Shown here piece by piece: positions 1 to 55,758 of a DNA stretch of 55,758 nucleotides; the stretch's first letter is position 1; the number at the start of each line of letters is the position of its first letter. Below the pieces are notes generated by a model that was not told the origin of the DNA, did no database searches, and worked only from the letters and a program-made list of their open reading frames with translations. Source of the stretch: a virus. Taxonomy: Duplodnaviria > Caudoviricetes. The translations under genes and the position numbers were made by a program. The stretch lies in IMG/VR virus record IMGVR_UViG_3300046777_000527, positions 1 through 55,758 of that record; one strand, written 5' to 3'.

Positions 1-2
1 AT

Positions 3-2324
3 GTAGCTGGTCGTGCAGCTGCTAGCGGTGCCTATACGCCGTTTAATGCAGCGTTGCTTCGCTATGACCCTACGCAGACTATGCGTACGGACAGTTTTAC
101 GTCGCCTTTTACTGCACAGGGTTACATGTCGCCTTACATGCAGAATGTTGTGCAACAGCAGCAACGGGAAGCTAGGCGGCAGAGCGAGGTTCAAGCTAAC
201 CAAAACCGCGCTCAAGCTATTGGCGCAGGGGCATTCGGTGGTTCGCGTCAGGCAATCGTAGAAGCAGAACGTCAGCGCAACCTCGGCACTCAGCTGGGCG
301 ACATCCAAGGCGCAGGGCTGCAGCAGGCTTATCAACAAGGCCAGCAGCAGTTTAACCAAGAGCAAGCTAATTACATGGCTGCGCAGCAGGCTAACATGCA
401 AGCCGTGCAAAAAGCCCGCGAGATGGAGGAGATGTCTCGTCAGTACGGCGCTAACCTAGGACTACAAGGCTATGGCCAAACCCTGCAAGCAGCTCAGCTG
501 CTAGGTGCTCAAGGTGCTCAGAAGTTCCAGCAGGATATGGCTAAGCTGCAAGCCCAGTATGACATCGGCGCTAAACAGCAGGCTCAAGAGCAGGCGCTCA
601 TTAATCAGCAGATTCAGAACTACGCCACGGCGCAGCAGTACCCGCTTATGCAGCTGGGGGTTATGTCTAACATGCTGCGGGGTCTACCTATGCAGGCGTC
701 TACGTCTCAGATGTATCAGGCGCAGCCGTCCATATTTGCGCAAGGTGCAGGTGCAATAGGTACCGGTCTGGGGCTTATGCAGCAATACAACAAGGCGTTC
801 CCTAGCGCCCCCGGTAGTAAAGAAGGCGGCGTGGTTAAGATGGCTGCTGGCGGTATTGCTACGGGCGTACCAGTAGGTAAGCTACAGTCCATGGTGCGCA
901 GCTTCTCTGATGAAGAACTCCAAGCCAAGCTGCAGGATGAAGAAACCGATCAGGCTACTAAGGACGTGATGGGTGCTGATCTAGCGCGGCGTCAACGCCT
1001 GCGCGCTGGTATGCCTAAGATGGCTCCGGGCGGTATCGTGGCTTTTAGGAAAGGCGGGAAGAGCAAAAAAGAACTACCGCCTGATGGCATCGACACTTCT
1101 GGCACCGCTGATCCTACTGCTGGGCGCGGTATACAGACTGACGCTCCTGACGTACAAGGGTTTACTGAGAAAGGCGTCAACCCCTTCGGTCCTACTGCCC
1201 CTAACGCCCCTGCAGAAGTTGCACCTGAAGTAGCTGCTAATGCAGACGTAGAGAAAGGCATGCAGGAAGAGCTTAGCCGCCTTAAACCTATTGCTGAACG
1301 CCCCCTAGCTGAGCAGGTTAAACAAAACCAACTTGCAAGGGAGCAACAAGGCGTGCCTTCCCCTTATGCTAGCGAGATGGAGCAGATCAGAGAGCGTAAG
1401 CTTAAAGCTAAGGACGAGGAGAAAGAAGCTGCACAGGACCGGCTGATTAACTTCTTAACCCGCTGGGGTACTTTGCCCGGCCCCACGTTGGTAGCTATGA
1501 ACCGTGCTGGCGTAGAGATGATTGAGAAGTCCGAGCTAGATCGCAAAGACCAGCGCAAGCTGCTTGCCCAGCTGGAGGAATCCGAGCGTCAGATCAATCG
1601 CGCCGAGTATTCTCGTAAGCTAGGTGAAGAAGACCGCGCTCGTCAGGAGATTAAAGAAGCTGGCCAGATGTACTTCAAGGTTAGCCAAGACCTGCTGAAG
1701 CACAAGTACGACCTAGCGATGAAAGATGCCGACTTTAGGAAAGCCGTTGCCGTTGCTAAGGCTCAGAGCCCAAAGAGCGATGAGCTAGGTATTCAGATTA
1801 TGTACGAAGGTTTGATAGCACAAAACCCGGAGAAGTATCCGCCGGGGCCGGTTACTAGAATGCTAGCTGCGCAGGCTTGGCAGTCATCTAAACCGGGTGT
1901 CGTGTCTACTGAACTGGGACTCGGCCCTCGTAATGTTCAAGCCGCCGCCGCTGCATCTCAGGCCGGTACTGCTGCAGAGGACGCGGAGACTAAACGCTTG
2001 CGCGAACAACGGGAACAGCAGAAAGATTTTAGAGCTGCGATTTTTGATGCCGTCAATTTCAACCCTGAGAATCGAGCTGCTATAGCTCAAGCACGTAAAG
2101 CTGATGCAGCCGCTAAACGAGATATAGCTAGTGAGGGTAGCGAAGAGGCCAAAATCATGCGGCGTATTGAAGACGGGATTCGCTCTGAGTATCCGCTACT
2201 TACCCCGAAGAAAGCCGCCCCAGCGCCTAAAACAGATACTGCACCTAACGCACTAGCGGATAAAAAACCTGAGGTTAAGAAGGACGAGAAGAAAAAACCT
2301 TTGTCCGCGTTCGATAAAACATAA
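3..2324 (+). CDS. Internal virion / DNA-ejection-type protein (5'-truncated by window edge)
   Basis: The frame is open from position 3 (VAGRAAASGAYTPFNAALLRYDP...), so the listed TTG start at 54 is not the real start. Q/A/G-rich N-half (GAFGGSRQAIVEAERQRN) and helical C-half; lies directly upstream of the giant virion gene. Confidence 0.65.
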   Translation, partial: VAGRAAASGAYTPFNAALLRYDPTQTMRTDSFTSPFTAQGYMSPYMQNVVQQQQREARRQSEVQANQNRAQAIGAGAFGGSRQAIVEAERQRNLGTQLGDIQGAGLQQAYQQGQQQFNQEQANYMAAQQANMQAVQKAREMEEMSRQYGANLGLQGYGQTLQAAQLLGAQGAQKFQQDMAKLQAQYDIGAKQQAQEQALINQQIQNYATAQQYPLMQLGVMSNMLRGLPMQASTSQMYQAQPSIFAQGAGAIGTGLGLMQQYNKAFPSAPGSKEGGVVKMAAGGIATGVPVGKLQSMVRSFSDEELQAKLQDEETDQATKDVMGADLARRQRLRAGMPKMAPGGIVAFRKGGKSKKELPPDGIDTSGTADPTAGRGIQTDAPDVQGFTEKGVNPFGPTAPNAPAEVAPEVAANADVEKGMQEELSRLKPIAERPLAEQVKQNQLAREQQGVPSPYASEMEQIRERKLKAKDEEKEAAQDRLINFLTRWGTLPGPTLVAMNRAGVEMIEKSELDRKDQRKLLAQLEESERQINRAEYSRKLGEEDRARQEIKEAGQMYFKVSQDLLKHKYDLAMKDADFRKAVAVAKAQSPKSDELGIQIMYEGLIAQNPEKYPPGPVTRMLAAQAWQSSKPGVVSTELGLGPRNVQAAAAASQAGTAAEDAETKRLREQREQQKDFRAAIFDAVNFNPENRAAIAQARKADAAAKRDIASEGSEEAKIMRRIEDGIRSEYPLLTPKKAAPAPKTDTAPNALADKKPEVKKDEKKKPLSAFDKT

Positions 2325-2333
2325 GGGTACGAC

Positions 2334-5300
2334 ATGGCGTTCGACGTTGAAGGTGCGCTAAAAGCTGGGTACTCGGAGGCAGATATTGCCTCGTATCTAG
2401 CTGGGCAAAGAGGGTTTGACCTAGAAGGCGCACGTAAAGCTGGATATTCCGACAGCGATATAGTTACGCACCTAGTTAATAAACCCGTACCTAAGGCTGA
2501 GCCTAAGCCCGAGCCTGCACCTGCACCAAAACCTGCTGCTCCCACCCCCATCCCCACGCCGGTAGAAGCTACTAAAGAGATCGACCCGACGACGGGTAAA
2601 CCATACCCTGAGCTACGTGCGCTACCTGACGAGCCTAGCATTTGGGATAGGTTGATGATGTGGGGTGGCGATAACAAAGCCAAAGCTGCTAACGAATATG
2701 CAGCTAGGCGCACTGCTGCTGAGAAGAAGATACCGCTATCCGAAGCCTACAAGATTACACCTGTAGCGCGACGCCCTACGTTTAACCCGGAAGGTAGACC
2801 CCTAGGTCAGGCTACTAAAGAGGCTGGAGAAGTCTTATCTAAATCCCTACCGGATGTACCCGCAGCTGTAGCTAATACCGCCTTGCGTGCTGTCCGTGGT
2901 GGTGACATACCTGTACAAGACCGCACATGGTTAGATAGAGCTATTACGGCTACTACTGTAGAACCACAGGAAACTGATCTTAATACGCAAGCTTTTGCTA
3001 ATGTTGGGCAGTCACTAGGCTACTCGGCTACCACGATGGTTGCCTCAGCAATCGCCGCTGCTGGGGGCACTGCTACCGCTGGCCCTTTAGGGGGCGCTAC
3101 CGCCGGATTTGGTACGTCCGCAGCCGTTTCTTACCGTGCTAGTAAGGATGAGTTTTTAGCCAGACTTAAAAAGAAACTAGACAAAGACTCCAAAAATACT
3201 TTCGACCGCCCGCTCAATGAAAAAGAATGGGCAGACGCTAAAAAAGAGTTCGATGACGCTGCTACTAAATATGGTGCGTGGGAAGCAGTGCCTGAGTCTA
3301 TTAGTAACTTGATCTTCCTTAAGGTTTTCTTAGCGCCTGTAAAAGCTGCTACTACCGCCGAGAAAGTTGCAGACTTTGCTAAACGCGCTGTTATATCGCA
3401 GCCGCCCGAACATATTACTGAGACTATTACAGCGCTTGGGCAGAACAAAGCTGAACTAGAGGCGGGGCTTACTAAAGAAGAGCTGCGTCTTAAAGATGCT
3501 TTTATGCAGCAGTTTATCCAGACCCTCGCTATCACCGGCGTGTTAGGTACAGGTGCTGTCGCTGCACAGAAAGCAAACCAATTCTACCAAGAGTACGTCG
3601 AGCCTAAAGTCCGTCCGGGGTCTGCGCTGGCTAGGGCTATACAAGCTGACCTAGTCACATACATGAACCAGCCCCGACAAGAGGCTGCGTTTACTACACC
3701 CCCGTCAGCCGCTGCGCCGGGAGTAACGCCTCCCGGGGTGCCCCCTCCTACTGAAGCTGCTGCACCAGCCGCACCGCCCGCTGCGCCGCCTGAGCCTACT
3801 TCTGTATTTACTGAGGCGCCGTCGGAGGACCCGCAAGTACAGGCGTTGACGCAGGCTTACGTAAGTAAAGGGTATCAACAAGAAGATGCTGAGCTGATTG
3901 CACGGATGCAGGTCGGTGCTTTAACCTTCCCTGTTACTGGCGCAGAGGGTAGAGCTATACAGCGGCAAAGCCCTGAAGATGAAGCACGGACTATGGCTGG
4001 CCGGGCTGAGCGCACAATGCTGCAAATGAAGGGGAGAAATGTTCCTGCTGCCGAGCCACCACCTTTTGTCACTGAACCAAGCACAGGTGAGTACAGCCCT
4101 GAAATGCCTCGCGGACGAGAGCGAGCCGCCCGAGGAACTGAAAGCCCTCTCGAGCGAGGACTGGATGCTGCTAGCCGTATTGCTGGACAACCTGTTGGAA
4201 GAGAAGAAGCTGAACGTGTTGCAGTAGATAACCGTAGCCGCCGTAGAGCCGAGTGGGTAGCAGGCGCGTTCCGTGGAGAGGCTTATCCTGACCTTAGCCC
4301 TATTCTGGGCGAGGCATGGATGCGCCGCACGCTAGCTAAGAATCCTACGCCTGAAGAATACGAGGAGGCCGCGTATGCAGAGCTGGAAAATACTGACGAT
4401 ATTTATACTCTTCCTGTTGAGCGCCGTGTACCACCTGCTGAGGTGGTGGGAGAAAGACCCGAGGGACGCGTTGAGCCAGCTGCTGAAGCTGCCCCTACCG
4501 AAGCGGTGGAAGCACCGCCTGCTGCTAAAACTGTTGAGTCTGTAAAGTCAGACAAAGAGAAAATATTTGAGTTGCAGCGTACTCAGCCAGAAGCTAAGAC
4601 TGGTGACGCTATTACTTTTAACCTGCCTTGGGTGCCGGGTGGTTATGAGGTATCGGGTATTGTAGGTAATTCCGTCTATATGGATAAAGACGGGCGCGAA
4701 GTCACTGCAGATACTCCGGGAGCTAAGCGCTATGTAAATGTTACCTACAAAGTAGACGGCGAGCAGATAACTAACCCGTTTGAAATAGATACGCTCCGCC
4801 TTAATACTATTCGTTTTGAGGAGAAACCCGACTTAACCAAACCTAAGGAGAAACCACGTGGCACTGAAGCCCCTAAAACCGTCGAAGCAAAAAAGGAAAG
4901 ACCGGCGAAACCCGCCGAGGGAGCCGCACCCGCAGGGCTAGAGCTTGAAGCTGGGCGCAAAGAAGAGCTTGAGGTAGACCCAGCAGTTTTAACCGCCGTA
5001 CAGCGTATCCCTAACGAAAAACTAAAGCAGCAGCTCATCGCTGAGTTTGGTGCCACTGCTGCTGGAGAGCCGCGTAAGCGTGCGCCGGGTGGTGGGCGTG
5101 AAGTTTCTGAAGCTGCAAAAACTAAAGAGGAACGTGGCGAGCAAGCTGCGGACATAGTCAACCTACTTCGTGATGTTCAGGCTGAGATAAGTGCGGCTAG
5201 GAAACTGGAGCGCAGTGCTAAAGGTGATGAGTTTGGTGTGGTTGGTCAGACTGCAGAGGAAGTGGCGTATCGTGAGGCGCTGCGTGACCTTAGCCTTGAT

Positions 5301-8300
5301 GTGTTAAGAGCCAGCCTATACAAGAGCGCACAGAAGTTTAGATCACGCCCTATCGTTGCGTATGGCGAGGCTGGCAAATATATAAAGAGCTTAAAACCTG
5401 ACGAGCAAGAACGGGCAAGAACTTTAGCAGAAGGTAAAGCTAATTATAGAACTTTACCTCCGCTACCTGAAATGCTGTCTACCCCCGCACAGCGTAAGCG
5501 AGCTATTGAAAAGATTAAAGCTGCGGAAGAAGAAGCAGCTGCAGAGCCTGTCAAAGAAGCACGCCCAGCTAAAGACGTAGTAACCGAGGCAGAGGAAGAG
5601 ATTAAATTCTTTACAACGCCAGAAGCAGAGGAGTTTAGGAAGCGCGGCGAAGAAGCTCGTAAGCGTGCTGAAGAGAAACAGCCACAAGAAAAGACTAGGT
5701 GGACAGACTTTAATGCGCGTCTACTGGCTAAAGCCATTCCGAAGTCTGAGAGCATGGAGGCTCAGTTTACTGAAGAAGAAATAGCAGATGCTATAGAGGA
5801 CATAGCTGACGATAAGTTTGACGCAGACGACGCTAAGAAGATGTCGTTTGACGATCTTAAAGAGTTTACTCAAGCTGCTATGCAGCTGGCGGCTGAGCGC
5901 CACACTACCGACACAGACAAGACCTTTAGGCAGCTAAACACCTTAGCTGGTGCGCTGACCTATATAGCCCAGACTGGCACACCCCTTGATGCTGGCATGG
6001 CTGAAGCTTTGCTTACTGGGGAGAATCTTGACCTAGTAAAGAACGTATCTCTGTACGCTGTCAAACCCCCCAAAGAGGGAGACACTCCTACGCAAGCGCA
6101 GAAGATGGTAAAAGGCGCTTTTGGTGCTTACGGCCCCCGTAAAGATAGAACGGGCGGTGTGGTATTTCTGGACGATTCCGGTAAAACCCAGTCGGGGCTT
6201 AATAATCTGACGGTGCTCCACGAGGGAGTGCATGCAGTCACGTCCATGAAGCTGTTTTATGTACAGGACATGATTGCTGCGGGTAGACAAGAGGAAGTAG
6301 ACGAGAAGCTGTTAGATGGGTATGACCAGCTAAATGAACTCATGGCGCAAGCTAACAATACCGCTGCCGACATGATGCGTAACAAAACGCTACCTAAACC
6401 CATAGCAGCTCTAGCGGCGAAAGACGCATTTACTGACGTGCATGAGTTTGTAGCTTACGGCCTTACCGACGCCAACATGAAGGCGTTCTTGCTGACGGTG
6501 CCGGGCGTAGGTGCGAAGAAGTCTGGCCTTTCCCGTTTTATATCCGCCATCCTGAACCTGTTGCAGTTGGGCAAAGCTAAAGCGTCGGCGCTGCGTGATC
6601 TTGTAATAGTGTCTGGCAAGTTCATGGAAGCCAAGACCCCGTCGGCTGCAGCTATGGCTGAGGCGTATGAGCAGTCAAAGCGCCTGAGCGAAAGCGAAGT
6701 TAAGCAAGTTAAAAAAGATATAGAGTCTGAAGCTGAGAATGAAGCAAAGGCTGATGAGATACAAAAAGACATAGCAAAAACTACGACTAATTACGACCCG
6801 CTACTAAATAAAGTAGGAAAGCTTTTTACCACTGCGCGTACGTTAGATGGGCTCAAAGGTTATTTGGTTGCTAACGTAAGAGCGATGAACGCTAATGCGT
6901 TAAAAGTGTTTTTACCTAAAGTGCCTAGAGATACGCTGTTTAGGATGGCTGAACGCGCGGATATACCGCGCATGGCTGAGGTAGAAAAGTTGTTCCGTGA
7001 CGCAGCGGATTTTCGCTTTAGTATGCTAGAGCGTGCGGAGGCTATAAGTAATAAGTGGGTAGCGCTGCCCGGCAAGATGCAAACGCTGCTGGCTAACACC
7101 ATGCACGAGTCTACTATTGTTCGTATAGACCCGTCTAAAGATACATCAAATGACACGCTAAACAAGATGTGGGAAGGGCTGACCCCCACAGCCAAAAAAG
7201 TTTATACGCAAACGCGTGATTTTTACGATACTAACCGCAAGCTGGTGTTTGCTTTAATGGCTCAGAACGTCCAAAACTCGGTCATGAACCCCGAGTCTAA
7301 AGCTGCGACCATAGAACGCCTACAGACACTTTACAACGACGCACAAGTAATTAAGCCTTATTTTCCGCTGATGCGGTATGGTGAATACTGGGCGCAGTTT
7401 GGTAAAGGGAACGACCTTAGCTTTGTCATGTACGAGAACGCTGCCGATAAAGAGCAAGCGGTGCAGGACTATATAAACGAAAAGAAAAAAGCTGGAGAAA
7501 AACGCGGTGATGTCGAAGAAAGATTACGAGAGAGTAAAGAACTTAGCGACGGAAACGACATACAGACGTTAATAGATAAGATGGCAGATAAGAGCAATCT
7601 GCTACAAGATATCTTACGTAGAATAAACGAGACGCCTAAGCTTGCAGACAAAGCGCTAAAAGACGCGTTTGCTTCTGAAGTTTATCAAATGTACCTGATG
7701 ACGCTGCCGGATGCGTCGTTTCAAAAAGCGTTCATAAAACGTAAAGACCGTAAAGGCTACTCTGAAGACGCGCTTCGTAACTTTACAGTTACTAGCAACC
7801 GCATGGCGCAGCAGATTACCAACATAAAGTACGGCCCAAAAATACGTAATGCTTTGAGCGCTGCTTTTTCAAGTGTAGAAGGCACGATAGATCGTGCACG
7901 TTCAGAGATGATTATTAACGAAGTAAAAACTCGTTACGTAAATGATTTAGCCCCGACCGAAGAATCTGGTTTTGCTATGGTGGCTAGAACGGCAACAAAG
8001 ATAGGATACTTTTATTACATGACCCGACTGCGTCATGTAGTTAGTAACATGTGGGCAATTCCTTCACGGTCATTCCCCATAACCTATAAGTACTTTGAGA
8101 TGAACGGTAAGGCGGACGCAGAGATGCAGAAAGCGTTTTCGCTAGGGTTACTTAACTCAGTGGGTGTAACAAGAAAGAACCCAGACGGAACGGTTACATA
8201 CACAATGCCCTCGTTGTTTTCGTCAGACTTAATACGTAACCACCCTGAGTTGTCGCGCCCAGAATATGCGCATATATTGCGTCGTATGAAACGTGTTACT

Positions 8301-9647
8301 TCTCATGAGACGCAAACATTTAACATCGTACTACGGAAAAATCTGACCAGTAGAACTAAGGGCGGCAAAGCGCTGGAATACGGAAACATGATTCTAGGTG
8401 CAGCAAACCAAGGTTCGGAGCGCATGGTTCGAGAATACACACTTTATAGCCTTTACACACGGGCACGCACGCAGCCTATTCGTGGTGCGGCAAAAGCAAT
8501 GAGCCCTGATGAAGCTATGGAGTTTGCGCACTCAGCAATGCAGGAAGCTTTGTACGATTACTCTTATGAGAACGAACCTGCGTGGATGAAAAACGCAGCA
8601 TTTATCATCCCTGCAAACTTTAAAAAGTGGAGCTTTTTTACAATAGCGTACTATTTCCGCAACATGCGCGCTATGCTTGCGCCATTGCCGTACGAGACTC
8701 GTAGAGGCGCAGCACTAGCTGTAGTAGGTTCGACGTTAATGGGGGTGTTGGGGTCAGGGCTAAAAGGCGCGTTTCTTATATCGCAGATGTTGATTGCTTA
8801 CGGTGCGGCGAGGTGGTTACTAGGTTCCCTAGGTATAGGTGGGGAAGATGAAGAGGAAAAATTCTTAAAAGACCTTAACTTACCAAAATGGTTTACCGAG
8901 ATCTACATACCCAGAATGTTTGGTGATACTGGGCTTGCGAACATTTTAAGGTCGGGAGCGTTGAATACAGCTTCTGGCGGAGATATAGCTAACTCTATAT
9001 CAGAAGGCTCTCTCATATTTAACGAGCTGCCTGATGAGACTATGTTTGATAATTTTGCAGATACGCTGGTGTCTGCTTACTTTGGGGCTACGGGTAGCCT
9101 TGTAGCTAAAGGTAAGAAAGCTTCTGACGCTTGGCATGTGGGAGATTGGCGGCTTGCGCTAAGTTCTGCGCTACCCGGAGTGGCGGGGGATGTGGCTACT
9201 GCGTATAGGTACACTCAAGATGGTGCACGGACTAGGAATTTAGATATTAGAAAGTACCCTCAAGAGTTTACAAAGATGGAACTATTCTTGCAAGGGCTTG
9301 GCTATAAACCAGCAAACCTAGCAAGGCTAGAAGAGGTAGATGCTCTAGTAGCGAGAAAGAAGACAGAGATAGCAAGCCGTCGGGAAAAAATTATTCGTGA
9401 CGTTGTTCAGTCTATAGAGATAGGCACCGAGAGCGCCATAAATAAACGGCTTGCAGATATACAGAAGTTTAACGCTATGTATCCTCATCCTGACTGGCGT
9501 ATTGACCCTGAAGATGTCATTAGCTATAGGAACAACCAGATAGATGAGAAATCTAAAAAGCTGCGCGGGCTAAAGATAGAACCGAAGCTCTATCAAATAC
9601 TACCTATGCGCGAAAAGTCTTTACGGGATATAGAACGCGGGAAATAA
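2334..9647 (+). CDS. Giant (2437 aa) internal virion / polyvalent-type protein with zincin-like metallopeptidase motif
   Basis: N-terminal tandem FDxEGAxKAGYSxxDI repeat, P/A/E-rich linkers, HExxH (VLHEGVHAV) followed by HEFVAYGL, long helical C-terminus; last gene of the structural arm. Confidence 0.7.
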   Translation: MAFDVEGALKAGYSEADIASYLAGQRGFDLEGARKAGYSDSDIVTHLVNKPVPKAEPKPEPAPAPKPAAPTPIPTPVEATKEIDPTTGKPYPELRALPDEPSIWDRLMMWGGDNKAKAANEYAARRTAAEKKIPLSEAYKITPVARRPTFNPEGRPLGQATKEAGEVLSKSLPDVPAAVANTALRAVRGGDIPVQDRTWLDRAITATTVEPQETDLNTQAFANVGQSLGYSATTMVASAIAAAGGTATAGPLGGATAGFGTSAAVSYRASKDEFLARLKKKLDKDSKNTFDRPLNEKEWADAKKEFDDAATKYGAWEAVPESISNLIFLKVFLAPVKAATTAEKVADFAKRAVISQPPEHITETITALGQNKAELEAGLTKEELRLKDAFMQQFIQTLAITGVLGTGAVAAQKANQFYQEYVEPKVRPGSALARAIQADLVTYMNQPRQEAAFTTPPSAAAPGVTPPGVPPPTEAAAPAAPPAAPPEPTSVFTEAPSEDPQVQALTQAYVSKGYQQEDAELIARMQVGALTFPVTGAEGRAIQRQSPEDEARTMAGRAERTMLQMKGRNVPAAEPPPFVTEPSTGEYSPEMPRGRERAARGTESPLERGLDAASRIAGQPVGREEAERVAVDNRSRRRAEWVAGAFRGEAYPDLSPILGEAWMRRTLAKNPTPEEYEEAAYAELENTDDIYTLPVERRVPPAEVVGERPEGRVEPAAEAAPTEAVEAPPAAKTVESVKSDKEKIFELQRTQPEAKTGDAITFNLPWVPGGYEVSGIVGNSVYMDKDGREVTADTPGAKRYVNVTYKVDGEQITNPFEIDTLRLNTIRFEEKPDLTKPKEKPRGTEAPKTVEAKKERPAKPAEGAAPAGLELEAGRKEELEVDPAVLTAVQRIPNEKLKQQLIAEFGATAAGEPRKRAPGGGREVSEAAKTKEERGEQAADIVNLLRDVQAEISAARKLERSAKGDEFGVVGQTAEEVAYREALRDLSLDVLRASLYKSAQKFRSRPIVAYGEAGKYIKSLKPDEQERARTLAEGKANYRTLPPLPEMLSTPAQRKRAIEKIKAAEEEAAAEPVKEARPAKDVVTEAEEEIKFFTTPEAEEFRKRGEEARKRAEEKQPQEKTRWTDFNARLLAKAIPKSESMEAQFTEEEIADAIEDIADDKFDADDAKKMSFDDLKEFTQAAMQLAAERHTTDTDKTFRQLNTLAGALTYIAQTGTPLDAGMAEALLTGENLDLVKNVSLYAVKPPKEGDTPTQAQKMVKGAFGAYGPRKDRTGGVVFLDDSGKTQSGLNNLTVLHEGVHAVTSMKLFYVQDMIAAGRQEEVDEKLLDGYDQLNELMAQANNTAADMMRNKTLPKPIAALAAKDAFTDVHEFVAYGLTDANMKAFLLTVPGVGAKKSGLSRFISAILNLLQLGKAKASALRDLVIVSGKFMEAKTPSAAAMAEAYEQSKRLSESEVKQVKKDIESEAENEAKADEIQKDIAKTTTNYDPLLNKVGKLFTTARTLDGLKGYLVANVRAMNANALKVFLPKVPRDTLFRMAERADIPRMAEVEKLFRDAADFRFSMLERAEAISNKWVALPGKMQTLLANTMHESTIVRIDPSKDTSNDTLNKMWEGLTPTAKKVYTQTRDFYDTNRKLVFALMAQNVQNSVMNPESKAATIERLQTLYNDAQVIKPYFPLMRYGEYWAQFGKGNDLSFVMYENAADKEQAVQDYINEKKKAGEKRGDVEERLRESKELSDGNDIQTLIDKMADKSNLLQDILRRINETPKLADKALKDAFASEVYQMYLMTLPDASFQKAFIKRKDRKGYSEDALRNFTVTSNRMAQQITNIKYGPKIRNALSAAFSSVEGTIDRARSEMIINEVKTRYVNDLAPTEESGFAMVARTATKIGYFYYMTRLRHVVSNMWAIPSRSFPITYKYFEMNGKADAEMQKAFSLGLLNSVGVTRKNPDGTVTYTMPSLFSSDLIRNHPELSRPEYAHILRRMKRVTSHETQTFNIVLRKNLTSRTKGGKALEYGNMILGAANQGSERMVREYTLYSLYTRARTQPIRGAAKAMSPDEAMEFAHSAMQEALYDYSYENEPAWMKNAAFIIPANFKKWSFFTIAYYFRNMRAMLAPLPYETRRGAALAVVGSTLMGVLGSGLKGAFLISQMLIAYGAARWLLGSLGIGGEDEEEKFLKDLNLPKWFTEIYIPRMFGDTGLANILRSGALNTASGGDIANSISEGSLIFNELPDETMFDNFADTLVSAYFGATGSLVAKGKKASDAWHVGDWRLALSSALPGVAGDVATAYRYTQDGARTRNLDIRKYPQEFTKMELFLQGLGYKPANLARLEEVDALVARKKTEIASRREKIIRDVVQSIEIGTESAINKRLADIQKFNAMYPHPDWRIDPEDVISYRNNQIDEKSKKLRGLKIEPKLYQILPMREKSLRDIERGK
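4039..4227 (+). CDS. Candidate overprinted 62-aa protein nested (+1 frame) in the giant virion gene
   Basis: Purine-rich SD-like GAAGGGGAG just upstream of ATG; amphipathic helical product (PPEELKALSSEDWMLLAVLLDNLLEEK), while the host frame here is a low-complexity linker. Confidence 0.45.
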   Translation: MFLLPSHHLLSLNQAQVSTALKCLADESEPPEELKALSSEDWMLLAVLLDNLLEEKKLNVLQ

Positions 9648-9672
9648 AAAACCCCCGGGGGGTACCCGGGGG
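9646..9672 (-). terminator. Rho-independent terminator ending the minus arm / candidate sRNA
   Basis: 8-bp stem CCCCCGGG (9652-9659)/CCCGGGGG (9665-9672); A6 at 9646-9651 gives the U-tract on the minus strand; sits where the two arms converge. Confidence 0.85.
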
Positions 9673-9726
9673 AAAGATCGTGAAACCACGAAGGAGAGCG
9701 ACGACGAAGGAGCTAACAACGCCGTC
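9646..9726 (-). ncRNA. Candidate trans-acting anti-Shine-Dalgarno small RNA (~81 nt)
   Basis: Hairpin GACGGCG/CGUCGUC with loop UUGUUAGCUCCUU, then a CUCUCCUU linker, hairpin UCGUG/CACGA and the terminator. 18/18 complementarity to the RBS region at 32873-32890 and 13/13 to 14123-14135. Confidence 0.6.
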
Positions 9727-9732
9727 AGGTGC

Positions 9733-9741
9733 TTTATATCA
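9733..9741 (-). promoter_or_regulatory. Extended -10-like element (TGnTATAAA) upstream of candidate sRNA
   Basis: Minus strand reads TGTGATATAAAGCACCTG; predicted +1 near 9726 coincides with the first hairpin. No good -35, and the -7 T is not consensus. Confidence 0.4.
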
Positions 9742-9939
9742 CACTCTCCACACCCGCACACCTCTTACCCCTAGTTCTATCACGCACTTTGTCACGACTG
9801 AGTACTTCAGACGCTTTGTGACTTTATGCACTGTGGCTGTTGCTACTGGACAATTTAAGCAGGGTATAAAGAAGGAGTGCCCTTTCTTAAATTGCTTCCA
9901 ATTAATTTGGTAGACTACCCCCTCGATTTTCATTCGCAT
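9739..9939 (-). CDS. Small hypothetical protein downstream of primase-helicase
   Basis: GGAG upstream (start may be ATG at 9933); overlaps the primase 3' end; ends GVRGVRVWRV. Confidence 0.65.
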   Translation of the reverse strand: MRMKIEGVVYQINWKQFKKGHSFFIPCLNCPVATATVHKVTKRLKYSVVTKCVIELGVRGVRVWRV

Positions 9940-12733
9940 TCTCCACGTAATTATCTACGTTAATGAACTCAGGGGTACTGCAGTCAAACTCTATGACGTG
10001 AACAGGTAGACCTTTGATCTTGGTGCCTGTGGTCATGCGCCGTGTGGTGCTGCCCTTGTAGATGCCTTTCTCGTGCAGCTGCTTCAGTGTGTTCTTGAAG
10101 TTGATCTGCCGCTCCACGCAGTCAGTCTTGAACGCTTTGTTCACGATGAACATCTTTTTAGTATCGGGCTCGTATCGTATAATCAACTCACCGTACGGCT
10201 CCAGTATTGGCGCAGGGGTCATCTTTGTTCTCGCGTCTGCCTCACCATCGACCACGAGAATGTTGCGCATGTGGCGGTTGATGAAGTCACCGATAATTCC
10301 CGATGCGTCGTCTACAGGTGCTTCGTTGTCGGCACGGATGTCACGTATCATCTCGCATGCCCACTTGTAGATAGCCTTCATGTCGAAGTCATGCAGCCCC
10401 AGCGACTTGGCTATGAGACCGCCCATGATGTTACATGCAACAACCCCAGACCAGAACCGCTCGCGCTGAGTCAGGCGCAACTCCTTGTCAATCTTGGCTT
10501 GCACTTCCAGTAACTGCTCGATGGCTGTCTCTTTGTGGCCGACTAGCCACTGGATGTAAATGTCACCCGCTAGGCCGTAGTTCTCTAGCAGTAGGTGGTC
10601 AAACATCGCCTTGCCTTCCTCGGTGCTGATGACGCCGCTATAGCCGATCTCGTACTCGATCAAGCGCATGCGCTCCCCATCCGGGCTGTCTTTCAGGCTG
10701 GCCAGACGCTCATAGAAGCTAGAGTTGCCGGACGTTAAAGAGATGTTGCCCCACGTGGTGTTGTTGGCGCGCAGCTCGTTAGCCGATGCTTTCTGTCTGT
10801 CCTTACCCCGACCCTGTGACATGGCATAGGCCATGTTAGAGAAGTCCTCAGCCCGCATGTTCGTGATCTCGTCCATGGTGAAGGGCAGGTTGTTCATCAC
10901 GCCCAGCTTGTGCATACGGGCGTTCATGGTGTCACCGGGGATGGAGGCTAAGCGGTGTGGGTGTCCGTAGACGCTGTTGCACATATACAACGTAGTGGAC
11001 TTACCTGAGCCTGAGTTCTTAAAGATGACGTTGATGATGGCACCCGACAACCCCATAAACTTCAGCAGCGGGGAGCCAAAGGCTGTAAGTGCAGCAAACG
11101 CATTAGCCTCTAGCCCCGGGCGGGCGTACATGTTGAACACTTCCTTCCACTTTTCTAACGACCCCCTAGGCACCATGAACTGCGCTATGTTTGCTGTATG
11201 GTTTGATGGCGGGCTGTAGTAGATGTTGTCCGCCGTTATTTCTCTGTCCCCGATGATGAACTTGCTGTCGTTGTCTACCCAGCCAAACTGTGTCCTCATA
11301 ACTTCCGCCTTCTTCGATAGTTGTATGTCTTTAATAGAACTGACCAAAAAACTTACAATGTTGTCCATCTGACCCTTGTGACCGATGATGCCCTGCTGCC
11401 CTAAAAGCTTCTTTGGTTCGTCTTTTCCTAACAATACACTTGCAGGAATTGCAAACTCTTTTACCCCGTCTTGTGGCAGGTGCGCCCGGATAAGCGTCAT
11501 CTCACCCAGATCAGGGTCATGCATACGCTTTACAACATACAGGTCGTGCTCATAGACCAGCGTGGGGTCAGCATCGTCATCGTTGCTCTTATAGATGCCG
11601 CCCGTCTTGCCCCTGAAGTACGGGTAGGGAAAAGCGGGGATACTGTAAGAAACTTGTTCTTCTTCGTCCTCGACCTCGTAAGTCCCGTCCTCAGACTCTT
11701 CAGCCTTGGCTATTTCTTTACCTAGGACAATCGGGGTTGTGATCTTGCCTTTGTGTATGCAGGTGTCACAGCCTCCGGGGTTTTCCTTCTCGAACGTCTC
11801 ACAAAAGTGCGGACCGCCACGACGCTGCAGGTCTTGCACCTTAAGCTCTACCTCGAACGGGTCGTAGCCGGGATATTGCTCCGACATCTTATGCGCTGCT
11901 GACACCCCCTCTTCACAAAACGCCGTGACCGACAGCGCGCTACGCCATAGGTTATAACTAATGGTTTCTTGGTTCTGATAGCAGTGCAGTAGCTGCGGAC
12001 AGCCTTTACCCTCAGCCGACTTCAGCATGATGGTCTTGAACCGTGAGATGCGGTTGCCCATCAACGACAGGGTCAAAGCACTGCGCTGGATGTCCCGGCG
12101 CGGGGCAAACTTCTTCTCGGTCACCCCTAGTATTTTCTGTAGCTCATCAGGCTCAGTTGCGTTGCCTTCTACTAGCACCGTAACCGCAGAGGGTGGGCTG
12201 TCCTTGAAGTTAAGTGTCCCCGGCACGCGCAGTATCCGGGCAGGCTCGAAACAAGCCGGGTCTACCAGCAGCTCATGGATGCGGCATAATTCCTTTAATC
12301 TATCGCTGAGCTGCCGCCAATTGTTTTGATCTATCGTTTTGGTGAACGGCCAGTATGCGTGTATCCCGCGCCCAGAATTTACGATCACGGGTCTGGGTAA
12401 CCCGATAGTTTTGCAGAAGCTTTGCAGCTCTTGTAGGCCGGTGGCTTGGTCTATGTACCCGTCGCCCTCGGCAGCTTTCTCTTCCCCGCAGTCTATGTCT
12501 ACCCACAGTGCCTTGAAGTAGGCAGCGTTGTCCTTGGTGCGGCTCTCATTTGTCTTGTACTTTGCGCAACCAAAGTAGACATCGTACTTCAGGGAGATTA
12601 ATTGCTCGACTAACTCATCTACTTCTTCTCTAGTCTCTACAAGATGCTGGTCAACCTTCTTGCCTCTAATACCTACAACTGCGTACCACCCCTCGGGGGC
12701 GAGTACTGTGTCTAGCAAGTCAAAGTTAGCCAT
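9902..12733 (-). CDS. Primase-helicase (RepB/AEP-like primase, Cys-rich linker, DUF927-type P-loop domain)
   Basis: WVDID and NSGRGIHAYW primase motifs, RILRVPGTLN, HFC...GCDTC cluster, Walker A NSGSGKSTT, Walker B FTMDE. Confidence 0.85.
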   Translation of the reverse strand: MANFDLLDTVLAPEGWYAVVGIRGKKVDQHLVETREEVDELVEQLISLKYDVYFGCAKYKTNESRTKDNAAYFKALWVDIDCGEEKAAEGDGYIDQATGLQELQSFCKTIGLPRPVIVNSGRGIHAYWPFTKTIDQNNWRQLSDRLKELCRIHELLVDPACFEPARILRVPGTLNFKDSPPSAVTVLVEGNATEPDELQKILGVTEKKFAPRRDIQRSALTLSLMGNRISRFKTIMLKSAEGKGCPQLLHCYQNQETISYNLWRSALSVTAFCEEGVSAAHKMSEQYPGYDPFEVELKVQDLQRRGGPHFCETFEKENPGGCDTCIHKGKITTPIVLGKEIAKAEESEDGTYEVEDEEEQVSYSIPAFPYPYFRGKTGGIYKSNDDDADPTLVYEHDLYVVKRMHDPDLGEMTLIRAHLPQDGVKEFAIPASVLLGKDEPKKLLGQQGIIGHKGQMDNIVSFLVSSIKDIQLSKKAEVMRTQFGWVDNDSKFIIGDREITADNIYYSPPSNHTANIAQFMVPRGSLEKWKEVFNMYARPGLEANAFAALTAFGSPLLKFMGLSGAIINVIFKNSGSGKSTTLYMCNSVYGHPHRLASIPGDTMNARMHKLGVMNNLPFTMDEITNMRAEDFSNMAYAMSQGRGKDRQKASANELRANNTTWGNISLTSGNSSFYERLASLKDSPDGERMRLIEYEIGYSGVISTEEGKAMFDHLLLENYGLAGDIYIQWLVGHKETAIEQLLEVQAKIDKELRLTQRERFWSGVVACNIMGGLIAKSLGLHDFDMKAIYKWACEMIRDIRADNEAPVDDASGIIGDFINRHMRNILVVDGEADARTKMTPAPILEPYGELIIRYEPDTKKMFIVNKAFKTDCVERQINFKNTLKQLHEKGIYKGSTTRRMTTGTKIKGLPVHVIEFDCSTPEFINVDNYVENANENRGGSLPN

Positions 12734-12745
12734 GGATAAACTCGG

Positions 12746-12772
12746 AAAAAAAGGGAGGGGTCTCCCCCTCCC
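12746..12772 (-). terminator. Rho-independent terminator after SSB-like gene
   Basis: Stem GGGAGGGG/CCCCTCCC, GAGA (GNRA) loop on the minus strand, U7 tract. Confidence 0.85.
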
Positions 12773-12802
12773 AAAGCCGCAGGGCGCGGCGCGAGAAGCT
12801 AT

Positions 12803-13723
12803 TTAATCGTCAGCACTCCACGCATTAACCACATCAGCCAAGCTCTTGCCCTCCGTAGGCGCAGGCGTCGCTTTCTTGCTCGAACGCTTCGTTGGCTCAG
12901 CGATAGCGGGTTCATCCTCCTCTTCTTCCACAACCTTCGCCTTAGGCGCAGGCTTACTCGCGGTCTCGAACTCCTCGTCATTGCCCTCACCTTTATCCAC
13001 GGCGGCTACGTTCAGGATGACTGCTTTCTGGGCTTCAGGCGATACCACAGCCTCGTCTACGACTGCTTGCAGCTCAGGGTGCGACGCCACAAAATCCACG
13101 GCACGGAAGCGCACCTGCTGGTTGTCGTCCTCGTCAAAGCTCAGCTCAGTAATCACACCGTCAATGTTCTCACCGTTAGCAATCACGTAGTCGATGTAGG
13201 CGTTCAGCGGGAACAGCTGGCCAGCGCCCTTACCAAAGATTGACTTTGATGCAAGCTTAAGCTGGTAGATATCACCGTGGTTATTGCCGCCGATCTCGTC
13301 CGGTAACACAACAGCTACACGACGCTCGAACCGGCATGCGCGGGTTGTACCCTGACCGGAGCCCTTGACGTTCTGTGGGCAGGTCTCGCACTTCTTCGAC
13401 TGAGGGTCTTTGATGCTAGCGTCCGGTGCATTACCGTCGTTCGACCAGCAGTCAGGTGCTGTGGCTTCCGCGCTAGGGTCGTAGGCTTTCATGTAGAAAG
13501 TGCGCTGGGCAGTTGCCTGAGCTACACCTACCAGTACCACGCGCAGCGGTGCGTTGAACTTGCCAGCCACGTCGCCATTAACTACACGCACGAACTTGCC
13601 GTTGCGGGGTGAGATGCGCTTTAAGCGGTTAGCTTTCATCAGGCTCTGGGTCAGAGCACTGGGGGCTTTTTTACCAGCGATAGCTACGTCGCGGTTCTTA
13701 AAAATTGAAACTTCGTTAGTCAT
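12803..13723 (-). CDS. Putative single-stranded DNA-binding protein
   Basis: PDCWSNDG...CETCPQN...RACR motifs, acidic C-terminal tail with an aromatic residue, position within the replication module; RBS AAGGAGAG. Confidence 0.55.
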   Translation of the reverse strand: MTNEVSIFKNRDVAIAGKKAPSALTQSLMKANRLKRISPRNGKFVRVVNGDVAGKFNAPLRVVLVGVAQATAQRTFYMKAYDPSAEATAPDCWSNDGNAPDASIKDPQSKKCETCPQNVKGSGQGTTRACRFERRVAVVLPDEIGGNNHGDIYQLKLASKSIFGKGAGQLFPLNAYIDYVIANGENIDGVITELSFDEDDNQQVRFRAVDFVASHPELQAVVDEAVVSPEAQKAVILNVAAVDKGEGNDEEFETASKPAPKAKVVEEEEDEPAIAEPTKRSSKKATPAPTEGKSLADVVNAWSADD

Positions 13724-14117
13724 TCTTGCCTCTCCTTACTGTGATCTTAAACTGGCTATCTACAAGCATGCCGGGTGGGAATACATCTGGGTTCTCTTCA
13801 ATAAACTGCTTCATGTTGGTCTGATGTATACGGCGCTCAAGCAAACCATACGCATCATTATCACGGATGAAGTTGTACATAGAGTCCCAGTCGTTAGTCC
13901 AGTAGCGTGTAGCTACACGGCGCATAACGGTACCTGCTGGGGTTTTAATGCTGGTGGATTCGGTGTCTCTGAAGACCTCTAACATCTCGGCTTCAACGAC
14001 AGCCATCTGCTCAGCAAGCTTCTTATCTTCCTCTTCGTACGCGGTTTTTATTTTGTCCCGCTCATCGCGTATCTTGAGGTAGATAGTGGCCAGCTGATTC
14101 ACTGACGTATCACTCAT
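13716..14117 (-). CDS. Conserved replication-module hypothetical protein (coiled-coil N-terminus)
   Basis: Strong RBS AAGGAG; coiled coil followed by DWDSMYNFI..LLERRI; overlaps the SSB-like start. Confidence 0.75.
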   Translation of the reverse strand: MSDTSVNQLATIYLKIRDERDKIKTAYEEEDKKLAEQMAVVEAEMLEVFRDTESTSIKTPAGTVMRRVATRYWTNDWDSMYNFIRDNDAYGLLERRIHQTNMKQFIEENPDVFPPGMLVDSQFKITVRRGKND

Positions 14118-14135
14118 TTTAGCTCCTTCGTGGTT

Positions 14136-14258
14136 AGTGCAGGGTCACTGGGTAGGGGGTTATATAGAGAAAGAAGCAGCAAAAAACTCTATTAACTTAG
14201 CCCAGCCCCTGCTGCGGTAGTTACTCGCCACACACCGCTTGGCGTCGTCGCTTGCACT
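14136..14258 (-). ncRNA. Candidate structured intergenic RNA / leader
   Basis: Nested stems GCAGGG/CCCTGC, CTGGG/CCCAG, GTTA/TAAC, ATAGAG/CTCTAT plus GCGGT/ACCGC in a non-coding gap of about 145 nt. Confidence 0.45.
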
Positions 14259-14264
14259 GCCTCT

Positions 14265-15824
14265 TTATCTTACACCAAGTTCCTGCTTATACAACTCAAT
14301 TATTTTGTTATGGTTCGTGATGTTATTTTGCAACATGTAATACATCCGTCGCTCTACTTCGCTGCCTTTCACATGAACAATAGTCATGGCATTTTTTTGT
14401 CCCGGTCTATTAATTCGCGCATTAGCCTGAAGGTAGGTTTCCACAGAAGTGACGGGTGCGTACCAGATGACTGTATTGGCAGCAGTAAGCGTAAGTCCAT
14501 GCGATGCAGCTTGTGGCTGTATGATGAGAACTTTCGGCTCCTTTTCATTTTGAAATCTCTGGATGATGTCATGTCTTTTATTAACTGTTACCTGACCGCT
14601 AATTATCTCTGCGGTAATTCCAGCCTTTGCCAGATGGCTTTTAAGAAGCTCGATAGTATGTGTGAAGGGGACGAACACCAGCACCTTGTGACTGGACTCC
14701 TCGATAACCTCCTGCACTACGTTGAGTCGATTAGTCACATCGAACTCTATGACTTCTTTGTCATCTGAATAAACGGCACCGCCTGATATTTGTAGCAGCT
14801 TGTTAAGCTTTACAGCTGCGTTGACTGCAGTAACTTCTTCACCGTCTGCTGCCATCAGCATCTGATCTTTAAGCACTTTGTAGTACTTAGCCTGCTGCGG
14901 CGTCAACGGCGCTTCCCGCTCGACAAACGTAACCTCCGGCAAGTCCAGACACTGCGCTTTCTCAAACCGTATAGCTGGCTGCAGGGCGTTGTGCACTATA
15001 GCTTCAGCGTTCTGGCGCGGTATCCAGCGGAACTGCCCCACCTTCTCCATCACCTTGTCGCGGAACTGCCCAAAGAACTTAGGTACACCGTCAGGGTTTA
15101 CCATTTTTGCTAGACCGTAGGCGTCTACCGGGGACTGCGCAGCAGGGGTGCCTGTCAGCATCCATAGCCATGTGTCCGGGGTTATCAACGTCTTCAATGC
15201 TTTCCAGCGGTTTGTCTGCATATTCTTGTAGGCGCTAGCTTCGTCGGCCACGATCAGATCAAACCCACCGTTAGCTATCTCATCCTTGACAATGTCTACG
15301 CCATCAAAGTTGATGATGACAAACTCAGCATCGCCTTGAATAATCTTAGCGCGCTGCTCCCGCTTCCCATGCGCCACGTCACAGCTGCGGTGCACAGCAA
15401 ACTTAAACAGGTCAGCTTGCCATGCAGACTTCATGATCGACAACGGACAGATAATTAGCACGCGCTTTACTAGCCCTAGTTTCATCAAGTAGTCAGCCGC
15501 CCAGATAACTGCTGCGGTCTTGCCAGTGCCCTGCTCGTTAAAACAAAATGCTTTCTTACGCAGCGTCAGGAACGATGCTGTTTCTTTCTGATGTGCAAAC
15601 GGACGGAACTGCCCCGGCCAGTCATAGTCCCTAGTGATAGTGCTAGGCACGTTCTTGATCTTCAGGGTAGCTAGCTCTTGCGCTTCCTTCAGGCCGAAGT
15701 AAACGGCAACGTCGTGTAGCCCATCAGGTAGCCACCCGATGATCTTACTTTTCTTAATCTTCTCGGTGACTAGATGTGGTCGTCTAGTTCTTATCACGAG
15801 TACCTTGTTATCTATGATTTGCAC
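14265..15824 (-). CDS. SNF2-family (SF2) helicase
   Basis: EQGTGKT, VADEAS, LTGTP, HGLTLTAA and QANARINRPGQ motifs. Confidence 0.9.
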   Translation of the reverse strand: MQIIDNKVLVIRTRRPHLVTEKIKKSKIIGWLPDGLHDVAVYFGLKEAQELATLKIKNVPSTITRDYDWPGQFRPFAHQKETASFLTLRKKAFCFNEQGTGKTAAVIWAADYLMKLGLVKRVLIICPLSIMKSAWQADLFKFAVHRSCDVAHGKREQRAKIIQGDAEFVIINFDGVDIVKDEIANGGFDLIVADEASAYKNMQTNRWKALKTLITPDTWLWMLTGTPAAQSPVDAYGLAKMVNPDGVPKFFGQFRDKVMEKVGQFRWIPRQNAEAIVHNALQPAIRFEKAQCLDLPEVTFVEREAPLTPQQAKYYKVLKDQMLMAADGEEVTAVNAAVKLNKLLQISGGAVYSDDKEVIEFDVTNRLNVVQEVIEESSHKVLVFVPFTHTIELLKSHLAKAGITAEIISGQVTVNKRHDIIQRFQNEKEPKVLIIQPQAASHGLTLTAANTVIWYAPVTSVETYLQANARINRPGQKNAMTIVHVKGSEVERRMYYMLQNNITNHNKIIELYKQELGVR

Positions 15825-15994
15825 TTTATTTTTACTTTATAGCCAGCTAAGTCTTTGTCTAAACTATCTGCTAAACGTAGCTTTATGTACGCAGCCCAGA
15901 TTGTGTCGTCATGTTCGATTTCAACTGAAGCCTCACTAATCCAGTCCGAACCTACCCGCAACAACCACACTGCTCTGGCTTCTTCTAGCGTCAT
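15812..15994 (-). CDS. Hypothetical protein
   Basis: Overlaps both neighbours in operon fashion. Confidence 0.55.
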   Translation of the reverse strand: MTLEEARAVWLLRVGSDWISEASVEIEHDDTIWAAYIKLRLADSLDKDLAGYKVKIKCKS

Positions 15995-16275
15995 TTTTTA
16001 CGCTCTCGTTTGCTTGTTTCAGACACAAGGTCATGTCCAGCGTTGCGGCGGAACGAACGGTTCTTGCCCGGTGCTTCTAACTTGATACCGTCTTTGTTCG
16101 CGCCACCTTTAGACAAAGCTTTAACGTGTGCTACGTCTTTACCTGCACGGCTCACACCGTCTTTGTCTAGCTTGCGTCGTGCGCGCTGGCGCTCCATGCG
16201 GTCAGGCAACTCACCGCGTTCTTTCTGCTGCTCGTATTCTTTCTTGTACGGCCTAGGTTTGTTTACGTAAGGCAT
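15991..16275 (-). CDS. HNH-like small protein (degenerate)
   Basis: GKDVAHVKALSKGGAN...NRSF resembles the D-x-x-H...GG-x-N...N HNH core; RBS GAGG. Confidence 0.6.
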   Translation of the reverse strand: MPYVNKPRPYKKEYEQQKERGELPDRMERQRARRKLDKDGVSRAGKDVAHVKALSKGGANKDGIKLEAPGKNRSFRRNAGHDLVSETSKRERKK

Positions 16276-16277
16276 AG

Positions 16278-16952
16278 CTAACCTCTTGTGTTATGTGCGC
16301 ACTCCGTTACGGGGCAGTATCGGCATAGGGGGCCCGACACTGGGTTCCATACATTTGTTTTAATAGCTGCTTCTAGTCTTGTCAGCTCTGGCTCCATGCT
16401 GTTCAGGTACGACGAGCGCATGATGAACTCATGCTCTTTCTTAACCATCTCGTTGCTTACCACAAAAAGCAGGGCTGACTTTATATTAACCACTTTCGGG
16501 AAGTGCGTAAACACCGCACCGGCCAGCAGGTCTAGCTGTTTTGTATCTGCGTACTTTGCGTTCTTACTTGTCTTATAGTCAACAAGCCAAGCCTGTTGTT
16601 TCTCTTCGTTAATTATGAGCAGGTCGGCTATGCCGCGCCACCATACATCCTTGGCAAAGAAGTCACACGCCACGAAGCGACCGTCCCGTTTCGCCACGCC
16701 CAGTTTGATTTCACAGTACTTGTCGCCCTCAATACGCTTAAGAGCTTCCAGTGTCGGCGCGATAAAACTAAACTTCGGCGGTATGGGAGTGGCATCCTTA
16801 ATATAATTCTCTGCTGCTGAATGTAGCTCCTTGCCGTAAATGGTTGCGGTAGAGTCTTCATCCTTTACATCCTTCACTATGCGTAGGTGGTAGTACTTCT
16901 TCGGGCACTGGTCGAAGGTCTTGATGCTGCTGTATGACCACGCTGGAATCAT
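16278..16952 (-). CDS. PD-(D/E)xK Cas4/RecB-like exonuclease
   Basis: WSYSS..FDQCPKKY, GIAD, VDYKT, QL, and C-terminal CRYCPVTEC (four-Cys Fe-S pattern). Confidence 0.85.
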   Translation of the reverse strand: MIPAWSYSSIKTFDQCPKKYYHLRIVKDVKDEDSTATIYGKELHSAAENYIKDATPIPPKFSFIAPTLEALKRIEGDKYCEIKLGVAKRDGRFVACDFFAKDVWWRGIADLLIINEEKQQAWLVDYKTSKNAKYADTKQLDLLAGAVFTHFPKVVNIKSALLFVVSNEMVKKEHEFIMRSSYLNSMEPELTRLEAAIKTNVWNPVSGPLCRYCPVTECAHNTRG

Positions 16953-17152
16953 ATCTTCCTCTGGCAGATAAACGCCTGAATGTCCACGCGGAAAGCGCCA
17001 GCAAACTTACAGTCAGCAGCGATGCGGCTCTCGGTGTTGACGCTGCCTATCCACAACCCCAGAACGAACAGGACTATAGCTACTAGCGATTTTGCCCAGA
17101 CTTCTGTGATGAAGTCCCATATCTTCCTGAAGTTGATTGCGTCTACTATCAT
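16949..17152 (-). CDS. Small membrane protein
   Basis: One hydrophobic helix (SLVAIVLFVLGLWIG); ATGA-type overlaps. Confidence 0.6.
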   Translation of the reverse strand: MIVDAINFRKIWDFITEVWAKSLVAIVLFVLGLWIGSVNTESRIAADCKFAGAFRVDIQAFICQRKI

Positions 17153-17496
17153 CTTTCTAAGCCCTTCATTATCATGACCATAGCGATAGCCTGACTCAAT
17201 GTCTGACCTTCTTCTACGATAAACATCTCGTGCTCCCAGTCAAAGTGTCCGTGGTGCATAGGGTTACTCTTCTTGGTGCTTACTTCTAGCAGGCGTCCGT
17301 TTACCGCTGGCACTAGCTTGACCATAAGCTCAGGCACAGTGCTATGGTCTGAGTCAGAGCGGAGTACCGCAGTTTGTAACTCGCTGCGAACCTTTCTATT
17401 CTCTGCGCGGTGCCTTAACTTAAACGCTATCTCCCCGACGACAGACCCTGCTATCCCGCATATCACACCTACCCCCAGACTCATTGCGTCTAACAT
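17149..17496 (-). CDS. Hypothetical protein with N-terminal hydrophobic segment
   Basis: RBS AAGGAG; operon overlaps. Confidence 0.65.
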   Translation of the reverse strand: MLDAMSLGVGVICGIAGSVVGEIAFKLRHRAENRKVRSELQTAVLRSDSDHSTVPELMVKLVPAVNGRLLEVSTKKSNPMHHGHFDWEHEMFIVEEGQTLSQAIAMVMIMKGLER

Positions 17497-19322
17497 TCTC
17501 CGTAGCTCCTTCCGTAGCCTGCCTCACAGTTAAGTGGCAGGTCTGGTGCCCACTCAGGGCGAAGTTTCATACATAGCTCGACGAACTCTTTGCCTGTGTC
17601 CTTTTCTTCTTCCGGGACTATGCAGGCGATAGCGTCGTGCACCGTCATTACTACCTTGTACTTCTTGGCAATAATCAGCATCTGATTACCGATGACAATA
17701 CGCGCTAGAGCTTGGCAAACATTCTCTGTTACCTTGCCGCCATATATCCTATTTGGTATGGTGGCTTTACCCCTCTTTGTATCGTACACCATTTCTGCAG
17801 AACCGTCATCCCTTTGTGTGACGCGCAGGTTCGGGTACTTTATGTACATACCGTTAGGTAACTTGATACCTCGTTTACCTTCTATCTTCAGCACGCCATC
17901 ACGACCTAGCGTACTTGTTTGATTGTCTCGGATATGTTCAAGAGCCTTGCCTGCAGCTTTCCAGAAGGCGGCAATCTTCGGGTACGTCTCACGATAAACG
18001 GAGATGATGCGCTGGCATTCTTCAAGCTCCAGAGTCGTTCCGAAAACTTTAAGTTGTGCTTGGAACTTCTGAGCACCCATGCCATACCCCGCCCCCAAGA
18101 TCGTAGTTTTCCCAACGAACCTCTCTTCTTTAGAAATCTGCGATATGTCTTTGTTGTAAATAGCCGACGCCATGATCTTATAAACATCCTCGCCATTCTC
18201 AAATGCCTTTACTAGATCATCCTGCCCAGCCAGCCACGCCAGCGTCCGCGCCTCGATCTGCGACGAGTCTGAGTCGATCATCACATAACCATCAGGTGCC
18301 ATGATTGCGTTTTTAAGCGCGCTTGAGCGGGGAAGGTTTTGAAGGTTTAGTTTGTCATCACCACCCCACCGTCCTGTGTGGGCGGCGTAGTAGCGTAGGG
18401 GAACTGGCATCAATCCTCTGGTAGCAATACCCATAAACCGCTCGGTACGAGTTTCTTCCAGCGTAGACTTCACGCCTAGCCGCGCAGCTACAAGAGCCTG
18501 CACTTGCGTGCTTTCATGGTCGAGCAAAGCTTTGAACTCTTCGTCACTTTTAGCAAACGCCCATGTCTCTTTGCCAGTAGTAGGGCTGATCTTACGTGGA
18601 GGCACAACACCGCATACCTTTAACAGTTGCGCGAACTTCTCGTTCGACATAAGGTCTGCTTTACCGCCAGCCAAAAAGTCTACGTCGTTGAGTAGTGTTG
18701 CTTTCTTATTGACAACAATGTGCAAGTGGTGGTTCAACCAATCCCAGTCTAGCTTTAGCACTGGCTCTGAGAACATACGGATGGTCAGATCAATCAGCTT
18801 TAGCTCAGACTGCACGAAGTGTGGCGACAGTACTTTGAATAGCTCTAGGGTTAGCTCGCAGTCGTTCTTGCAGTACTCGCCATACGCTGCAAGGTCAGCA
18901 GGGGTAAAGTCTAGGCGGCGTTTACCTAGCGCGTTTACAACTTCGGTTCCTTTCTCCCCGAGGCTGTAGTACTGTGCCAAGGCTTCAAGGCGACCTCCCA
19001 CCTCGATGGTATGCACAGCCCGTGCCATACTAAGAGTATCAAGGATACCCCTAGGCCGAATGCCAAAACACCAAGAAAGAATAGCGGCGTCAAACATAGC
19101 GTTATGAGCCAAGACCAGATTTTCCTGAAGGTTAAGCGACTCCAGAAACTTCTTGATTGTGTTGTGTGTACCTGATACCCACTGTGCGACACTTCCTTCC
19201 TCCTTTATGCCTACGCCTATAACCTCAAACCGTTCGTCGCGGATGTACTCTTCCGTGGTCAGCTTTGATAGGCTGAACTCACGGTCGTAGTAGGTTTCAA
19301 AATCAAGGCAGATTATTTTCAT
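17490..19322 (-). CDS. polA: Family A DNA polymerase with 3'-5' exonuclease
   Basis: Exo motifs LDFET, HNAMFD, YCKND; HTGRW, NLQNLP; motif A DSSQIEAR, motif B GKTTILGAGYG, motif C VHDA. Confidence 0.92.
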   Translation of the reverse strand: MKIICLDFETYYDREFSLSKLTTEEYIRDERFEVIGVGIKEEGSVAQWVSGTHNTIKKFLESLNLQENLVLAHNAMFDAAILSWCFGIRPRGILDTLSMARAVHTIEVGGRLEALAQYYSLGEKGTEVVNALGKRRLDFTPADLAAYGEYCKNDCELTLELFKVLSPHFVQSELKLIDLTIRMFSEPVLKLDWDWLNHHLHIVVNKKATLLNDVDFLAGGKADLMSNEKFAQLLKVCGVVPPRKISPTTGKETWAFAKSDEEFKALLDHESTQVQALVAARLGVKSTLEETRTERFMGIATRGLMPVPLRYYAAHTGRWGGDDKLNLQNLPRSSALKNAIMAPDGYVMIDSDSSQIEARTLAWLAGQDDLVKAFENGEDVYKIMASAIYNKDISQISKEERFVGKTTILGAGYGMGAQKFQAQLKVFGTTLELEECQRIISVYRETYPKIAAFWKAAGKALEHIRDNQTSTLGRDGVLKIEGKRGIKLPNGMYIKYPNLRVTQRDDGSAEMVYDTKRGKATIPNRIYGGKVTENVCQALARIVIGNQMLIIAKKYKVVMTVHDAIACIVPEEEKDTGKEFVELCMKLRPEWAPDLPLNCEAGYGRSYGEC

Positions 19323-19771
19323 TTAATACCTATGGCTTTCCCGACACGGCTCATTAGCGTCGGGGTCTTTGGTTCTTCATAAGGCATCGGGACTATGGCA
19401 CCGGGTTGAAGTACGTTGTTTTGAAGCATGCTTGGGCGTATTCCCGCCCCCATCGCCATACCACCACCGGCGTAAATCTTTGTCTGCGCTAAGTTACGCT
19501 GCTCTTGTCTTTCTTCACGCTCTGGGTCTAGCACTCTCTGCATAACCATGTCGTTGAACTGCGGCACCCAGATATGTTCGCGGAACTTCTCATGTAGGGC
19601 TCTAATTTCCTCCTCTGTCATACCGTACGCATGGTTTTTATCCCCCGCCACGTAAGTCCTGACAGAGTTAATAACGTCTTCCCACTTGCCGAACTGCTCC
19701 TTAAACTCTTCAGGGTGCGACTCGATACGAGCTAAAATGATCTTTACTCCTGCGCTGAAATGTTCACTCAT
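19319..19771 (-). CDS. Hypothetical protein
   Basis: RBS AAGGAG; operon overlaps. Confidence 0.7.
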   Translation of the reverse strand: MSEHFSAGVKIILARIESHPEEFKEQFGKWEDVINSVRTYVAGDKNHAYGMTEEEIRALHEKFREHIWVPQFNDMVMQRVLDPEREERQEQRNLAQTKIYAGGGMAMGAGIRPSMLQNNVLQPGAIVPMPYEEPKTPTLMSRVGKAIGIK

Positions 19772-20060
19772 CTTTTAGCTCCTTTATGATTGTCTCCACA
19801 AGGTCTACGTTATCCTCCCGCACTACCACGGCTATACCACCAGCAGTCTGTATGCTTTTAATCTCGCGTTGCTGTAACGCGGTAGGTTCGTTCTTACCTG
19901 CCTTGCACTCGATGGCTATAAACCGACCGCGAACACAAGCAACAATATCAGGAACACCAGAACGACCATATCCATGGGTAGCCGGGAAGAAGTAGTAGAC
20001 GTTGTGGGCTTTGAGTATCTTGACTACAGCTGACTTTACTTTAGACTCCGGTGTTGACAT
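19764..20060 (-). CDS. VRR-NUC domain nuclease
   Basis: PESKVK...GVPDI...AIECKA...TALQ...GG.AVVV pattern. Confidence 0.85.
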   Translation of the reverse strand: MSTPESKVKSAVVKILKAHNVYYFFPATHGYGRSGVPDIVACVRGRFIAIECKAGKNEPTALQQREIKSIQTAGGIAVVVREDNVDLVETIIKELKDE

Positions 20061-20328
20061 GGAGATACTCCAGTGCTTTCTTTAAGTGTCGGATAGCCAT
20101 AGTGATGCGCAGGTTGCGCGTATCGGTATCAGTAATTTTTCTAGCAGCCGCTTTACTACCTGCCGGGCGTCCACGCTTCCTAGGTGGGGCGCCATTTTCC
20201 TTACGTACTTTACACAGCATGGCGCTGATAGACCTGATGTTACCGCCGCGTTTTAGGAAGATTTCTTGCGCGCTCATGTTCGGGTTCTTACGAATAAAGT
20301 CGGCCATACTCATTCTTTTGCGTCCCAT
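20041..20328 (-). CDS. Small basic putative DNA-binding protein (AT-hook-like RKRGRP)
   Basis: Start reassigned to ATG 20328 behind AAAGGAGCTAAC; MGRKRMSMADF...PRKRGRPAGS. Confidence 0.6.
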   Translation of the reverse strand: MGRKRMSMADFIRKNPNMSAQEIFLKRGGNIRSISAMLCKVRKENGAPPRKRGRPAGSKAAARKITDTDTRNLRITMAIRHLKKALEYLHVNTGV

Positions 20329-20357
20329 GTTAGCTCCTTTCGTGGTTGTGCATGTTT

Positions 20358-20936
20358 TTACGCATGCTTTTGTATAGCTAATTGATACCCCACCATACAT
20401 ACGGTGCACTGATTAGCAAAAGCTAAAGTGAAAAAATCAATTGCGGGTTTAGGGCGGTGTAGTAGGTCTGGCATTTCTCTCCACATGTAGTCATCAAACA
20501 ACATGATGCCGCCTTTGCGTAGTAGGCCGAACGCCATACACGCATCAGTTAAAACATCGGGGGTCGTGTGGCTTCCATCGACATAGATAAAGTCGTAGTA
20601 CTCATGCTCCCCCCGCGTTATTAAACGTCCAAGCCCGTCGTAAGATGTTGTAGCAAGCACATCGATCAGCTGTGTTTCTCTACGTGCTTCTTCTACATTT
20701 TCATCAAACGTCTGACGTAACGTAGACAAGTTCAAACCTTCATGCTCTTCTCCACCGCCGAACGTGTCAATAACTTGGATTACTCCATCATCACTTAACA
20801 TGTTCGATAGCATCCAGCAGGTAGCCCTCCCTTCAAAGCAGCCTATCTCTAAGATACGATCTACTTTACCGAGAGCGTTCTTCACTGCATGAAAGTTCTG
20901 TACGCTGTTACTGAACCAGTCTTGTGTAAACTTCAT
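20358..20936 (-). CDS. Class I SAM-dependent methyltransferase (Methyltransf_24-like)
   Basis: LEIGCFEG, YDFIYVDGSH, LRKGGIMLFDDY. Confidence 0.85.
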   Translation of the reverse strand: MKFTQDWFSNSVQNFHAVKNALGKVDRILEIGCFEGRATCWMLSNMLSDDGVIQVIDTFGGGEEHEGLNLSTLRQTFDENVEEARRETQLIDVLATTSYDGLGRLITRGEHEYYDFIYVDGSHTTPDVLTDACMAFGLLRKGGIMLFDDYMWREMPDLLHRPKPAIDFFTLAFANQCTVCMVGYQLAIQKHA

Positions 20937-20941
20937 GCGAC

Positions 20942-21703
20942 TTACTCCTTAGGCTGTATGGGGGTAGGCTTAGGCATCAGGCTACCGTCGAAGATGTGCG
21001 TACCTACGTGACCCAGCTGCGCCCACGGCGCTGCCCATACTTTGCCTTCGCACTTCTCGCGCCATATCTTGCAGAAGTGATAGTCCTCCGATAGCAGGCG
21101 CTCACCGATAGGCTCGATGCTGGTAGCAAAAAATTCGTGAATGCGCTCTTGTCCGATATTGCCGCCAAGATCGTTGGTGTCGTTGATATAGCTAGGCACA
21201 TGCTCTTTCAAAGACTCGAACACCTCACGCTTGATAAGCATGAACCCTGTGCCGCCATTCCATATTTCAACAGGGCTACCTATCTCTACACGCTGCTCTT
21301 CCGCATAGCCGACGAGGTTGACTACGAACGAACCTGAGTATTTGCGTAGCTCGTGCGCGGGTACGCCAGCTTGCGCCGCTGCATGTATCGCGCCCCAGTT
21401 AATTTCTTTCTTGGGGTATATGCCGCAGATAATCGGCTTATCCGCTAGTATCATAGGCAGAACATCTTTAGCATCAAAGCGTATATCAGCATCAATAAAC
21501 ATCAGGTGCGTGAAGTCCGTCTTTAAGAACCCATGCACCAGTGCGTTGCGGGCGCGCTGAATCAACGACTCGTTAAACAAGAAGCTAGCGGCTGTATCGA
21601 TGCGGTTATCTCGCAGTATGTTTTGCAACGTCATGATCGACTGCGTGTAGTATCCAGCGCACATGCCGCCGTACATAGGTGTGGCTATAAAAAGTTTTGT
21701 CAT
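20942..21703 (-). CDS. GT-A fold glycosyltransferase-like protein (paralog 1)
   Basis: IATPMYGG, ARN, FIDAD (DxD), GTGFMLI, SEDYHFC, HVG. Confidence 0.75.
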   Translation of the reverse strand: MTKLFIATPMYGGMCAGYYTQSIMTLQNILRDNRIDTAASFLFNESLIQRARNALVHGFLKTDFTHLMFIDADIRFDAKDVLPMILADKPIICGIYPKKEINWGAIHAAAQAGVPAHELRKYSGSFVVNLVGYAEEQRVEIGSPVEIWNGGTGFMLIKREVFESLKEHVPSYINDTNDLGGNIGQERIHEFFATSIEPIGERLLSEDYHFCKIWREKCEGKVWAAPWAQLGHVGTHIFDGSLMPKPTPIQPKE

Positions 21704-21724
21704 TATCAGCTCCAGTTAGTTATG

Positions 21725-22447
21725 TTACGTTTTTCGCCACGGAAAATCTCCGTCATATTTTTTCAGCATGTGCTCGTTGCCTCTTATAAAGAACTCCGCG
21801 CTTACTGAATCCGCTCTGCTTGCCACTCTATAGTTCACGCTGTACTGCCCACTTGTATCAAAAACTTTCTGGGTATGCATCATGAACATCGACAACAACC
21901 TATCTACCTCCGGTTGCTCGTCTGGATGCCTCGCCCTGCGATACCATGCAGGAGAAAACTGCAGTGCGGCTACCTTCGGTATTAAAAAACAATTCAAGTC
22001 CACGAACAGATCGTTGATGACTGAAACCCACTTACCTAATGACTCGCAGTCATCGTTGCATACGTACTCCCCCTCTTGATTAACTATCTTACGTAACGAA
22101 TACGCCCATGTATTTCCTTTTTCTATAACGTCAACAAGCGACTGAATATGGTTTTCTTCATACCAATTATCTTCGTCCAGAAAACATAGGAAGTCACCTT
22201 TAGCAACGTAGGTCATAGCCCCGTAGATTCTGTGCCCGTTGTACTGGTCTTTGCCTGTTGCATACGGCAAATTAATGACGTCTACATTCTGATAGTCCTG
22301 CAAGGCAATACGTGCTTTGGGGTAGTCGCCATCCACTACAACTAGATGCTGTATGTTTTTATAGGTCTGTGCCTTAACAGAATCCATAGCCTGTTTAAAG
22401 ACAGGTGCTCCCGTCGTAGGCGTTATCACAGTAACCAAAGGGTTCAT
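21725..22447 (-). CDS. Glycosyltransferase family 2
   Basis: VTVITPT, SVKAQTY, VVVDG, FLDED motifs. Confidence 0.85.
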   Translation of the reverse strand: MNPLVTVITPTTGAPVFKQAMDSVKAQTYKNIQHLVVVDGDYPKARIALQDYQNVDVINLPYATGKDQYNGHRIYGAMTYVAKGDFLCFLDEDNWYEENHIQSLVDVIEKGNTWAYSLRKIVNQEGEYVCNDDCESLGKWVSVINDLFVDLNCFLIPKVAALQFSPAWYRRARHPDEQPEVDRLLSMFMMHTQKVFDTSGQYSVNYRVASRADSVSAEFFIRGNEHMLKKYDGDFPWRKT

Positions 22448-23208
22448 GTATTGTTCCTTCCCGCCCTCATCAAGTCTCCTGCATATACATGCTGACCTAC
22501 GTGGCGCAACTCTATCGACGGGTCAGCGTATATTTGCCCGCCTTCTGTCTTCCACAGCTCACAGAAGTGATAGTCCTCAGAGAGCAACAGCCCTAGCTCA
22601 GTGATGCTGGTGCCAAAGAACTCGCGTGTTAAGGGGGCTAAGAACTGACCGTTTGCAGGGTTGGTAATCAAGCTAGTGCGGTACGTAGGAACCTTAAAGC
22701 GCAGCGCTTTAAACACATCACGGTGTATCAACATGAACCCTGTGCCGCCGTGCAGGACTTCTACCAAACCATTTTCGTCCAGCGGAACCTTGTCTCCATC
22801 ATCAGCCACAGCATTTAGCACGTAGCTACAACCAAACTTATCTATATCCTGCTCACCACGCAGCGCGGCCTCGCGTATCCTATCCCAGAACAAAAATTTC
22901 TTGGGGTAGATGCCACACACCATCTGTTTCTCGTGCTGCAGTAGCTTGTAGATACCATCGGTGGGGAACCAGATGTCGGCGTCGATGAACATCAGGTAAT
23001 CGTCCCGTGTCTCGTCGAGGAAGTACCGCACGATCTCGTTACGGGCGCGGGTAATCAGGGCTTCCTTGTTCATGAACTGCCAGCGGGTCTTGATGCCCTG
23101 ATTCTCAAGATAGCTGACGCTACGTAACATGCTGTCTACATACTCCATATACATCGCACCACCATACGCAGGTGTGCCGATCATGATGGTAGGTTTGCCG
23201 TCGATCAT
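22444..23208 (-). CDS. GT-A fold glycosyltransferase-like protein (paralog 2)
   Basis: IGTPAYGG, ARN, FIDAD, GTGFMLI, SEDYHFC; clearly paralogous to 20942-21703. Confidence 0.75.
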   Translation of the reverse strand: MIDGKPTIMIGTPAYGGAMYMEYVDSMLRSVSYLENQGIKTRWQFMNKEALITRARNEIVRYFLDETRDDYLMFIDADIWFPTDGIYKLLQHEKQMVCGIYPKKFLFWDRIREAALRGEQDIDKFGCSYVLNAVADDGDKVPLDENGLVEVLHGGTGFMLIHRDVFKALRFKVPTYRTSLITNPANGQFLAPLTREFFGTSITELGLLLSEDYHFCELWKTEGGQIYADPSIELRHVGQHVYAGDLMRAGRNNT

Positions 23209-24149
23209 ACATTCACCATGTGTTTAAGTATTGTGTCTACAAAATACTTGTTGTAAAACTGCTCGGATTGAGGAGAAGCAAGGAACTCCCGCGCTGCAGC
23301 GAGGTATGTCTCGTACTCACTGCTCGGCATCTCGTGGAGATACCTATGTAGTTCTTCGTATGACTGGAACTTCTTAAGGTCAACAAAGCACTCAGGCGGT
23401 ACGTGGTCGTACACATTAGGTGCGCCCCAGTAAATAGGCACAACACCGACCATAAAGCAGTCAGTCATCTTTTCACTGACGTAGCCATGCGCGTTGTTGC
23501 AGTTCTCATACGTGATGCAGAAGCGGTAGTTCGACAGCGTCTTTAGTTTGTCATCGGTAGAGCCTCTGTATGTGGGGAAGTTATACATACCCCAGAACCG
23601 CCCCCACAGATCAAAATCGTTCGGCGCGTACCGCGTGAAGAACTCTATAGCTTCTATGCGTCTTTCATACAAGCTGTTGGGGTGCGAGCTTCTCTTGTGC
23701 GTGTTCATCAGGCACAACAGTTTGCGGTTGTAGTACTCTGAAAGCGGTTTATCGAAGTTAAACAAAACAGAGTCTTGTAGGTTTGTCGTGAAGTTAGACT
23801 TAATAAACTTCTTGCCATCGACTAACCTATCATCCCACGTAAAAACCTTCTCGCACATACCTATGAAGTCATCATGGTAGTTGTTAGGGATTATTAAATC
23901 AGGTTCAAACATCACAGCGAATATGCGCGGCGCTTTGGCTTTAATGGCAGAGGGTCTGTCCATCAGAATAAGCAGGTCGCCTTCGTCGCACTGGTCAGGT
24001 GTGAACATATCGATGCCACGTTCTTTTGCTGCTGCATACAGCTCGTTCCATGGGCGCATTAGACCAGCGCCGATGTCACTTTCAAGGGTATGAAACAATG
24101 TCCCGTTGGTAGTAACAAAGTCATACGTACTTTGAACTATTACTTTCAT
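23205..24149 (-). CDS. Glycosyltransferase family 10 (alpha-1,3-fucosyltransferase-like)
   Basis: Alpha-1,3-FucT signature YRFCITYEN...GYVSEKMTDC...VPIYWG. Confidence 0.85.
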   Translation of the reverse strand: MKVIVQSTYDFVTTNGTLFHTLESDIGAGLMRPWNELYAAAKERGIDMFTPDQCDEGDLLILMDRPSAIKAKAPRIFAVMFEPDLIIPNNYHDDFIGMCEKVFTWDDRLVDGKKFIKSNFTTNLQDSVLFNFDKPLSEYYNRKLLCLMNTHKRSSHPNSLYERRIEAIEFFTRYAPNDFDLWGRFWGMYNFPTYRGSTDDKLKTLSNYRFCITYENCNNAHGYVSEKMTDCFMVGVVPIYWGAPNVYDHVPPECFVDLKKFQSYEELHRYLHEMPSSEYETYLAAAREFLASPQSEQFYNKYFVDTILKHMVNV

Positions 24150-24158
24150 ATAGCTCCT

Positions 24159-24368
24159 TCAGTCGGGACGTTTGCCTTTTATTAAATCTATCATCTCCGC
24201 GTAAGCTGATCTGCTGTGCTCATGCGTTCTTGCAAACACCATCTCCTTTGCAACCTCGTAAACTTCTGCCATCGTTTCTAACATTTTTGCTGCCTCAAGG
24301 TCACGCTCGTCTCGTGGCAGATGGCGCAGGTAGCTGGCTAGCTCGTGCGCTTTGTATTTTGTGCTCAT
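24159..24368 (-). CDS. Hypothetical protein
   Basis: ATGA overlap with upstream gene. Confidence 0.55.
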   Translation of the reverse strand: MSTKYKAHELASYLRHLPRDERDLEAAKMLETMAEVYEVAKEMVFARTHEHSRSAYAEMIDLIKGKRPD

Positions 24369-25378
24369 ATCAGGACATATCTAAAGACTGGGTTGAATAG
24401 ACTTTGTGGATGCCCACTGTACATAGAGCGACACCAGTGTGCTGCGTTCACCAAGTTAGCACTCGGACAAGCCATGCTTTCTTTAGCTTCTACCAGCGCA
24501 ATAAAGTTCTTCAGTATGGGCATGCACGACACCTTACCGCTGTAGTTATGGTGGTAGCCCTTAGCGGTAGCCGGTGTGATATTGCGGGTCAGCCCAGTGC
24601 CAAGGTTCTTTATCTTCTCTGCGTACTCGTGGTCATCCGATAATATAAAAGTTTTGCGAACCCGTCTACTTAAATTACGCAGGTCAGTTATAAATGTATG
24701 GGGTGGTGGCTCTACTGTCTCAGCCTGTAGCTTGTCTCCCCCTCTCACGAATACCAGCCCGCTATCTCGCACGTTGTACGTATCGCCATCATAGAAAGAC
24801 TGAATGTTACGCCGGACGTTAATATAGAAATTATCCTTAAACGCCATAAACATTTTTACGTAGTCATCATCGCCCTTGAATATGGAGTCACGCATAGACT
24901 CAAAGTGCACCGCCTGTGGCGCAGCGGGTAGCTTCTCCAGCACCTCTATGTCAGGGAATATTTTATTGAACGGTTCCTCGTACCCCCACCAGTTGTACGT
25001 ACCGTCAATCACCAGCTTCTTATCGTTCAGTTCAGCTACGAACGCAGCCACAATGATGTTCTCGATGACTGAGAAAAAGCCCGACTGCCTAGGCTGGTAC
25101 AGCATCTCACCTTTGTAGACAGCCTTCGGTGCCTCTGCGCCCAGCGGAAACATGCCACGGTACATCTCATACCGCTCTTCGCTTAAGTTATATTTATCGC
25201 AAGCCAGCTCCATGCCAAGGCAGCTGACGATCTCCTGCTTGTAAAAGATATTGTTGGGTAGCTTCGTAGGTATATCGTTTAACGCCGCCGCGTCCCCCCA
25301 CAGGTAGCGCCTTGCAGCTATGGCAGCTAGCCGGTCAGCGTCACCCTCTGGGCTGGAGTACTTATGGAATTGAATCAT
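24365..25378 (-). CDS. Putative GT-B fucosyltransferase-like protein (NodZ/GT23/GT11-type motifs)
   Basis: SGFFSV, VRGGDK (HxRxGDK-like), ILSDD and SANL motifs in the order typical of alpha-1,2/1,6/O-fucosyltransferases. Confidence 0.55.
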   Translation of the reverse strand: MIQFHKYSSPEGDADRLAAIAARRYLWGDAAALNDIPTKLPNNIFYKQEIVSCLGMELACDKYNLSEERYEMYRGMFPLGAEAPKAVYKGEMLYQPRQSGFFSVIENIIVAAFVAELNDKKLVIDGTYNWWGYEEPFNKIFPDIEVLEKLPAAPQAVHFESMRDSIFKGDDDYVKMFMAFKDNFYINVRRNIQSFYDGDTYNVRDSGLVFVRGGDKLQAETVEPPPHTFITDLRNLSRRVRKTFILSDDHEYAEKIKNLGTGLTRNITPATAKGYHHNYSGKVSCMPILKNFIALVEAKESMACPSANLVNAAHWCRSMYSGHPQSLFNPVFRYVLI

Positions 25379-25581
25379 TCAGCACCTTTATCTCTGGCTT
25401 TTAACATTGCATCTGCCATTGCATAACACTCAAGGGCTAGCCCCTCTGCGCTCACGCCGGGGTCGCCCGGTTCTCCTACGCTAAACTTCTCTCCGTCTTT
25501 TTCTAGGTCTTTTACATAATCTGGGTACAGCACTTGCATCGCCATCACAGCAAACAAGTCCCTCATCTCATCGTTCACCAT
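25375..25581 (-). CDS. Conserved small phage protein
   Basis: RDLFAVMAMQ...YAMADAMLKAR motif widespread in phages; RBS GGGAG. Confidence 0.7.
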   Translation of the reverse strand: MVNDEMRDLFAVMAMQVLYPDYVKDLEKDGEKFSVGEPGDPGVSAEGLALECYAMADAMLKARDKGAE

Positions 25582-25739
25582 AGTGCTCTCCCGTGTGTCG
25601 TAGGGTTAGGCGGGACAGGGCGGTGCTTTGCTTTCTCTACTATCTTCCACCCCGGCTGTATGAACTTCACAGCTTCCCATCGCTCCCAGAATTTTCTGAA
25701 TAGCTTTCCTTCTTCGTCGTAGACTTCGAATCTCATCAT
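25575..25739 (-). CDS. Hypothetical 54-aa protein (below ORF-track cutoff)
   Basis: MMRFEVYDEEGKLFRKF...RALW fills the gap exactly, with overlaps at both ends; RBS GAGG. Confidence 0.6.
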   Translation of the reverse strand: MMRFEVYDEEGKLFRKFWERWEAVKFIQPGWKIVEKAKHRPVPPNPTTHGRALW

Positions 25740-25954
25740 TTCCTCGCAAGCTCACGTATCTGCTCGATGGTCAGATTAGTATTGTCGTAAATAGCAAGGA
25801 TGATTTTAGCCGTGACGCCCTTCTTGTTGTTGCGTATACGGCTGATGACAGGCGCAGTCACGTTGATCTTCTTTGCTATGGCTAGGTCAGTGTCGCCTAT
25901 GCCTATCTCACGCAGGTAGTCCAGTAGTGCGTTAGGGACTTTAGGTTCACTCAT
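25736..25954 (-). CDS. Small XRE/Cro-like helix-turn-helix protein
   Basis: DTDLAIAKKINVTAPVISRIRNNK HTH pattern. Confidence 0.75.
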   Translation of the reverse strand: MSEPKVPNALLDYLREIGIGDTDLAIAKKINVTAPVISRIRNNKKGVTAKIILAIYDNTNLTIEQIRELARK

Positions 25955-25955
25955 C

Positions 25956-26138
25956 TTATATCCTCAGCATTAGTCCGAAAAACTTAGAAAGGAAAGACTG
26001 CTTCTTGTCCTGCCATCCTAGCAGCACACTCTGTGCGAATCTTTCCTCTGGGGTGTAGTCATCTTCTTTAATTCGGGGTGTATAAAACCGCCCGATCTTG
26101 GGCGGCTCTTCCCTGATAAACTTACCATCCTTTAGCAT
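25956..26138 (-). CDS. Hypothetical protein
   Basis: RBS AGGAG; tight packing. Confidence 0.65.
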   Translation of the reverse strand: MLKDGKFIREEPPKIGRFYTPRIKEDDYTPEERFAQSVLLGWQDKKQSFLSKFFGLMLRI

Positions 26139-26146
26139 AGTTTCTC

Positions 26147-26533
26147 CTATACAACGTGACGATAAATCTCGATTGTCTGGTTTGCCTTGTTGTAGGTAGA
26201 TGAGTATGTACCTTTACCCCAATGAGTCGTACACCATGAACACACGTTGCCGCGCACATTCTCAGGGTTGTACTTACCTACAGGAACACTGGCGATGTTA
26301 TCTGGTTGTAGGTTCTCAACGTACTGCAGGATATGGTTACGCACTTCGCCTATGGGGTACTGACTAGCTGCACGAGTGCGGGTCTTTTGCTTCTTGGGCG
26401 CGACAGCTTTTAAGTTGCCGTACTCTTCGTCGCCTTCTTTGGTGAACACCTTGAACTGAATGTAACCCTTGCGCTCTAATATCTCAAGGTCGTGTATGGC
26501 TTTAGCCATCATCTTACGGAATACTTGTTCCAT
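26147..26533 (-). CDS. Hypothetical protein
   Basis: RBS AGGAG; 128 aa. Confidence 0.7.
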   Translation of the reverse strand: MEQVFRKMMAKAIHDLEILERKGYIQFKVFTKEGDEEYGNLKAVAPKKQKTRTRAASQYPIGEVRNHILQYVENLQPDNIASVPVGKYNPENVRGNVCSWCTTHWGKGTYSSTYNKANQTIEIYRHVV

Positions 26534-26550
26534 AGCGGTTTAGCTCCTGA

Positions 26551-27390
26551 TTAATATGCTGCGTCTATGATGTACATCTCCCCGACTCGCAGCCCTACGC
26601 CGGGTACAACCTCATGCTCTGCTACCAGCTTCAACATACCTACCTGCCTGCGTACATCTTCCGGTACGTCATCAGCCAGATACTCCTTTATCTCAGTCGG
26701 AGATTTAGCAACAGTATATTTATCATCCTTAATTGTTACCGTCAACAATTTATGTTGTTGTAATTTTGTATGGATGTCCGATAAGTCATTAGCCCTATCT
26801 ATCAGCCCGGCAAGCTCTGTGTGCGCTTTGATAGCTCCTGTATCCTCTAGCGTTGATTTGAATTCCTCCCAGTATTTATCTTTAAGAAACCTAACCCCCG
26901 GCTCCATCAGTATCCTATGCGCGTAGTCCACATCCCGTTCAGCCTGACCCGCAGCCCTACCTGCTATATTTGATGCCATTCCCCACGCCTCGTCTATCTT
27001 ATCGACCAAGGTTTTAGGGTAGAAATTCTTGTGTATCTGCTTTAGCGCGTCCTTTAACTTGCCAGTTTTGAACGTCGTACCCCTATCCCTTTTCTCCGCA
27101 ATGCGTTTGTTATATACGGCAAAGACGTACTCCCTTGCATGCTCTCCGCGCTTGCGTCTAGTCTCAACTCCTATTTGCCCTAGTAGTTCTTCAGTAGCCG
27201 TAATGGAGACCTGCAACTCCATCACCCAAGCAACTTTGTTGTCGTACTGCCTACTTGCATAATTTACACTTAGCATCCAGTCCGGGTGCTTCTCTGCCAC
27301 GGCATACGCCAGTGGCTCTAACGTCGGGTGGAGTTTGAGTTCCCATCCATCCCCTACCGGCTCGTGCTCTAGTTTGATGTTGCTATACAT
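26551..27390 (-). CDS. Hypothetical protein
   Basis: Start reassigned to ATG 27390 (MYSNIKLEH) behind GGAGG. Confidence 0.7.
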   Translation of the reverse strand: MYSNIKLEHEPVGDGWELKLHPTLEPLAYAVAEKHPDWMLSVNYASRQYDNKVAWVMELQVSITATEELLGQIGVETRRKRGEHAREYVFAVYNKRIAEKRDRGTTFKTGKLKDALKQIHKNFYPKTLVDKIDEAWGMASNIAGRAAGQAERDVDYAHRILMEPGVRFLKDKYWEEFKSTLEDTGAIKAHTELAGLIDRANDLSDIHTKLQQHKLLTVTIKDDKYTVAKSPTEIKEYLADDVPEDVRRQVGMLKLVAEHEVVPGVGLRVGEMYIIDAAY

Positions 27391-28279
27391 CTTCTGCCTC
27401 CATGAAAGTCTTAAACTTTTTGTAACGATCAACCTTGACCTGACCGGCTGGCACTAGCTCACGCATGAGCACATGCGGGTTTAACGCAATCAAAATCTCA
27501 TCAAACCCACGCATAACTTTTGCGTCAGTGAAACTAAGCACGCCGTTCCAGTAATGGTCTGAGTGCGAATGCACAAGCCACAAAGAAGCTTGATGCCAGT
27601 TCTCCTGCCCCCCACGCACCATCCCCATAAATTTATTCAGCGTCTGCAGATGCCGCTCTCCATCCAGCCGCCACGTATCTAAAGCCAGCGTGGTTACTAC
27701 TATTGCATTAACAGGTGACGATTCTGCCAGCGGTACTAAAACTTCTTCCACGATCTTCTTCTCAACCTTCCCCTCCAGTATCTTCAGGTATCCAGACAGG
27801 AACTTCTTAAAGTCTTTAACATCCTTGCGTACCTCGCTCATAGCCTTGCGGTCAATGACATGCACCACATCCCCCACGCAGCGTGTCGGCACTAGGTAGC
27901 CGTTCTCGTTACGAAGTTCTAACCCCGCGACGTTGTACACGTTCTCGCCTAGCCACAGCACCAGCTTGTTGTCTCTCACGCTGCACATGACGTTCAGCAC
28001 ATCACCGATGAACTTAGCCGTGGTGTCAGACTTATAGCTAGCGTCGAATGTGATAGCGCCGTGGTCGTGGAATGTCACCACGTGATGACGGTACAACTTG
28101 CAGTGTATCCTCGCCTCCCCTGCAACTATCTGGAACTGTGGCTTCCTGCGATAACCCAGTGGGCGTACGCCTGCATTGCGTCCACTGCCACGGATAGGCT
28201 CGACGCTCTCGTAGTGCGCCTTTGCCTCGTCATAACTGCGTATGGGCATGATGCCCGATCTCCAGCTCACGATTGTCAT
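27383..28279 (-). CDS. Hypothetical protein
   Basis: TAATG overlap with upstream gene; 298 aa. Confidence 0.7.
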   Translation of the reverse strand: MTIVSWRSGIMPIRSYDEAKAHYESVEPIRGSGRNAGVRPLGYRRKPQFQIVAGEARIHCKLYRHHVVTFHDHGAITFDASYKSDTTAKFIGDVLNVMCSVRDNKLVLWLGENVYNVAGLELRNENGYLVPTRCVGDVVHVIDRKAMSEVRKDVKDFKKFLSGYLKILEGKVEKKIVEEVLVPLAESSPVNAIVVTTLALDTWRLDGERHLQTLNKFMGMVRGGQENWHQASLWLVHSHSDHYWNGVLSFTDAKVMRGFDEILIALNPHVLMRELVPAGQVKVDRYKKFKTFMEAEDV

Positions 28280-28674
28280 TAGAAGTCCTCCGTTATTGGT
28301 TCACCTTTGCACTTACTGTCTGCTTTGTAAAGTTCACCGCCGTAGTATCCGTTGCTTGAATTTCGAAACTCCAGCACACACGTACCTTTGTCTGTGTGGA
28401 TGCGATGAAACATTACTCGGTCATACTCCTGCTTCGTTGCTTCAGGCTCGACTTGCAGCAGCGAATACATGTCTACGTCATCTACACTATGTACTGTGCC
28501 GCCGATCAAAGCACTGACAAAGTTCACATGGTTTATCCACGACTCAGAGCAGCAGTCAGCAAAGCAATAGAAGTCATACCTACCCTGATCTGTAACGAAC
28601 GCAATGTGTTCTCTGCCCTCGTCCATCAACAGCTCCTGCACCTGCTTACCTACCAGCACATCTAGCACGCTCAT
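28279..28674 (-). CDS. Conserved phage hypothetical protein
   Basis: Start reassigned to ATG 28674 behind GAGG; DCCSESW and RNSSNGYYGG motifs. Confidence 0.7.
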   Translation of the reverse strand: MSVLDVLVGKQVQELLMDEGREHIAFVTDQGRYDFYCFADCCSESWINHVNFVSALIGGTVHSVDDVDMYSLLQVEPEATKQEYDRVMFHRIHTDKGTCVLEFRNSSNGYYGGELYKADSKCKGEPITEDF

Positions 28675-28681
28675 ACCCACC

Positions 28682-29542
28682 TCACCAGTCAAACTTCTTA
28701 AGGATGTCATCGACCTTAGCCTTGACATCTTCACGTACACCTGCATGCTCTTTGATGTCCTCCATGTCCACGCCCACCAAGGCTCGCTCAAGGTCGCGCC
28801 TCGCTTCCTCTAGCTTGGGGTCGTTAGTAATGTTCAGCTTAGTCAGCAGCTGGCACAGTCGTTGTGGGTTCTCAAGCAGGGTGTCGTGGTAGCGTTTCTT
28901 TGTACCGTCGTCATCTTTCAGCTTGGTCGATAAGGCTTGCAGCTCGTCGTGCAGCCTGTCCCATGCCTCGTGTACCGCCTTGCCTACACGATCTTCAAAG
29001 TCTTGTTGATAGCTCTGCTCCATCTCAGCACGTAGGTCTGCGAGTTCTTGGTTGGCAGCATCGAGTCGGAAGTCACCAGCCTCAGGCAGCGGGGAGAACA
29101 CCAGCCGCATACCGTACTTGCTTTGTATATCCATCAGGTCTGGATAGTCGCTGGCTTTGTATAGCGCGCCTAGGTTTTGCTGCGCTGTAGAGACTAGGTT
29201 GTTGTATTCAGCGTACAACTTGTTGCACATATTATCGTAGGTAGTACGGAACTGATTCATCTGCGCTTTGTATTCAAGCACCAGCTTTACCGGCAGGATA
29301 CGTGCGCCCTTGTTCGACCACGGCAGCGTCATCTGATTGTGATACAGCCTGATATGTGCTGCGTACTTAGCGATATCTGAGACTAGGCTAGTGCCAGCCA
29401 TCAGATTCTTATACACCTTGCTAGCATCGCGGCTAGCGTTGTTGGTTGCGTTGACGTTATCTGCTACGTCACGGTCTAGTTTGCTTGCACCCCATGTGGA
29501 TACGTTGAGTTCCACTAGCACTGCGCTTGACGATATGCTCAT
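28682..29542 (-). CDS. Helical hypothetical protein accompanying the AAA+/VWA module
   Basis: 286 aa, RBS AAGGGG; close to the VWA gene. Confidence 0.75.
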   Translation of the reverse strand: MSISSSAVLVELNVSTWGASKLDRDVADNVNATNNASRDASKVYKNLMAGTSLVSDIAKYAAHIRLYHNQMTLPWSNKGARILPVKLVLEYKAQMNQFRTTYDNMCNKLYAEYNNLVSTAQQNLGALYKASDYPDLMDIQSKYGMRLVFSPLPEAGDFRLDAANQELADLRAEMEQSYQQDFEDRVGKAVHEAWDRLHDELQALSTKLKDDDGTKKRYHDTLLENPQRLCQLLTKLNITNDPKLEEARRDLERALVGVDMEDIKEHAGVREDVKAKVDDILKKFDW

Positions 29543-29559
29543 GATTACCCCTTTAAAAA

Positions 29560-29805
29560 TTATCGTTCCTCAGGCTTACCCGCCAGTCGCATTATCTCTA
29601 CCTCGTTGTCCGTTAAGAACTTGAGCGATAGGCGTGATGCATCTCTATCCTGCGGGAAGATGTGATATGTAGTACCCCCCTGCTCTTTAGCTTGCCACTT
29701 CTCACGATACAGCTCTGCTTTAGCTATCAGCTCGACTAACTGAATAGCATCCTTGCTATCTAGCACATACCCTGTGTGGCTTATCTCTACTATCATCTTG
29801 CTCAT
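29560..29805 (-). CDS. Hypothetical protein
   Basis: Start reassigned to ATG 29805 (MSKMIVEI); the longer listed ORF overlaps the VWA gene. Confidence 0.65.
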   Translation of the reverse strand: MSKMIVEISHTGYVLDSKDAIQLVELIAKAELYREKWQAKEQGGTTYHIFPQDRDASRLSLKFLTDNEVEIMRLAGKPEER

Positions 29806-29815
29806 ACCTAACCCC

Positions 29816-31027
29816 CTAGTCATTGATGTGAATAGTTTGACCCACTGGAGATGTGACAGTGTTGCCGCCACAGATGACCCACAGTACAGGCGAGTCCCAC
29901 TCACCGCCCCAGTCGCTGCCCACGTACCCGTCGGTAAGAATGATGGAGCACTCAGGCTTGATATTCTTCTCCTTAAGGTAGCGAGTAATACAGCTCGGAG
30001 AAGTACCGCCACCACCCTTAGGCTTAGTCGATTCAACCAGCGAACCCATCGATGTAGCGTCGTATTCTTCATGGCCTGCCACTTCACCGTCCCAGTACAG
30101 CAGATCAACTTTGTCAGGCGTAACTTCATCAGCTATCCCCTTAACTTCTGACAGGAATGCGGCTAACTCCTGCCCCCCGATGGAACCACTTGTATCCACG
30201 CCGATCACTAGGTGTCCGACTTTCTCGCTGATAAGTGTGGGCATGTACGTATCGCCCGACAGGAACCGTCTGTTTACTCGCCGCCATGATGAACTATCCT
30301 TCCCCTTACAGATTGATTTGACATACTCACGTAGCACCTCGCGCCAGTTGACCTTAGGTTCAAGCATCTCCTGCAGCTCACGGCTTAGCCCACCTGCGCC
30401 CTCACCCTTCAACTTCTTATGTGCCATAGCACCTTGACGTAACGCCTGATCTACTTCCTTCTCAAGCTCACGCTTCTCTGCATCAGACAAAGCATCAGCA
30501 CCACCCCAGTCATGCTCGTCGATGCCATCACCCATACCACCGTTCTTCGGGTCGAACATACCCTTACCGTCTTTCTTGTCCTGCTTAAGCAGGTCGAACA
30601 CTTGCTTAGCGTTCATGCCACGATACTTCTCATCGACTAGACCGATCTGCTTACCACCTAGCACTGGGAACTTTAGGTGTACGCCCTTAGGGTCAAGGTC
30701 TTTAAGCTGGATATTGATGACGTAGTCGCACGCCATGTTAGCTAGCTGCGCATCTTCCTTCCACAGCTTCACCCATGTAGTTAAGTGTCGATACGCTTTG
30801 TGCATAGCCTCGTGCAGTACGACAAAGGCAAGTTCCTTCTCGTTGATGATCTTCACAAACTCACGACCATAGAACTCGTCGCGTCCGTTGGTTGCTGCCG
30901 TAGGTATGGTGTCGATGATGCTGGTCTTACCGACCATAAGAATGCCTGACCACATTGCGAACTCAGGGTTGCGCATCAGTGCAATCTTCACCTTCTTCAG
31001 CTTACGTTCTTCTTTATCTATTGCCAT
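29816..31027 (-). CDS. Metallopeptidase-VWA protein (DUF2201-type)
   Basis: TAATNG, HExxH (VLHEAMHK), NMACDYVIN, MIDAS DTSGS, GGGT, LTDG; start ATG 31027 behind AAGGAG. Confidence 0.85.
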   Translation of the reverse strand: MAIDKEERKLKKVKIALMRNPEFAMWSGILMVGKTSIIDTIPTAATNGRDEFYGREFVKIINEKELAFVVLHEAMHKAYRHLTTWVKLWKEDAQLANMACDYVINIQLKDLDPKGVHLKFPVLGGKQIGLVDEKYRGMNAKQVFDLLKQDKKDGKGMFDPKNGGMGDGIDEHDWGGADALSDAEKRELEKEVDQALRQGAMAHKKLKGEGAGGLSRELQEMLEPKVNWREVLREYVKSICKGKDSSSWRRVNRRFLSGDTYMPTLISEKVGHLVIGVDTSGSIGGQELAAFLSEVKGIADEVTPDKVDLLYWDGEVAGHEEYDATSMGSLVESTKPKGGGGTSPSCITRYLKEKNIKPECSIILTDGYVGSDWGGEWDSPVLWVICGGNTVTSPVGQTIHIND

Positions 31028-31236
31028 AGGTCTAGCTCCTTTTGTGCTGGTGGGTCTAACAGTTGAATCATGCGCAGCTTTTCTTCTGCTTCCTTGCGTG
31101 TCATGGGTGGAGTTATGGATTCTTCTGTTTTTCCATCTAGCCTCCACACTCTGTACCAGATAGGTTCTCGTCGCTCGTTATGTTGATAAACGTCCTCATT
31201 ATCTTTAGCAAGCCACGCTATTATGTATTCACGCAT
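31018..31236 (-). CDS. Hypothetical protein
   Basis: RBS GAGGAGG; overlaps. Confidence 0.6.
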   Translation of the reverse strand: MREYIIAWLAKDNEDVYQHNERREPIWYRVWRLDGKTEESITPPMTRKEAEEKLRMIQLLDPPAQKELDLWQ

Positions 31237-31594
31237 CCTCCTCGTCCTCCGTTTCCTCCTTACTCACGTACCGCTGGTCTGGTTCTATGTGCAGTTTTAA
31301 GTAGCCGATCATTCGGTCAAAGCTACCTACAGTTACGCGCTTGATAGCAAACCTACGTGGGGGCTGTATACCCACGGCTCTATAGAACGCAAAACTAGCG
31401 TTGTCCACATCCCAGTGCATAACCTGATATCTGAACCTACCGTTGCGCTCCCACCCGTTGATAGATAGTCCTACCCGTAGACCGCCTACAATCAGATCGG
31501 CATACTTATCTCGCAGCTTGCACATAGCCATGTACTTCTTCATCTTGGCACTGTGCCATAACGCTCTGTATCTATTGCGTACTTTCATCCTCAC
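31229..31594 (-). CDS. Hypothetical protein
   Basis: GTGA overlap with upstream gene. Confidence 0.55.
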   Translation of the reverse strand: MRMKVRNRYRALWHSAKMKKYMAMCKLRDKYADLIVGGLRVGLSINGWERNGRFRYQVMHWDVDNASFAFYRAVGIQPPRRFAIKRVTVGSFDRMIGYLKLHIEPDQRYVSKEETEDEEDA

Positions 31595-31806
31595 TCCCCT
31601 ATCAGTAGTCTGACGTAGCGGTTTATCTCGGCTTGGTCAGTGGTTTCTAAGATGATCTCGGTCATGGGTGAATTGAAGCGATAGATAGCATAGCGATACT
31701 CGTCTTTCTTCTCGTCATGCCACCCTGCTACTGCATACCCTGCTTCTCTTAGGTTCGCAACAGTCTTGTTCACCACCACCCACTTACCATCGAACTCGAT
31801 AGCCAT
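31591..31806 (-). CDS. Hypothetical protein
   Basis: TAATG overlap with the AAA+ gene. Confidence 0.65.
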   Translation of the reverse strand: MAIEFDGKWVVVNKTVANLREAGYAVAGWHDEKKDEYRYAIYRFNSPMTEIILETTDQAEINRYVRLLIGE

Positions 31807-32873
31807 TACAGCAAGTCCTCGTTTTTAGCCACCCAGTCGCTGAATGCTTTGCATGCGAACGCAACCTTCTGCTTTGTCTGTGACTTAGCGATGTTGATAG
31901 CGAACGCTGCTTGCCACTCTGGTTCGAACCGCTCAAGGTACTGCATGAAGGGAGTGATGGTGTCTTTCTCTACCTTACTGATAGCACCGAACACCACGAT
32001 TGCAGATGCACCTGCAGACTTAGGCACAGGCGTATGTAGTGGGTCTTTGATTGTTGACTCCCACGTAGGAAGCTGGTCAGCAAAGTCAAGGTAGGCTTGG
32101 AAGTCACGCGCAGCTGGCTCACCGATTGCGCCTTTCAATGCAGACAGTACGCTGTCGTTGTCTAGCGTCTTGCGAACCTTGACGATGTGTGATGCACGTT
32201 CGAGTGAACGCGGGGATACGTAAGCCTGCATAGGCTTAGTGGGGTTGAAGATATAGGGATTCTCTTTCTGGCTTTCGTCTGTATAGCTTGCGAACAGCTG
32301 CGGGAATTGCTTACCGAACGCAAGTATCTCTGGTGCAATGTCGTTGTTCATAGCCCAGTCAGCCCATTCGTCGAACGATGGCTTCGATACCTGCACAGGA
32401 ATTATGCGGTTTAGAGTGTGCGCTTTAAGTACGTCGCCCACGCCGTCTGTGGCTAGGTTGCCAGTCAGAAACACGATAGTCTCAGGATGCACAGGGATAT
32501 CACCGAGGCGAGGATTGTGCGCCTCTAGCAACGGATGCAGCATGTTAATCACTGCAGGAAAGCCCTTACTGAACTCGTCGAGCATGACGATCATAGGCTT
32601 GTTGGTATGGAACCCGAACCTAGCGTTAGGATAGTAGCGGGTAGTCTTTGTCTCATGGTCGATGACAGGCATGGCGATGTCACCTAAGTCCATGTTGGGC
32701 ACATCAATATAGGCAAGCCCGTGGTTCGGGAACCGCTCTTTCAGAGCGGACATAATTGAAGATTTGCCGATGCCCGGCTCACCACGCAACAAGTATCGGT
32801 TCATCGGGGTAGATGCAATCAGGTTAGCTGCTTGCTTCAGAGTTACGGTAGTGCCAAAGTTTATAGCTGCCAT
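31806..32873 (-). CDS. MoxR-like AAA+ ATPase
   Basis: Walker A GEPGIGKS, Walker B MLDEF, TGN, arginine finger LNR, sensor 2 SPRS. Confidence 0.85.
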   Translation of the reverse strand: MAAINFGTTVTLKQAANLIASTPMNRYLLRGEPGIGKSSIMSALKERFPNHGLAYIDVPNMDLGDIAMPVIDHETKTTRYYPNARFGFHTNKPMIVMLDEFSKGFPAVINMLHPLLEAHNPRLGDIPVHPETIVFLTGNLATDGVGDVLKAHTLNRIIPVQVSKPSFDEWADWAMNNDIAPEILAFGKQFPQLFASYTDESQKENPYIFNPTKPMQAYVSPRSLERASHIVKVRKTLDNDSVLSALKGAIGEPAARDFQAYLDFADQLPTWESTIKDPLHTPVPKSAGASAIVVFGAISKVEKDTITPFMQYLERFEPEWQAAFAINIAKSQTKQKVAFACKAFSDWVAKNEDLL

Positions 32874-33058
32874 GTTAGCTCCTTCGTCGTTAGTAATAGT
32901 GAAGCCAAGGTGCGTCGGCTTCGTAGTTTATGCACCGCCATTCCGTGCTGCGCATTCCTTACCGGCTCGCAATGGTCAAGCACCGGCTCATCCTCGCTGT
33001 AGGTTTGCTTTCCACCTACGCTCACTGTCGCTAGTGTTTGTGGGCTACCTGCCACAAC

Positions 33059-33250
33059 TCAGGGTTTTACCACGTTGATGCGTTGCTGCTTCTCATCCCA
33101 CTCTATGCGCACGTTGCCTTTGGCTACGTCTAGGATGATTTCCCACGCCATGTTTATTGCTTTGCCTACCTGCGTGATTTTGTAAACCAGATACAAGTTC
33201 AGCCCCGCCATAGCTAGGGCACAAAGAGATACCAGTTCCATGTCGCTCAT
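33059..33250 (-). CDS. Small membrane-anchored protein
   Basis: Start ATG 33250 (MSDMELVSLCALAMAGLNLYLVY), one TM helix. Confidence 0.55.
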   Translation of the reverse strand: MSDMELVSLCALAMAGLNLYLVYKITQVGKAINMAWEIILDVAKGNVRIEWDEKQQRINVVKP

Positions 33251-33330
33251 ACCACCCCCATACTTAAAAGCACTGCCATTACACAAGCCAGCACTAGACA
33301 TGCCAGCACCACCCACGTATCAGGCTCCAT
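33247..33330 (-). CDS. 27-aa hydrophobic peptide
   Basis: MEPDTWVVLACLVLACVMAVLLSMGVV behind GAGGTGGAGG; overlaps both neighbours. Confidence 0.5.
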   Translation of the reverse strand: MEPDTWVVLACLVLACVMAVLLSMGVV

Positions 33331-33577
33331 CCTCCACCTCCTCTCTTATATCCACCTTCATGATCTCGCGTATCTCGTGCGCACGTAAAACCTGATCCAG
33401 TCTTGCCCTTATCTCCCTTACTGGTACGTGCGATACACCAAAGAAGTGTGAGTGCAGCTGGTTATGTTTCGCTGCCTCTGCCTCCCACTGCGCTACTCGC
33501 GCATCCCTGATCTCACGCTTTCTCGCGTGACTCCCTGCTGGCGCCATGTGTCCTCCATTTCCAGTCGTCGTACCCAT
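33320..33577 (-). CDS. Hypothetical protein
   Basis: Operon packing in the early region. Confidence 0.5.
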   Translation of the reverse strand: MGTTTGNGGHMAPAGSHARKREIRDARVAQWEAEAAKHNQLHSHFFGVSHVPVREIRARLDQVLRAHEIREIMKVDIREEVEDGA

Positions 33578-33749
33578 ACGCTCGTCTAGCTAACTTAACT
33601 ACACGATCAAATTCTTCCTCGCATGCATGCTTTAAGTTTATCCACCATCGTCGATCTTCGTCGTCATGCTGGTACGATGCCCCTAGCATGTAAGCATATA
33701 TCTCCTTCCTACATAACTCCATTAGTCTTTCTCTATCTTCAGGCTCCAT
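33513..33749 (-). CDS. Hypothetical protein (paralog of 33863-34072)
   Basis: RBS GGAGG; aligns with 33863-34072. Confidence 0.6.
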   Translation of the reverse strand: MEPEDRERLMELCRKEIYAYMLGASYQHDDEDRRWWINLKHACEEEFDRVVKLARRAYGYDDWKWRTHGASRESREKA

Positions 33750-33909
33750 CTAATACCTCCCGTATTCTCTGCATCATCTCTGGTGTGCGTAGCTTCTCTA
33801 GTAACTCTTGCAGTTCTCTTTCCTCTTTCTCGCGCTTCGCCTTTATCTTGGTTCCGTACGGCTCACGCTTCGTCGGCGGTAGTAGTGTTCTTTTTTCCAT
33901 AGAGTTCAT
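33739..33909 (-). CDS. Hypothetical 56-aa protein (below cutoff)
   Basis: MNSMEKRTLLPPTKREPYG...IREVLDGA behind AGGAGG. Confidence 0.5.
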   Translation of the reverse strand: MNSMEKRTLLPPTKREPYGTKIKAKREKEERELQELLEKLRTPEMMQRIREVLDGA

Positions 33910-34072
33910 TCGCCTCCTGTACTAATTGCATGTACTCTAATTTGTGCATGTCGTATAGCCGCTCCCATCTGTGGCGTTCCTCATCAGTCCATGCACCCTC
34001 TGCGCCTAGCGTGGCGGCTAGGTTCGACCTCTTAAATATCTCTCGTAACCACTCTCTATCTTCTTCACTCAT
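33863..34072 (-). CDS. Hypothetical protein (paralog of 33513-33749)
   Basis: Shared EDRE.L.E...LGA...DE.R..W..L...YG pattern. Confidence 0.6.
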   Translation of the reverse strand: MSEEDREWLREIFKRSNLAATLGAEGAWTDEERHRWERLYDMHKLEYMQLVQEANELYGKKNTTTADEA

Positions 34073-34289
34073 CCTTCACCCCACTGAGTCTCGCAGCGAA
34101 CCCATCGTAGAACGCACGCTGGTATATCTCCCAACATAGGATTGCCACGGCGGTCTGTTGCTCATCAGGCACTCGTCCGTCCATCTGGTTCATCCAGTGC
34201 GCACCATCACTCCAGTTCACATAGAACAGTCGTCTGCATTCTTTATCTAGTTCACTCGGTACTTGTGCCATGTTGTGATCTCCGCTCAT
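34065..34289 (-). CDS. Hypothetical protein
   Basis: ATG 34289 behind GGGAGGAG. Confidence 0.55.
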   Translation of the reverse strand: MSGDHNMAQVPSELDKECRRLFYVNWSDGAHWMNQMDGRVPDEQQTAVAILCWEIYQRAFYDGFAARLSGVKDE

Positions 34290-34441
34290 ATCTCCTCCCA
34301 CTCCTCTACGTCGCCCACACCCTCGGCTTTGCTCAGGTCGAACTTCTCCTGCATTAGCAGCAGTGCATCTTCCTCGTTGTCTGCTTCGACCTCGACCTCT
34401 TGGTAGTACCTAAACACCACTGTGCCTCTGTATCTAGTCAT
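34286..34441 (-). CDS. Small acidic 51-aa protein (VEVEAxxEExA motif)
   Basis: MTRYRGTVVFRYYQEVEVEADNEEDA...; ATGA overlaps at both ends. Confidence 0.6.
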   Translation of the reverse strand: MTRYRGTVVFRYYQEVEVEADNEEDALLLMQEKFDLSKAEGVGDVEEWEEI

Positions 34442-34671
34442 GTCGTCCTCTTTGGGTTTAGTTGTTTAAGAATCTCGCGGTCAGTGACTACCATGTAAGC
34501 CACCTTGTTCATGTTCACCACGCAATGCTTCACTTGCCTTGCTACCTTGTCCCCGCACTGTGGGCAGGTGATCGGCTCTTTGTCGTTTATGCAACGCTGC
34601 GCCCTTGCCGGTGCTACCTGCTCCACGTAGCACTGTGTGCATAGGTATCTAGTGTCCTCATCCATGTTCAC
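34438..34671 (-). CDS. Small Zn-finger-like protein
   Basis: CTQC...CPQCGD...NKVAY...LKQLNPKR. Confidence 0.7.
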   Translation of the reverse strand: MNMDEDTRYLCTQCYVEQVAPARAQRCINDKEPITCPQCGDKVARQVKHCVVNMNKVAYMVVTDREILKQLNPKRTT

Positions 34672-34906
34672 CTCTCAATAGCTTGTACTTAAGTTCAATG
34701 TGGTTGCGCACCTCTGCTTCTGTGTACTCGTCTGGGTCTAGGAACTCCTCGTTGCCGGTGTCATGCCACAGGATTACCCACTGCGCATCAAAATCACTAG
34801 GTTCGGCAAAATCCCCATCAACATTAACAGCTTGATAAGACGCAACGTCCTCACCATTTTCGTTCAAGTCCCACCACCCCACGTTGTCTTTAATCCACTC
34901 CATCAC
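34658..34906 (-). CDS. Hypothetical protein
   Basis: GTGA overlap; acidic, 82 aa. Confidence 0.55.
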   Translation of the reverse strand: MMEWIKDNVGWWDLNENGEDVASYQAVNVDGDFAEPSDFDAQWVILWHDTGNEEFLDPDEYTEAEVRNHIELKYKLLRGEHG

Positions 34907-35085
34907 TGCACCTGTCTGGGTTCTGCCATGATCTGCCAGTAGTCAAAGTTCTCTAGGTATGCAGCGCGTTGACGCTCAAGCCACTCGTTCTCTAGCATCT
35001 CTAACAATGCCTCGTCTGCTTCGGATAGTGCGTCGTCGAACGCAGCCTGTTGTAATTCCATTAACCCTTTCTTTACCTGTCCCAT
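34903..35085 (-). CDS. Hypothetical protein
   Basis: RBS AAGGGGA; MGQVKKGLMEL. Confidence 0.65.
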   Translation of the reverse strand: MGQVKKGLMELQQAAFDDALSEADEALLEMLENEWLERQRAAYLENFDYWQIMAEPRQVQ

Positions 35086-35099
35086 GTTTATCCCCTTTG

Positions 35100-35195
35100 T
35101 TAGAAAACCCAGATGATGAGTGCGAATCCTACGATTGCACCGATGAATGCACCGACTATTGCGGCGACGATTGCTTCCATCTCATGATCTTGCAT
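35100..35195 (-). CDS. 31-aa hydrophobic peptide
   Basis: MQDHEMEAIVAAIVGAFIGAIVGFALIIWVF behind AGGAGG. Confidence 0.6.
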   Translation of the reverse strand: MQDHEMEAIVAAIVGAFIGAIVGFALIIWVF

Positions 35196-35209
35196 TGTGA
35201 CCTCCTGAG

Positions 35210-35547
35210 TGTAAGGAAAATACCCCTGTTTGTAAGGAAAAAAGGGCTGAATCTAACGGAACTCTTACAAAAGAAAAGCGCACCTGAGAATCTTACAATG
35301 TAGCAATGGTGCGGTGTTTGAGATGTTCTTATATTATATTATTATTATTATGTAAGAATGTAAGAGGATTTTAAAAACAGAGCGACACCCCGCTGCCTAT
35401 TTTTTAGGCAGGTGCTGTAAGACCTCTCCGACGAGAATTTTCGGAATCGTTCAATTTTTCGTCTTACAATCTTACAATGCTGTAAGTCTTTGATTTTAAA
35501 GGGAAAATAGTGTAAGATTTCATCTGAGCAAGTCTTACAGTCTTACA
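35210..35547. repeat. Iteron-like TGTAAG/CTTACA array with AT-rich core: probable replication origin
   Basis: 13 copies in both orientations (TGTAAG at 35210, 35231, 35351, 35359, 35416, 35481, 35511; CTTACA at 35264, 35292, 35463, 35471, 35534, 35542), plus a (TTA)n AT tract at about 35329-35351. Confidence 0.7.
35483..35495 (-). promoter_or_regulatory. IHF-binding consensus site
   Basis: Minus strand AATCAA-AGAC-TTA matches WATCAANNNNTTR exactly, inside the iteron array. Confidence 0.6.
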
Positions 35548-35559
35548 ATGCTTGCCTTT

Positions 35560-35600
35560 TAAAACCAAAGCGGATATGCTGCTGATACAGCAGCATACCC
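35560..35600 (-). terminator. Strong hairpin / likely terminator after first early gene
   Basis: 13-bp stem GGGUAUGCUGCUG/CAGCAGCAUAUCC (one G-U) followed by GCUUUGGUUUU. Confidence 0.5.
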
Positions 35601-35613
35601 AAGCCCGCCCCAC

Positions 35614-36111
35614 TTACTCCGCTTTTGCTGGTACGAGTGCGCGCAGTGGCTCCAGTAACTCCATATGCGCGATAGTGACCGACTCTTGCTGCGCGAATTT
35701 TTCGCACTGTTTGACTAGTGCTTCAATCTTAACGGCAAGGTCATACATTGAGACTGGGTTCGGTGCTTTGATAGCTTCGTACCACGGAAGTTCTGCTAAT
35801 GATACGAACAATTCCATAGGGTCTGTTTCTACATCGTCGCGCTTACGATAGATAAAGTTCTTGACAGTCTTATCGTACTCAAGCTTGCCGAACTTTTCCA
35901 AATAAGCAACGAAGCTATTAAGGCGCAAGCCTTTATTAGCTGATAGAGTTTCATAGATACCCTGAGCTACTGTGACATCACCATGCACGTTAGCGTAGCC
36001 GATAGCTGAGACTGCGAGTTTCTGAATATCACGGTTTAGTGATTTGCCGCGACCCGATACCGATTTTGCGAGTTCGATAACTTGATCTTTGGTAAGCAGA
36101 TTTGCTGACAT
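35614..36111 (-). CDS. Early protein resembling a family found among the first genes of phiKMV/KP34-like phages
   Basis: RGKSL..DIQ..A...HGDVT...FG...PWYE pattern; ATG 36111 behind GAAGGGGG. Confidence 0.6.
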   Translation of the reverse strand: MSANLLTKDQVIELAKSVSGRGKSLNRDIQKLAVSAIGYANVHGDVTVAQGIYETLSANKGLRLNSFVAYLEKFGKLEYDKTVKNFIYRKRDDVETDPMELFVSLAELPWYEAIKAPNPVSMYDLAVKIEALVKQCEKFAQQESVTIAHMELLEPLRALVPAKAE

Positions 36112-36751
36112 GATAACCCCCTTCATTGTTTAATTGACAATAGCATAGGAACTGAGCGAACTCTGACCTATGCCATTGTCCGGCGCGCTGGCATATGACA
36201 CACCGAAAACAATGTTTAGCCTTGCATTTTTACTAACGCGGTTCTAAACCGCTAATTAGTAGCACGATACAGAACGAACAACACATTAGCGAAAAGATAA
36301 TGCGCGCCCTGTATGCACTATGCTAGGGTTTGCCTGACCGAGCGATTCTTAATTGTCGCCTGATTCCAGTCAGCATGTATCCTCAGTCACTACGCACGAA
36401 CCCCTACCTGCAAGCCCTTGCACGTTTCACTGAGGTTTGCATAACCCCATCACCCTAGTTTTCCCCCATTACAGAGGCGGTGACCTGAGCGCGGCATTTC
36501 GGTGCGCGCCCTATCCCTACACACCGATATGCACTAGGCTCGGTGTCGCCCTACGATTCCATTATGCCCGTATTGCACCGCAACATCGTTGTGGATACGT
36601 TAGCAATAATAAGCGCAGGCTCTGCGAGGCAAAGGCGTAACGTCAAAAGCGAAAGTCAAAAGCGCACAGCTTGGATCACCACGACGGCTGGTGGCATAAC
36701 GAAAAAATTCGTCGGAGCACCACATACCCCCCACCCCCCAGATATGCAGAG

Positions 36752-36871
36752 TAGGAGTCCCAACAAACACATACACACTAATTTGCACAACCAATACCAC
36801 CCCCCATAACAATTCTTACACTACATATCAAAATCACAATATTCAGAACACCCCCCAATAGGAGTCCCAAC
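36752..36871 (+). repeat. 13-bp direct repeat TAGGAGTCCCAAC (36752, 36859) amid C-tracts
   Basis: Exact repeat 107 bp apart in a strongly C/A-skewed non-coding segment upstream of the terminase genes. Confidence 0.7.
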
Positions 36872-36901
36872 CTCCTCTGCAAAACGGGGTATATTTATAT
36901 T

Positions 36902-36977
36902 TCCAGCGGCGGTGTGGTGGGTACACGCAGACCGACAAGGCTAGGTTGCTCGGTTCGAATCCGAGACGCTGGACTCC
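36902..36977 (+). pseudogene. Degenerate tRNA-like element (possibly Val-GAC derived)
   Basis: Acceptor TCCAGCG/CGCTGGA, D-arm GTGT/ACAC, perfect T-arm CTCGG-TTCGAAT-CCGAG; anticodon stem broken, extra A between T-stem and acceptor, no CCA. Confidence 0.55.
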
Positions 36978-37006
36978 TTTACAAAACGGCACCCCAGTGT
37001 TATAAC
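36978..37006 (+). promoter_or_regulatory. sigma70-type promoter for the packaging/structural arm
   Basis: TTTACA-N17-TATAAC with TG at the extended -10 position; ATG follows 7 nt after the -10. Confidence 0.6.
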
Positions 37007-37013
37007 CGCGCCC

Positions 37014-37643
37014 ATGGTTAACATCGAACCTACAGCGGGGCCTGCTGTGCCTTACAACACGGACCCCGAGGAAGCCAAAACCTTCCACGACACACTAGCT
37101 GTGGCGGCAAACACTGCTGACCTATTAAAAGAGCTAGGTGCTCCGATGGAGACAGAAAAGGACGACATAGACAAAGTCGTCAACCTCCTTAAAGCCAGCG
37201 AACGACATAAAGCCCCAGTAGCTTTGCGAGACTCCGGTACCGCCAGCGCCGCCGCTTTGTTCCTAAAGTCATATGCCAATAAAGTAGCTGCCGATGCAGC
37301 TGAGATACGCAGTGCTATCACGGCAAAACTGATGGAGATTGCGAACTGTGGCGACCCACGGTATGAACTCAAAGCTCTGGAACTGCTAGGCAAACATAGT
37401 GACATCGGCCTCTTTACTGAGCGCAGCGAGATAACGATCAACCACAAGACATCCGACGACCTAGAAGCAGCTATTAAAGAACGAGTAAAGCGGCTGCTCA
37501 ATGCGACCACCGTGGATGTGACCCCCGTAATAGATAATCTTGATGAAGAACTCGGCGTGATAGACGACGAGCCGCGTGCGTTGCTAGACGAGATAGGCGG
37601 AAAAGCCGACGAGGGGGACGATGACGACACCCACCCTCAATAA
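37014..37643 (+). CDS. Putative terminase small subunit
   Basis: Immediately upstream of and overlapping TerL; LKALELLGK...GLFTER pattern typical of TerS. Confidence 0.7.
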   Translation: MVNIEPTAGPAVPYNTDPEEAKTFHDTLAVAANTADLLKELGAPMETEKDDIDKVVNLLKASERHKAPVALRDSGTASAAALFLKSYANKVAADAAEIRSAITAKLMEIANCGDPRYELKALELLGKHSDIGLFTERSEITINHKTSDDLEAAIKERVKRLLNATTVDVTPVIDNLDEELGVIDDEPRALLDEIGGKADEGDDDDTHPQ

Positions 37644-39147
37644 TCTAAGCCTGAAAGACATACCTAGCATCCTCCCGCTGCTTAGTCAGTCGGAGCAAAG
37701 GCAGCTGCTGCTTGAGCTAGAGACGCTAGCAGAGCTAAAGAGAAAGGAAGGCGCGCAGAAATACTTCATGAACTTCGTTCAGGAGGTGTGGCCGACGTTC
37801 ATTGTGGGGCGGCATCACCGCAGGATGGCGGAAGCGTTTGAAAGGGTGGCAAATGGGACTTGTAAACGTCTTATTATTAATATGCCTCCTCGCCATACTA
37901 AGTCCGAATTTGCTTCTTATCTTCTCCCTGCTTGGTTTTTAGGGAAATTTCCGCATAAAAAGGTCATTCAGACGTCCCATACTGCTGAACTAGCGGTAGG
38001 TTTTGGTCGAAAAGTGCGAAATTTGGTGGATTCCGAGGTCTATCAGCGCATTTTTCCGGGTGTAGGACTGCAAACTGACAGTAAAGCAGCCGGTCGATGG
38101 AACACAAACAAGGCTGGTGACTACTTCGCTATCGGTGTGGGGGGTGCCGTGACCGGTAAAGGTGCGGATATCCTGATAATTGACGACCCGCACAGCGAAC
38201 AAGAGGCTGCACTGGCTCAAGTGAACCCCGAAATCTACGACAAAGTGTACGAGTGGTACACATCTGGCCCACGTCAGCGTCTACAACCGGGTGGAAGCAT
38301 AGTTATAGTGATGACTCGGTGGTCTTTGCGTGATCTGACCGGGCAAGTTATCAAATCTTCAGCCGCACGCGGCGGAGATGAGTGGGAAGTCATCGAGTTT
38401 CCTGCATTATTGCCATCTGGTAACCCACTTTGGCCTGAGTTCTGGTCTCTTACGGAGCTGGAAGCACTAAAGACGGAACTGCCGAACGCAAAGTGGATGG
38501 CTCAGTACCAGCAACAGCCCACATCCGACAGTGCGGCTATTGTTAAGCGTGAGTGGTGGAGGGTCTGGGAGGGTGAGGACCCGCCTGCATGTGACTTTAT
38601 CCTGCAAACATGGGATACGGCGCACGAGAAGAACACCCGGGCGGACTTTAGTGCCTGCACCACGTGGGGGGTGTGGTACAACCCCGAGGACAACGACCAG
38701 CCTAACTTGATACTGCTAAATAGCTTCAAAGAGCGGCTGGAGTGGGTGGAGCTCAAGAAGCGCGCCTTTGAGCACTACAAGGAGTGGGAGCCCGACAACA
38801 TCCTGATAGAGAAAAAAGCCACGGGTGGGCCGCTGATATATGAGTTCAGGGCCATGGGCATACCTGCCATGGAGTTTACGCCGGGCAAGGGCAACGACAA
38901 GATAAGTAGGCTAAATGCCGTCTCAGACATCATAGCTTCAGGTAAGGTGTGGGTACCTGAGACACGGTGGGCCGAGGAGCTGGTGGACGAGATAGCGTCA
39001 TTCCCCAGTGGAGAGCATGACGACTTAGTTGACGCGACCACACTGGCGCTGATGAGGTTTAGACAAGGTGGGTTCATACGCCTGCCTAGCGACGAGCCGG
39101 ACGAGATCAAGTGGTTCAAGTCGCACAGACGCGAAGCATATTATTAA
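37621..39147 (+). CDS. terL: Terminase large subunit
   Basis: MPPRHTKS (Walker A), IIDDP (Walker B), MTRW, QYQQQP, WDTA, HDDLVDA nuclease motifs. Confidence 0.95.
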   Translation: MTTPTLNNLSLKDIPSILPLLSQSEQRQLLLELETLAELKRKEGAQKYFMNFVQEVWPTFIVGRHHRRMAEAFERVANGTCKRLIINMPPRHTKSEFASYLLPAWFLGKFPHKKVIQTSHTAELAVGFGRKVRNLVDSEVYQRIFPGVGLQTDSKAAGRWNTNKAGDYFAIGVGGAVTGKGADILIIDDPHSEQEAALAQVNPEIYDKVYEWYTSGPRQRLQPGGSIVIVMTRWSLRDLTGQVIKSSAARGGDEWEVIEFPALLPSGNPLWPEFWSLTELEALKTELPNAKWMAQYQQQPTSDSAAIVKREWWRVWEGEDPPACDFILQTWDTAHEKNTRADFSACTTWGVWYNPEDNDQPNLILLNSFKERLEWVELKKRAFEHYKEWEPDNILIEKKATGGPLIYEFRAMGIPAMEFTPGKGNDKISRLNAVSDIIASGKVWVPETRWAEELVDEIASFPSGEHDDLVDATTLALMRFRQGGFIRLPSDEPDEIKWFKSHRREAYY

Positions 39148-39156
39148 GGATAGATC

Positions 39157-41634
39157 ATGGCAATCGACAAAGCACTATATGCAGCACCTCAAGGACTGGG
39201 CGTGGAGGAGATGGAGCCTGACCTTGAAATTGAGATCGAAGACCCGGAGTCAGTGACTATCGGCATGGATGGTCTGGAGGTTGAGATCACACCTGACGAC
39301 GAGGAGGATGACTTTGATGCCAACCTCGCTGAAGAGATGGATGAGCAGGAGCTGGCGATACTAGCTGGTGAGTTAATAAGTGACATCGAGGATGACCTGT
39401 CGTCCCGCAAGGACTGGGTGCAGACTTATGTTGATGGCCTTGACCTACTGGGGATGAAACTTGAAGAGAGAACGGAGCCGTGGGCGGGAGCTTGTGGAGT
39501 CGTACATCCGCTTATGTCGGAAGCTTTGGTTAAGTTCCAGTCCGAGACCATCATGGAAACTTTTCCGGCGGCTGGTCCTGTCAAAACTAAGATCATCGGA
39601 AAAGAGACTCCGGAGAAAAAAGACGCTTCAGAGCGTGTACAGGCAGATATGAATTACCGCCTGACGGAGCAGATGCCTGAGTTCCGTCCAGAGCATGAGC
39701 GCATGTTGTGGGGCTTGGGTCTGTCAGGCAACGCATTTAAGAAGGTCTACTATGATCCGGCACTGGGTCGTCAGGTGTCTATATTTGTCCCGGCTGAAGA
39801 CTTGATCGTGCCGTACGGCGCGAGTTCTCTGCGCACAGCGGAGCGTGTCACACATGTGATGAGGAAGACCGAGAACGAGATGAGGAAGCTGCAGGTCGAT
39901 GGCTTCTATAGAGACATTGATCTGGGCGAGCCACAGAATATTCTTGATGATATCGAGAAGAAGATCGCTGAGAAGCTGGGCTTTAGAGCAACAATAGATA
40001 GTCGCTACAGACTGTATGAAGTGCAGGTTGAGTTAGACCTGCCGGGGTATGAGGACAAGGATGAGGACGGAGAACCAACGGGGATCGCACTCCCATACAT
40101 CGTCACAGTCGAAAAAACCAGCCAAAAAATCCTTGCCGTCCGCCGCAACTGGCGGCCAGAAGACAAGCTCAAGAACAAGCGCAACCACTTCGTCCACTAC
40201 GGCTACGTCCCGGGGTTCGGCTTCTACTGCTTCGGACTCATTCATCTTATCGGAGCTTTTGCAAAGTCGGGCACATCCATTCTGCGTCAACTGGTTGATG
40301 CAGGCACCCTCTCCAACCTTCCGGGTGGGCTTAAATCTAGAGGACTGCGCATCAAAGGAGACGACACCCCCATCACTCCCGGCGAATTTAGAGATGTCGA
40401 TGTCCCGAGTGGAAGCATTAGGGACAACATTCTCCCTCTCCCCTACAAAGAACCCAGTCAAGTCCTAGCAGGCTTGATGAACCAGATCATCGAGGAAGGC
40501 CGTCGGTTCGCCTCTGCTGCAGATATGAAGGTCTCCGACATGTCGGCGCAGGCGCCTGTGGGCACCACGCTGGCAATTCTGGAGCGCACACTTAAAGTGA
40601 TGTCGGCAGTTCAGGCCCGCATCCACTACTCGATGCAAGAGGAGTTTAGGCTTCTCAAAGACATCATCCGTGACTACACCTCACCTGACTATGACTACGA
40701 GCCCTTCGAAGGCCGTCCGTCAGTAAAGCAGGAAGACTATGACCAAGTAGACGTCATCCCGGTCAGTGATCCTAACGCTGCAACCATGAGTCAGAAAGTG
40801 GTGCAGTATCAAGCTGCACTGCAGCTGGCACAAACGGCTCCGCAACTGTATGACCTGCCATACCTGCACCGTCAGATGTTGGACGTGCTGGGCATTAAGA
40901 ATGCATCAAAAATGGTGCCGCTGCCAGATGACCAGAAGCCACGTGACCCCATCACGGAGAACATGGACCTGCTAAAAGGCAAGCCGCTAAAAGCATTCAT
41001 GTTCCAAGATCATCAGGCGCATATCATGGTCCACCAAGCTGCAGTGCAAGACCCCAAGGTGCAGATGCTACTTGCACAGAATCCGAACGCACAAGCAATG
41101 ATGGCGGCTATGCAGGCGCATATCGCAGAACACCTAGGCTTTGAGTACAAGCGTCAGATGCAAGAGATGATGGGTATCGAGCTGCCGGACTACGACGAGG
41201 ATGAGGACACCGTCATTCCGCACGAAATGGAGAACCGCATCGCTCAGGCTGCAGCTCAAGCGTCGCAGGTTCTGCTACAGCAACATCAGCAGGAGGCGCA
41301 AGCGCAACAGGCGCAGCAACAGCTGCAAGACCCTGTGGTCCAGATGCAGATGCAAGAGCTGGCCATCAAGCAAGCAGAACAGCAACGCAAGGCACAGAAG
41401 GACGCCATCGACGCACAGCTCAAGCAAGAGCAGCTGGAGATCGAGCGTCAACGCATCGAGTCGCAAGAGCAGATCGCTGGTGCAAACCTTGCTATGAAGC
41501 ATCTAAACGACAAAGAACGACTGGACGCAGAGCAGGAGCGTGAGGGCTTTAGAGCTGGCATGCAGATGATGCAGAAGCGCCATGAGGTCGCTAATAAACC
41601 ACAACCCAAGCCGCCTACCAAGAAAGGTGAATAA
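39157..41634 (+). CDS. Portal protein
   Basis: Follows TerL; 825 aa; GNAFKKVYYD and a long Q-rich C-terminal helical barrel region as in P22-like portals. Confidence 0.85.
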   Translation: MAIDKALYAAPQGLGVEEMEPDLEIEIEDPESVTIGMDGLEVEITPDDEEDDFDANLAEEMDEQELAILAGELISDIEDDLSSRKDWVQTYVDGLDLLGMKLEERTEPWAGACGVVHPLMSEALVKFQSETIMETFPAAGPVKTKIIGKETPEKKDASERVQADMNYRLTEQMPEFRPEHERMLWGLGLSGNAFKKVYYDPALGRQVSIFVPAEDLIVPYGASSLRTAERVTHVMRKTENEMRKLQVDGFYRDIDLGEPQNILDDIEKKIAEKLGFRATIDSRYRLYEVQVELDLPGYEDKDEDGEPTGIALPYIVTVEKTSQKILAVRRNWRPEDKLKNKRNHFVHYGYVPGFGFYCFGLIHLIGAFAKSGTSILRQLVDAGTLSNLPGGLKSRGLRIKGDDTPITPGEFRDVDVPSGSIRDNILPLPYKEPSQVLAGLMNQIIEEGRRFASAADMKVSDMSAQAPVGTTLAILERTLKVMSAVQARIHYSMQEEFRLLKDIIRDYTSPDYDYEPFEGRPSVKQEDYDQVDVIPVSDPNAATMSQKVVQYQAALQLAQTAPQLYDLPYLHRQMLDVLGIKNASKMVPLPDDQKPRDPITENMDLLKGKPLKAFMFQDHQAHIMVHQAAVQDPKVQMLLAQNPNAQAMMAAMQAHIAEHLGFEYKRQMQEMMGIELPDYDEDEDTVIPHEMENRIAQAAAQASQVLLQQHQQEAQAQQAQQQLQDPVVQMQMQELAIKQAEQQRKAQKDAIDAQLKQEQLEIERQRIESQEQIAGANLAMKHLNDKERLDAEQEREGFRAGMQMMQKRHEVANKPQPKPPTKKGE

Positions 41635-41825
41635 TGGACAAAGTCATCGAAGTTGTACTGATAGAGCTGCGCTCCAGACGACAGCAGCTCTCAGAGGCTG
41701 TGTCACAAAACAACGCCAAGACTATCGAGGACTATAGATATATGTGTGGTGAAATCCGAGGTCTCACCACCGTAGAGATGTACCTTTTAGACCTCGCTAA
41801 AAATATGGAGTCATTTGATGAGTGA
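41634..41825 (+). CDS. Conserved small hypothetical protein
   Basis: YRYMCGEIRGL motif; TAATG overlap. Confidence 0.7.
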   Translation: MDKVIEVVLIELRSRRQQLSEAVSQNNAKTIEDYRYMCGEIRGLTTVEMYLLDLAKNMESFDE

Positions 41826-42225
41826 AATCCTAATCGGCTCAAACCCCGATTCGCTGGATGCAACAACCTTACCCGCCACAGCTGAAGAGAAAGGTAAACA
41901 GCTGCCAGAGCCTACGGGGTACCACATCCTTGTGGCGTTGCCTGAAGTTGAAGGTACCTACGACAGCGGCCTAGTAAAAGCCGATCAGACCATGCACTAC
42001 GAGCAGGTGCTAGCTACTGTGTTTTTTGTAGTGAAGCTCGGTCCAGATGCATACACGGACAAAGCTAGGTTCCCTAACGGACCATGGTGCAAGCAGGGTG
42101 ACTTTATTCTTGCCCGCCCTAACAGTGGCACCCGCCTAAAAATTCATGGTCGGGAGTTCCGTCTGATTAATGACGATTCTGTCGAAGCGGTCGTAGACGA
42201 TCCGCGTGGCATTTCGCGTGCGTAA
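41815..42225 (+). CDS. groES: GroES/Cpn10-like co-chaperonin
   Basis: PTGYHILV...VVKLGPDAY...KQGDFIL...GREFRLINDDSVEAVV. Confidence 0.8.
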   Translation: MMSEILIGSNPDSLDATTLPATAEEKGKQLPEPTGYHILVALPEVEGTYDSGLVKADQTMHYEQVLATVFFVVKLGPDAYTDKARFPNGPWCKQGDFILARPNSGTRLKIHGREFRLINDDSVEAVVDDPRGISRA

Positions 42226-42236
42226 GGAGTATCAAC

Positions 42237-43220
42237 ATGGCTAAAGCTGGAATGGATGACTACAAGTTCCCCGATGAGATCGAGGACAAAGAGCCGGAGC
42301 TGAAGGTTGAGCTGCCGGAGGATGATTTTAAAATTGAAATTGAGGACGACACCCCACCCGAGGACAGAGGCAAAACGCCTATGCCGGAGGCTATTGTTAA
42401 CGAAGTGGAACAAGACGAGCTTGAGGAATATTCTGACAAAGCCAAGGAACGGCTAAAGCAGCTCAAGAAAGTCTGGCACGACGAGCGCCGTGAGAAAGAG
42501 CGGGCTCTGCGGGAGCAGCAGGAAGCCCTACGTGTAGCCCAGCAGATGTTAGCAGAAAATAAACGCCTTAAGGAAACTCTTACAAAAGGTGAGCAAGAGT
42601 ACATCTCTACGATGCAGTATGCGGCTGACCGCGACCTAGAGATGGCAAAAGAGAAACTAAAGAAGGCTCAGGAGACCTACGACCAAGATCAGGTTATAGA
42701 AGCTCAGCAGGAGTTGTTTGAGGCCACAATTCGCAAGGACAAGGCTAAAAACTTTAGACCTACTTTACAAACTACAGAAACTGAGGTACAACTGCCGCAA
42801 AATCAGGGCCAGTCTCAAGCGGCAGCCCCTGACCCCAGATATGCAGCATGGGTTTCACGCAACGAGTCATGGTTTCAAAAAGACCCTGAAATGACTAACG
42901 CGGCGTACGGACTCCATGAAAAGTTAGCTCAACAGTACGGCCAACAATATATTGGTACTGATGAGTACTACCAGCGGATAGATAACACTATTCGCAAACG
43001 TTTTCCTGAGGCGTTTACAAACAACGCCGCAGCAGATGAAGAACCTGCTGACTCCAAACCTCAGCGCCGGGCGAGCACCGTTGTAGCTTCTGCCAAGCGA
43101 AGCACTGCTCCGAAGAGTATTAAGCTGACAGCGACCCAAGTAGCGCTGGCGAAGAGGCTCAAACTAACACCGGAACAGTACGCTAAAGAACTTCTTAAAC
43201 TGGAGAATCGCAATGGCTGA
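42237..43220 (+). CDS. Putative scaffolding protein
   Basis: Acidic coiled coil with C-terminal LTATQVALAKRLKLTPEQYAK; located between portal and capsid genes. Confidence 0.7.
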   Translation: MAKAGMDDYKFPDEIEDKEPELKVELPEDDFKIEIEDDTPPEDRGKTPMPEAIVNEVEQDELEEYSDKAKERLKQLKKVWHDERREKERALREQQEALRVAQQMLAENKRLKETLTKGEQEYISTMQYAADRDLEMAKEKLKKAQETYDQDQVIEAQQELFEATIRKDKAKNFRPTLQTTETEVQLPQNQGQSQAAAPDPRYAAWVSRNESWFQKDPEMTNAAYGLHEKLAQQYGQQYIGTDEYYQRIDNTIRKRFPEAFTNNAAADEEPADSKPQRRASTVVASAKRSTAPKSIKLTATQVALAKRLKLTPEQYAKELLKLENRNG

Positions 43221-43668
43221 AAAAGACAACCGCCTCACCCGTGAGCTTGAATCCCGTGCAGCTGTAGAACGCCCTAAGCAGTGGGCACCCGCAGAACTCC
43301 TGCCGGAACCGGACAAACAACCCGGTTTTAACTATAGGTGGATTCGCGTAGCGACGCTGAACCAAAACGACCCCCGCAATATTTCCGCAAAACTGCGTGA
43401 AGGCTGGGAGCCGGTAAAGCTGTCGGAGCAACCACAATTTCAACTGCTAGTCGATCCGAATAGTCGCTTTAAGGACAACATCGAGATCGGCGGGTTGTTG
43501 CTGTGCAAGACGCCATCTGAGTTTGTTGAGCAGCGGACTGAACACTACCGCAAGCAAACTGAAGCTCAGACGTTAGCAGTGGACAACAGCTTAATGCGTG
43601 AGAATGACCCTCGCATGCCTTTGTTTAACGAGCGGAAGTCTTCCACATCGTTCGGCAAGGGTAGGTAA
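43213..43668 (+). CDS. Conserved head-region protein
   Basis: YRWIR...KLREGWEPV motif; head module synteny. Confidence 0.7.
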   Translation: MAEKDNRLTRELESRAAVERPKQWAPAELLPEPDKQPGFNYRWIRVATLNQNDPRNISAKLREGWEPVKLSEQPQFQLLVDPNSRFKDNIEIGGLLLCKTPSEFVEQRTEHYRKQTEAQTLAVDNSLMRENDPRMPLFNERKSSTSFGKGR

Positions 43669-43691
43669 ATTTTTAACTTTGGAGCTTAACT

Positions 43692-44348
43692 ATGGCATAT
43701 CCTACCGTTGACAAGCCTTACGGCTTGAAGCCGATCAATCTGATCGGTGGTCAGCCTTATGCCGGTTCCACTCGCCTCATGAAGATTGCTTCTGGCTATG
43801 CCACCAGCATCTACTACGGCGACGTGGTAAAGCGTGTTTCGAACGGTACCATTGAGAAAGACACTGGCACCTCGACCGCTACACCGGTTGGCATTTTCCT
43901 AGGCTGCACTTACACCAGCGCCGTTACTGGCCAGAAGCTGTTTGCTCAGTACTTCCCCGCTGGCACTGTAGCTTCGGACATTCAGGCATACGTGGTCGAT
44001 GACCCTGATGTTCTGTTCAAAGTAGCTACCGTTTCGTCTGGCACCACTGTGGCTTTCTATGGCCCAGAGCTGGTCGGTGAGAACGCTGTTCTGGTTCAGA
44101 ATGCTGGTTCGAACACCACTGGTGACTCGGCTGTTGGTATCTTCGGTGGCAACACTGCAACTACCGCGTCGTTCCCGGTTCGTATCGTTGACTTGATTCC
44201 TGACACCTCCAATAGCGCTAATGGCTACTGCGAGTACGTCTGTAAGTTCAACGCACCGTATATGGTGTCTACCTTCACTAGCCCGGGTAATACCGTGGCA
44301 ACTGTAGTGACTGGCGGCCATCAGTATCTCAACCCGACAGGCGTATAA
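43692..44348 (+). CDS. Putative capsid decoration/cement protein
   Basis: Directly upstream of the MCP, beta-rich, highly biased codon usage. Confidence 0.6.
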   Translation: MAYPTVDKPYGLKPINLIGGQPYAGSTRLMKIASGYATSIYYGDVVKRVSNGTIEKDTGTSTATPVGIFLGCTYTSAVTGQKLFAQYFPAGTVASDIQAYVVDDPDVLFKVATVSSGTTVAFYGPELVGENAVLVQNAGSNTTGDSAVGIFGGNTATTASFPVRIVDLIPDTSNSANGYCEYVCKFNAPYMVSTFTSPGNTVATVVTGGHQYLNPTGV

Positions 44349-44360
44349 GGAGTCTGACAA

Positions 44361-45269
44361 ATGGCTATTTCACGTGCACAACTACTGAAAGAGCTGCTGC
44401 CCGGCCTGAACGCCCTGTTTGGTCTGGAGTACGCACGCTACGGCGAAGAACACAAGGAAATCTACGAGACCGAGACTTCCGAGCGTTCGTTCGAAGAAGA
44501 GACCAAGCTGTCTGGCTTCAGCGCAGCTCCGGTCAAAAACGAAGGTTCTGCAATTGCGTACGACAATGCGCAGGAAGCATGGACCGCTCGCTACAACCAC
44601 GAAACCATCGCTCTGGGTTTCTCGCTGACCGAAGAGGCCATCGAGGACAACCTGTATGACAGCCTCTCGGCTCGTTATACCAAAGCGCTGGCTCGTGCTA
44701 TGGCCTACACCAAGCAGGTTAAGGCTGCCAACGTCCTGAACAACGGCTTCTCGTCTACTTACCCCGGTGGTGACGGTGTTGCTCTGTTCTCGTCGGCGCA
44801 CCCGCTGGTGTCTGGTGGCACTAACAGCAACATCCCCTCCACCCCTGCTGACCTGAACGAGACTTCTCTGGAAGCCGCCGTTATCCAGATCGCAGCATGG
44901 ACGGATGAACGTGGCCTGCTGATCGCAGCTAAGCCTCGCAAGCTGGTTGTCCCGCCTGCCCTTCAGTTCGTTGCGACTCGTCTGCTGGAAACCGAACTGC
45001 GCGTCGGTACCAACGACAACGACATCAACGCCCTGAAGAACAATGGCTCGATCCCTGAGGGCTACACGATCAACCACTTCCTGACCGACACGAACGCATG
45101 GTTCCTGACCACTGATGTTCCTAACGGTATGAAGCACTTTGTTCGTACCCCGCTGGCTCAGTCAATGGATGGTGACTTTGACACCGGCAACGTGCGTTAT
45201 AAGTCCCGTGAGCGTTACTCGTTCGGCTGGTCTGACCCGCTGGGCATGTATGGCTCGCAAGGTGCCTAA
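44361..45269 (+). CDS. Major capsid protein
   Basis: MAISRAQLLKELLPGLNALFG, DGVALFSSAHP, RERYSFGWSDP; strong RBS, strongest codon bias, followed by a terminator. Confidence 0.9.
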   Translation: MAISRAQLLKELLPGLNALFGLEYARYGEEHKEIYETETSERSFEEETKLSGFSAAPVKNEGSAIAYDNAQEAWTARYNHETIALGFSLTEEAIEDNLYDSLSARYTKALARAMAYTKQVKAANVLNNGFSSTYPGGDGVALFSSAHPLVSGGTNSNIPSTPADLNETSLEAAVIQIAAWTDERGLLIAAKPRKLVVPPALQFVATRLLETELRVGTNDNDINALKNNGSIPEGYTINHFLTDTNAWFLTTDVPNGMKHFVRTPLAQSMDGDFDTGNVRYKSRERYSFGWSDPLGMYGSQGA

Positions 45270-45276
45270 ATGAAAC

Positions 45277-45299
45277 GAGGGGGTTTCGGCCCCCTCTTT
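45277..45299 (+). terminator. Rho-independent terminator after MCP
   Basis: GAGGGGG-U-UUCG-G-CCCCCUC followed by UUU. Confidence 0.75.
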
Positions 45300-45321
45300 C
45301 ATGTGCTATAAAAGCAGTATT

Positions 45322-45397
45322 CCGGGGCTCCCCGGTGAGGCAAACGGTTCCCGGACCGACTTCATGCAGATTGCCCCACCGAACTCGCATGAGAGGA
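45322..45397 (+). ncRNA. Candidate pseudoknotted leader RNA overlapping an RBS
   Basis: CGGTGAGGCAA/TTGCCCCACCG stem enclosing a CGGT/ACCG hairpin; enclosed TTCATGC pairs with downstream GCATGAG, which overlaps the SD GAGAGGA. Confidence 0.45.
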
Positions 45398-45405
45398 CAA
45401 TTTAA

Positions 45406-45879
45406 ATGCCTGTATCTACTACCCAAAGTATTTGGCGCTCGGGCGGCGGCGACACGACCCGTCAAGCTTATTGCGGCTCCGGTGTCATGGCTGCTGGTTT
45501 CTATGTTGCTAATGCAGCTGTTTCCGGTAACGTCGTTGTTGCTTCTGGCCAAACTGCACCTGTCATTCTGCCTGCTAACGCGGTAGTAACGTCGGTTGTC
45601 ATTACAACTCCGCTGGACTCTGGTTCGATCAATGTCGGCTACCAGACCGTGACTGGCGGCGCTTCTAGCGCAAACTTCTACGTTTCGGCGCTGGCTGCTA
45701 CCTCGGCTAAGACCATCACTCCCGGCGCAACCGGTGCAGGTTCGGGTGTTGGCACAACGGCAAACGCTTCGGTGAACTTCACCATCACTACTGAGAGTGC
45801 AAGCTCGGCTGTGGGCGACGTCGGCGGCTACATCACTTACTACGTCACTGATTACCTGTTCGGCCAGCAGAACGTCTAA
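45406..45879 (+). CDS. Putative structural protein
   Basis: S/T/G/A/V-rich beta protein downstream of MCP. Confidence 0.7.
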   Translation: MPVSTTQSIWRSGGGDTTRQAYCGSGVMAAGFYVANAAVSGNVVVASGQTAPVILPANAVVTSVVITTPLDSGSINVGYQTVTGGASSANFYVSALAATSAKTITPGATGAGSGVGTTANASVNFTITTESASSAVGDVGGYITYYVTDYLFGQQNV

Positions 45880-45891
45880 TAGGAGGTCGTC

Positions 45892-46161
45892 ATGACCATG
45901 CAAACAGACGTTAAGGCTAAAAGCCTTGGATCGACAGGTTTAGTGTATGAAGGCCGCACTCGGGTCAAAGGCTTAATTATTGGCGCGAGTGCTAGTGCGG
46001 GAAACGTGACGTTGGCTGATGGTGGCGTAAACGTATTTGCCATTCAGACGGTTGCAAACGGAGAAACTTTCAACGCGCTTATTCCGGGCGAGGGAGTTCT
46101 TTTTTCAACTAACGTATCCGCGACGTTGCTTAACACAACTGTTACGGTGTTCTATGGCTAA
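45892..46161 (+). CDS. Putative structural protein
   Basis: RBS AGGAGG; ends TVTVFYG. Confidence 0.7.
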   Translation: MTMQTDVKAKSLGSTGLVYEGRTRVKGLIIGASASAGNVTLADGGVNVFAIQTVANGETFNALIPGEGVLFSTNVSATLLNTTVTVFYG

Positions 46162-46408
46162 GAGTCCAGCATGGCAGCGCAAGGAAGGCAAGAACCCCAA
46201 GGGTGGACTCAACGCCAAAGGGCGAGCCTCCTACAACGCGGCGAACCCCGGCAAACCGGGCCTGAAAGCACCTCAACCCGAGGGCGGCCCTCGCCGGGAT
46301 TCCTTCTGCGCCCGCATGAAGGGTATGAAGAAAAAGCTGACCTCAGCCAAAACTGCCAACGACCCGAACAGCCGTATTAATAAGTCTTTGAGGGCATGGA
46401 AATGCTGA
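46154..46408 (+). CDS. Small basic conserved phage protein (DUF6321-like)
   Basis: Start ATG 46154; GGLNAKGRASYN...RRDSFCARMKG...SLRAWKC. Confidence 0.7.
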   Translation: MAKSPAWQRKEGKNPKGGLNAKGRASYNAANPGKPGLKAPQPEGGPRRDSFCARMKGMKKKLTSAKTANDPNSRINKSLRAWKC

Positions 46409-46599
46409 AGTACGAGAACATGGACGATACGACAAAACACATACTGGATGCTATGTCCGTCGTCACAGTCGTGGGGACGATAGTTCAAATGCTGCCATCT
46501 ATAGCCGCACTGTTCACTATTGTGTGGACAGGAATTCGTATATACGAGACAGACACAGTCCAGAAACTTCTGGGTAAGGGGAACAAAGATGGCGAGTAA
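46396..46599 (+). CDS. Small membrane protein, possible holin
   Basis: Hydrophobic segments (SVVTVVGTIV, IAALFTIVWTGIRIY) and a charged C-terminus. Confidence 0.5.
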   Translation: MEMLKYENMDDTTKHILDAMSVVTVVGTIVQMLPSIAALFTIVWTGIRIYETDTVQKLLGKGNKDGE

Positions 46600-46816
46600 A
46601 GAGAACGTCAAACCCCCAAAAATGGAAACTGTTGGTGAGGAGTCTATCGCAGACAAGATCAAGTCCGTTAAACAGGAAGAGCAACAGCGGAAGATGGAGA
46701 AAGAAGTCTACCCGCCTAAAACTCCTGAGCCAGTAAAAAAGGCTAAGGGCGGCACCGCTTCGTCTCGTGCTGACGGCTGTGCAATGCGCGGCAAAACCCG
46801 TGGAAAGATGTACTGA
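46589..46816 (+). CDS. Small basic protein
   Basis: Start ATG 46589; ends AKGG...RADGCAMRGKTRGKMY. Confidence 0.65.
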   Translation: MASKENVKPPKMETVGEESIADKIKSVKQEEQQRKMEKEVYPPKTPEPVKKAKGGTASSRADGCAMRGKTRGKMY

Positions 46817-48069
46817 TGCCTAGCGTATCTGACCTTAGAGAACAGCTGAAAAACCAGCTGGCTGATTTTGACAATAGGGTCAAAGAGCTAAACGCGTCTA
46901 AACCAAACAAAGCAAAAGAACGCGAAGCATGGTTAAAAGACCGTCAGAAAGAAAAAAACGAGATAAACGCCAACTTTGCAAACCGCCTTAGAGACCTTAA
47001 TAACGAGTACTCCCAGCGAATCAGAGATTTTGACAAAGACACCAATAACGAGCAAAGTTCTCGTCAACGGGATATAAACAATGAGCGCGATGCTGCGTCT
47101 AAGCGACGCATGCAAACTGAGCTAACAGAGTGGCAAAGAAACCGCGCTGCTGAGCGTACTCGTCTTTTAGCAGACCAACAAAGCGCGATCAATGAAACAA
47201 ATAAAAACAAAGCTAACGAAATAGCAAACAAAGACAACGAAATTAAACAGTACAACACGGACTATACAAACTGGGTTGCGGATACTGACAAGCAAATAGC
47301 GCAGCTAGGTAAAGATAAAGGCGCTTTTAACACCACCCAGAACCAAGCTATACAGCAGCGTGGTGTGGTAGAAACGCAAGCTAAAAAATTGGGCATTGAG
47401 CCAGATGAGTATGAACAGTTTTTAAGTAAAAAGGCAGATTATCAGCAGTTAAAGCAAGAGTACAAACCGTATCTAGGTCAGCTGACTGAGAACGCTACTC
47501 GTGACGCGGCTATTGCTGAAATTGCTAGAGCGCAAAAGATAGACCCCTCGGTGTTGAAAAACTACTTTGCGTCACGGGAAATTACGCCGTTGTACGAGCA
47601 AGCCGAACGAGCTAAAGCTGAAGCTACCGCTAAAGCTGAAGCCGATGCTAAAGCGTATCAACAGTCGCAAGCGGCTAGAGCGGCGCAGATGCAAGAGTAT
47701 GCAAACCAGATGGCAGCAAAGATGCAGGCGCGCAAAGCTCAAAATTACGCGCAGATGTACAACGTGCTATCTCAGAACATGCCTACTCCTGTAGGGTATG
47801 CTCAGCCAGCTACAAGCCGTCAAGCCCAGACTACTATGTTAGACGCTGGCAGTGGTGGGTATGGGATTATGCCGCCACAACAGATGTCACCCGCACAGAT
47901 TGCTCAGATGTCGGGGATTATGCCTCAGGGTACACCACTACCCCCTGAACTGATGCAACAGCTCGCACAGCAACAGGCGTCACGGCAGGCGGCCCAGCAG
48001 CAGGTAGCGCAGGAAAGCCCACAAGGTGTACAACCCGCTAAGCGCGGCGGCATCATGAGAGGGATGTGA
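46816..48069 (+). CDS. Coiled-coil / Q-rich hypothetical protein
   Basis: 417 aa, TGATG overlaps on both sides; ends AKRGGIMRGM. Confidence 0.7.
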   Translation: MPSVSDLREQLKNQLADFDNRVKELNASKPNKAKEREAWLKDRQKEKNEINANFANRLRDLNNEYSQRIRDFDKDTNNEQSSRQRDINNERDAASKRRMQTELTEWQRNRAAERTRLLADQQSAINETNKNKANEIANKDNEIKQYNTDYTNWVADTDKQIAQLGKDKGAFNTTQNQAIQQRGVVETQAKKLGIEPDEYEQFLSKKADYQQLKQEYKPYLGQLTENATRDAAIAEIARAQKIDPSVLKNYFASREITPLYEQAERAKAEATAKAEADAKAYQQSQAARAAQMQEYANQMAAKMQARKAQNYAQMYNVLSQNMPTPVGYAQPATSRQAQTTMLDAGSGGYGIMPPQQMSPAQIAQMSGIMPQGTPLPPELMQQLAQQQASRQAAQQQVAQESPQGVQPAKRGGIMRGM

Positions 48070-48470
48070 TGCCAGCAGTGTCGAAGAAACAGGAACGGTT
48101 CATGCAGGCGGTTGCCCACAACCCTGCGTTTGCCAAGAAAGTTGGAGTGTCGCAGAAGGTAGGTAAAGAATTTACTAAATCTGGAGGTGGTATGGCTGAG
48201 TCGAAGAAGATGGTTGGTAAGGAGGTAGCGTTCATGAAGAAAAAAGGCGCTCCAAAGTCCATGATTAAACATGAGGAAGCTGAGATGAAAGGTATGAAAA
48301 AAGGCGGTATGGCTAAGTATGCCAAGGGCGGCATGGTCGGTGCTTCGAAGATGGGCGCGGTTAAGACTGCAGCTCCTAGCCGTGACGGTGTTGCTACTAA
48401 GGGTAAGACCAAAGGCACCATGATTAAGATGGCCGGTGCTAAAGGTATGAAGTACGGCGGCAAGTGCTGA
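48069..48470 (+). CDS. Small K/M/G-rich basic protein
   Basis: MPAVSKKQERFMQAVAHNPAFAKKVG; several xKGG motifs. Confidence 0.7.
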   Translation: MPAVSKKQERFMQAVAHNPAFAKKVGVSQKVGKEFTKSGGGMAESKKMVGKEVAFMKKKGAPKSMIKHEEAEMKGMKKGGMAKYAKGGMVGASKMGAVKTAAPSRDGVATKGKTKGTMIKMAGAKGMKYGGKC

Positions 48471-48471
48471 C

Positions 48472-48756
48472 ATGATGCCCTCACGTGGCATGGGCGCCAT
48501 AAACCCTTCTAAGATGCCCGGCGGGAAGAAGAAAGCCCGTCGGGATGACACTGACTTTACTCAGTATAAAGAGGGCGGTAAGGTATCCAAAGTCAACGAG
48601 GCTGGCAACTATACCAAGCCCGGCATGAGGAAAGCTCTGTTTAATCAGATCAAAAACTCAGCTACGCAAGGTACAGCTGCCGGACAGTGGAGTGCTAGGA
48701 AAGCACAGCTGCTAGCAAAGAAGTACAAAGAAAAAGGCGGGGGGTATAAAGGATGA
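48472..48756 (+). CDS. Basic protein (N-half of DUF5872-like family)
   Basis: NYTKPGMRK...GQWSARKAQLLAKKYKEKGGGY. Confidence 0.7.
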   Translation: MMPSRGMGAINPSKMPGGKKKARRDDTDFTQYKEGGKVSKVNEAGNYTKPGMRKALFNQIKNSATQGTAAGQWSARKAQLLAKKYKEKGGGYKG

Positions 48757-48986
48757 AAGCCCCTCAGCAAAGCTTGAAGGCGTGGACTGACCAGAAATGG
48801 CGGACTAAGTCTGGCAAGCCATCGTCAAAGACCGGTGAGCGGTATCTGCCGGAGAGGGCGATTAAAGCGTTGAGCCCAGCTGAGTATGCAGCTACGACAA
48901 GGGCAAAGCGCGCTGGCAAAGCTGCCGGGAAGCAGTTTGTGAAGCAACCCAAGGGCGTAGCCCAGAAGACCGCGAGGTTTAGATAA
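48753..48986 (+). CDS. Basic protein (C-half of DUF5872-like family)
   Basis: QQSLKAWTDQKWRTKSG...ERYLP...LSPAEY. Confidence 0.7.
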   Translation: MKAPQQSLKAWTDQKWRTKSGKPSSKTGERYLPERAIKALSPAEYAATTRAKRAGKAAGKQFVKQPKGVAQKTARFR

Positions 48987-49165
48987 TGGCTGAGAAGTGG
49001 ATACAGAAAGCGATCAAGAAGCCCGGTGCTTTGCGTGCGCAGCTTGGCGCAAAGGAAGGCAAACCTATCCCAGCTAAGAAGCTAGCTGCAGCAGCCAAGA
49101 AACCCGGCAAGCTAGGACAACGTGCTCGTCTGGCTCAGACTCTGGGTAAGATGAAGAAGAAATAA
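48986..49165 (+). CDS. 59-aa basic protein (below cutoff)
   Basis: MAEKWIQKAIKKPGALRAQLG...RARLAQTLGKMKKK fills the gap exactly. Confidence 0.7.
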   Translation: MAEKWIQKAIKKPGALRAQLGAKEGKPIPAKKLAAAAKKPGKLGQRARLAQTLGKMKKK

Positions 49166-49906
49166 ATGGCATACACATCCGACACGTACAACTTTAACCC
49201 TGACCTCAACGAACTGTTCGAAGAGGCGTTTGAGCGTTGCGGCTTAGAGCTACGCTCGGGTTATGACTTCCGTACGGCGCGGCGTAGCCTAAACTTCTTG
49301 CTGGCCGAGTGGGGTAACCGGGGTATCAACCTGTGGACTATTGAGCAGGGCGAGATACCCCTCATTCAAGGGCAAGTGACTTATGATCTTCCTGCCAATA
49401 CAGTTGATCTTGTTGAGCATGTTATTCGTACTAATGCTGGACAGGGCCCTAATCAGACCGATCTGAATATCACGCGGATCAGCGTATCAACTTACTCTAC
49501 TATCCCTAACAAGCTTACACAGGGTCGTCCTATTCAAGTATGGGTAAACCGTCAGTCAGGACAAAAGGTAGGGTCGAACACTGCTACGCCGAGCTATCCG
49601 CAGATTAATGTCTGGCCTGCGCCCGATCAGGGCTCAGCTGAAGTGCCTTACTATTACTTTAAGTACTGGCGCATGCGCCGTATTTTTGACGCTGGTAGTG
49701 GTACAAACGTGGTGGATATTCCGTTTCGTTTCTACAACGCTATGGTGGCTGGACTGTCGTTCATGCTGGCGGTTAAACGCCCTGAGGTAGACCCGATGCG
49801 CGTGCAGGCACTGAAGATGATGTATGACGAAGCGTGGGACTTGGCGTCTGGTGAGGATAGGGAAAAGGCGGCAGATCGGTTTGTTCCTCGTGAGTCGTTT
49901 ATTTAA
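49166..49906 (+). CDS. Putative head-tail adaptor protein
   Basis: EEAFERCG...ARRSLN, WPAPD and C-terminal helix pattern; virion synteny. Confidence 0.6.
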   Translation: MAYTSDTYNFNPDLNELFEEAFERCGLELRSGYDFRTARRSLNFLLAEWGNRGINLWTIEQGEIPLIQGQVTYDLPANTVDLVEHVIRTNAGQGPNQTDLNITRISVSTYSTIPNKLTQGRPIQVWVNRQSGQKVGSNTATPSYPQINVWPAPDQGSAEVPYYYFKYWRMRRIFDAGSGTNVVDIPFRFYNAMVAGLSFMLAVKRPEVDPMRVQALKMMYDEAWDLASGEDREKAADRFVPRESFI

Positions 49907-49908
49907 CC

Positions 49909-50322
49909 ATGAGTAACAGGTTTGCTAGTGGTAAGAATGCGATCTCGGAGTGTGATCGTTGCGGGTTTAGATATAAGCTAAAGGAACTACGGAAGCTTAC
50001 GATCAAGACCAAGCAGGTCAACATCAAGGTCTGCAAGACATGCTGGGAACCAGACCAGCCGCAGTTGCAGTTAGGTATGTATCCCGTGGACGATCCTCAA
50101 GCGTTGCGCGATCCACGGCCAGATAAAAGCTATACGCAGTCCGGCTACACTGGCCTGCAGCTGACGTTAGATACAGACTTTGGTGACCCGGGCGAGGGCA
50201 GTAGGATTATTCAGTGGGGGTGGAACCCGGTAGGTGGGGCGCAAGCGTACGACAACCCGCTGACCCCCAACAACTTGGTGTCAGTGCCGGTGGTAGCAAA
50301 CGTGACTATTACGATCACTTAG
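49909..50322 (+). CDS. Conserved Zn-finger-like virion-region protein
   Basis: CDRCG...CKTCWEPDQPQL. Confidence 0.7.
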   Translation: MSNRFASGKNAISECDRCGFRYKLKELRKLTIKTKQVNIKVCKTCWEPDQPQLQLGMYPVDDPQALRDPRPDKSYTQSGYTGLQLTLDTDFGDPGEGSRIIQWGWNPVGGAQAYDNPLTPNNLVSVPVVANVTITIT

Positions 50323-50330
50323 GAGTAAAT

Positions 50331-50486
50331 ATGGACAAGATGAAACAGGTAGCCAAAGCAGAAGTTAAGGCTCATGAGAAGCGCATGCACCATGGCAAAG
50401 GCATGAAAAAAGGAGGCGTCACTAGCATGGACATGAAGAAGATGGGCCGTAACCTTGCTCGTGCCGCAAACCAGAGAGGTCGATAA
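50331..50486 (+). CDS. Small basic protein
   Basis: ATG 50331 behind AGGAG; GMKKGG motif. Confidence 0.65.
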   Translation: MDKMKQVAKAEVKAHEKRMHHGKGMKKGGVTSMDMKKMGRNLARAANQRGR

Positions 50487-50749
50487 TGGCTAAGTTTTCA
50501 CAGAAAGTGAAAGGCAAGGAAGTCGGTCAGGCTTCCGTGTACGCCGCCCCCCATGACATGAAGGGTAAGTCTTCTAGCATCGACGCCGATTCCCGCTATA
50601 CCCCCGGCGCTAATGTCATGAACGAGATGAACCCATCTGTTGCTGGACTCAGCAAAGGCAACTATAAGGGCACCAAGACTGACGGTATCGTCACTCGGGG
50701 TAACGGCGCAGCAACTAAAGGTACTAAAGCACGCGGTCCGATGGCATGA
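50486..50749 (+). CDS. Small basic protein
   Basis: TAATG overlap; ends RGNGAATKGTKARGPMA. Confidence 0.7.
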   Translation: MAKFSQKVKGKEVGQASVYAAPHDMKGKSSSIDADSRYTPGANVMNEMNPSVAGLSKGNYKGTKTDGIVTRGNGAATKGTKARGPMA

Positions 50750-51420
50750 CTTATACAGAGCTTGTAGCCGCTATAACGGCGTACACCGAGAACTACGAAC
50801 AATTGTTCGTAGACAATATTCCTGTGTTTGTTACACAGGCGGAACAGCGCATCTATAACTCTGTGCTTATCCCGCCCCTACGCAAGAACGTGACCGGTGC
50901 GACTAAAGCGAACAACAAGTATCTGCCATGCCCCGTAGATTATCTGTCCTCATATTCCATGGCGGTTATAGATGCTGACGGCAATTACGAGTATCTGCTT
51001 AACAAAGACGTTAACTTTATTCGTGCGGCATACCCTAGCCCAGCTGATACTGGCATACCTAGGTATTACTCTATTTTTGGCCCTGCGGTAGCCAGCGAGA
51101 TCATTTCTGATGAGCTAACGTTTATTCTGGGTCCGACCCCTGACGCCGCGTATTCAGTGGAGCTGCACTATTACTATTACCCTGAGTCAATCACAATAGC
51201 CGCCGATGGGCGCACGTGGCTGGGCGATAACTACGACCCTATTTTGCTCTACGGTTCTTTGCTAGAGGCTTACACTTTTATGAAGGGTGAGCAAGACGTT
51301 ATGGCGTTCTATGGGCAAAAGTATGCTGAGGCGTTGCAACAGCTTACTCGTCTGGGCGATGGTCTGGAGCGTGGCGATGCATACCGTGAAGGTCAGCCAA
51401 GGATTAAGGTGACCACGTGA
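50746..51420 (+). CDS. Putative tail adaptor / tubular-type protein
   Basis: MTYTELVAAI..YTE, GPTPD, LLYGSLLEAY. Confidence 0.6.
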   Translation: MTYTELVAAITAYTENYEQLFVDNIPVFVTQAEQRIYNSVLIPPLRKNVTGATKANNKYLPCPVDYLSSYSMAVIDADGNYEYLLNKDVNFIRAAYPSPADTGIPRYYSIFGPAVASEIISDELTFILGPTPDAAYSVELHYYYYPESITIAADGRTWLGDNYDPILLYGSLLEAYTFMKGEQDVMAFYGQKYAEALQQLTRLGDGLERGDAYREGQPRIKVTT

Positions 51421-51839
51421 CCATACAACAGGGCATAACTAATAGCTTCAAGGAGCAGATGTTGCAGGGGCAGCAGAACCTGACTTCAGATACCTTGAAG
51501 ATGGCCTTGTATACGGCGTTTGCTACGTTAGGTCCTACTACCACTGTGTATAGCTCAGAAGGTGAAACGTCGGGTACAGGTTACACGGCGGGGGGTGAAA
51601 CGCTAGTAAACGTTAATATTTCGTCATCATCTAACGGCATTGTCTACGTAAGCTTTAACAACCCTGTCTGGGCAAATGCTACGTTTACTACACGCGGTGC
51701 CCTTATTTATAATGCTACACAGAGCAACAGCTCTGTGGCTGTTTTGGACTTCGGGGCAGATAAAACCCCGGCTGGACAAACCTTTACCGTCACATTGCCT
51801 GCCAATACAGCAACGACGGCTTTAATTCGTTTTCCTTGA
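51417..51839 (+). CDS. Putative tail structural protein
   Basis: LKMALYT...GYTAGG..L...RGALIYN...VLDFG. Confidence 0.65.
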   Translation: MTIQQGITNSFKEQMLQGQQNLTSDTLKMALYTAFATLGPTTTVYSSEGETSGTGYTAGGETLVNVNISSSSNGIVYVSFNNPVWANATFTTRGALIYNATQSNSSVAVLDFGADKTPAGQTFTVTLPANTATTALIRFP

Positions 51840-51848
51840 GGAGTCATC

Positions 51849-52424
51849 ATGACTATTGAATCTTCTAAATCCAGCGAGACCGTCAGCGGTGCTGTTGCGC
51901 GTAAGACCGGTTTTGTTGAGAACATGTCGGCAGGCGGTGTGTTTACCGTTACTTGCCATGACAAAGACGGCAACCTGAAGTGGGCTGACCTTGCTCCAAA
52001 CCTTGTGGTCAACACAGGTCTGCAGGACATGAACACCAAATTCTTCACTGGCTCATCCTATACAGCTACGTGGTACATCGGTCTGGTGGGTAACACTGCT
52101 TCGAACACTACTTTTTCTGGTGGCGACACTCTGGCCTCGCACGCTGGCTGGGAAGAGAACAGCAGCTACACTGGCAATCGCAAGGCTGCTACATTTGGCG
52201 CAGCTACGTTGGCTGACCCATCAAATATCAACAATGCATCGTCTACCGCGTCGTTCACCATGAACGCTAACGCGACTATTTCTGGTGCTTTCTTGGCAAA
52301 TGTAGCTACAGGTACATCCGGCACGCTGTTCTCGGTGTCTGACTTTCAGTCGCCCGGCGACCGTCAGGTTGTTTCTGGCGACGTGCTAAACGTAACTTAT
52401 TCGTTCAACCTTGATGCGTCTTAA
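51849..52424 (+). CDS. Putative tail structural protein
   Basis: RBS GAGGAG; NLVVNTGL...GDVLNVTY. Confidence 0.65.
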   Translation: MTIESSKSSETVSGAVARKTGFVENMSAGGVFTVTCHDKDGNLKWADLAPNLVVNTGLQDMNTKFFTGSSYTATWYIGLVGNTASNTTFSGGDTLASHAGWEENSSYTGNRKAATFGAATLADPSNINNASSTASFTMNANATISGAFLANVATGTSGTLFSVSDFQSPGDRQVVSGDVLNVTYSFNLDAS

Positions 52425-52436
52425 TAGGAGATGACT

Positions 52437-52607
52437 ATGTTTAAGAAGGGCGACAAGGTCAGACTGAAAGTTACGACACCGCAAGGTGAGATTGCGCACA
52501 TGCGCATGGACGAGGACGGCACTATCTGGTACTTGATGTCATGGACTAACGACGACACTACGCAAGAGCGCTGGTTTACTTTTGACGAGCTGGAATCTGT
52601 GGAGTAA
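52437..52607 (+). CDS. 56-aa protein (SH3-like, FKKGDKVRLK)
   Basis: AGGAG 6 nt upstream; fills the gap; below the ORF cutoff. Confidence 0.65.
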   Translation: MFKKGDKVRLKVTTPQGEIAHMRMDEDGTIWYLMSWTNDDTTQERWFTFDELESVE

Positions 52608-52610
52608 TGT

Positions 52611-53519
52611 GTGGCCATCGTCGATGGGGGCTATAGCAGCGGTACATGGGGCGAAGCTGGGTGGGGCTGTTCGGTCTACTACCCGCTTGTCTCTAACGCT
52701 GGCTGGGGGCTAGGCGCATGGGGGTCTGATGGTTGGGGGCTTGGCGACGGTGGGTTGGTTACGGCCTCTGAACAGACGAACATTGCTGGCACGGCTCCTG
52801 TCATAGTCTTTATTGAAGAGAGCGCGGCAGCTGCAGATTTTGTCTTTAGCCAGCAAATTAAAGTTGGTACGGTTAGCGAGACGGCAACGGCAGCGGATAC
52901 GGTAGCAAGCGTGTTTGCTCTTGGTGTTAGTGTTGCAGAGTCTGCTGCGGTAAGTGATGTGGTGTCTAGCCTGTTTACTGTAAATGGGCGCGTAAGCGAA
53001 ACGGCAGCTGCAGCGGACGTAGTAAGCAGCCTAGCAAATGTAAACTCTCGGGTGGCTGAGAGTGTTGTAGCAACAGATGCAGTAACACCGCTACGCACCA
53101 CGTTTGGTACGGTGTCAGAGACTGCAGCTGGACTCGACGAGGTTTCATCTATACCTGCTTACAGGGTAGTTGTTGACGAGACGGTGTCAGGTAATGTTGA
53201 GATAACAAGCGTCTTTGCTATACCAAACAATATAGGTGAAGGCGTAGTGGCTGCAGACGATATTAACGTATTTAACACAATGCTCACCAGCATTGTAGAA
53301 GCGGCAAATGTTTCGTTGACCGTAGCAGCTCAAGCAGACTTCAGTGTGCAGGTCGCAGAGACAACAACAGCAGCAGACGCGGATAGCGCAACAGGCAGTA
53401 TTACAGTATTTGTATCCGACTCGGTTACAGCGGTAGATAGAGTAAGCAGAAGGTTGTTGTGGGAGCCGATAGATACCGGTGTAGACGAGGACTGGACGCT
53501 CATAAACACTAATTTGTAA
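52611..53519 (+). CDS. Fibre-like protein with eleven 20-aa tandem repeats
   Basis: N-terminal WG repeats, then V-x-E-[ST]-x-x-x-x-D-x-V units at exact 20-aa spacing. Confidence 0.7.
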   Translation: MAIVDGGYSSGTWGEAGWGCSVYYPLVSNAGWGLGAWGSDGWGLGDGGLVTASEQTNIAGTAPVIVFIEESAAAADFVFSQQIKVGTVSETATAADTVASVFALGVSVAESAAVSDVVSSLFTVNGRVSETAAAADVVSSLANVNSRVAESVVATDAVTPLRTTFGTVSETAAGLDEVSSIPAYRVVVDETVSGNVEITSVFAIPNNIGEGVVAADDINVFNTMLTSIVEAANVSLTVAAQADFSVQVAETTTAADADSATGSITVFVSDSVTAVDRVSRRLLWEPIDTGVDEDWTLINTNL

Positions 53520-53528
53520 GGAAACATT

Positions 53529-54125
53529 ATGGCGAGTACATATTCCGCGCTAAAGATCGAGCTGATTGGTACCGGTGACCAAGCGGGTACATGGGGCGCT
53601 ACTACTAACACCAACCTCGGAACGGCACTTGAAGAAGCTATCACTGGTTCTGCCAACGTTACGTTTGCTAGCTCGAACGTTGCAATTGCTCTGACAGATA
53701 CAAACGCCACGCAGACTGCACGTAACTTGCGGCTTAACTTGGTAGGAACAATTACCAATGCGCAAACCCTGTTTATCCCAGCGATAGAAAAGCAGTACCT
53801 TATTGTCAACGGCCTATCTAACTCGGTTGTTATTTCCAACGGTACAAACGCTGCGCCCACTGGCACGACGGTAACGATTCCTGCTGGTAAGTCGGCAGTG
53901 GTGTTTAACGATTCTGCTAATGTGGCGGAAACGACAAACTTTTTTAGCGTGTTGTCGCTGGGTTCGCCTCTGGCTATTAGTAGTGGTGGTACGGGTCTGG
54001 CGACTATTGGTTCTAACGGGCAAGTTTTAACATCAAACGGCACAGTGGCCTCATGGCAAACTCCAGCAGCAACTGGCGTGACTACTGGTAAAGCAATCGC
54101 TATGGCGATGATATTTGGCTTCTAA
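53529..54125 (+). CDS. Tail fibre-like protein
   Basis: STYS.LKIELI.TG...TWG.TTN.NL N-terminus; GGTG...GQVLTSNG...SW fibre motif. Confidence 0.7.
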   Translation: MASTYSALKIELIGTGDQAGTWGATTNTNLGTALEEAITGSANVTFASSNVAIALTDTNATQTARNLRLNLVGTITNAQTLFIPAIEKQYLIVNGLSNSVVISNGTNAAPTGTTVTIPAGKSAVVFNDSANVAETTNFFSVLSLGSPLAISSGGTGLATIGSNGQVLTSNGTVASWQTPAATGVTTGKAIAMAMIFGF

Positions 54126-54136
54126 GGAGTATATAA

Positions 54137-54538
54137 ATGGCAAACCCTAACATCGTTAATGTTACGCAGATTTATGGGCAGACTAACTTTCTGACCCCTG
54201 CGAATACATCTACGCTCGTGCTGGTAGCAAACACCAGCGGCTCAGGCAACGTGTTCAAGATCGATCAGGTTGTCGCTGCTAACCAGACCAACACCGCTGC
54301 AAACGTGACTGTATCTATTTTCACAAGCGGCGCAACTTCGTCTGGTAACGCTGTGACCACCGGCGCTGGCAACACGTTCCCGATTGCATCAAACATCTCT
54401 GTTCCTGCGTATGCTTCGCTGATCGTGATGGACAAGACCACGGCGACTTATTTACTGGAAGATCGTTCCATTGTTTGCGCCAGCGGTACTGCGAATGCAA
54501 TTACCTTCTCGGTAAGCTACGAACAAATCAGCTCGTAA
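54137..54538 (+). CDS. Tail-associated structural protein
   Basis: RBS AAGGAG; MANPNIVNVT...SYEQIS. Confidence 0.7.
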   Translation: MANPNIVNVTQIYGQTNFLTPANTSTLVLVANTSGSGNVFKIDQVVAANQTNTAANVTVSIFTSGATSSGNAVTTGAGNTFPIASNISVPAYASLIVMDKTTATYLLEDRSIVCASGTANAITFSVSYEQISS

Positions 54539-54547
54539 GGGGTAGCA

Positions 54548-55758
54548 ATGGCAATTCACGGGTATCCCGGCAACATTATCAGCGCGTCTTCTCCGCTGTA
54601 TACGCCCGGCTTTGCTTCGGGTATCTGGAATCTTGGCAGTTGGCCTAGAGGGGTGACTGTTGTTCAGACCTTTACTACATCTGGCTTCTTCACTGTTCCT
54701 GCTGGTGTGACGGCGGTGGACTATCTGGTGGTGGCTGGCGGGGGAAGTGGTGGAGGCAAGGGGAACAACGGTGGTGGAGGTGGCGCTGGAGGTTTTAGAT
54801 TAGGCACAGCGTTTCGAGTTACTCCGGGTGCTACTTATGCCATTACAGTTGGTTCTGGTGGGACTGCCCCAGCAACAGAAATTCTTGGTTCAAATGGAGC
54901 CAATTCTTCGTTTAGCACAATAACGTCTACCGGCGGCGGAGGCGGTGGAAGATTTGGTGTTGGCGGATCGAATACTGCAAGAGATGGTGGGTCTGGCGGT
55001 GGTTCTGGTGCTTCCAGCGGCGCAGCAACTCCCGGAGGCAATGGAAACGTAGGTGGCTATACACCTTCAGAAGGCAATAATGGAGGCCCCGGAAACGCAT
55101 CTCCGGGCACTGCTGGCGGCGGCGGTGGTGGCGCATCTCAAGTGGGTGGTAGCGCAGGATCTCCAAACATTGGAGGCAATGGAGGCAACGGCACTGCAAC
55201 CACTATTTCTGGAACGTCCACAACCTATTCTGGTGGTGGCGGAGGAGGCACTGGTGGCGCAACAGCAGGAGTTGGTGGCACAGGCGGTGGCGGTAACGGC
55301 GCAACAAACAATAATGGCAGTGGTCAAAACGGTGGTGTCAACACAGGCGGCGGTGGCGGTGGATCTACTGGCGGCGGCTCATCCCCGAATCCAAACCCTG
55401 CTGGCTCAGGCGGCTCTGGCATTGTCATTATCCGCTACATAGGTTCAGTTGGCTCTGGGCAGATAAACACTTTTACAGGACTTGGCACATTAACTATTCC
55501 TCAAGGGATCACCAGTGTTGACTATCTTGTAGTCGCTGGCGGAGGCGGTGGTGGTGGAACTGGTTCTGGTATTGGCGGTGGTGGCGGTGGTGCTGGCGGT
55601 TTTAGAACTGGCACTGGTTTTCCAGTGATACCGGGTGCTTCTTACACAATTACTGTTGGTTCTGGCGGTGCTGGCAGTAGTACTACGACGCAAGGTGCCA
55701 ACGGAACTGATTCTGTTTTTTCTACCATTACTTCTACCGGAGGCGGTGGTGGTGGTTC
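54548..55758 (+). CDS. Glycine-rich tail/receptor-binding-type protein with tandem domains (3'-truncated)
   Basis: Frame opens at ATG 54548 and runs to the window end; VDYLVVAGGG...GGSGIVIIRY domain, then a second VDYLVVAGGG domain. Confidence 0.8.
   Translation, partial: MAIHGYPGNIISASSPLYTPGFASGIWNLGSWPRGVTVVQTFTTSGFFTVPAGVTAVDYLVVAGGGSGGGKGNNGGGGGAGGFRLGTAFRVTPGATYAITVGSGGTAPATEILGSNGANSSFSTITSTGGGGGGRFGVGGSNTARDGGSGGGSGASSGAATPGGNGNVGGYTPSEGNNGGPGNASPGTAGGGGGGASQVGGSAGSPNIGGNGGNGTATTISGTSTTYSGGGGGGTGGATAGVGGTGGGGNGATNNNGSGQNGGVNTGGGGGGSTGGGSSPNPNPAGSGGSGIVIIRYIGSVGSGQINTFTGLGTLTIPQGITSVDYLVVAGGGGGGGTGSGIGGGGGGAGGFRTGTGFPVIPGASYTITVGSGGAGSSTTTQGANGTDSVFSTITSTGGGGGG

Follow-up and report, generated by a model that had tools for sequence, protein, structure and literature searches.

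The c4 antisense RNA of phages P1 and P7 acts on a single operon target (ant/icd), is processed from the transcript of that target, and has an immunity role in temperate phages, and the CI RNA of phage P4 is a comparable structured phage RNA with a loop-exposed recognition sequence. RNAIII of Staphylococcus aureus and the RsaE/RoxS "UCCC" class are host encoded and use C-rich or CU-rich loops to pair with the Shine-Dalgarno (SD) sequences of many host mRNAs through the SD core. MicL and DapZ are 3' untranslated region (3' UTR)-derived small RNAs (sRNAs) with promoters inside the upstream coding region. RegA and RegB of phage T4 are proteins that act at the initiation regions of a group of early messages to shut them off, and the plasmid copy-control antisense RNAs CopA and RNA I act as a dosage-dependent brake on replication genes, CopA being cis encoded with a single target. 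In the available text of one review (PMC12197685), c4 is described as a structured phage RNA that displays its recognition sequence in a loop and blocks translation by RBS-proximal pairing. CisR is described as a host-encoded, 3' UTR-derived sRNA acting on a phage mRNA, cep of CTXphi. In Cluster K mycobacteriophages, start-associated sequences (SAS) are conserved AGGAG-containing motifs located immediately upstream of the starts of a subset of nonstructural genes, and their conservation exceeds what 16S rRNA can pair with, according to the accessible part of the original description (Pope et al. 2011, PMC3203893). Unexplained since 2011, their role is still given as unknown in the available portions of papers from 2024 and 2025.

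The window (i.e., the whole stretch of 55,758 nt analyzed here) derives from the genome of an uncultured freshwater phage and carries an sRNA-like unit at the distal end of its early/replication arm. From sequence comparisons, we consider it probable (about 0.6) that positions 9741 to 9642 of the minus strand represent a "3' UTR with internal promoter" sRNA gene, whose product would pair with the phage's own early genes and lower their translation; such a self-targeting anti-SD role is plausible. We judge that the unit would be a trans-acting anti-SD sRNA of the 3' UTR type. Like c4 and P4 CI, the candidate is a phage-encoded structured RNA with recognition sequences in loops and complementarity to RBSs. 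Unlike c4, to which it has no sequence or Rfam relationship, it is encoded 4 to 23 kb from its putative targets, which lie upstream as at least eight separate genes that would be reached through a common extended SD. Several pyrimidine-rich anti-SD modules in loops and linkers, and a putative multitarget regulon, recall the RNAIII/RsaE class; in contrast to that class, the RNA is viral, its putative regulon comprises its own early genes, and the predicted pairing reaches a virus-specific extension (GCUAA). As for MicL and DapZ, the candidate promoter lies across the end of the upstream gene and the unit has its terminator in common with the mRNA of that gene, but here the evidence for transcription from an internal promoter is sequence conservation. 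The proposed logic of an early-message shut-off or a dosage-dependent antisense brake resembles that of RegA/RegB or CopA, with the difference from CopA that the RNA would act in trans on several targets.

Anatomy of the minus-strand unit and its promoter-like signals

The unit spans ~80 nt of the minus strand between the p66 stop codon (9741-9739) and a convergent giant virion gene, and the minus-strand sequence from 9741 to 9642 is TGATATAAAGCACCTGACGGCGTTGTTAGCTCCTTCGTCGTCGCTCTCCTTCGTGGTTTCACGATCTTTCCCCCGGGTACCCCCCGGGGGTTTTTTATT. Its parts and those of the adjoining gene are as follows, in the direction of the minus strand.

9739 to 9939, minus strand: p66, a conserved 66-aa gene, the last of the early/replication arm (open reading frame list and homologues)
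9754 to 9759, minus strand: -35-equivalent position, GTGCGG (Val-Arg codons) in the window, a poor -35; TTGCGN in most relatives (alignment)
9733 to 9741, minus strand: -10-like box TGATATAAA (TGnTATAAA, extended -10 type); family consensus, stop-NN-TAnAcT
9699 to 9727, minus strand: hairpin 1 with anti-SD module 1, stem (U)GACGGCG/CGUCGUC(G) and 13-nt loop UUGUUAGCUCCUU at 9719-9707 (folds)
9684 to 9698, minus strand: anti-SD module 2, CUCUCCUUCGUGGUU, a CU-rich stretch with its 5' part single stranded
9678 to 9691, minus strand: hairpin 2, UCGUG/CACGA, a small hairpin found only in the window and its close relatives L003 and L004 (folds)
9642 to 9672, minus strand: intrinsic terminator, an 8-bp GC stem (9672-9652) followed by U6AUUU (terminator scan)

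This layout of a box, two hairpins, anti-SD stretches, and a GC terminator with U6 had been proposed in an earlier, sequence-only reading, and it was reproduced by the sequence itself, by RNAfold, and by the terminator scan. RNAfold recovered hairpin 1 (9727-9699), hairpin 2 (9691-9678), and the terminator, with an MFE of -35.1 kcal/mol for the unit (z = -3.8; 0 of 200 shuffled sequences were equally stable), and the pyrimidine-rich anti-SD motif is exposed in loops or single-stranded linkers in these folds. The 9672-9652 stem with its U6 is the sole terminator detected from the p66 stop to the convergent gene; it is common to the p66 mRNA, and its U tract overlaps the giant-gene stop codon (9645-9647). 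Rfam 15 at gathering thresholds gave no matches across the whole window. The best subthreshold match, and the only one with an E value of <0.01, was the anti-hemB RNA (RF02837, Burkholderia RNA 7; 26.2 bits versus a gathering score of 49.5), which likewise has a UCUCCU-rich stretch in a hairpin or linker followed by a GC terminator; however, the match consists essentially of these two elements and does not cover hairpin 1 of the window. None of the runs on record as RNA holds the sRNA sequence.

In 73 of 80 related loci, a p66 homologue immediately follows the primase gene. An alignment of 27 sequences had a mean column identity of 67%, and the AlphaFold model (pLDDT of 90) yielded no clear fold match in a structure comparison. 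The extended -10 box of the sequence-only reading is present, but its TGA is the p66 stop codon, which that reading had overlooked; the stretch is therefore the 3' UTR of p66 and, possibly, a separate transcription unit. Throughout the family, the TAnAcT box is nearly invariant and has a fixed offset from the stop codon: among 54 unique relatives, the six bases at positions 6 to 11 from the first stop-codon base are T in 54/54, A in 53/54, N, A in 53/54, C in 41/54, and T in 47/54. The Leu codon 17 nt upstream of the box is TTG in 34 of 44 relatives, compared with 11 of 195 other p66 Leu codons, and the neighboring Arg codon is CGN in 51 of 52 cases versus 164 of 269 elsewhere in p66, although the P values of these biases are too strong because the sequences compared are related. 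Together, the TTG bias and the fixed box point to an RNA with its own promoter, which would lie inside or at the end of the p66 coding sequence. In the clade of the window, GTGCGG makes a poor -35 and the last base of the -10 is A, not T, and a generic promoter scan of the window gave no sigma-70 site at the -10-like box.

Complementarity to early initiation regions

The initiation regions with complementarity to the unit, or with the extended SD motif, are listed below.

32871 to 32897, minus strand: AAA+ (AAA_5/MoxR-like) ATPase gene, 18/18 complement to the hairpin 1 loop and 3' arm; repeats I8 and D5
20326 to 20352, minus strand: 95-aa gene, 12-nt complement AAGGAGCTAACA; repeat D5
14115 to 14141, minus strand: 133-aa Gam/Pam3 gp33-like gene, complements of 13 nt (module 2) and 10 nt (loop); repeats D5 and I22
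13721 to 13745, minus strand: 306-aa gene (called SSB-like in the earlier reading), AAGGAGAG, 8-nt complement to module 2
17494 to 17516, minus strand: 115-aa gene, AAGGAGCTA
19769 to 19791, minus strand: 150-aa gene, AAGGAGCTAA; repeat D9
24147 to 24166, minus strand: 314-aa glycosyltransferase gene, AAGGAGCTA
26531 to 26556, minus strand: 128-aa gene, AGGAGCTAA
31025 to 31048, minus strand: 403-aa DUF2201/VWA metallopeptidase-like gene, AAGGAGCTA

BLAST and a repeat finder independently recovered the 18/18 inverted match between the sRNA and the initiation region of the AAA+ gene (9701-9718 and 32873-32890); no other of the 25 longest inverted pairs listed matched at 100%. Module 2 is complementary to the 14117 leader over 13 nt and to the 13723 leader over 8 nt. 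The matches and motifs named in the sequence-only reading were all found as described: the 18-nt match, those of 13 nt at the 14117 gene and 12 nt at 20328, the five AGGAGCTA RBSs (17496, 19771, 24149, 26533, and 31027), the AAGGAGAG element at 13723 as a partner of the second module, and the GGAGT or GGAGG form of the late RBSs.

Start sites were taken from a crude, purpose-made gene caller. Perfect complementarity of at least 9 nt was observed for 8 of 42 early initiation regions and 0 of 27 late ones; six of the early regions reached at least 10 nt, and the maximum was 18 nt. In 2,000 shuffles preserving both CTCCTT cores of the sRNA, the P value was 0.0095 for the count at ≥9 nt and 0.0025 for that at ≥10 nt, and the observed sum and maximum of complementarity were never reached (0/2,000). 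Measured against such controls, the early-region complementarity exceeds chance (P ≤ 0.01). GGAGCTA occurs in 8 of 42 early and 0 of 27 late initiation regions (Fisher P = 0.019). Its 12 occurrences in the window comprise 10 on the coding strand of the early arm (8 at called starts), 1 in antisense orientation in the sRNA, and 1 in the giant gene. In the window, the complementarity reaches beyond the SD core into the motif GGAGCTAA, which is common to early/replication genes and absent from late ones.

Conservation and loop/RBS co-variation in related phages

At least 70 related IMG/VR contigs have the unit at the same position, and the order of primase, p66, intergenic region, and convergent giant gene is maintained in the related loci. 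The terminator is present in all relatives having the intergenic region, and a UCUCCUU-type stretch equivalent to module 2 is present in nearly all of them. Units of the family contain one to three hairpins, with CU-rich anti-SD stretches in loops or between hairpins (median z of -1.7 for the folding of unique cores); the stems differ among clades, and the loops UUAGCUCC and CAGUUGC are constant. The exact 17-nt hairpin was found in 66 IMG/VR contigs, 61 of which have it in the same context. Across 73 related loci (833 kb), 23 of the 24 occurrences of the loop 10-mer TTAGCTCCTT fall in the sRNA region (1 elsewhere), and all 19 occurrences of its complement AAGGAGCTAA belong to the early arm and have a start codon no more than 12 nt away, the chance expectation for a 10-mer being about 0.8 per strand.

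Co-variation of the loop with the extended SD, which the sequence-only reading had put forward as a check, is only partial across the family, and some clades do not fit. In raw counts, GGAGCTA makes up 35 of 261 GGAG-type initiation regions in loop-bearing loci versus 7 of 351 in loop-less loci, and for 4 of 8 clades, no other sRNA scores as well as the cognate one against the early initiation regions of the clade (binomial P = 0.011). Between G004 and G005, a 1-nt change in the AAA+ RBS (GGAGCTAACA and GGAGCTACAA) is matched by one in the loop (GGUUAGCUCC and CUGUAGCUCC), and the 306-aa gene has GGAGAG where the module is CUCUCC (window and L003) and GGAGAA where it is UUCUCC (L007, L011, and L012). 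However, among seven phylogenetically independent pairs, ~3.9 changed in the expected direction, 1.0 changed against it, and 2.1 were unchanged, which is not significant (median sign-test P = 0.375), and L003, the primase of which is 99% identical to that of the window, is without the 13-nt match at the 133-aa gene. In G002, G013, G004, G005, and G010, the best match is not with the cognate sRNA; in G009, the longest sRNA match to its own initiation regions is at most 7 nt; and in L004/G014, module 2 (AGUCUCC) is mismatched to the SD of its own 306-aa gene. L012 to L014 have the loop and no GGAGCTA start within the 5 to 9 kb covered, and L011 has such a start with the loop absent.

In the window, the motif is not equally common at late RBSs, but some relatives carry it on a capsid gene: the late major-capsid gene has AAGGAGCTA in G001, G002, and G003, and in G003 there is a match at 8 of 15 late GGAG-type starts, so that a restriction to early genes fails across the family. 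Of the regulon-silencing sRNA envisaged in the earlier reading, the conserved structured unit, promoter-like signals, terminator, anti-SD display, and early-gene complementarity are in place, but the co-variation is incomplete.

Alternative explanations

The alternative that survives best, although we regard it as unlikely, is a real conserved RNA whose main targets are host mRNAs, or which acts as a general SD competitor mimicking the 16S tail, the phage matches being a by-product of strong AAGGAG-type sites. The constant feature of the family is the generic CUCC/UCUCCUU core (CUCC in 53 of 54 unique sRNA cores), not the UUAGC extension, which is present in 29 of 70 loci with at least eight changes on the primase tree. 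Several clades have no extended match to their own genes, and the most similar Rfam family, at a subthreshold score, is a bacterial sRNA carrying a UCUCCUCCC loop. Against this alternative as a whole stand the matches of 12 to 18 nt in the window and the confinement of the extension-containing 10-mer to the sRNA loop and, as its complement, to early-gene RBSs.

We give slightly less credence to a purely cis-acting role as the structured 3' UTR and terminator of the early operon, which would stabilize the mRNA, terminate transcription, or shield against convergent late transcription; the SD complements would be relics of an inverted leader duplication. The stretch is indeed the p66 3' UTR directly before the operon terminator, and the window has three direct copies of a 27-nt leader element and an inverted partial copy in the sRNA (D5, I8, and I22). 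The terminator is also one-directional, with no T run after the stem on the plus strand, so late transcripts may read through the stretch as antisense. A relic would decay, yet the loop 11-mer is identical between clades whose flanking proteins share only 50 to 55% identity, while the stems differ. In addition, the -10 box and TTG codon bias point to separate transcription, and CUCC is enriched five-fold over composition in the 54 unique cores (78 copies versus 15.7 ± 3.7 in shuffles; GGAG, only 3).

It is very improbable that the conserved sequences serve as DNA binding sites, for instance for a regulator or for a protein of replication or packaging, instead of as RNA. The early regions of relatives do contain many copies of a 13-bp palindrome, CTAACA[A/T]TGTTAG, with a half-site resembling the RBS extension CTAACA and the loop UGUUAG, but the window has none, the motif is strand specific and tied to start codons, and variable hairpin arms around a constant loop are the opposite of a dimeric protein site. 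Chance, with common SD-like sequences and no functional element besides the terminator, is the least credible explanation and already close to refuted, for although an inverted 18-mer match in a 56-kb genome is not vanishingly rare (a rough estimate is on the order of 0.1 per genome), the conservation at a fixed position across 70 or more related contigs, the CUCC enrichment, the shuffling controls, and the limitation of the motif to two contexts all speak against it.

Proposed function and a parallel in Cluster K mycobacteriophages

In the preferred reading of a self-targeting sRNA, an ~80-nt RNA would arise by transcription from a weak sigma-70-type promoter of its own, as the 3' end of the early operon, or both. 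Its loop would pair over 9 to 18 nt with early initiation regions carrying the extended SD AAGGAGCTAA and would out-compete the tail of 16S rRNA, whose pairing is limited to AAGGAG, thereby lowering translation of the early targets. Because the sRNA template rises with replication and several putative targets belong to the replication module, the RNA may act as a dosage-dependent brake or an early-to-late shut-off. An immunity or lysogeny-like switch, also raised in the sequence-only reading, is without support because no integrase or repressor family was found among the 32 phage proteins scanned; an antirepressor family was likewise absent from these 32 proteins.

By analogy, the unit would parallel the SAS of Cluster K. 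As with SAS, GGAGCTA is found at eight called early starts and no late ones, in one orientation, a likeness of kind only: the motif of the window is AAGGAGCTAA(C) and not the 13-bp SAS consensus GGGATAGGAGCCC, and SAS phages differ in lifestyle (they are temperate) and in host phylum. We confirmed the consensus in Anaya and DarthP. K1 genomes each have one SAS copy in the opposite orientation, and in Anaya an intergenic hairpin, itself conserved, displays this copy in its apical loop. For DarthP, the loop of the hairpin is changed and the SAS is unchanged; thus, there is no co-variation in that case. The available portions of the Cluster K SAS papers make no mention of an antisense RNA.

We suggest, tentatively, that the phage may use a private translation code, in which an SD extension of early genes, unreadable by the host ribosome, would be read by one trans-acting sRNA that shuts these genes off. 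If the self-targeting reading is true, an sRNA encoded at the distal end of the early arm, with transcription scaling with genome copy number, would control early genes in trans, and an "anti-SAS" hairpin RNA working by the same logic may account for the SAS motifs of Cluster K.

Organization of the contig and anatomy of the candidate RNA unit

The window is an IMG/VR viral contig of 55,758 bp with an estimated completeness of 88%, and all 20 runs containing positions 8000-12000 are DNA runs from freshwater or lake metagenomes. Its main features are as follows.

2334-9647, plus strand: LPD39/DarB-like virion protein gene (2437 aa), the second of two large plus-strand genes at the left end
9642-9741, minus strand: candidate small RNA (sRNA) unit
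9739-9939, minus strand: p66, a conserved 66-aa gene
~9739 to ~36100, minus strand: long arm of small early genes and then a replication/DNA-modification module (AAA_5 ATPase, DUF2201/VWA protein, glycosyltransferases, methyltransferase, Hjc-like nuclease, family A DNA polymerase, PD-(D/E)XK exonuclease, SNF2 helicase, Gam/Pam3 gp33-like protein, and DUF927 primase-helicase)
Late arm, plus strand: terminase, portal, and capsid genes

No integrase or repressor families were detected among the 32 window proteins scanned. The MoxR-like AAA_5 ATPase (355 aa) and the DUF2201 metallopeptidase/VWA-like protein (403 aa; PHROG label "HNH endonuclease") are encoded at 29816-32873 on the minus strand, separated by one small gene; both genes have a GGAGCTA leader, and both are kept in 13 to 14 of 16 genomes. 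Three copies (76-100% identity) of a 21-nt repeat, GTCTTACAATCTTACAATGCT, occupy a gap between early genes (35290-35552), where they lie near promoter-like and terminator-like sites and may represent early promoter or operator repeats.

Every element of the sRNA unit described in the sequence-only reading was found at its assigned position. In the computed fold, hairpin 1 (stem GACGGCG/CGUCGUC) exposes a 13-nt loop, UUGUUAGCUCCUU; on its 3' side come CUCUCCUU, which is single-stranded, then a small hairpin, and finally a GC terminator (8-bp stem, U6) (minimum free energy of the stretch, -35.1 kcal/mol; z = -3.8). The terminator (9642-9672) has a U tract for the minus strand only, as in relatives, and the convergent 2437-aa gene stops inside it (9645-9647) with no T run of its own. 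A plus-strand open reading frame using the SD-like sequences as its ribosome binding site (RBS) was rejected: its only candidate start codons are a GTG at a distance of 17 nt and that of a 77-aa frame antisense to p66, and the start is not conserved in relatives.

Conservation of the unit in related phages

A protein-anchored scan identified 181 IMG/VR stretches encoding the primase, of which the best 80 (99-53% identity) were studied. Gene order is kept among them: primase, p66, a short intergenic region, and the convergent giant gene. CUCC occurs in 53 of 54 unique cores (78 copies, versus 15.7 +/- 3.7 after shuffling), and GGAG occurs just three times. MAFFT and RNAalifold recovered hairpin A and the terminator in three subsets with few two-sided changes; because the variable 5' hairpins aligned poorly, per-sequence folds were used, and in most variants these put CUCC either in a loop or in the sequence separating two hairpins. 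The stems vary by clade, both in one hairpin type (GACGGCG/CGUCGUC, GGCGGACG/CGUCCGUU, GGAAG/CUUCC, and GAAAGG/CCUUUC) and in the second (GUCGG/CCGAC, GCACUAG/CUAGUGC, AUUAGC/GCUAAU, AUCGGC/GCCGAU, and GCAAGG/CCUUGC), whereas the loops UUAGCUCC and CAGUUGC remain constant across clades despite these changes. The second loop motif, (U)CAGUUGC, is carried by the first hairpin of the sRNA region on at least five different stems (loci L019, L025, L026, L027, L079, and others); no convincing targets were found for it, the longest complement to own leaders being 7 nt.

Across 73 loci (833 kb), the 10-mer TTAGCTCCTT has 24 copies on the early-arm strand, 23 of them inside the sRNA region, and its complement, AAGGAGCTAA, has 19 copies, all in the early arm and each no more than 12 nt from a start codon. 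Of two hairpin versions sought as exact matches, the 17-nt GGAAGTTAGCTCCTTCC is present in 66 IMG/VR contigs (61 in the canonical context) and the window-type 16-mer in 20 (12 canonical); the noncanonical copies of both look like chance matches in coding sequence. Taking both versions together, canonical copies are found in at least 73 IMG/VR contigs, and the element is therefore a feature of a large freshwater phage group rather than a curiosity of one contig.

A blastn search of the sRNA region against 50,697 phage records returned no match. The closest named phage by primase is Pseudomonas phage Rollin (31% identity), in which the convergent genes overlap without a corresponding intergenic region. 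In locus L016, the p66 stop codon is followed about 5 nt on by the end of the convergent gene, with no box, hairpins, or CUCC; this locus is a natural deletion of the entire unit.

Promoter-like signals and the p66 gene

The extended -10 box proposed from the sequence is present, but its TGA is the stop codon of p66, which had been overlooked; the sRNA region is thus the p66 3' untranslated region. Among 54 unique intergenic sequences, the box begins 5 nt beyond the first stop-codon base and reads T(54) A(53) N A(53) C(41) T(47). Exactly 17 nt upstream of this TAnAcT box, p66 encodes a conserved Leu-Arg pair. Its Leu codon is TTG in 34 of 44 cases, versus 11 of 195 at the other Leu codons of p66, and its Arg codon is CGN in 51 of 52, versus 164 of 269 comparison Arg codons, with p-values that are inflated by the kinship of the sequences. 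An effect of this size is hard to explain by coding alone. The synonymous bias spells TTGCGN, a putative -35-like hexamer at ideal spacing from the -10-like TAnAcT. In the clade of the window, Val replaces Leu (GTGCGG) and the box takes the extended -10 form TGATATAAA, so a promoter is less well supported in the window than across the family. A generic promoter scan gave no site at the box in the window. The box was rejected as a repeated phage promoter motif, since it does not recur upstream of other genes in the six genomes checked.

The p66 protein is conserved family-wide, with 10 invariant residues and a predicted beta-beta-beta-alpha-beta-beta fold (pLDDT 90). Comparison of this fold with the PDB gave no clear match (best Foldseek E-value, 0.24; best VIA-align Z, 5.3). 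The weak Foldseek rows include KH/R3H/KhpB proteins, matches too weak to assign p66 as an RNA-binding partner of the sRNA. Its atlas neighbors are viral hypothetical proteins, some with DUF7303.

Complementarity to early-gene leaders

The 18/18 complementarity claimed between the sRNA and the leader of the AAA+ gene (start at 32873) was recovered by both BLAST and a repeat finder; of the 25 longest inverted repeats listed for the early arm, no other pair is perfect. Genes were called with a simple procedure of our own, which gave 42 early and 27 late starts. On these starts, we found perfect complementarity to the 60-nt sRNA core of at least 9 nt in 8 early leaders (at least 10 nt in 6) and in 0 late leaders. 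The excess stood up to a shuffled control: in 2,000 shuffles that kept both CTCCTT cores and hence tested the flanks, the observed counts were reached in 0.95% (at least 9 nt) and 0.25% (at least 10 nt) of cases, and the observed sum and maximum of complementarity were never reached. GGAGCTA likewise separates the arms of the window as anticipated, occurring at 8 of 42 early versus 0 of 27 late starts. The leaders of the genes starting at 14117 (133-aa product), 20328, and 32873 are copies of one 27-nt element.

Duplex energies were less informative. When entire sRNA cores were scored with RNAduplex against every initiation region, the results mainly reflected how long and how GC-rich the sRNA was, and they were set aside as not diagnostic. 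With the loop alone, the best-scoring targets reached -14 to -19 kcal/mol, compared with about -8 kcal/mol for a generic 16S tail; the early/late separation by loop energy is weak.

Tests for covariation of the loop with its candidate targets

The expectation that the loop should covary with early SD sequences had a mixed outcome: raw co-occurrence is evident, but significance was not reached in independent comparisons. GGAGCTA-type starts account for 35 of 261 starts in loci bearing the window-type loop versus 7 of 351 in loop-less loci, and at least one such start occurs in 23 of 29 loop-bearing versus 7 of 41 loop-less loci. On the primase tree, the loop trait changes at least eight times, and the seven independent pairs gave no significant association with GGAGCTA. 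In loci L012 to L014, the loop is present and a GGAGCTA start is absent from the partial sequence examined.

Comparison of larger relative contigs (G001 and so on) likewise gave results on both sides. In G014, which is the nearest to the window among the relatives with large contigs, AGGAGCTA occurs 12 times on the early strand versus 0 times for the reversed control. Across 16 genomes, the cognate sRNA scores best against its own early leaders in 4 of 8 clades (binomial p = 0.011); the best score comes from a noncognate sRNA in G002, G013, G004, G005, and G010. G004 and G005 differ by a 1-nt change in the AAA+ leader that is matched by one in the loop, and in five loci the GGAGAG/GGAGAA of a 306-aa gene tracks the module CUCUCC/UUCUCC. 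GGAG-type starts match two bases beside a CUCC of their own sRNA at 77 of 265 early versus 17 of 109 late starts (pooled), and at 46 of 144 versus 12 of 66 with one genome per clade (p = 0.046). On the other side, (i) G009 has no match longer than 7 nt between the sRNA and its own leaders; (ii) module 2 of G014 mismatches its own 306-aa gene; (iii) locus L003, whose primase is 99% identical, lacks the 13-nt match at the 133-aa gene; and (iv) late starts of G003 match as often as early ones. The major-capsid gene (302 aa; window homologue, 44361-45269) has a AAGGAGCTA-type RBS in G001 to G003 and AAGGAGTC in the window; either AAGGAGCTA is simply a strong RBS, or this late gene is also touched by the sRNA in G001 to G003.

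Two further repeated sequences were observed in relatives. A leader, AAGGAGAAGAACAC-ATG, has about six copies in G008 (L108-L109) and occurs at single genes in G001, G004, G005, and G014; in G008, it pairs with the sRNA (GUUCGUUCUCCUU) over 8-9 nt, or over 12 nt with one bulge. A 13-bp palindrome, CTAACA[A/T]TGTTAG, often extended to ccCTAACAWTGTTAGgg, has 8-24 copies per genome in G002-G008 and G011-G013 (e.g., L095-L096, corresponding to G004:9208-21585, and L091 and L093-L094 in G003), all in the early region; most of them sit between genes, at a distance of 30-150 nt from the downstream gene. The window, G001, G009, G010, and G015 lack it, and G014 has one near-copy. The palindrome looks like an operator for a dimeric regulator, and one half-site resembles the RBS extension CTAACA. 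As an sRNA target, the palindrome (CTAACAWTGTTAG) was rejected, since most copies are intergenic and away from start codons and only GUUAG is common to the sRNAs.

A possible parallel in Cluster K mycobacteriophages

According to Pope et al. (PMC3203893), Cluster K mycobacteriophages carry a 13-bp start-associated sequence (SAS) upstream of 13-19 nonstructural genes and one copy in the opposite orientation per K1 genome; two recent papers still call the role of the SAS unknown. In Mycobacterium phage Anaya (L215), the intergenic region separating gp96 and gp97 (L215:34790-34960, record positions 59789-59959) contains a strong hairpin (z = -2.8 to -4.3), and we located the reverse copy (L215:34871-34883, transcribed strand) in its 10-nt apical loop. 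This anti-SAS loop is a 12/13 complement of the SAS. The hairpin region occurs in 133 Mycobacterium phage records, whose annotation of it varies between none and hypothetical proteins. Across an alignment of 8 records, both hairpins persist, and 5 of their pairs show changes in both bases. In phage DarthP, the loop reads CCUCCUUCCCC and the SAS is unchanged, so exact loop/SAS complementarity is not general. The sRNA reading of the freshwater phages gives a concrete and testable hypothesis for the role of the SAS.

Proposed mechanism and significance

The element is real and conserved, and it is probably transcribed on its own. Regulation of a set of early genes by an anti-SD RNA is, on the sequence comparisons, the best explanation of these observations, and we assign it a probability of roughly 0.6. 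Under this proposal, the sRNA gene would share the terminator of the early operon and probably have a weak promoter of its own, and early genes could be bound at their SD regions by its exposed CU-rich modules. For the clade of the window, the predicted pairing runs 3-12 nt past the six bases usable by 16S rRNA, which would allow the sRNA to outcompete the ribosome at those sites. It would presumably repress its targets, with a putative timing role and dosage dependence. Because the terminator is one-directional and the plus strand has no T run, late transcripts of the giant gene may continue past it and run antisense to the genes for the sRNA, p66, and the primase, and such transcription could remove the sRNA late in infection.

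To our knowledge, few small RNAs are known from phages without lysogeny genes. Rfam has no family for the sRNA; the best look-alike, below threshold, is anti-hemB, which also combines a CU-rich loop with a terminator. By mechanism, the phage sRNA resembles P1 c4 and the C-rich-loop sRNAs of Gram-positive bacteria; unlike these, it is viral and trans-encoded, and its putative targets are several genes of the same virus. In the openly accessible full texts searched, we found no phage sRNA that regulates several genes of its phage in trans via RBSs. If the proposal is true, these phages would possess an RNA equivalent of the early shut-off exerted by T4 RegA/RegB, and a single loop together with a single SD extension would make up a simple, portable, and programmable switch.
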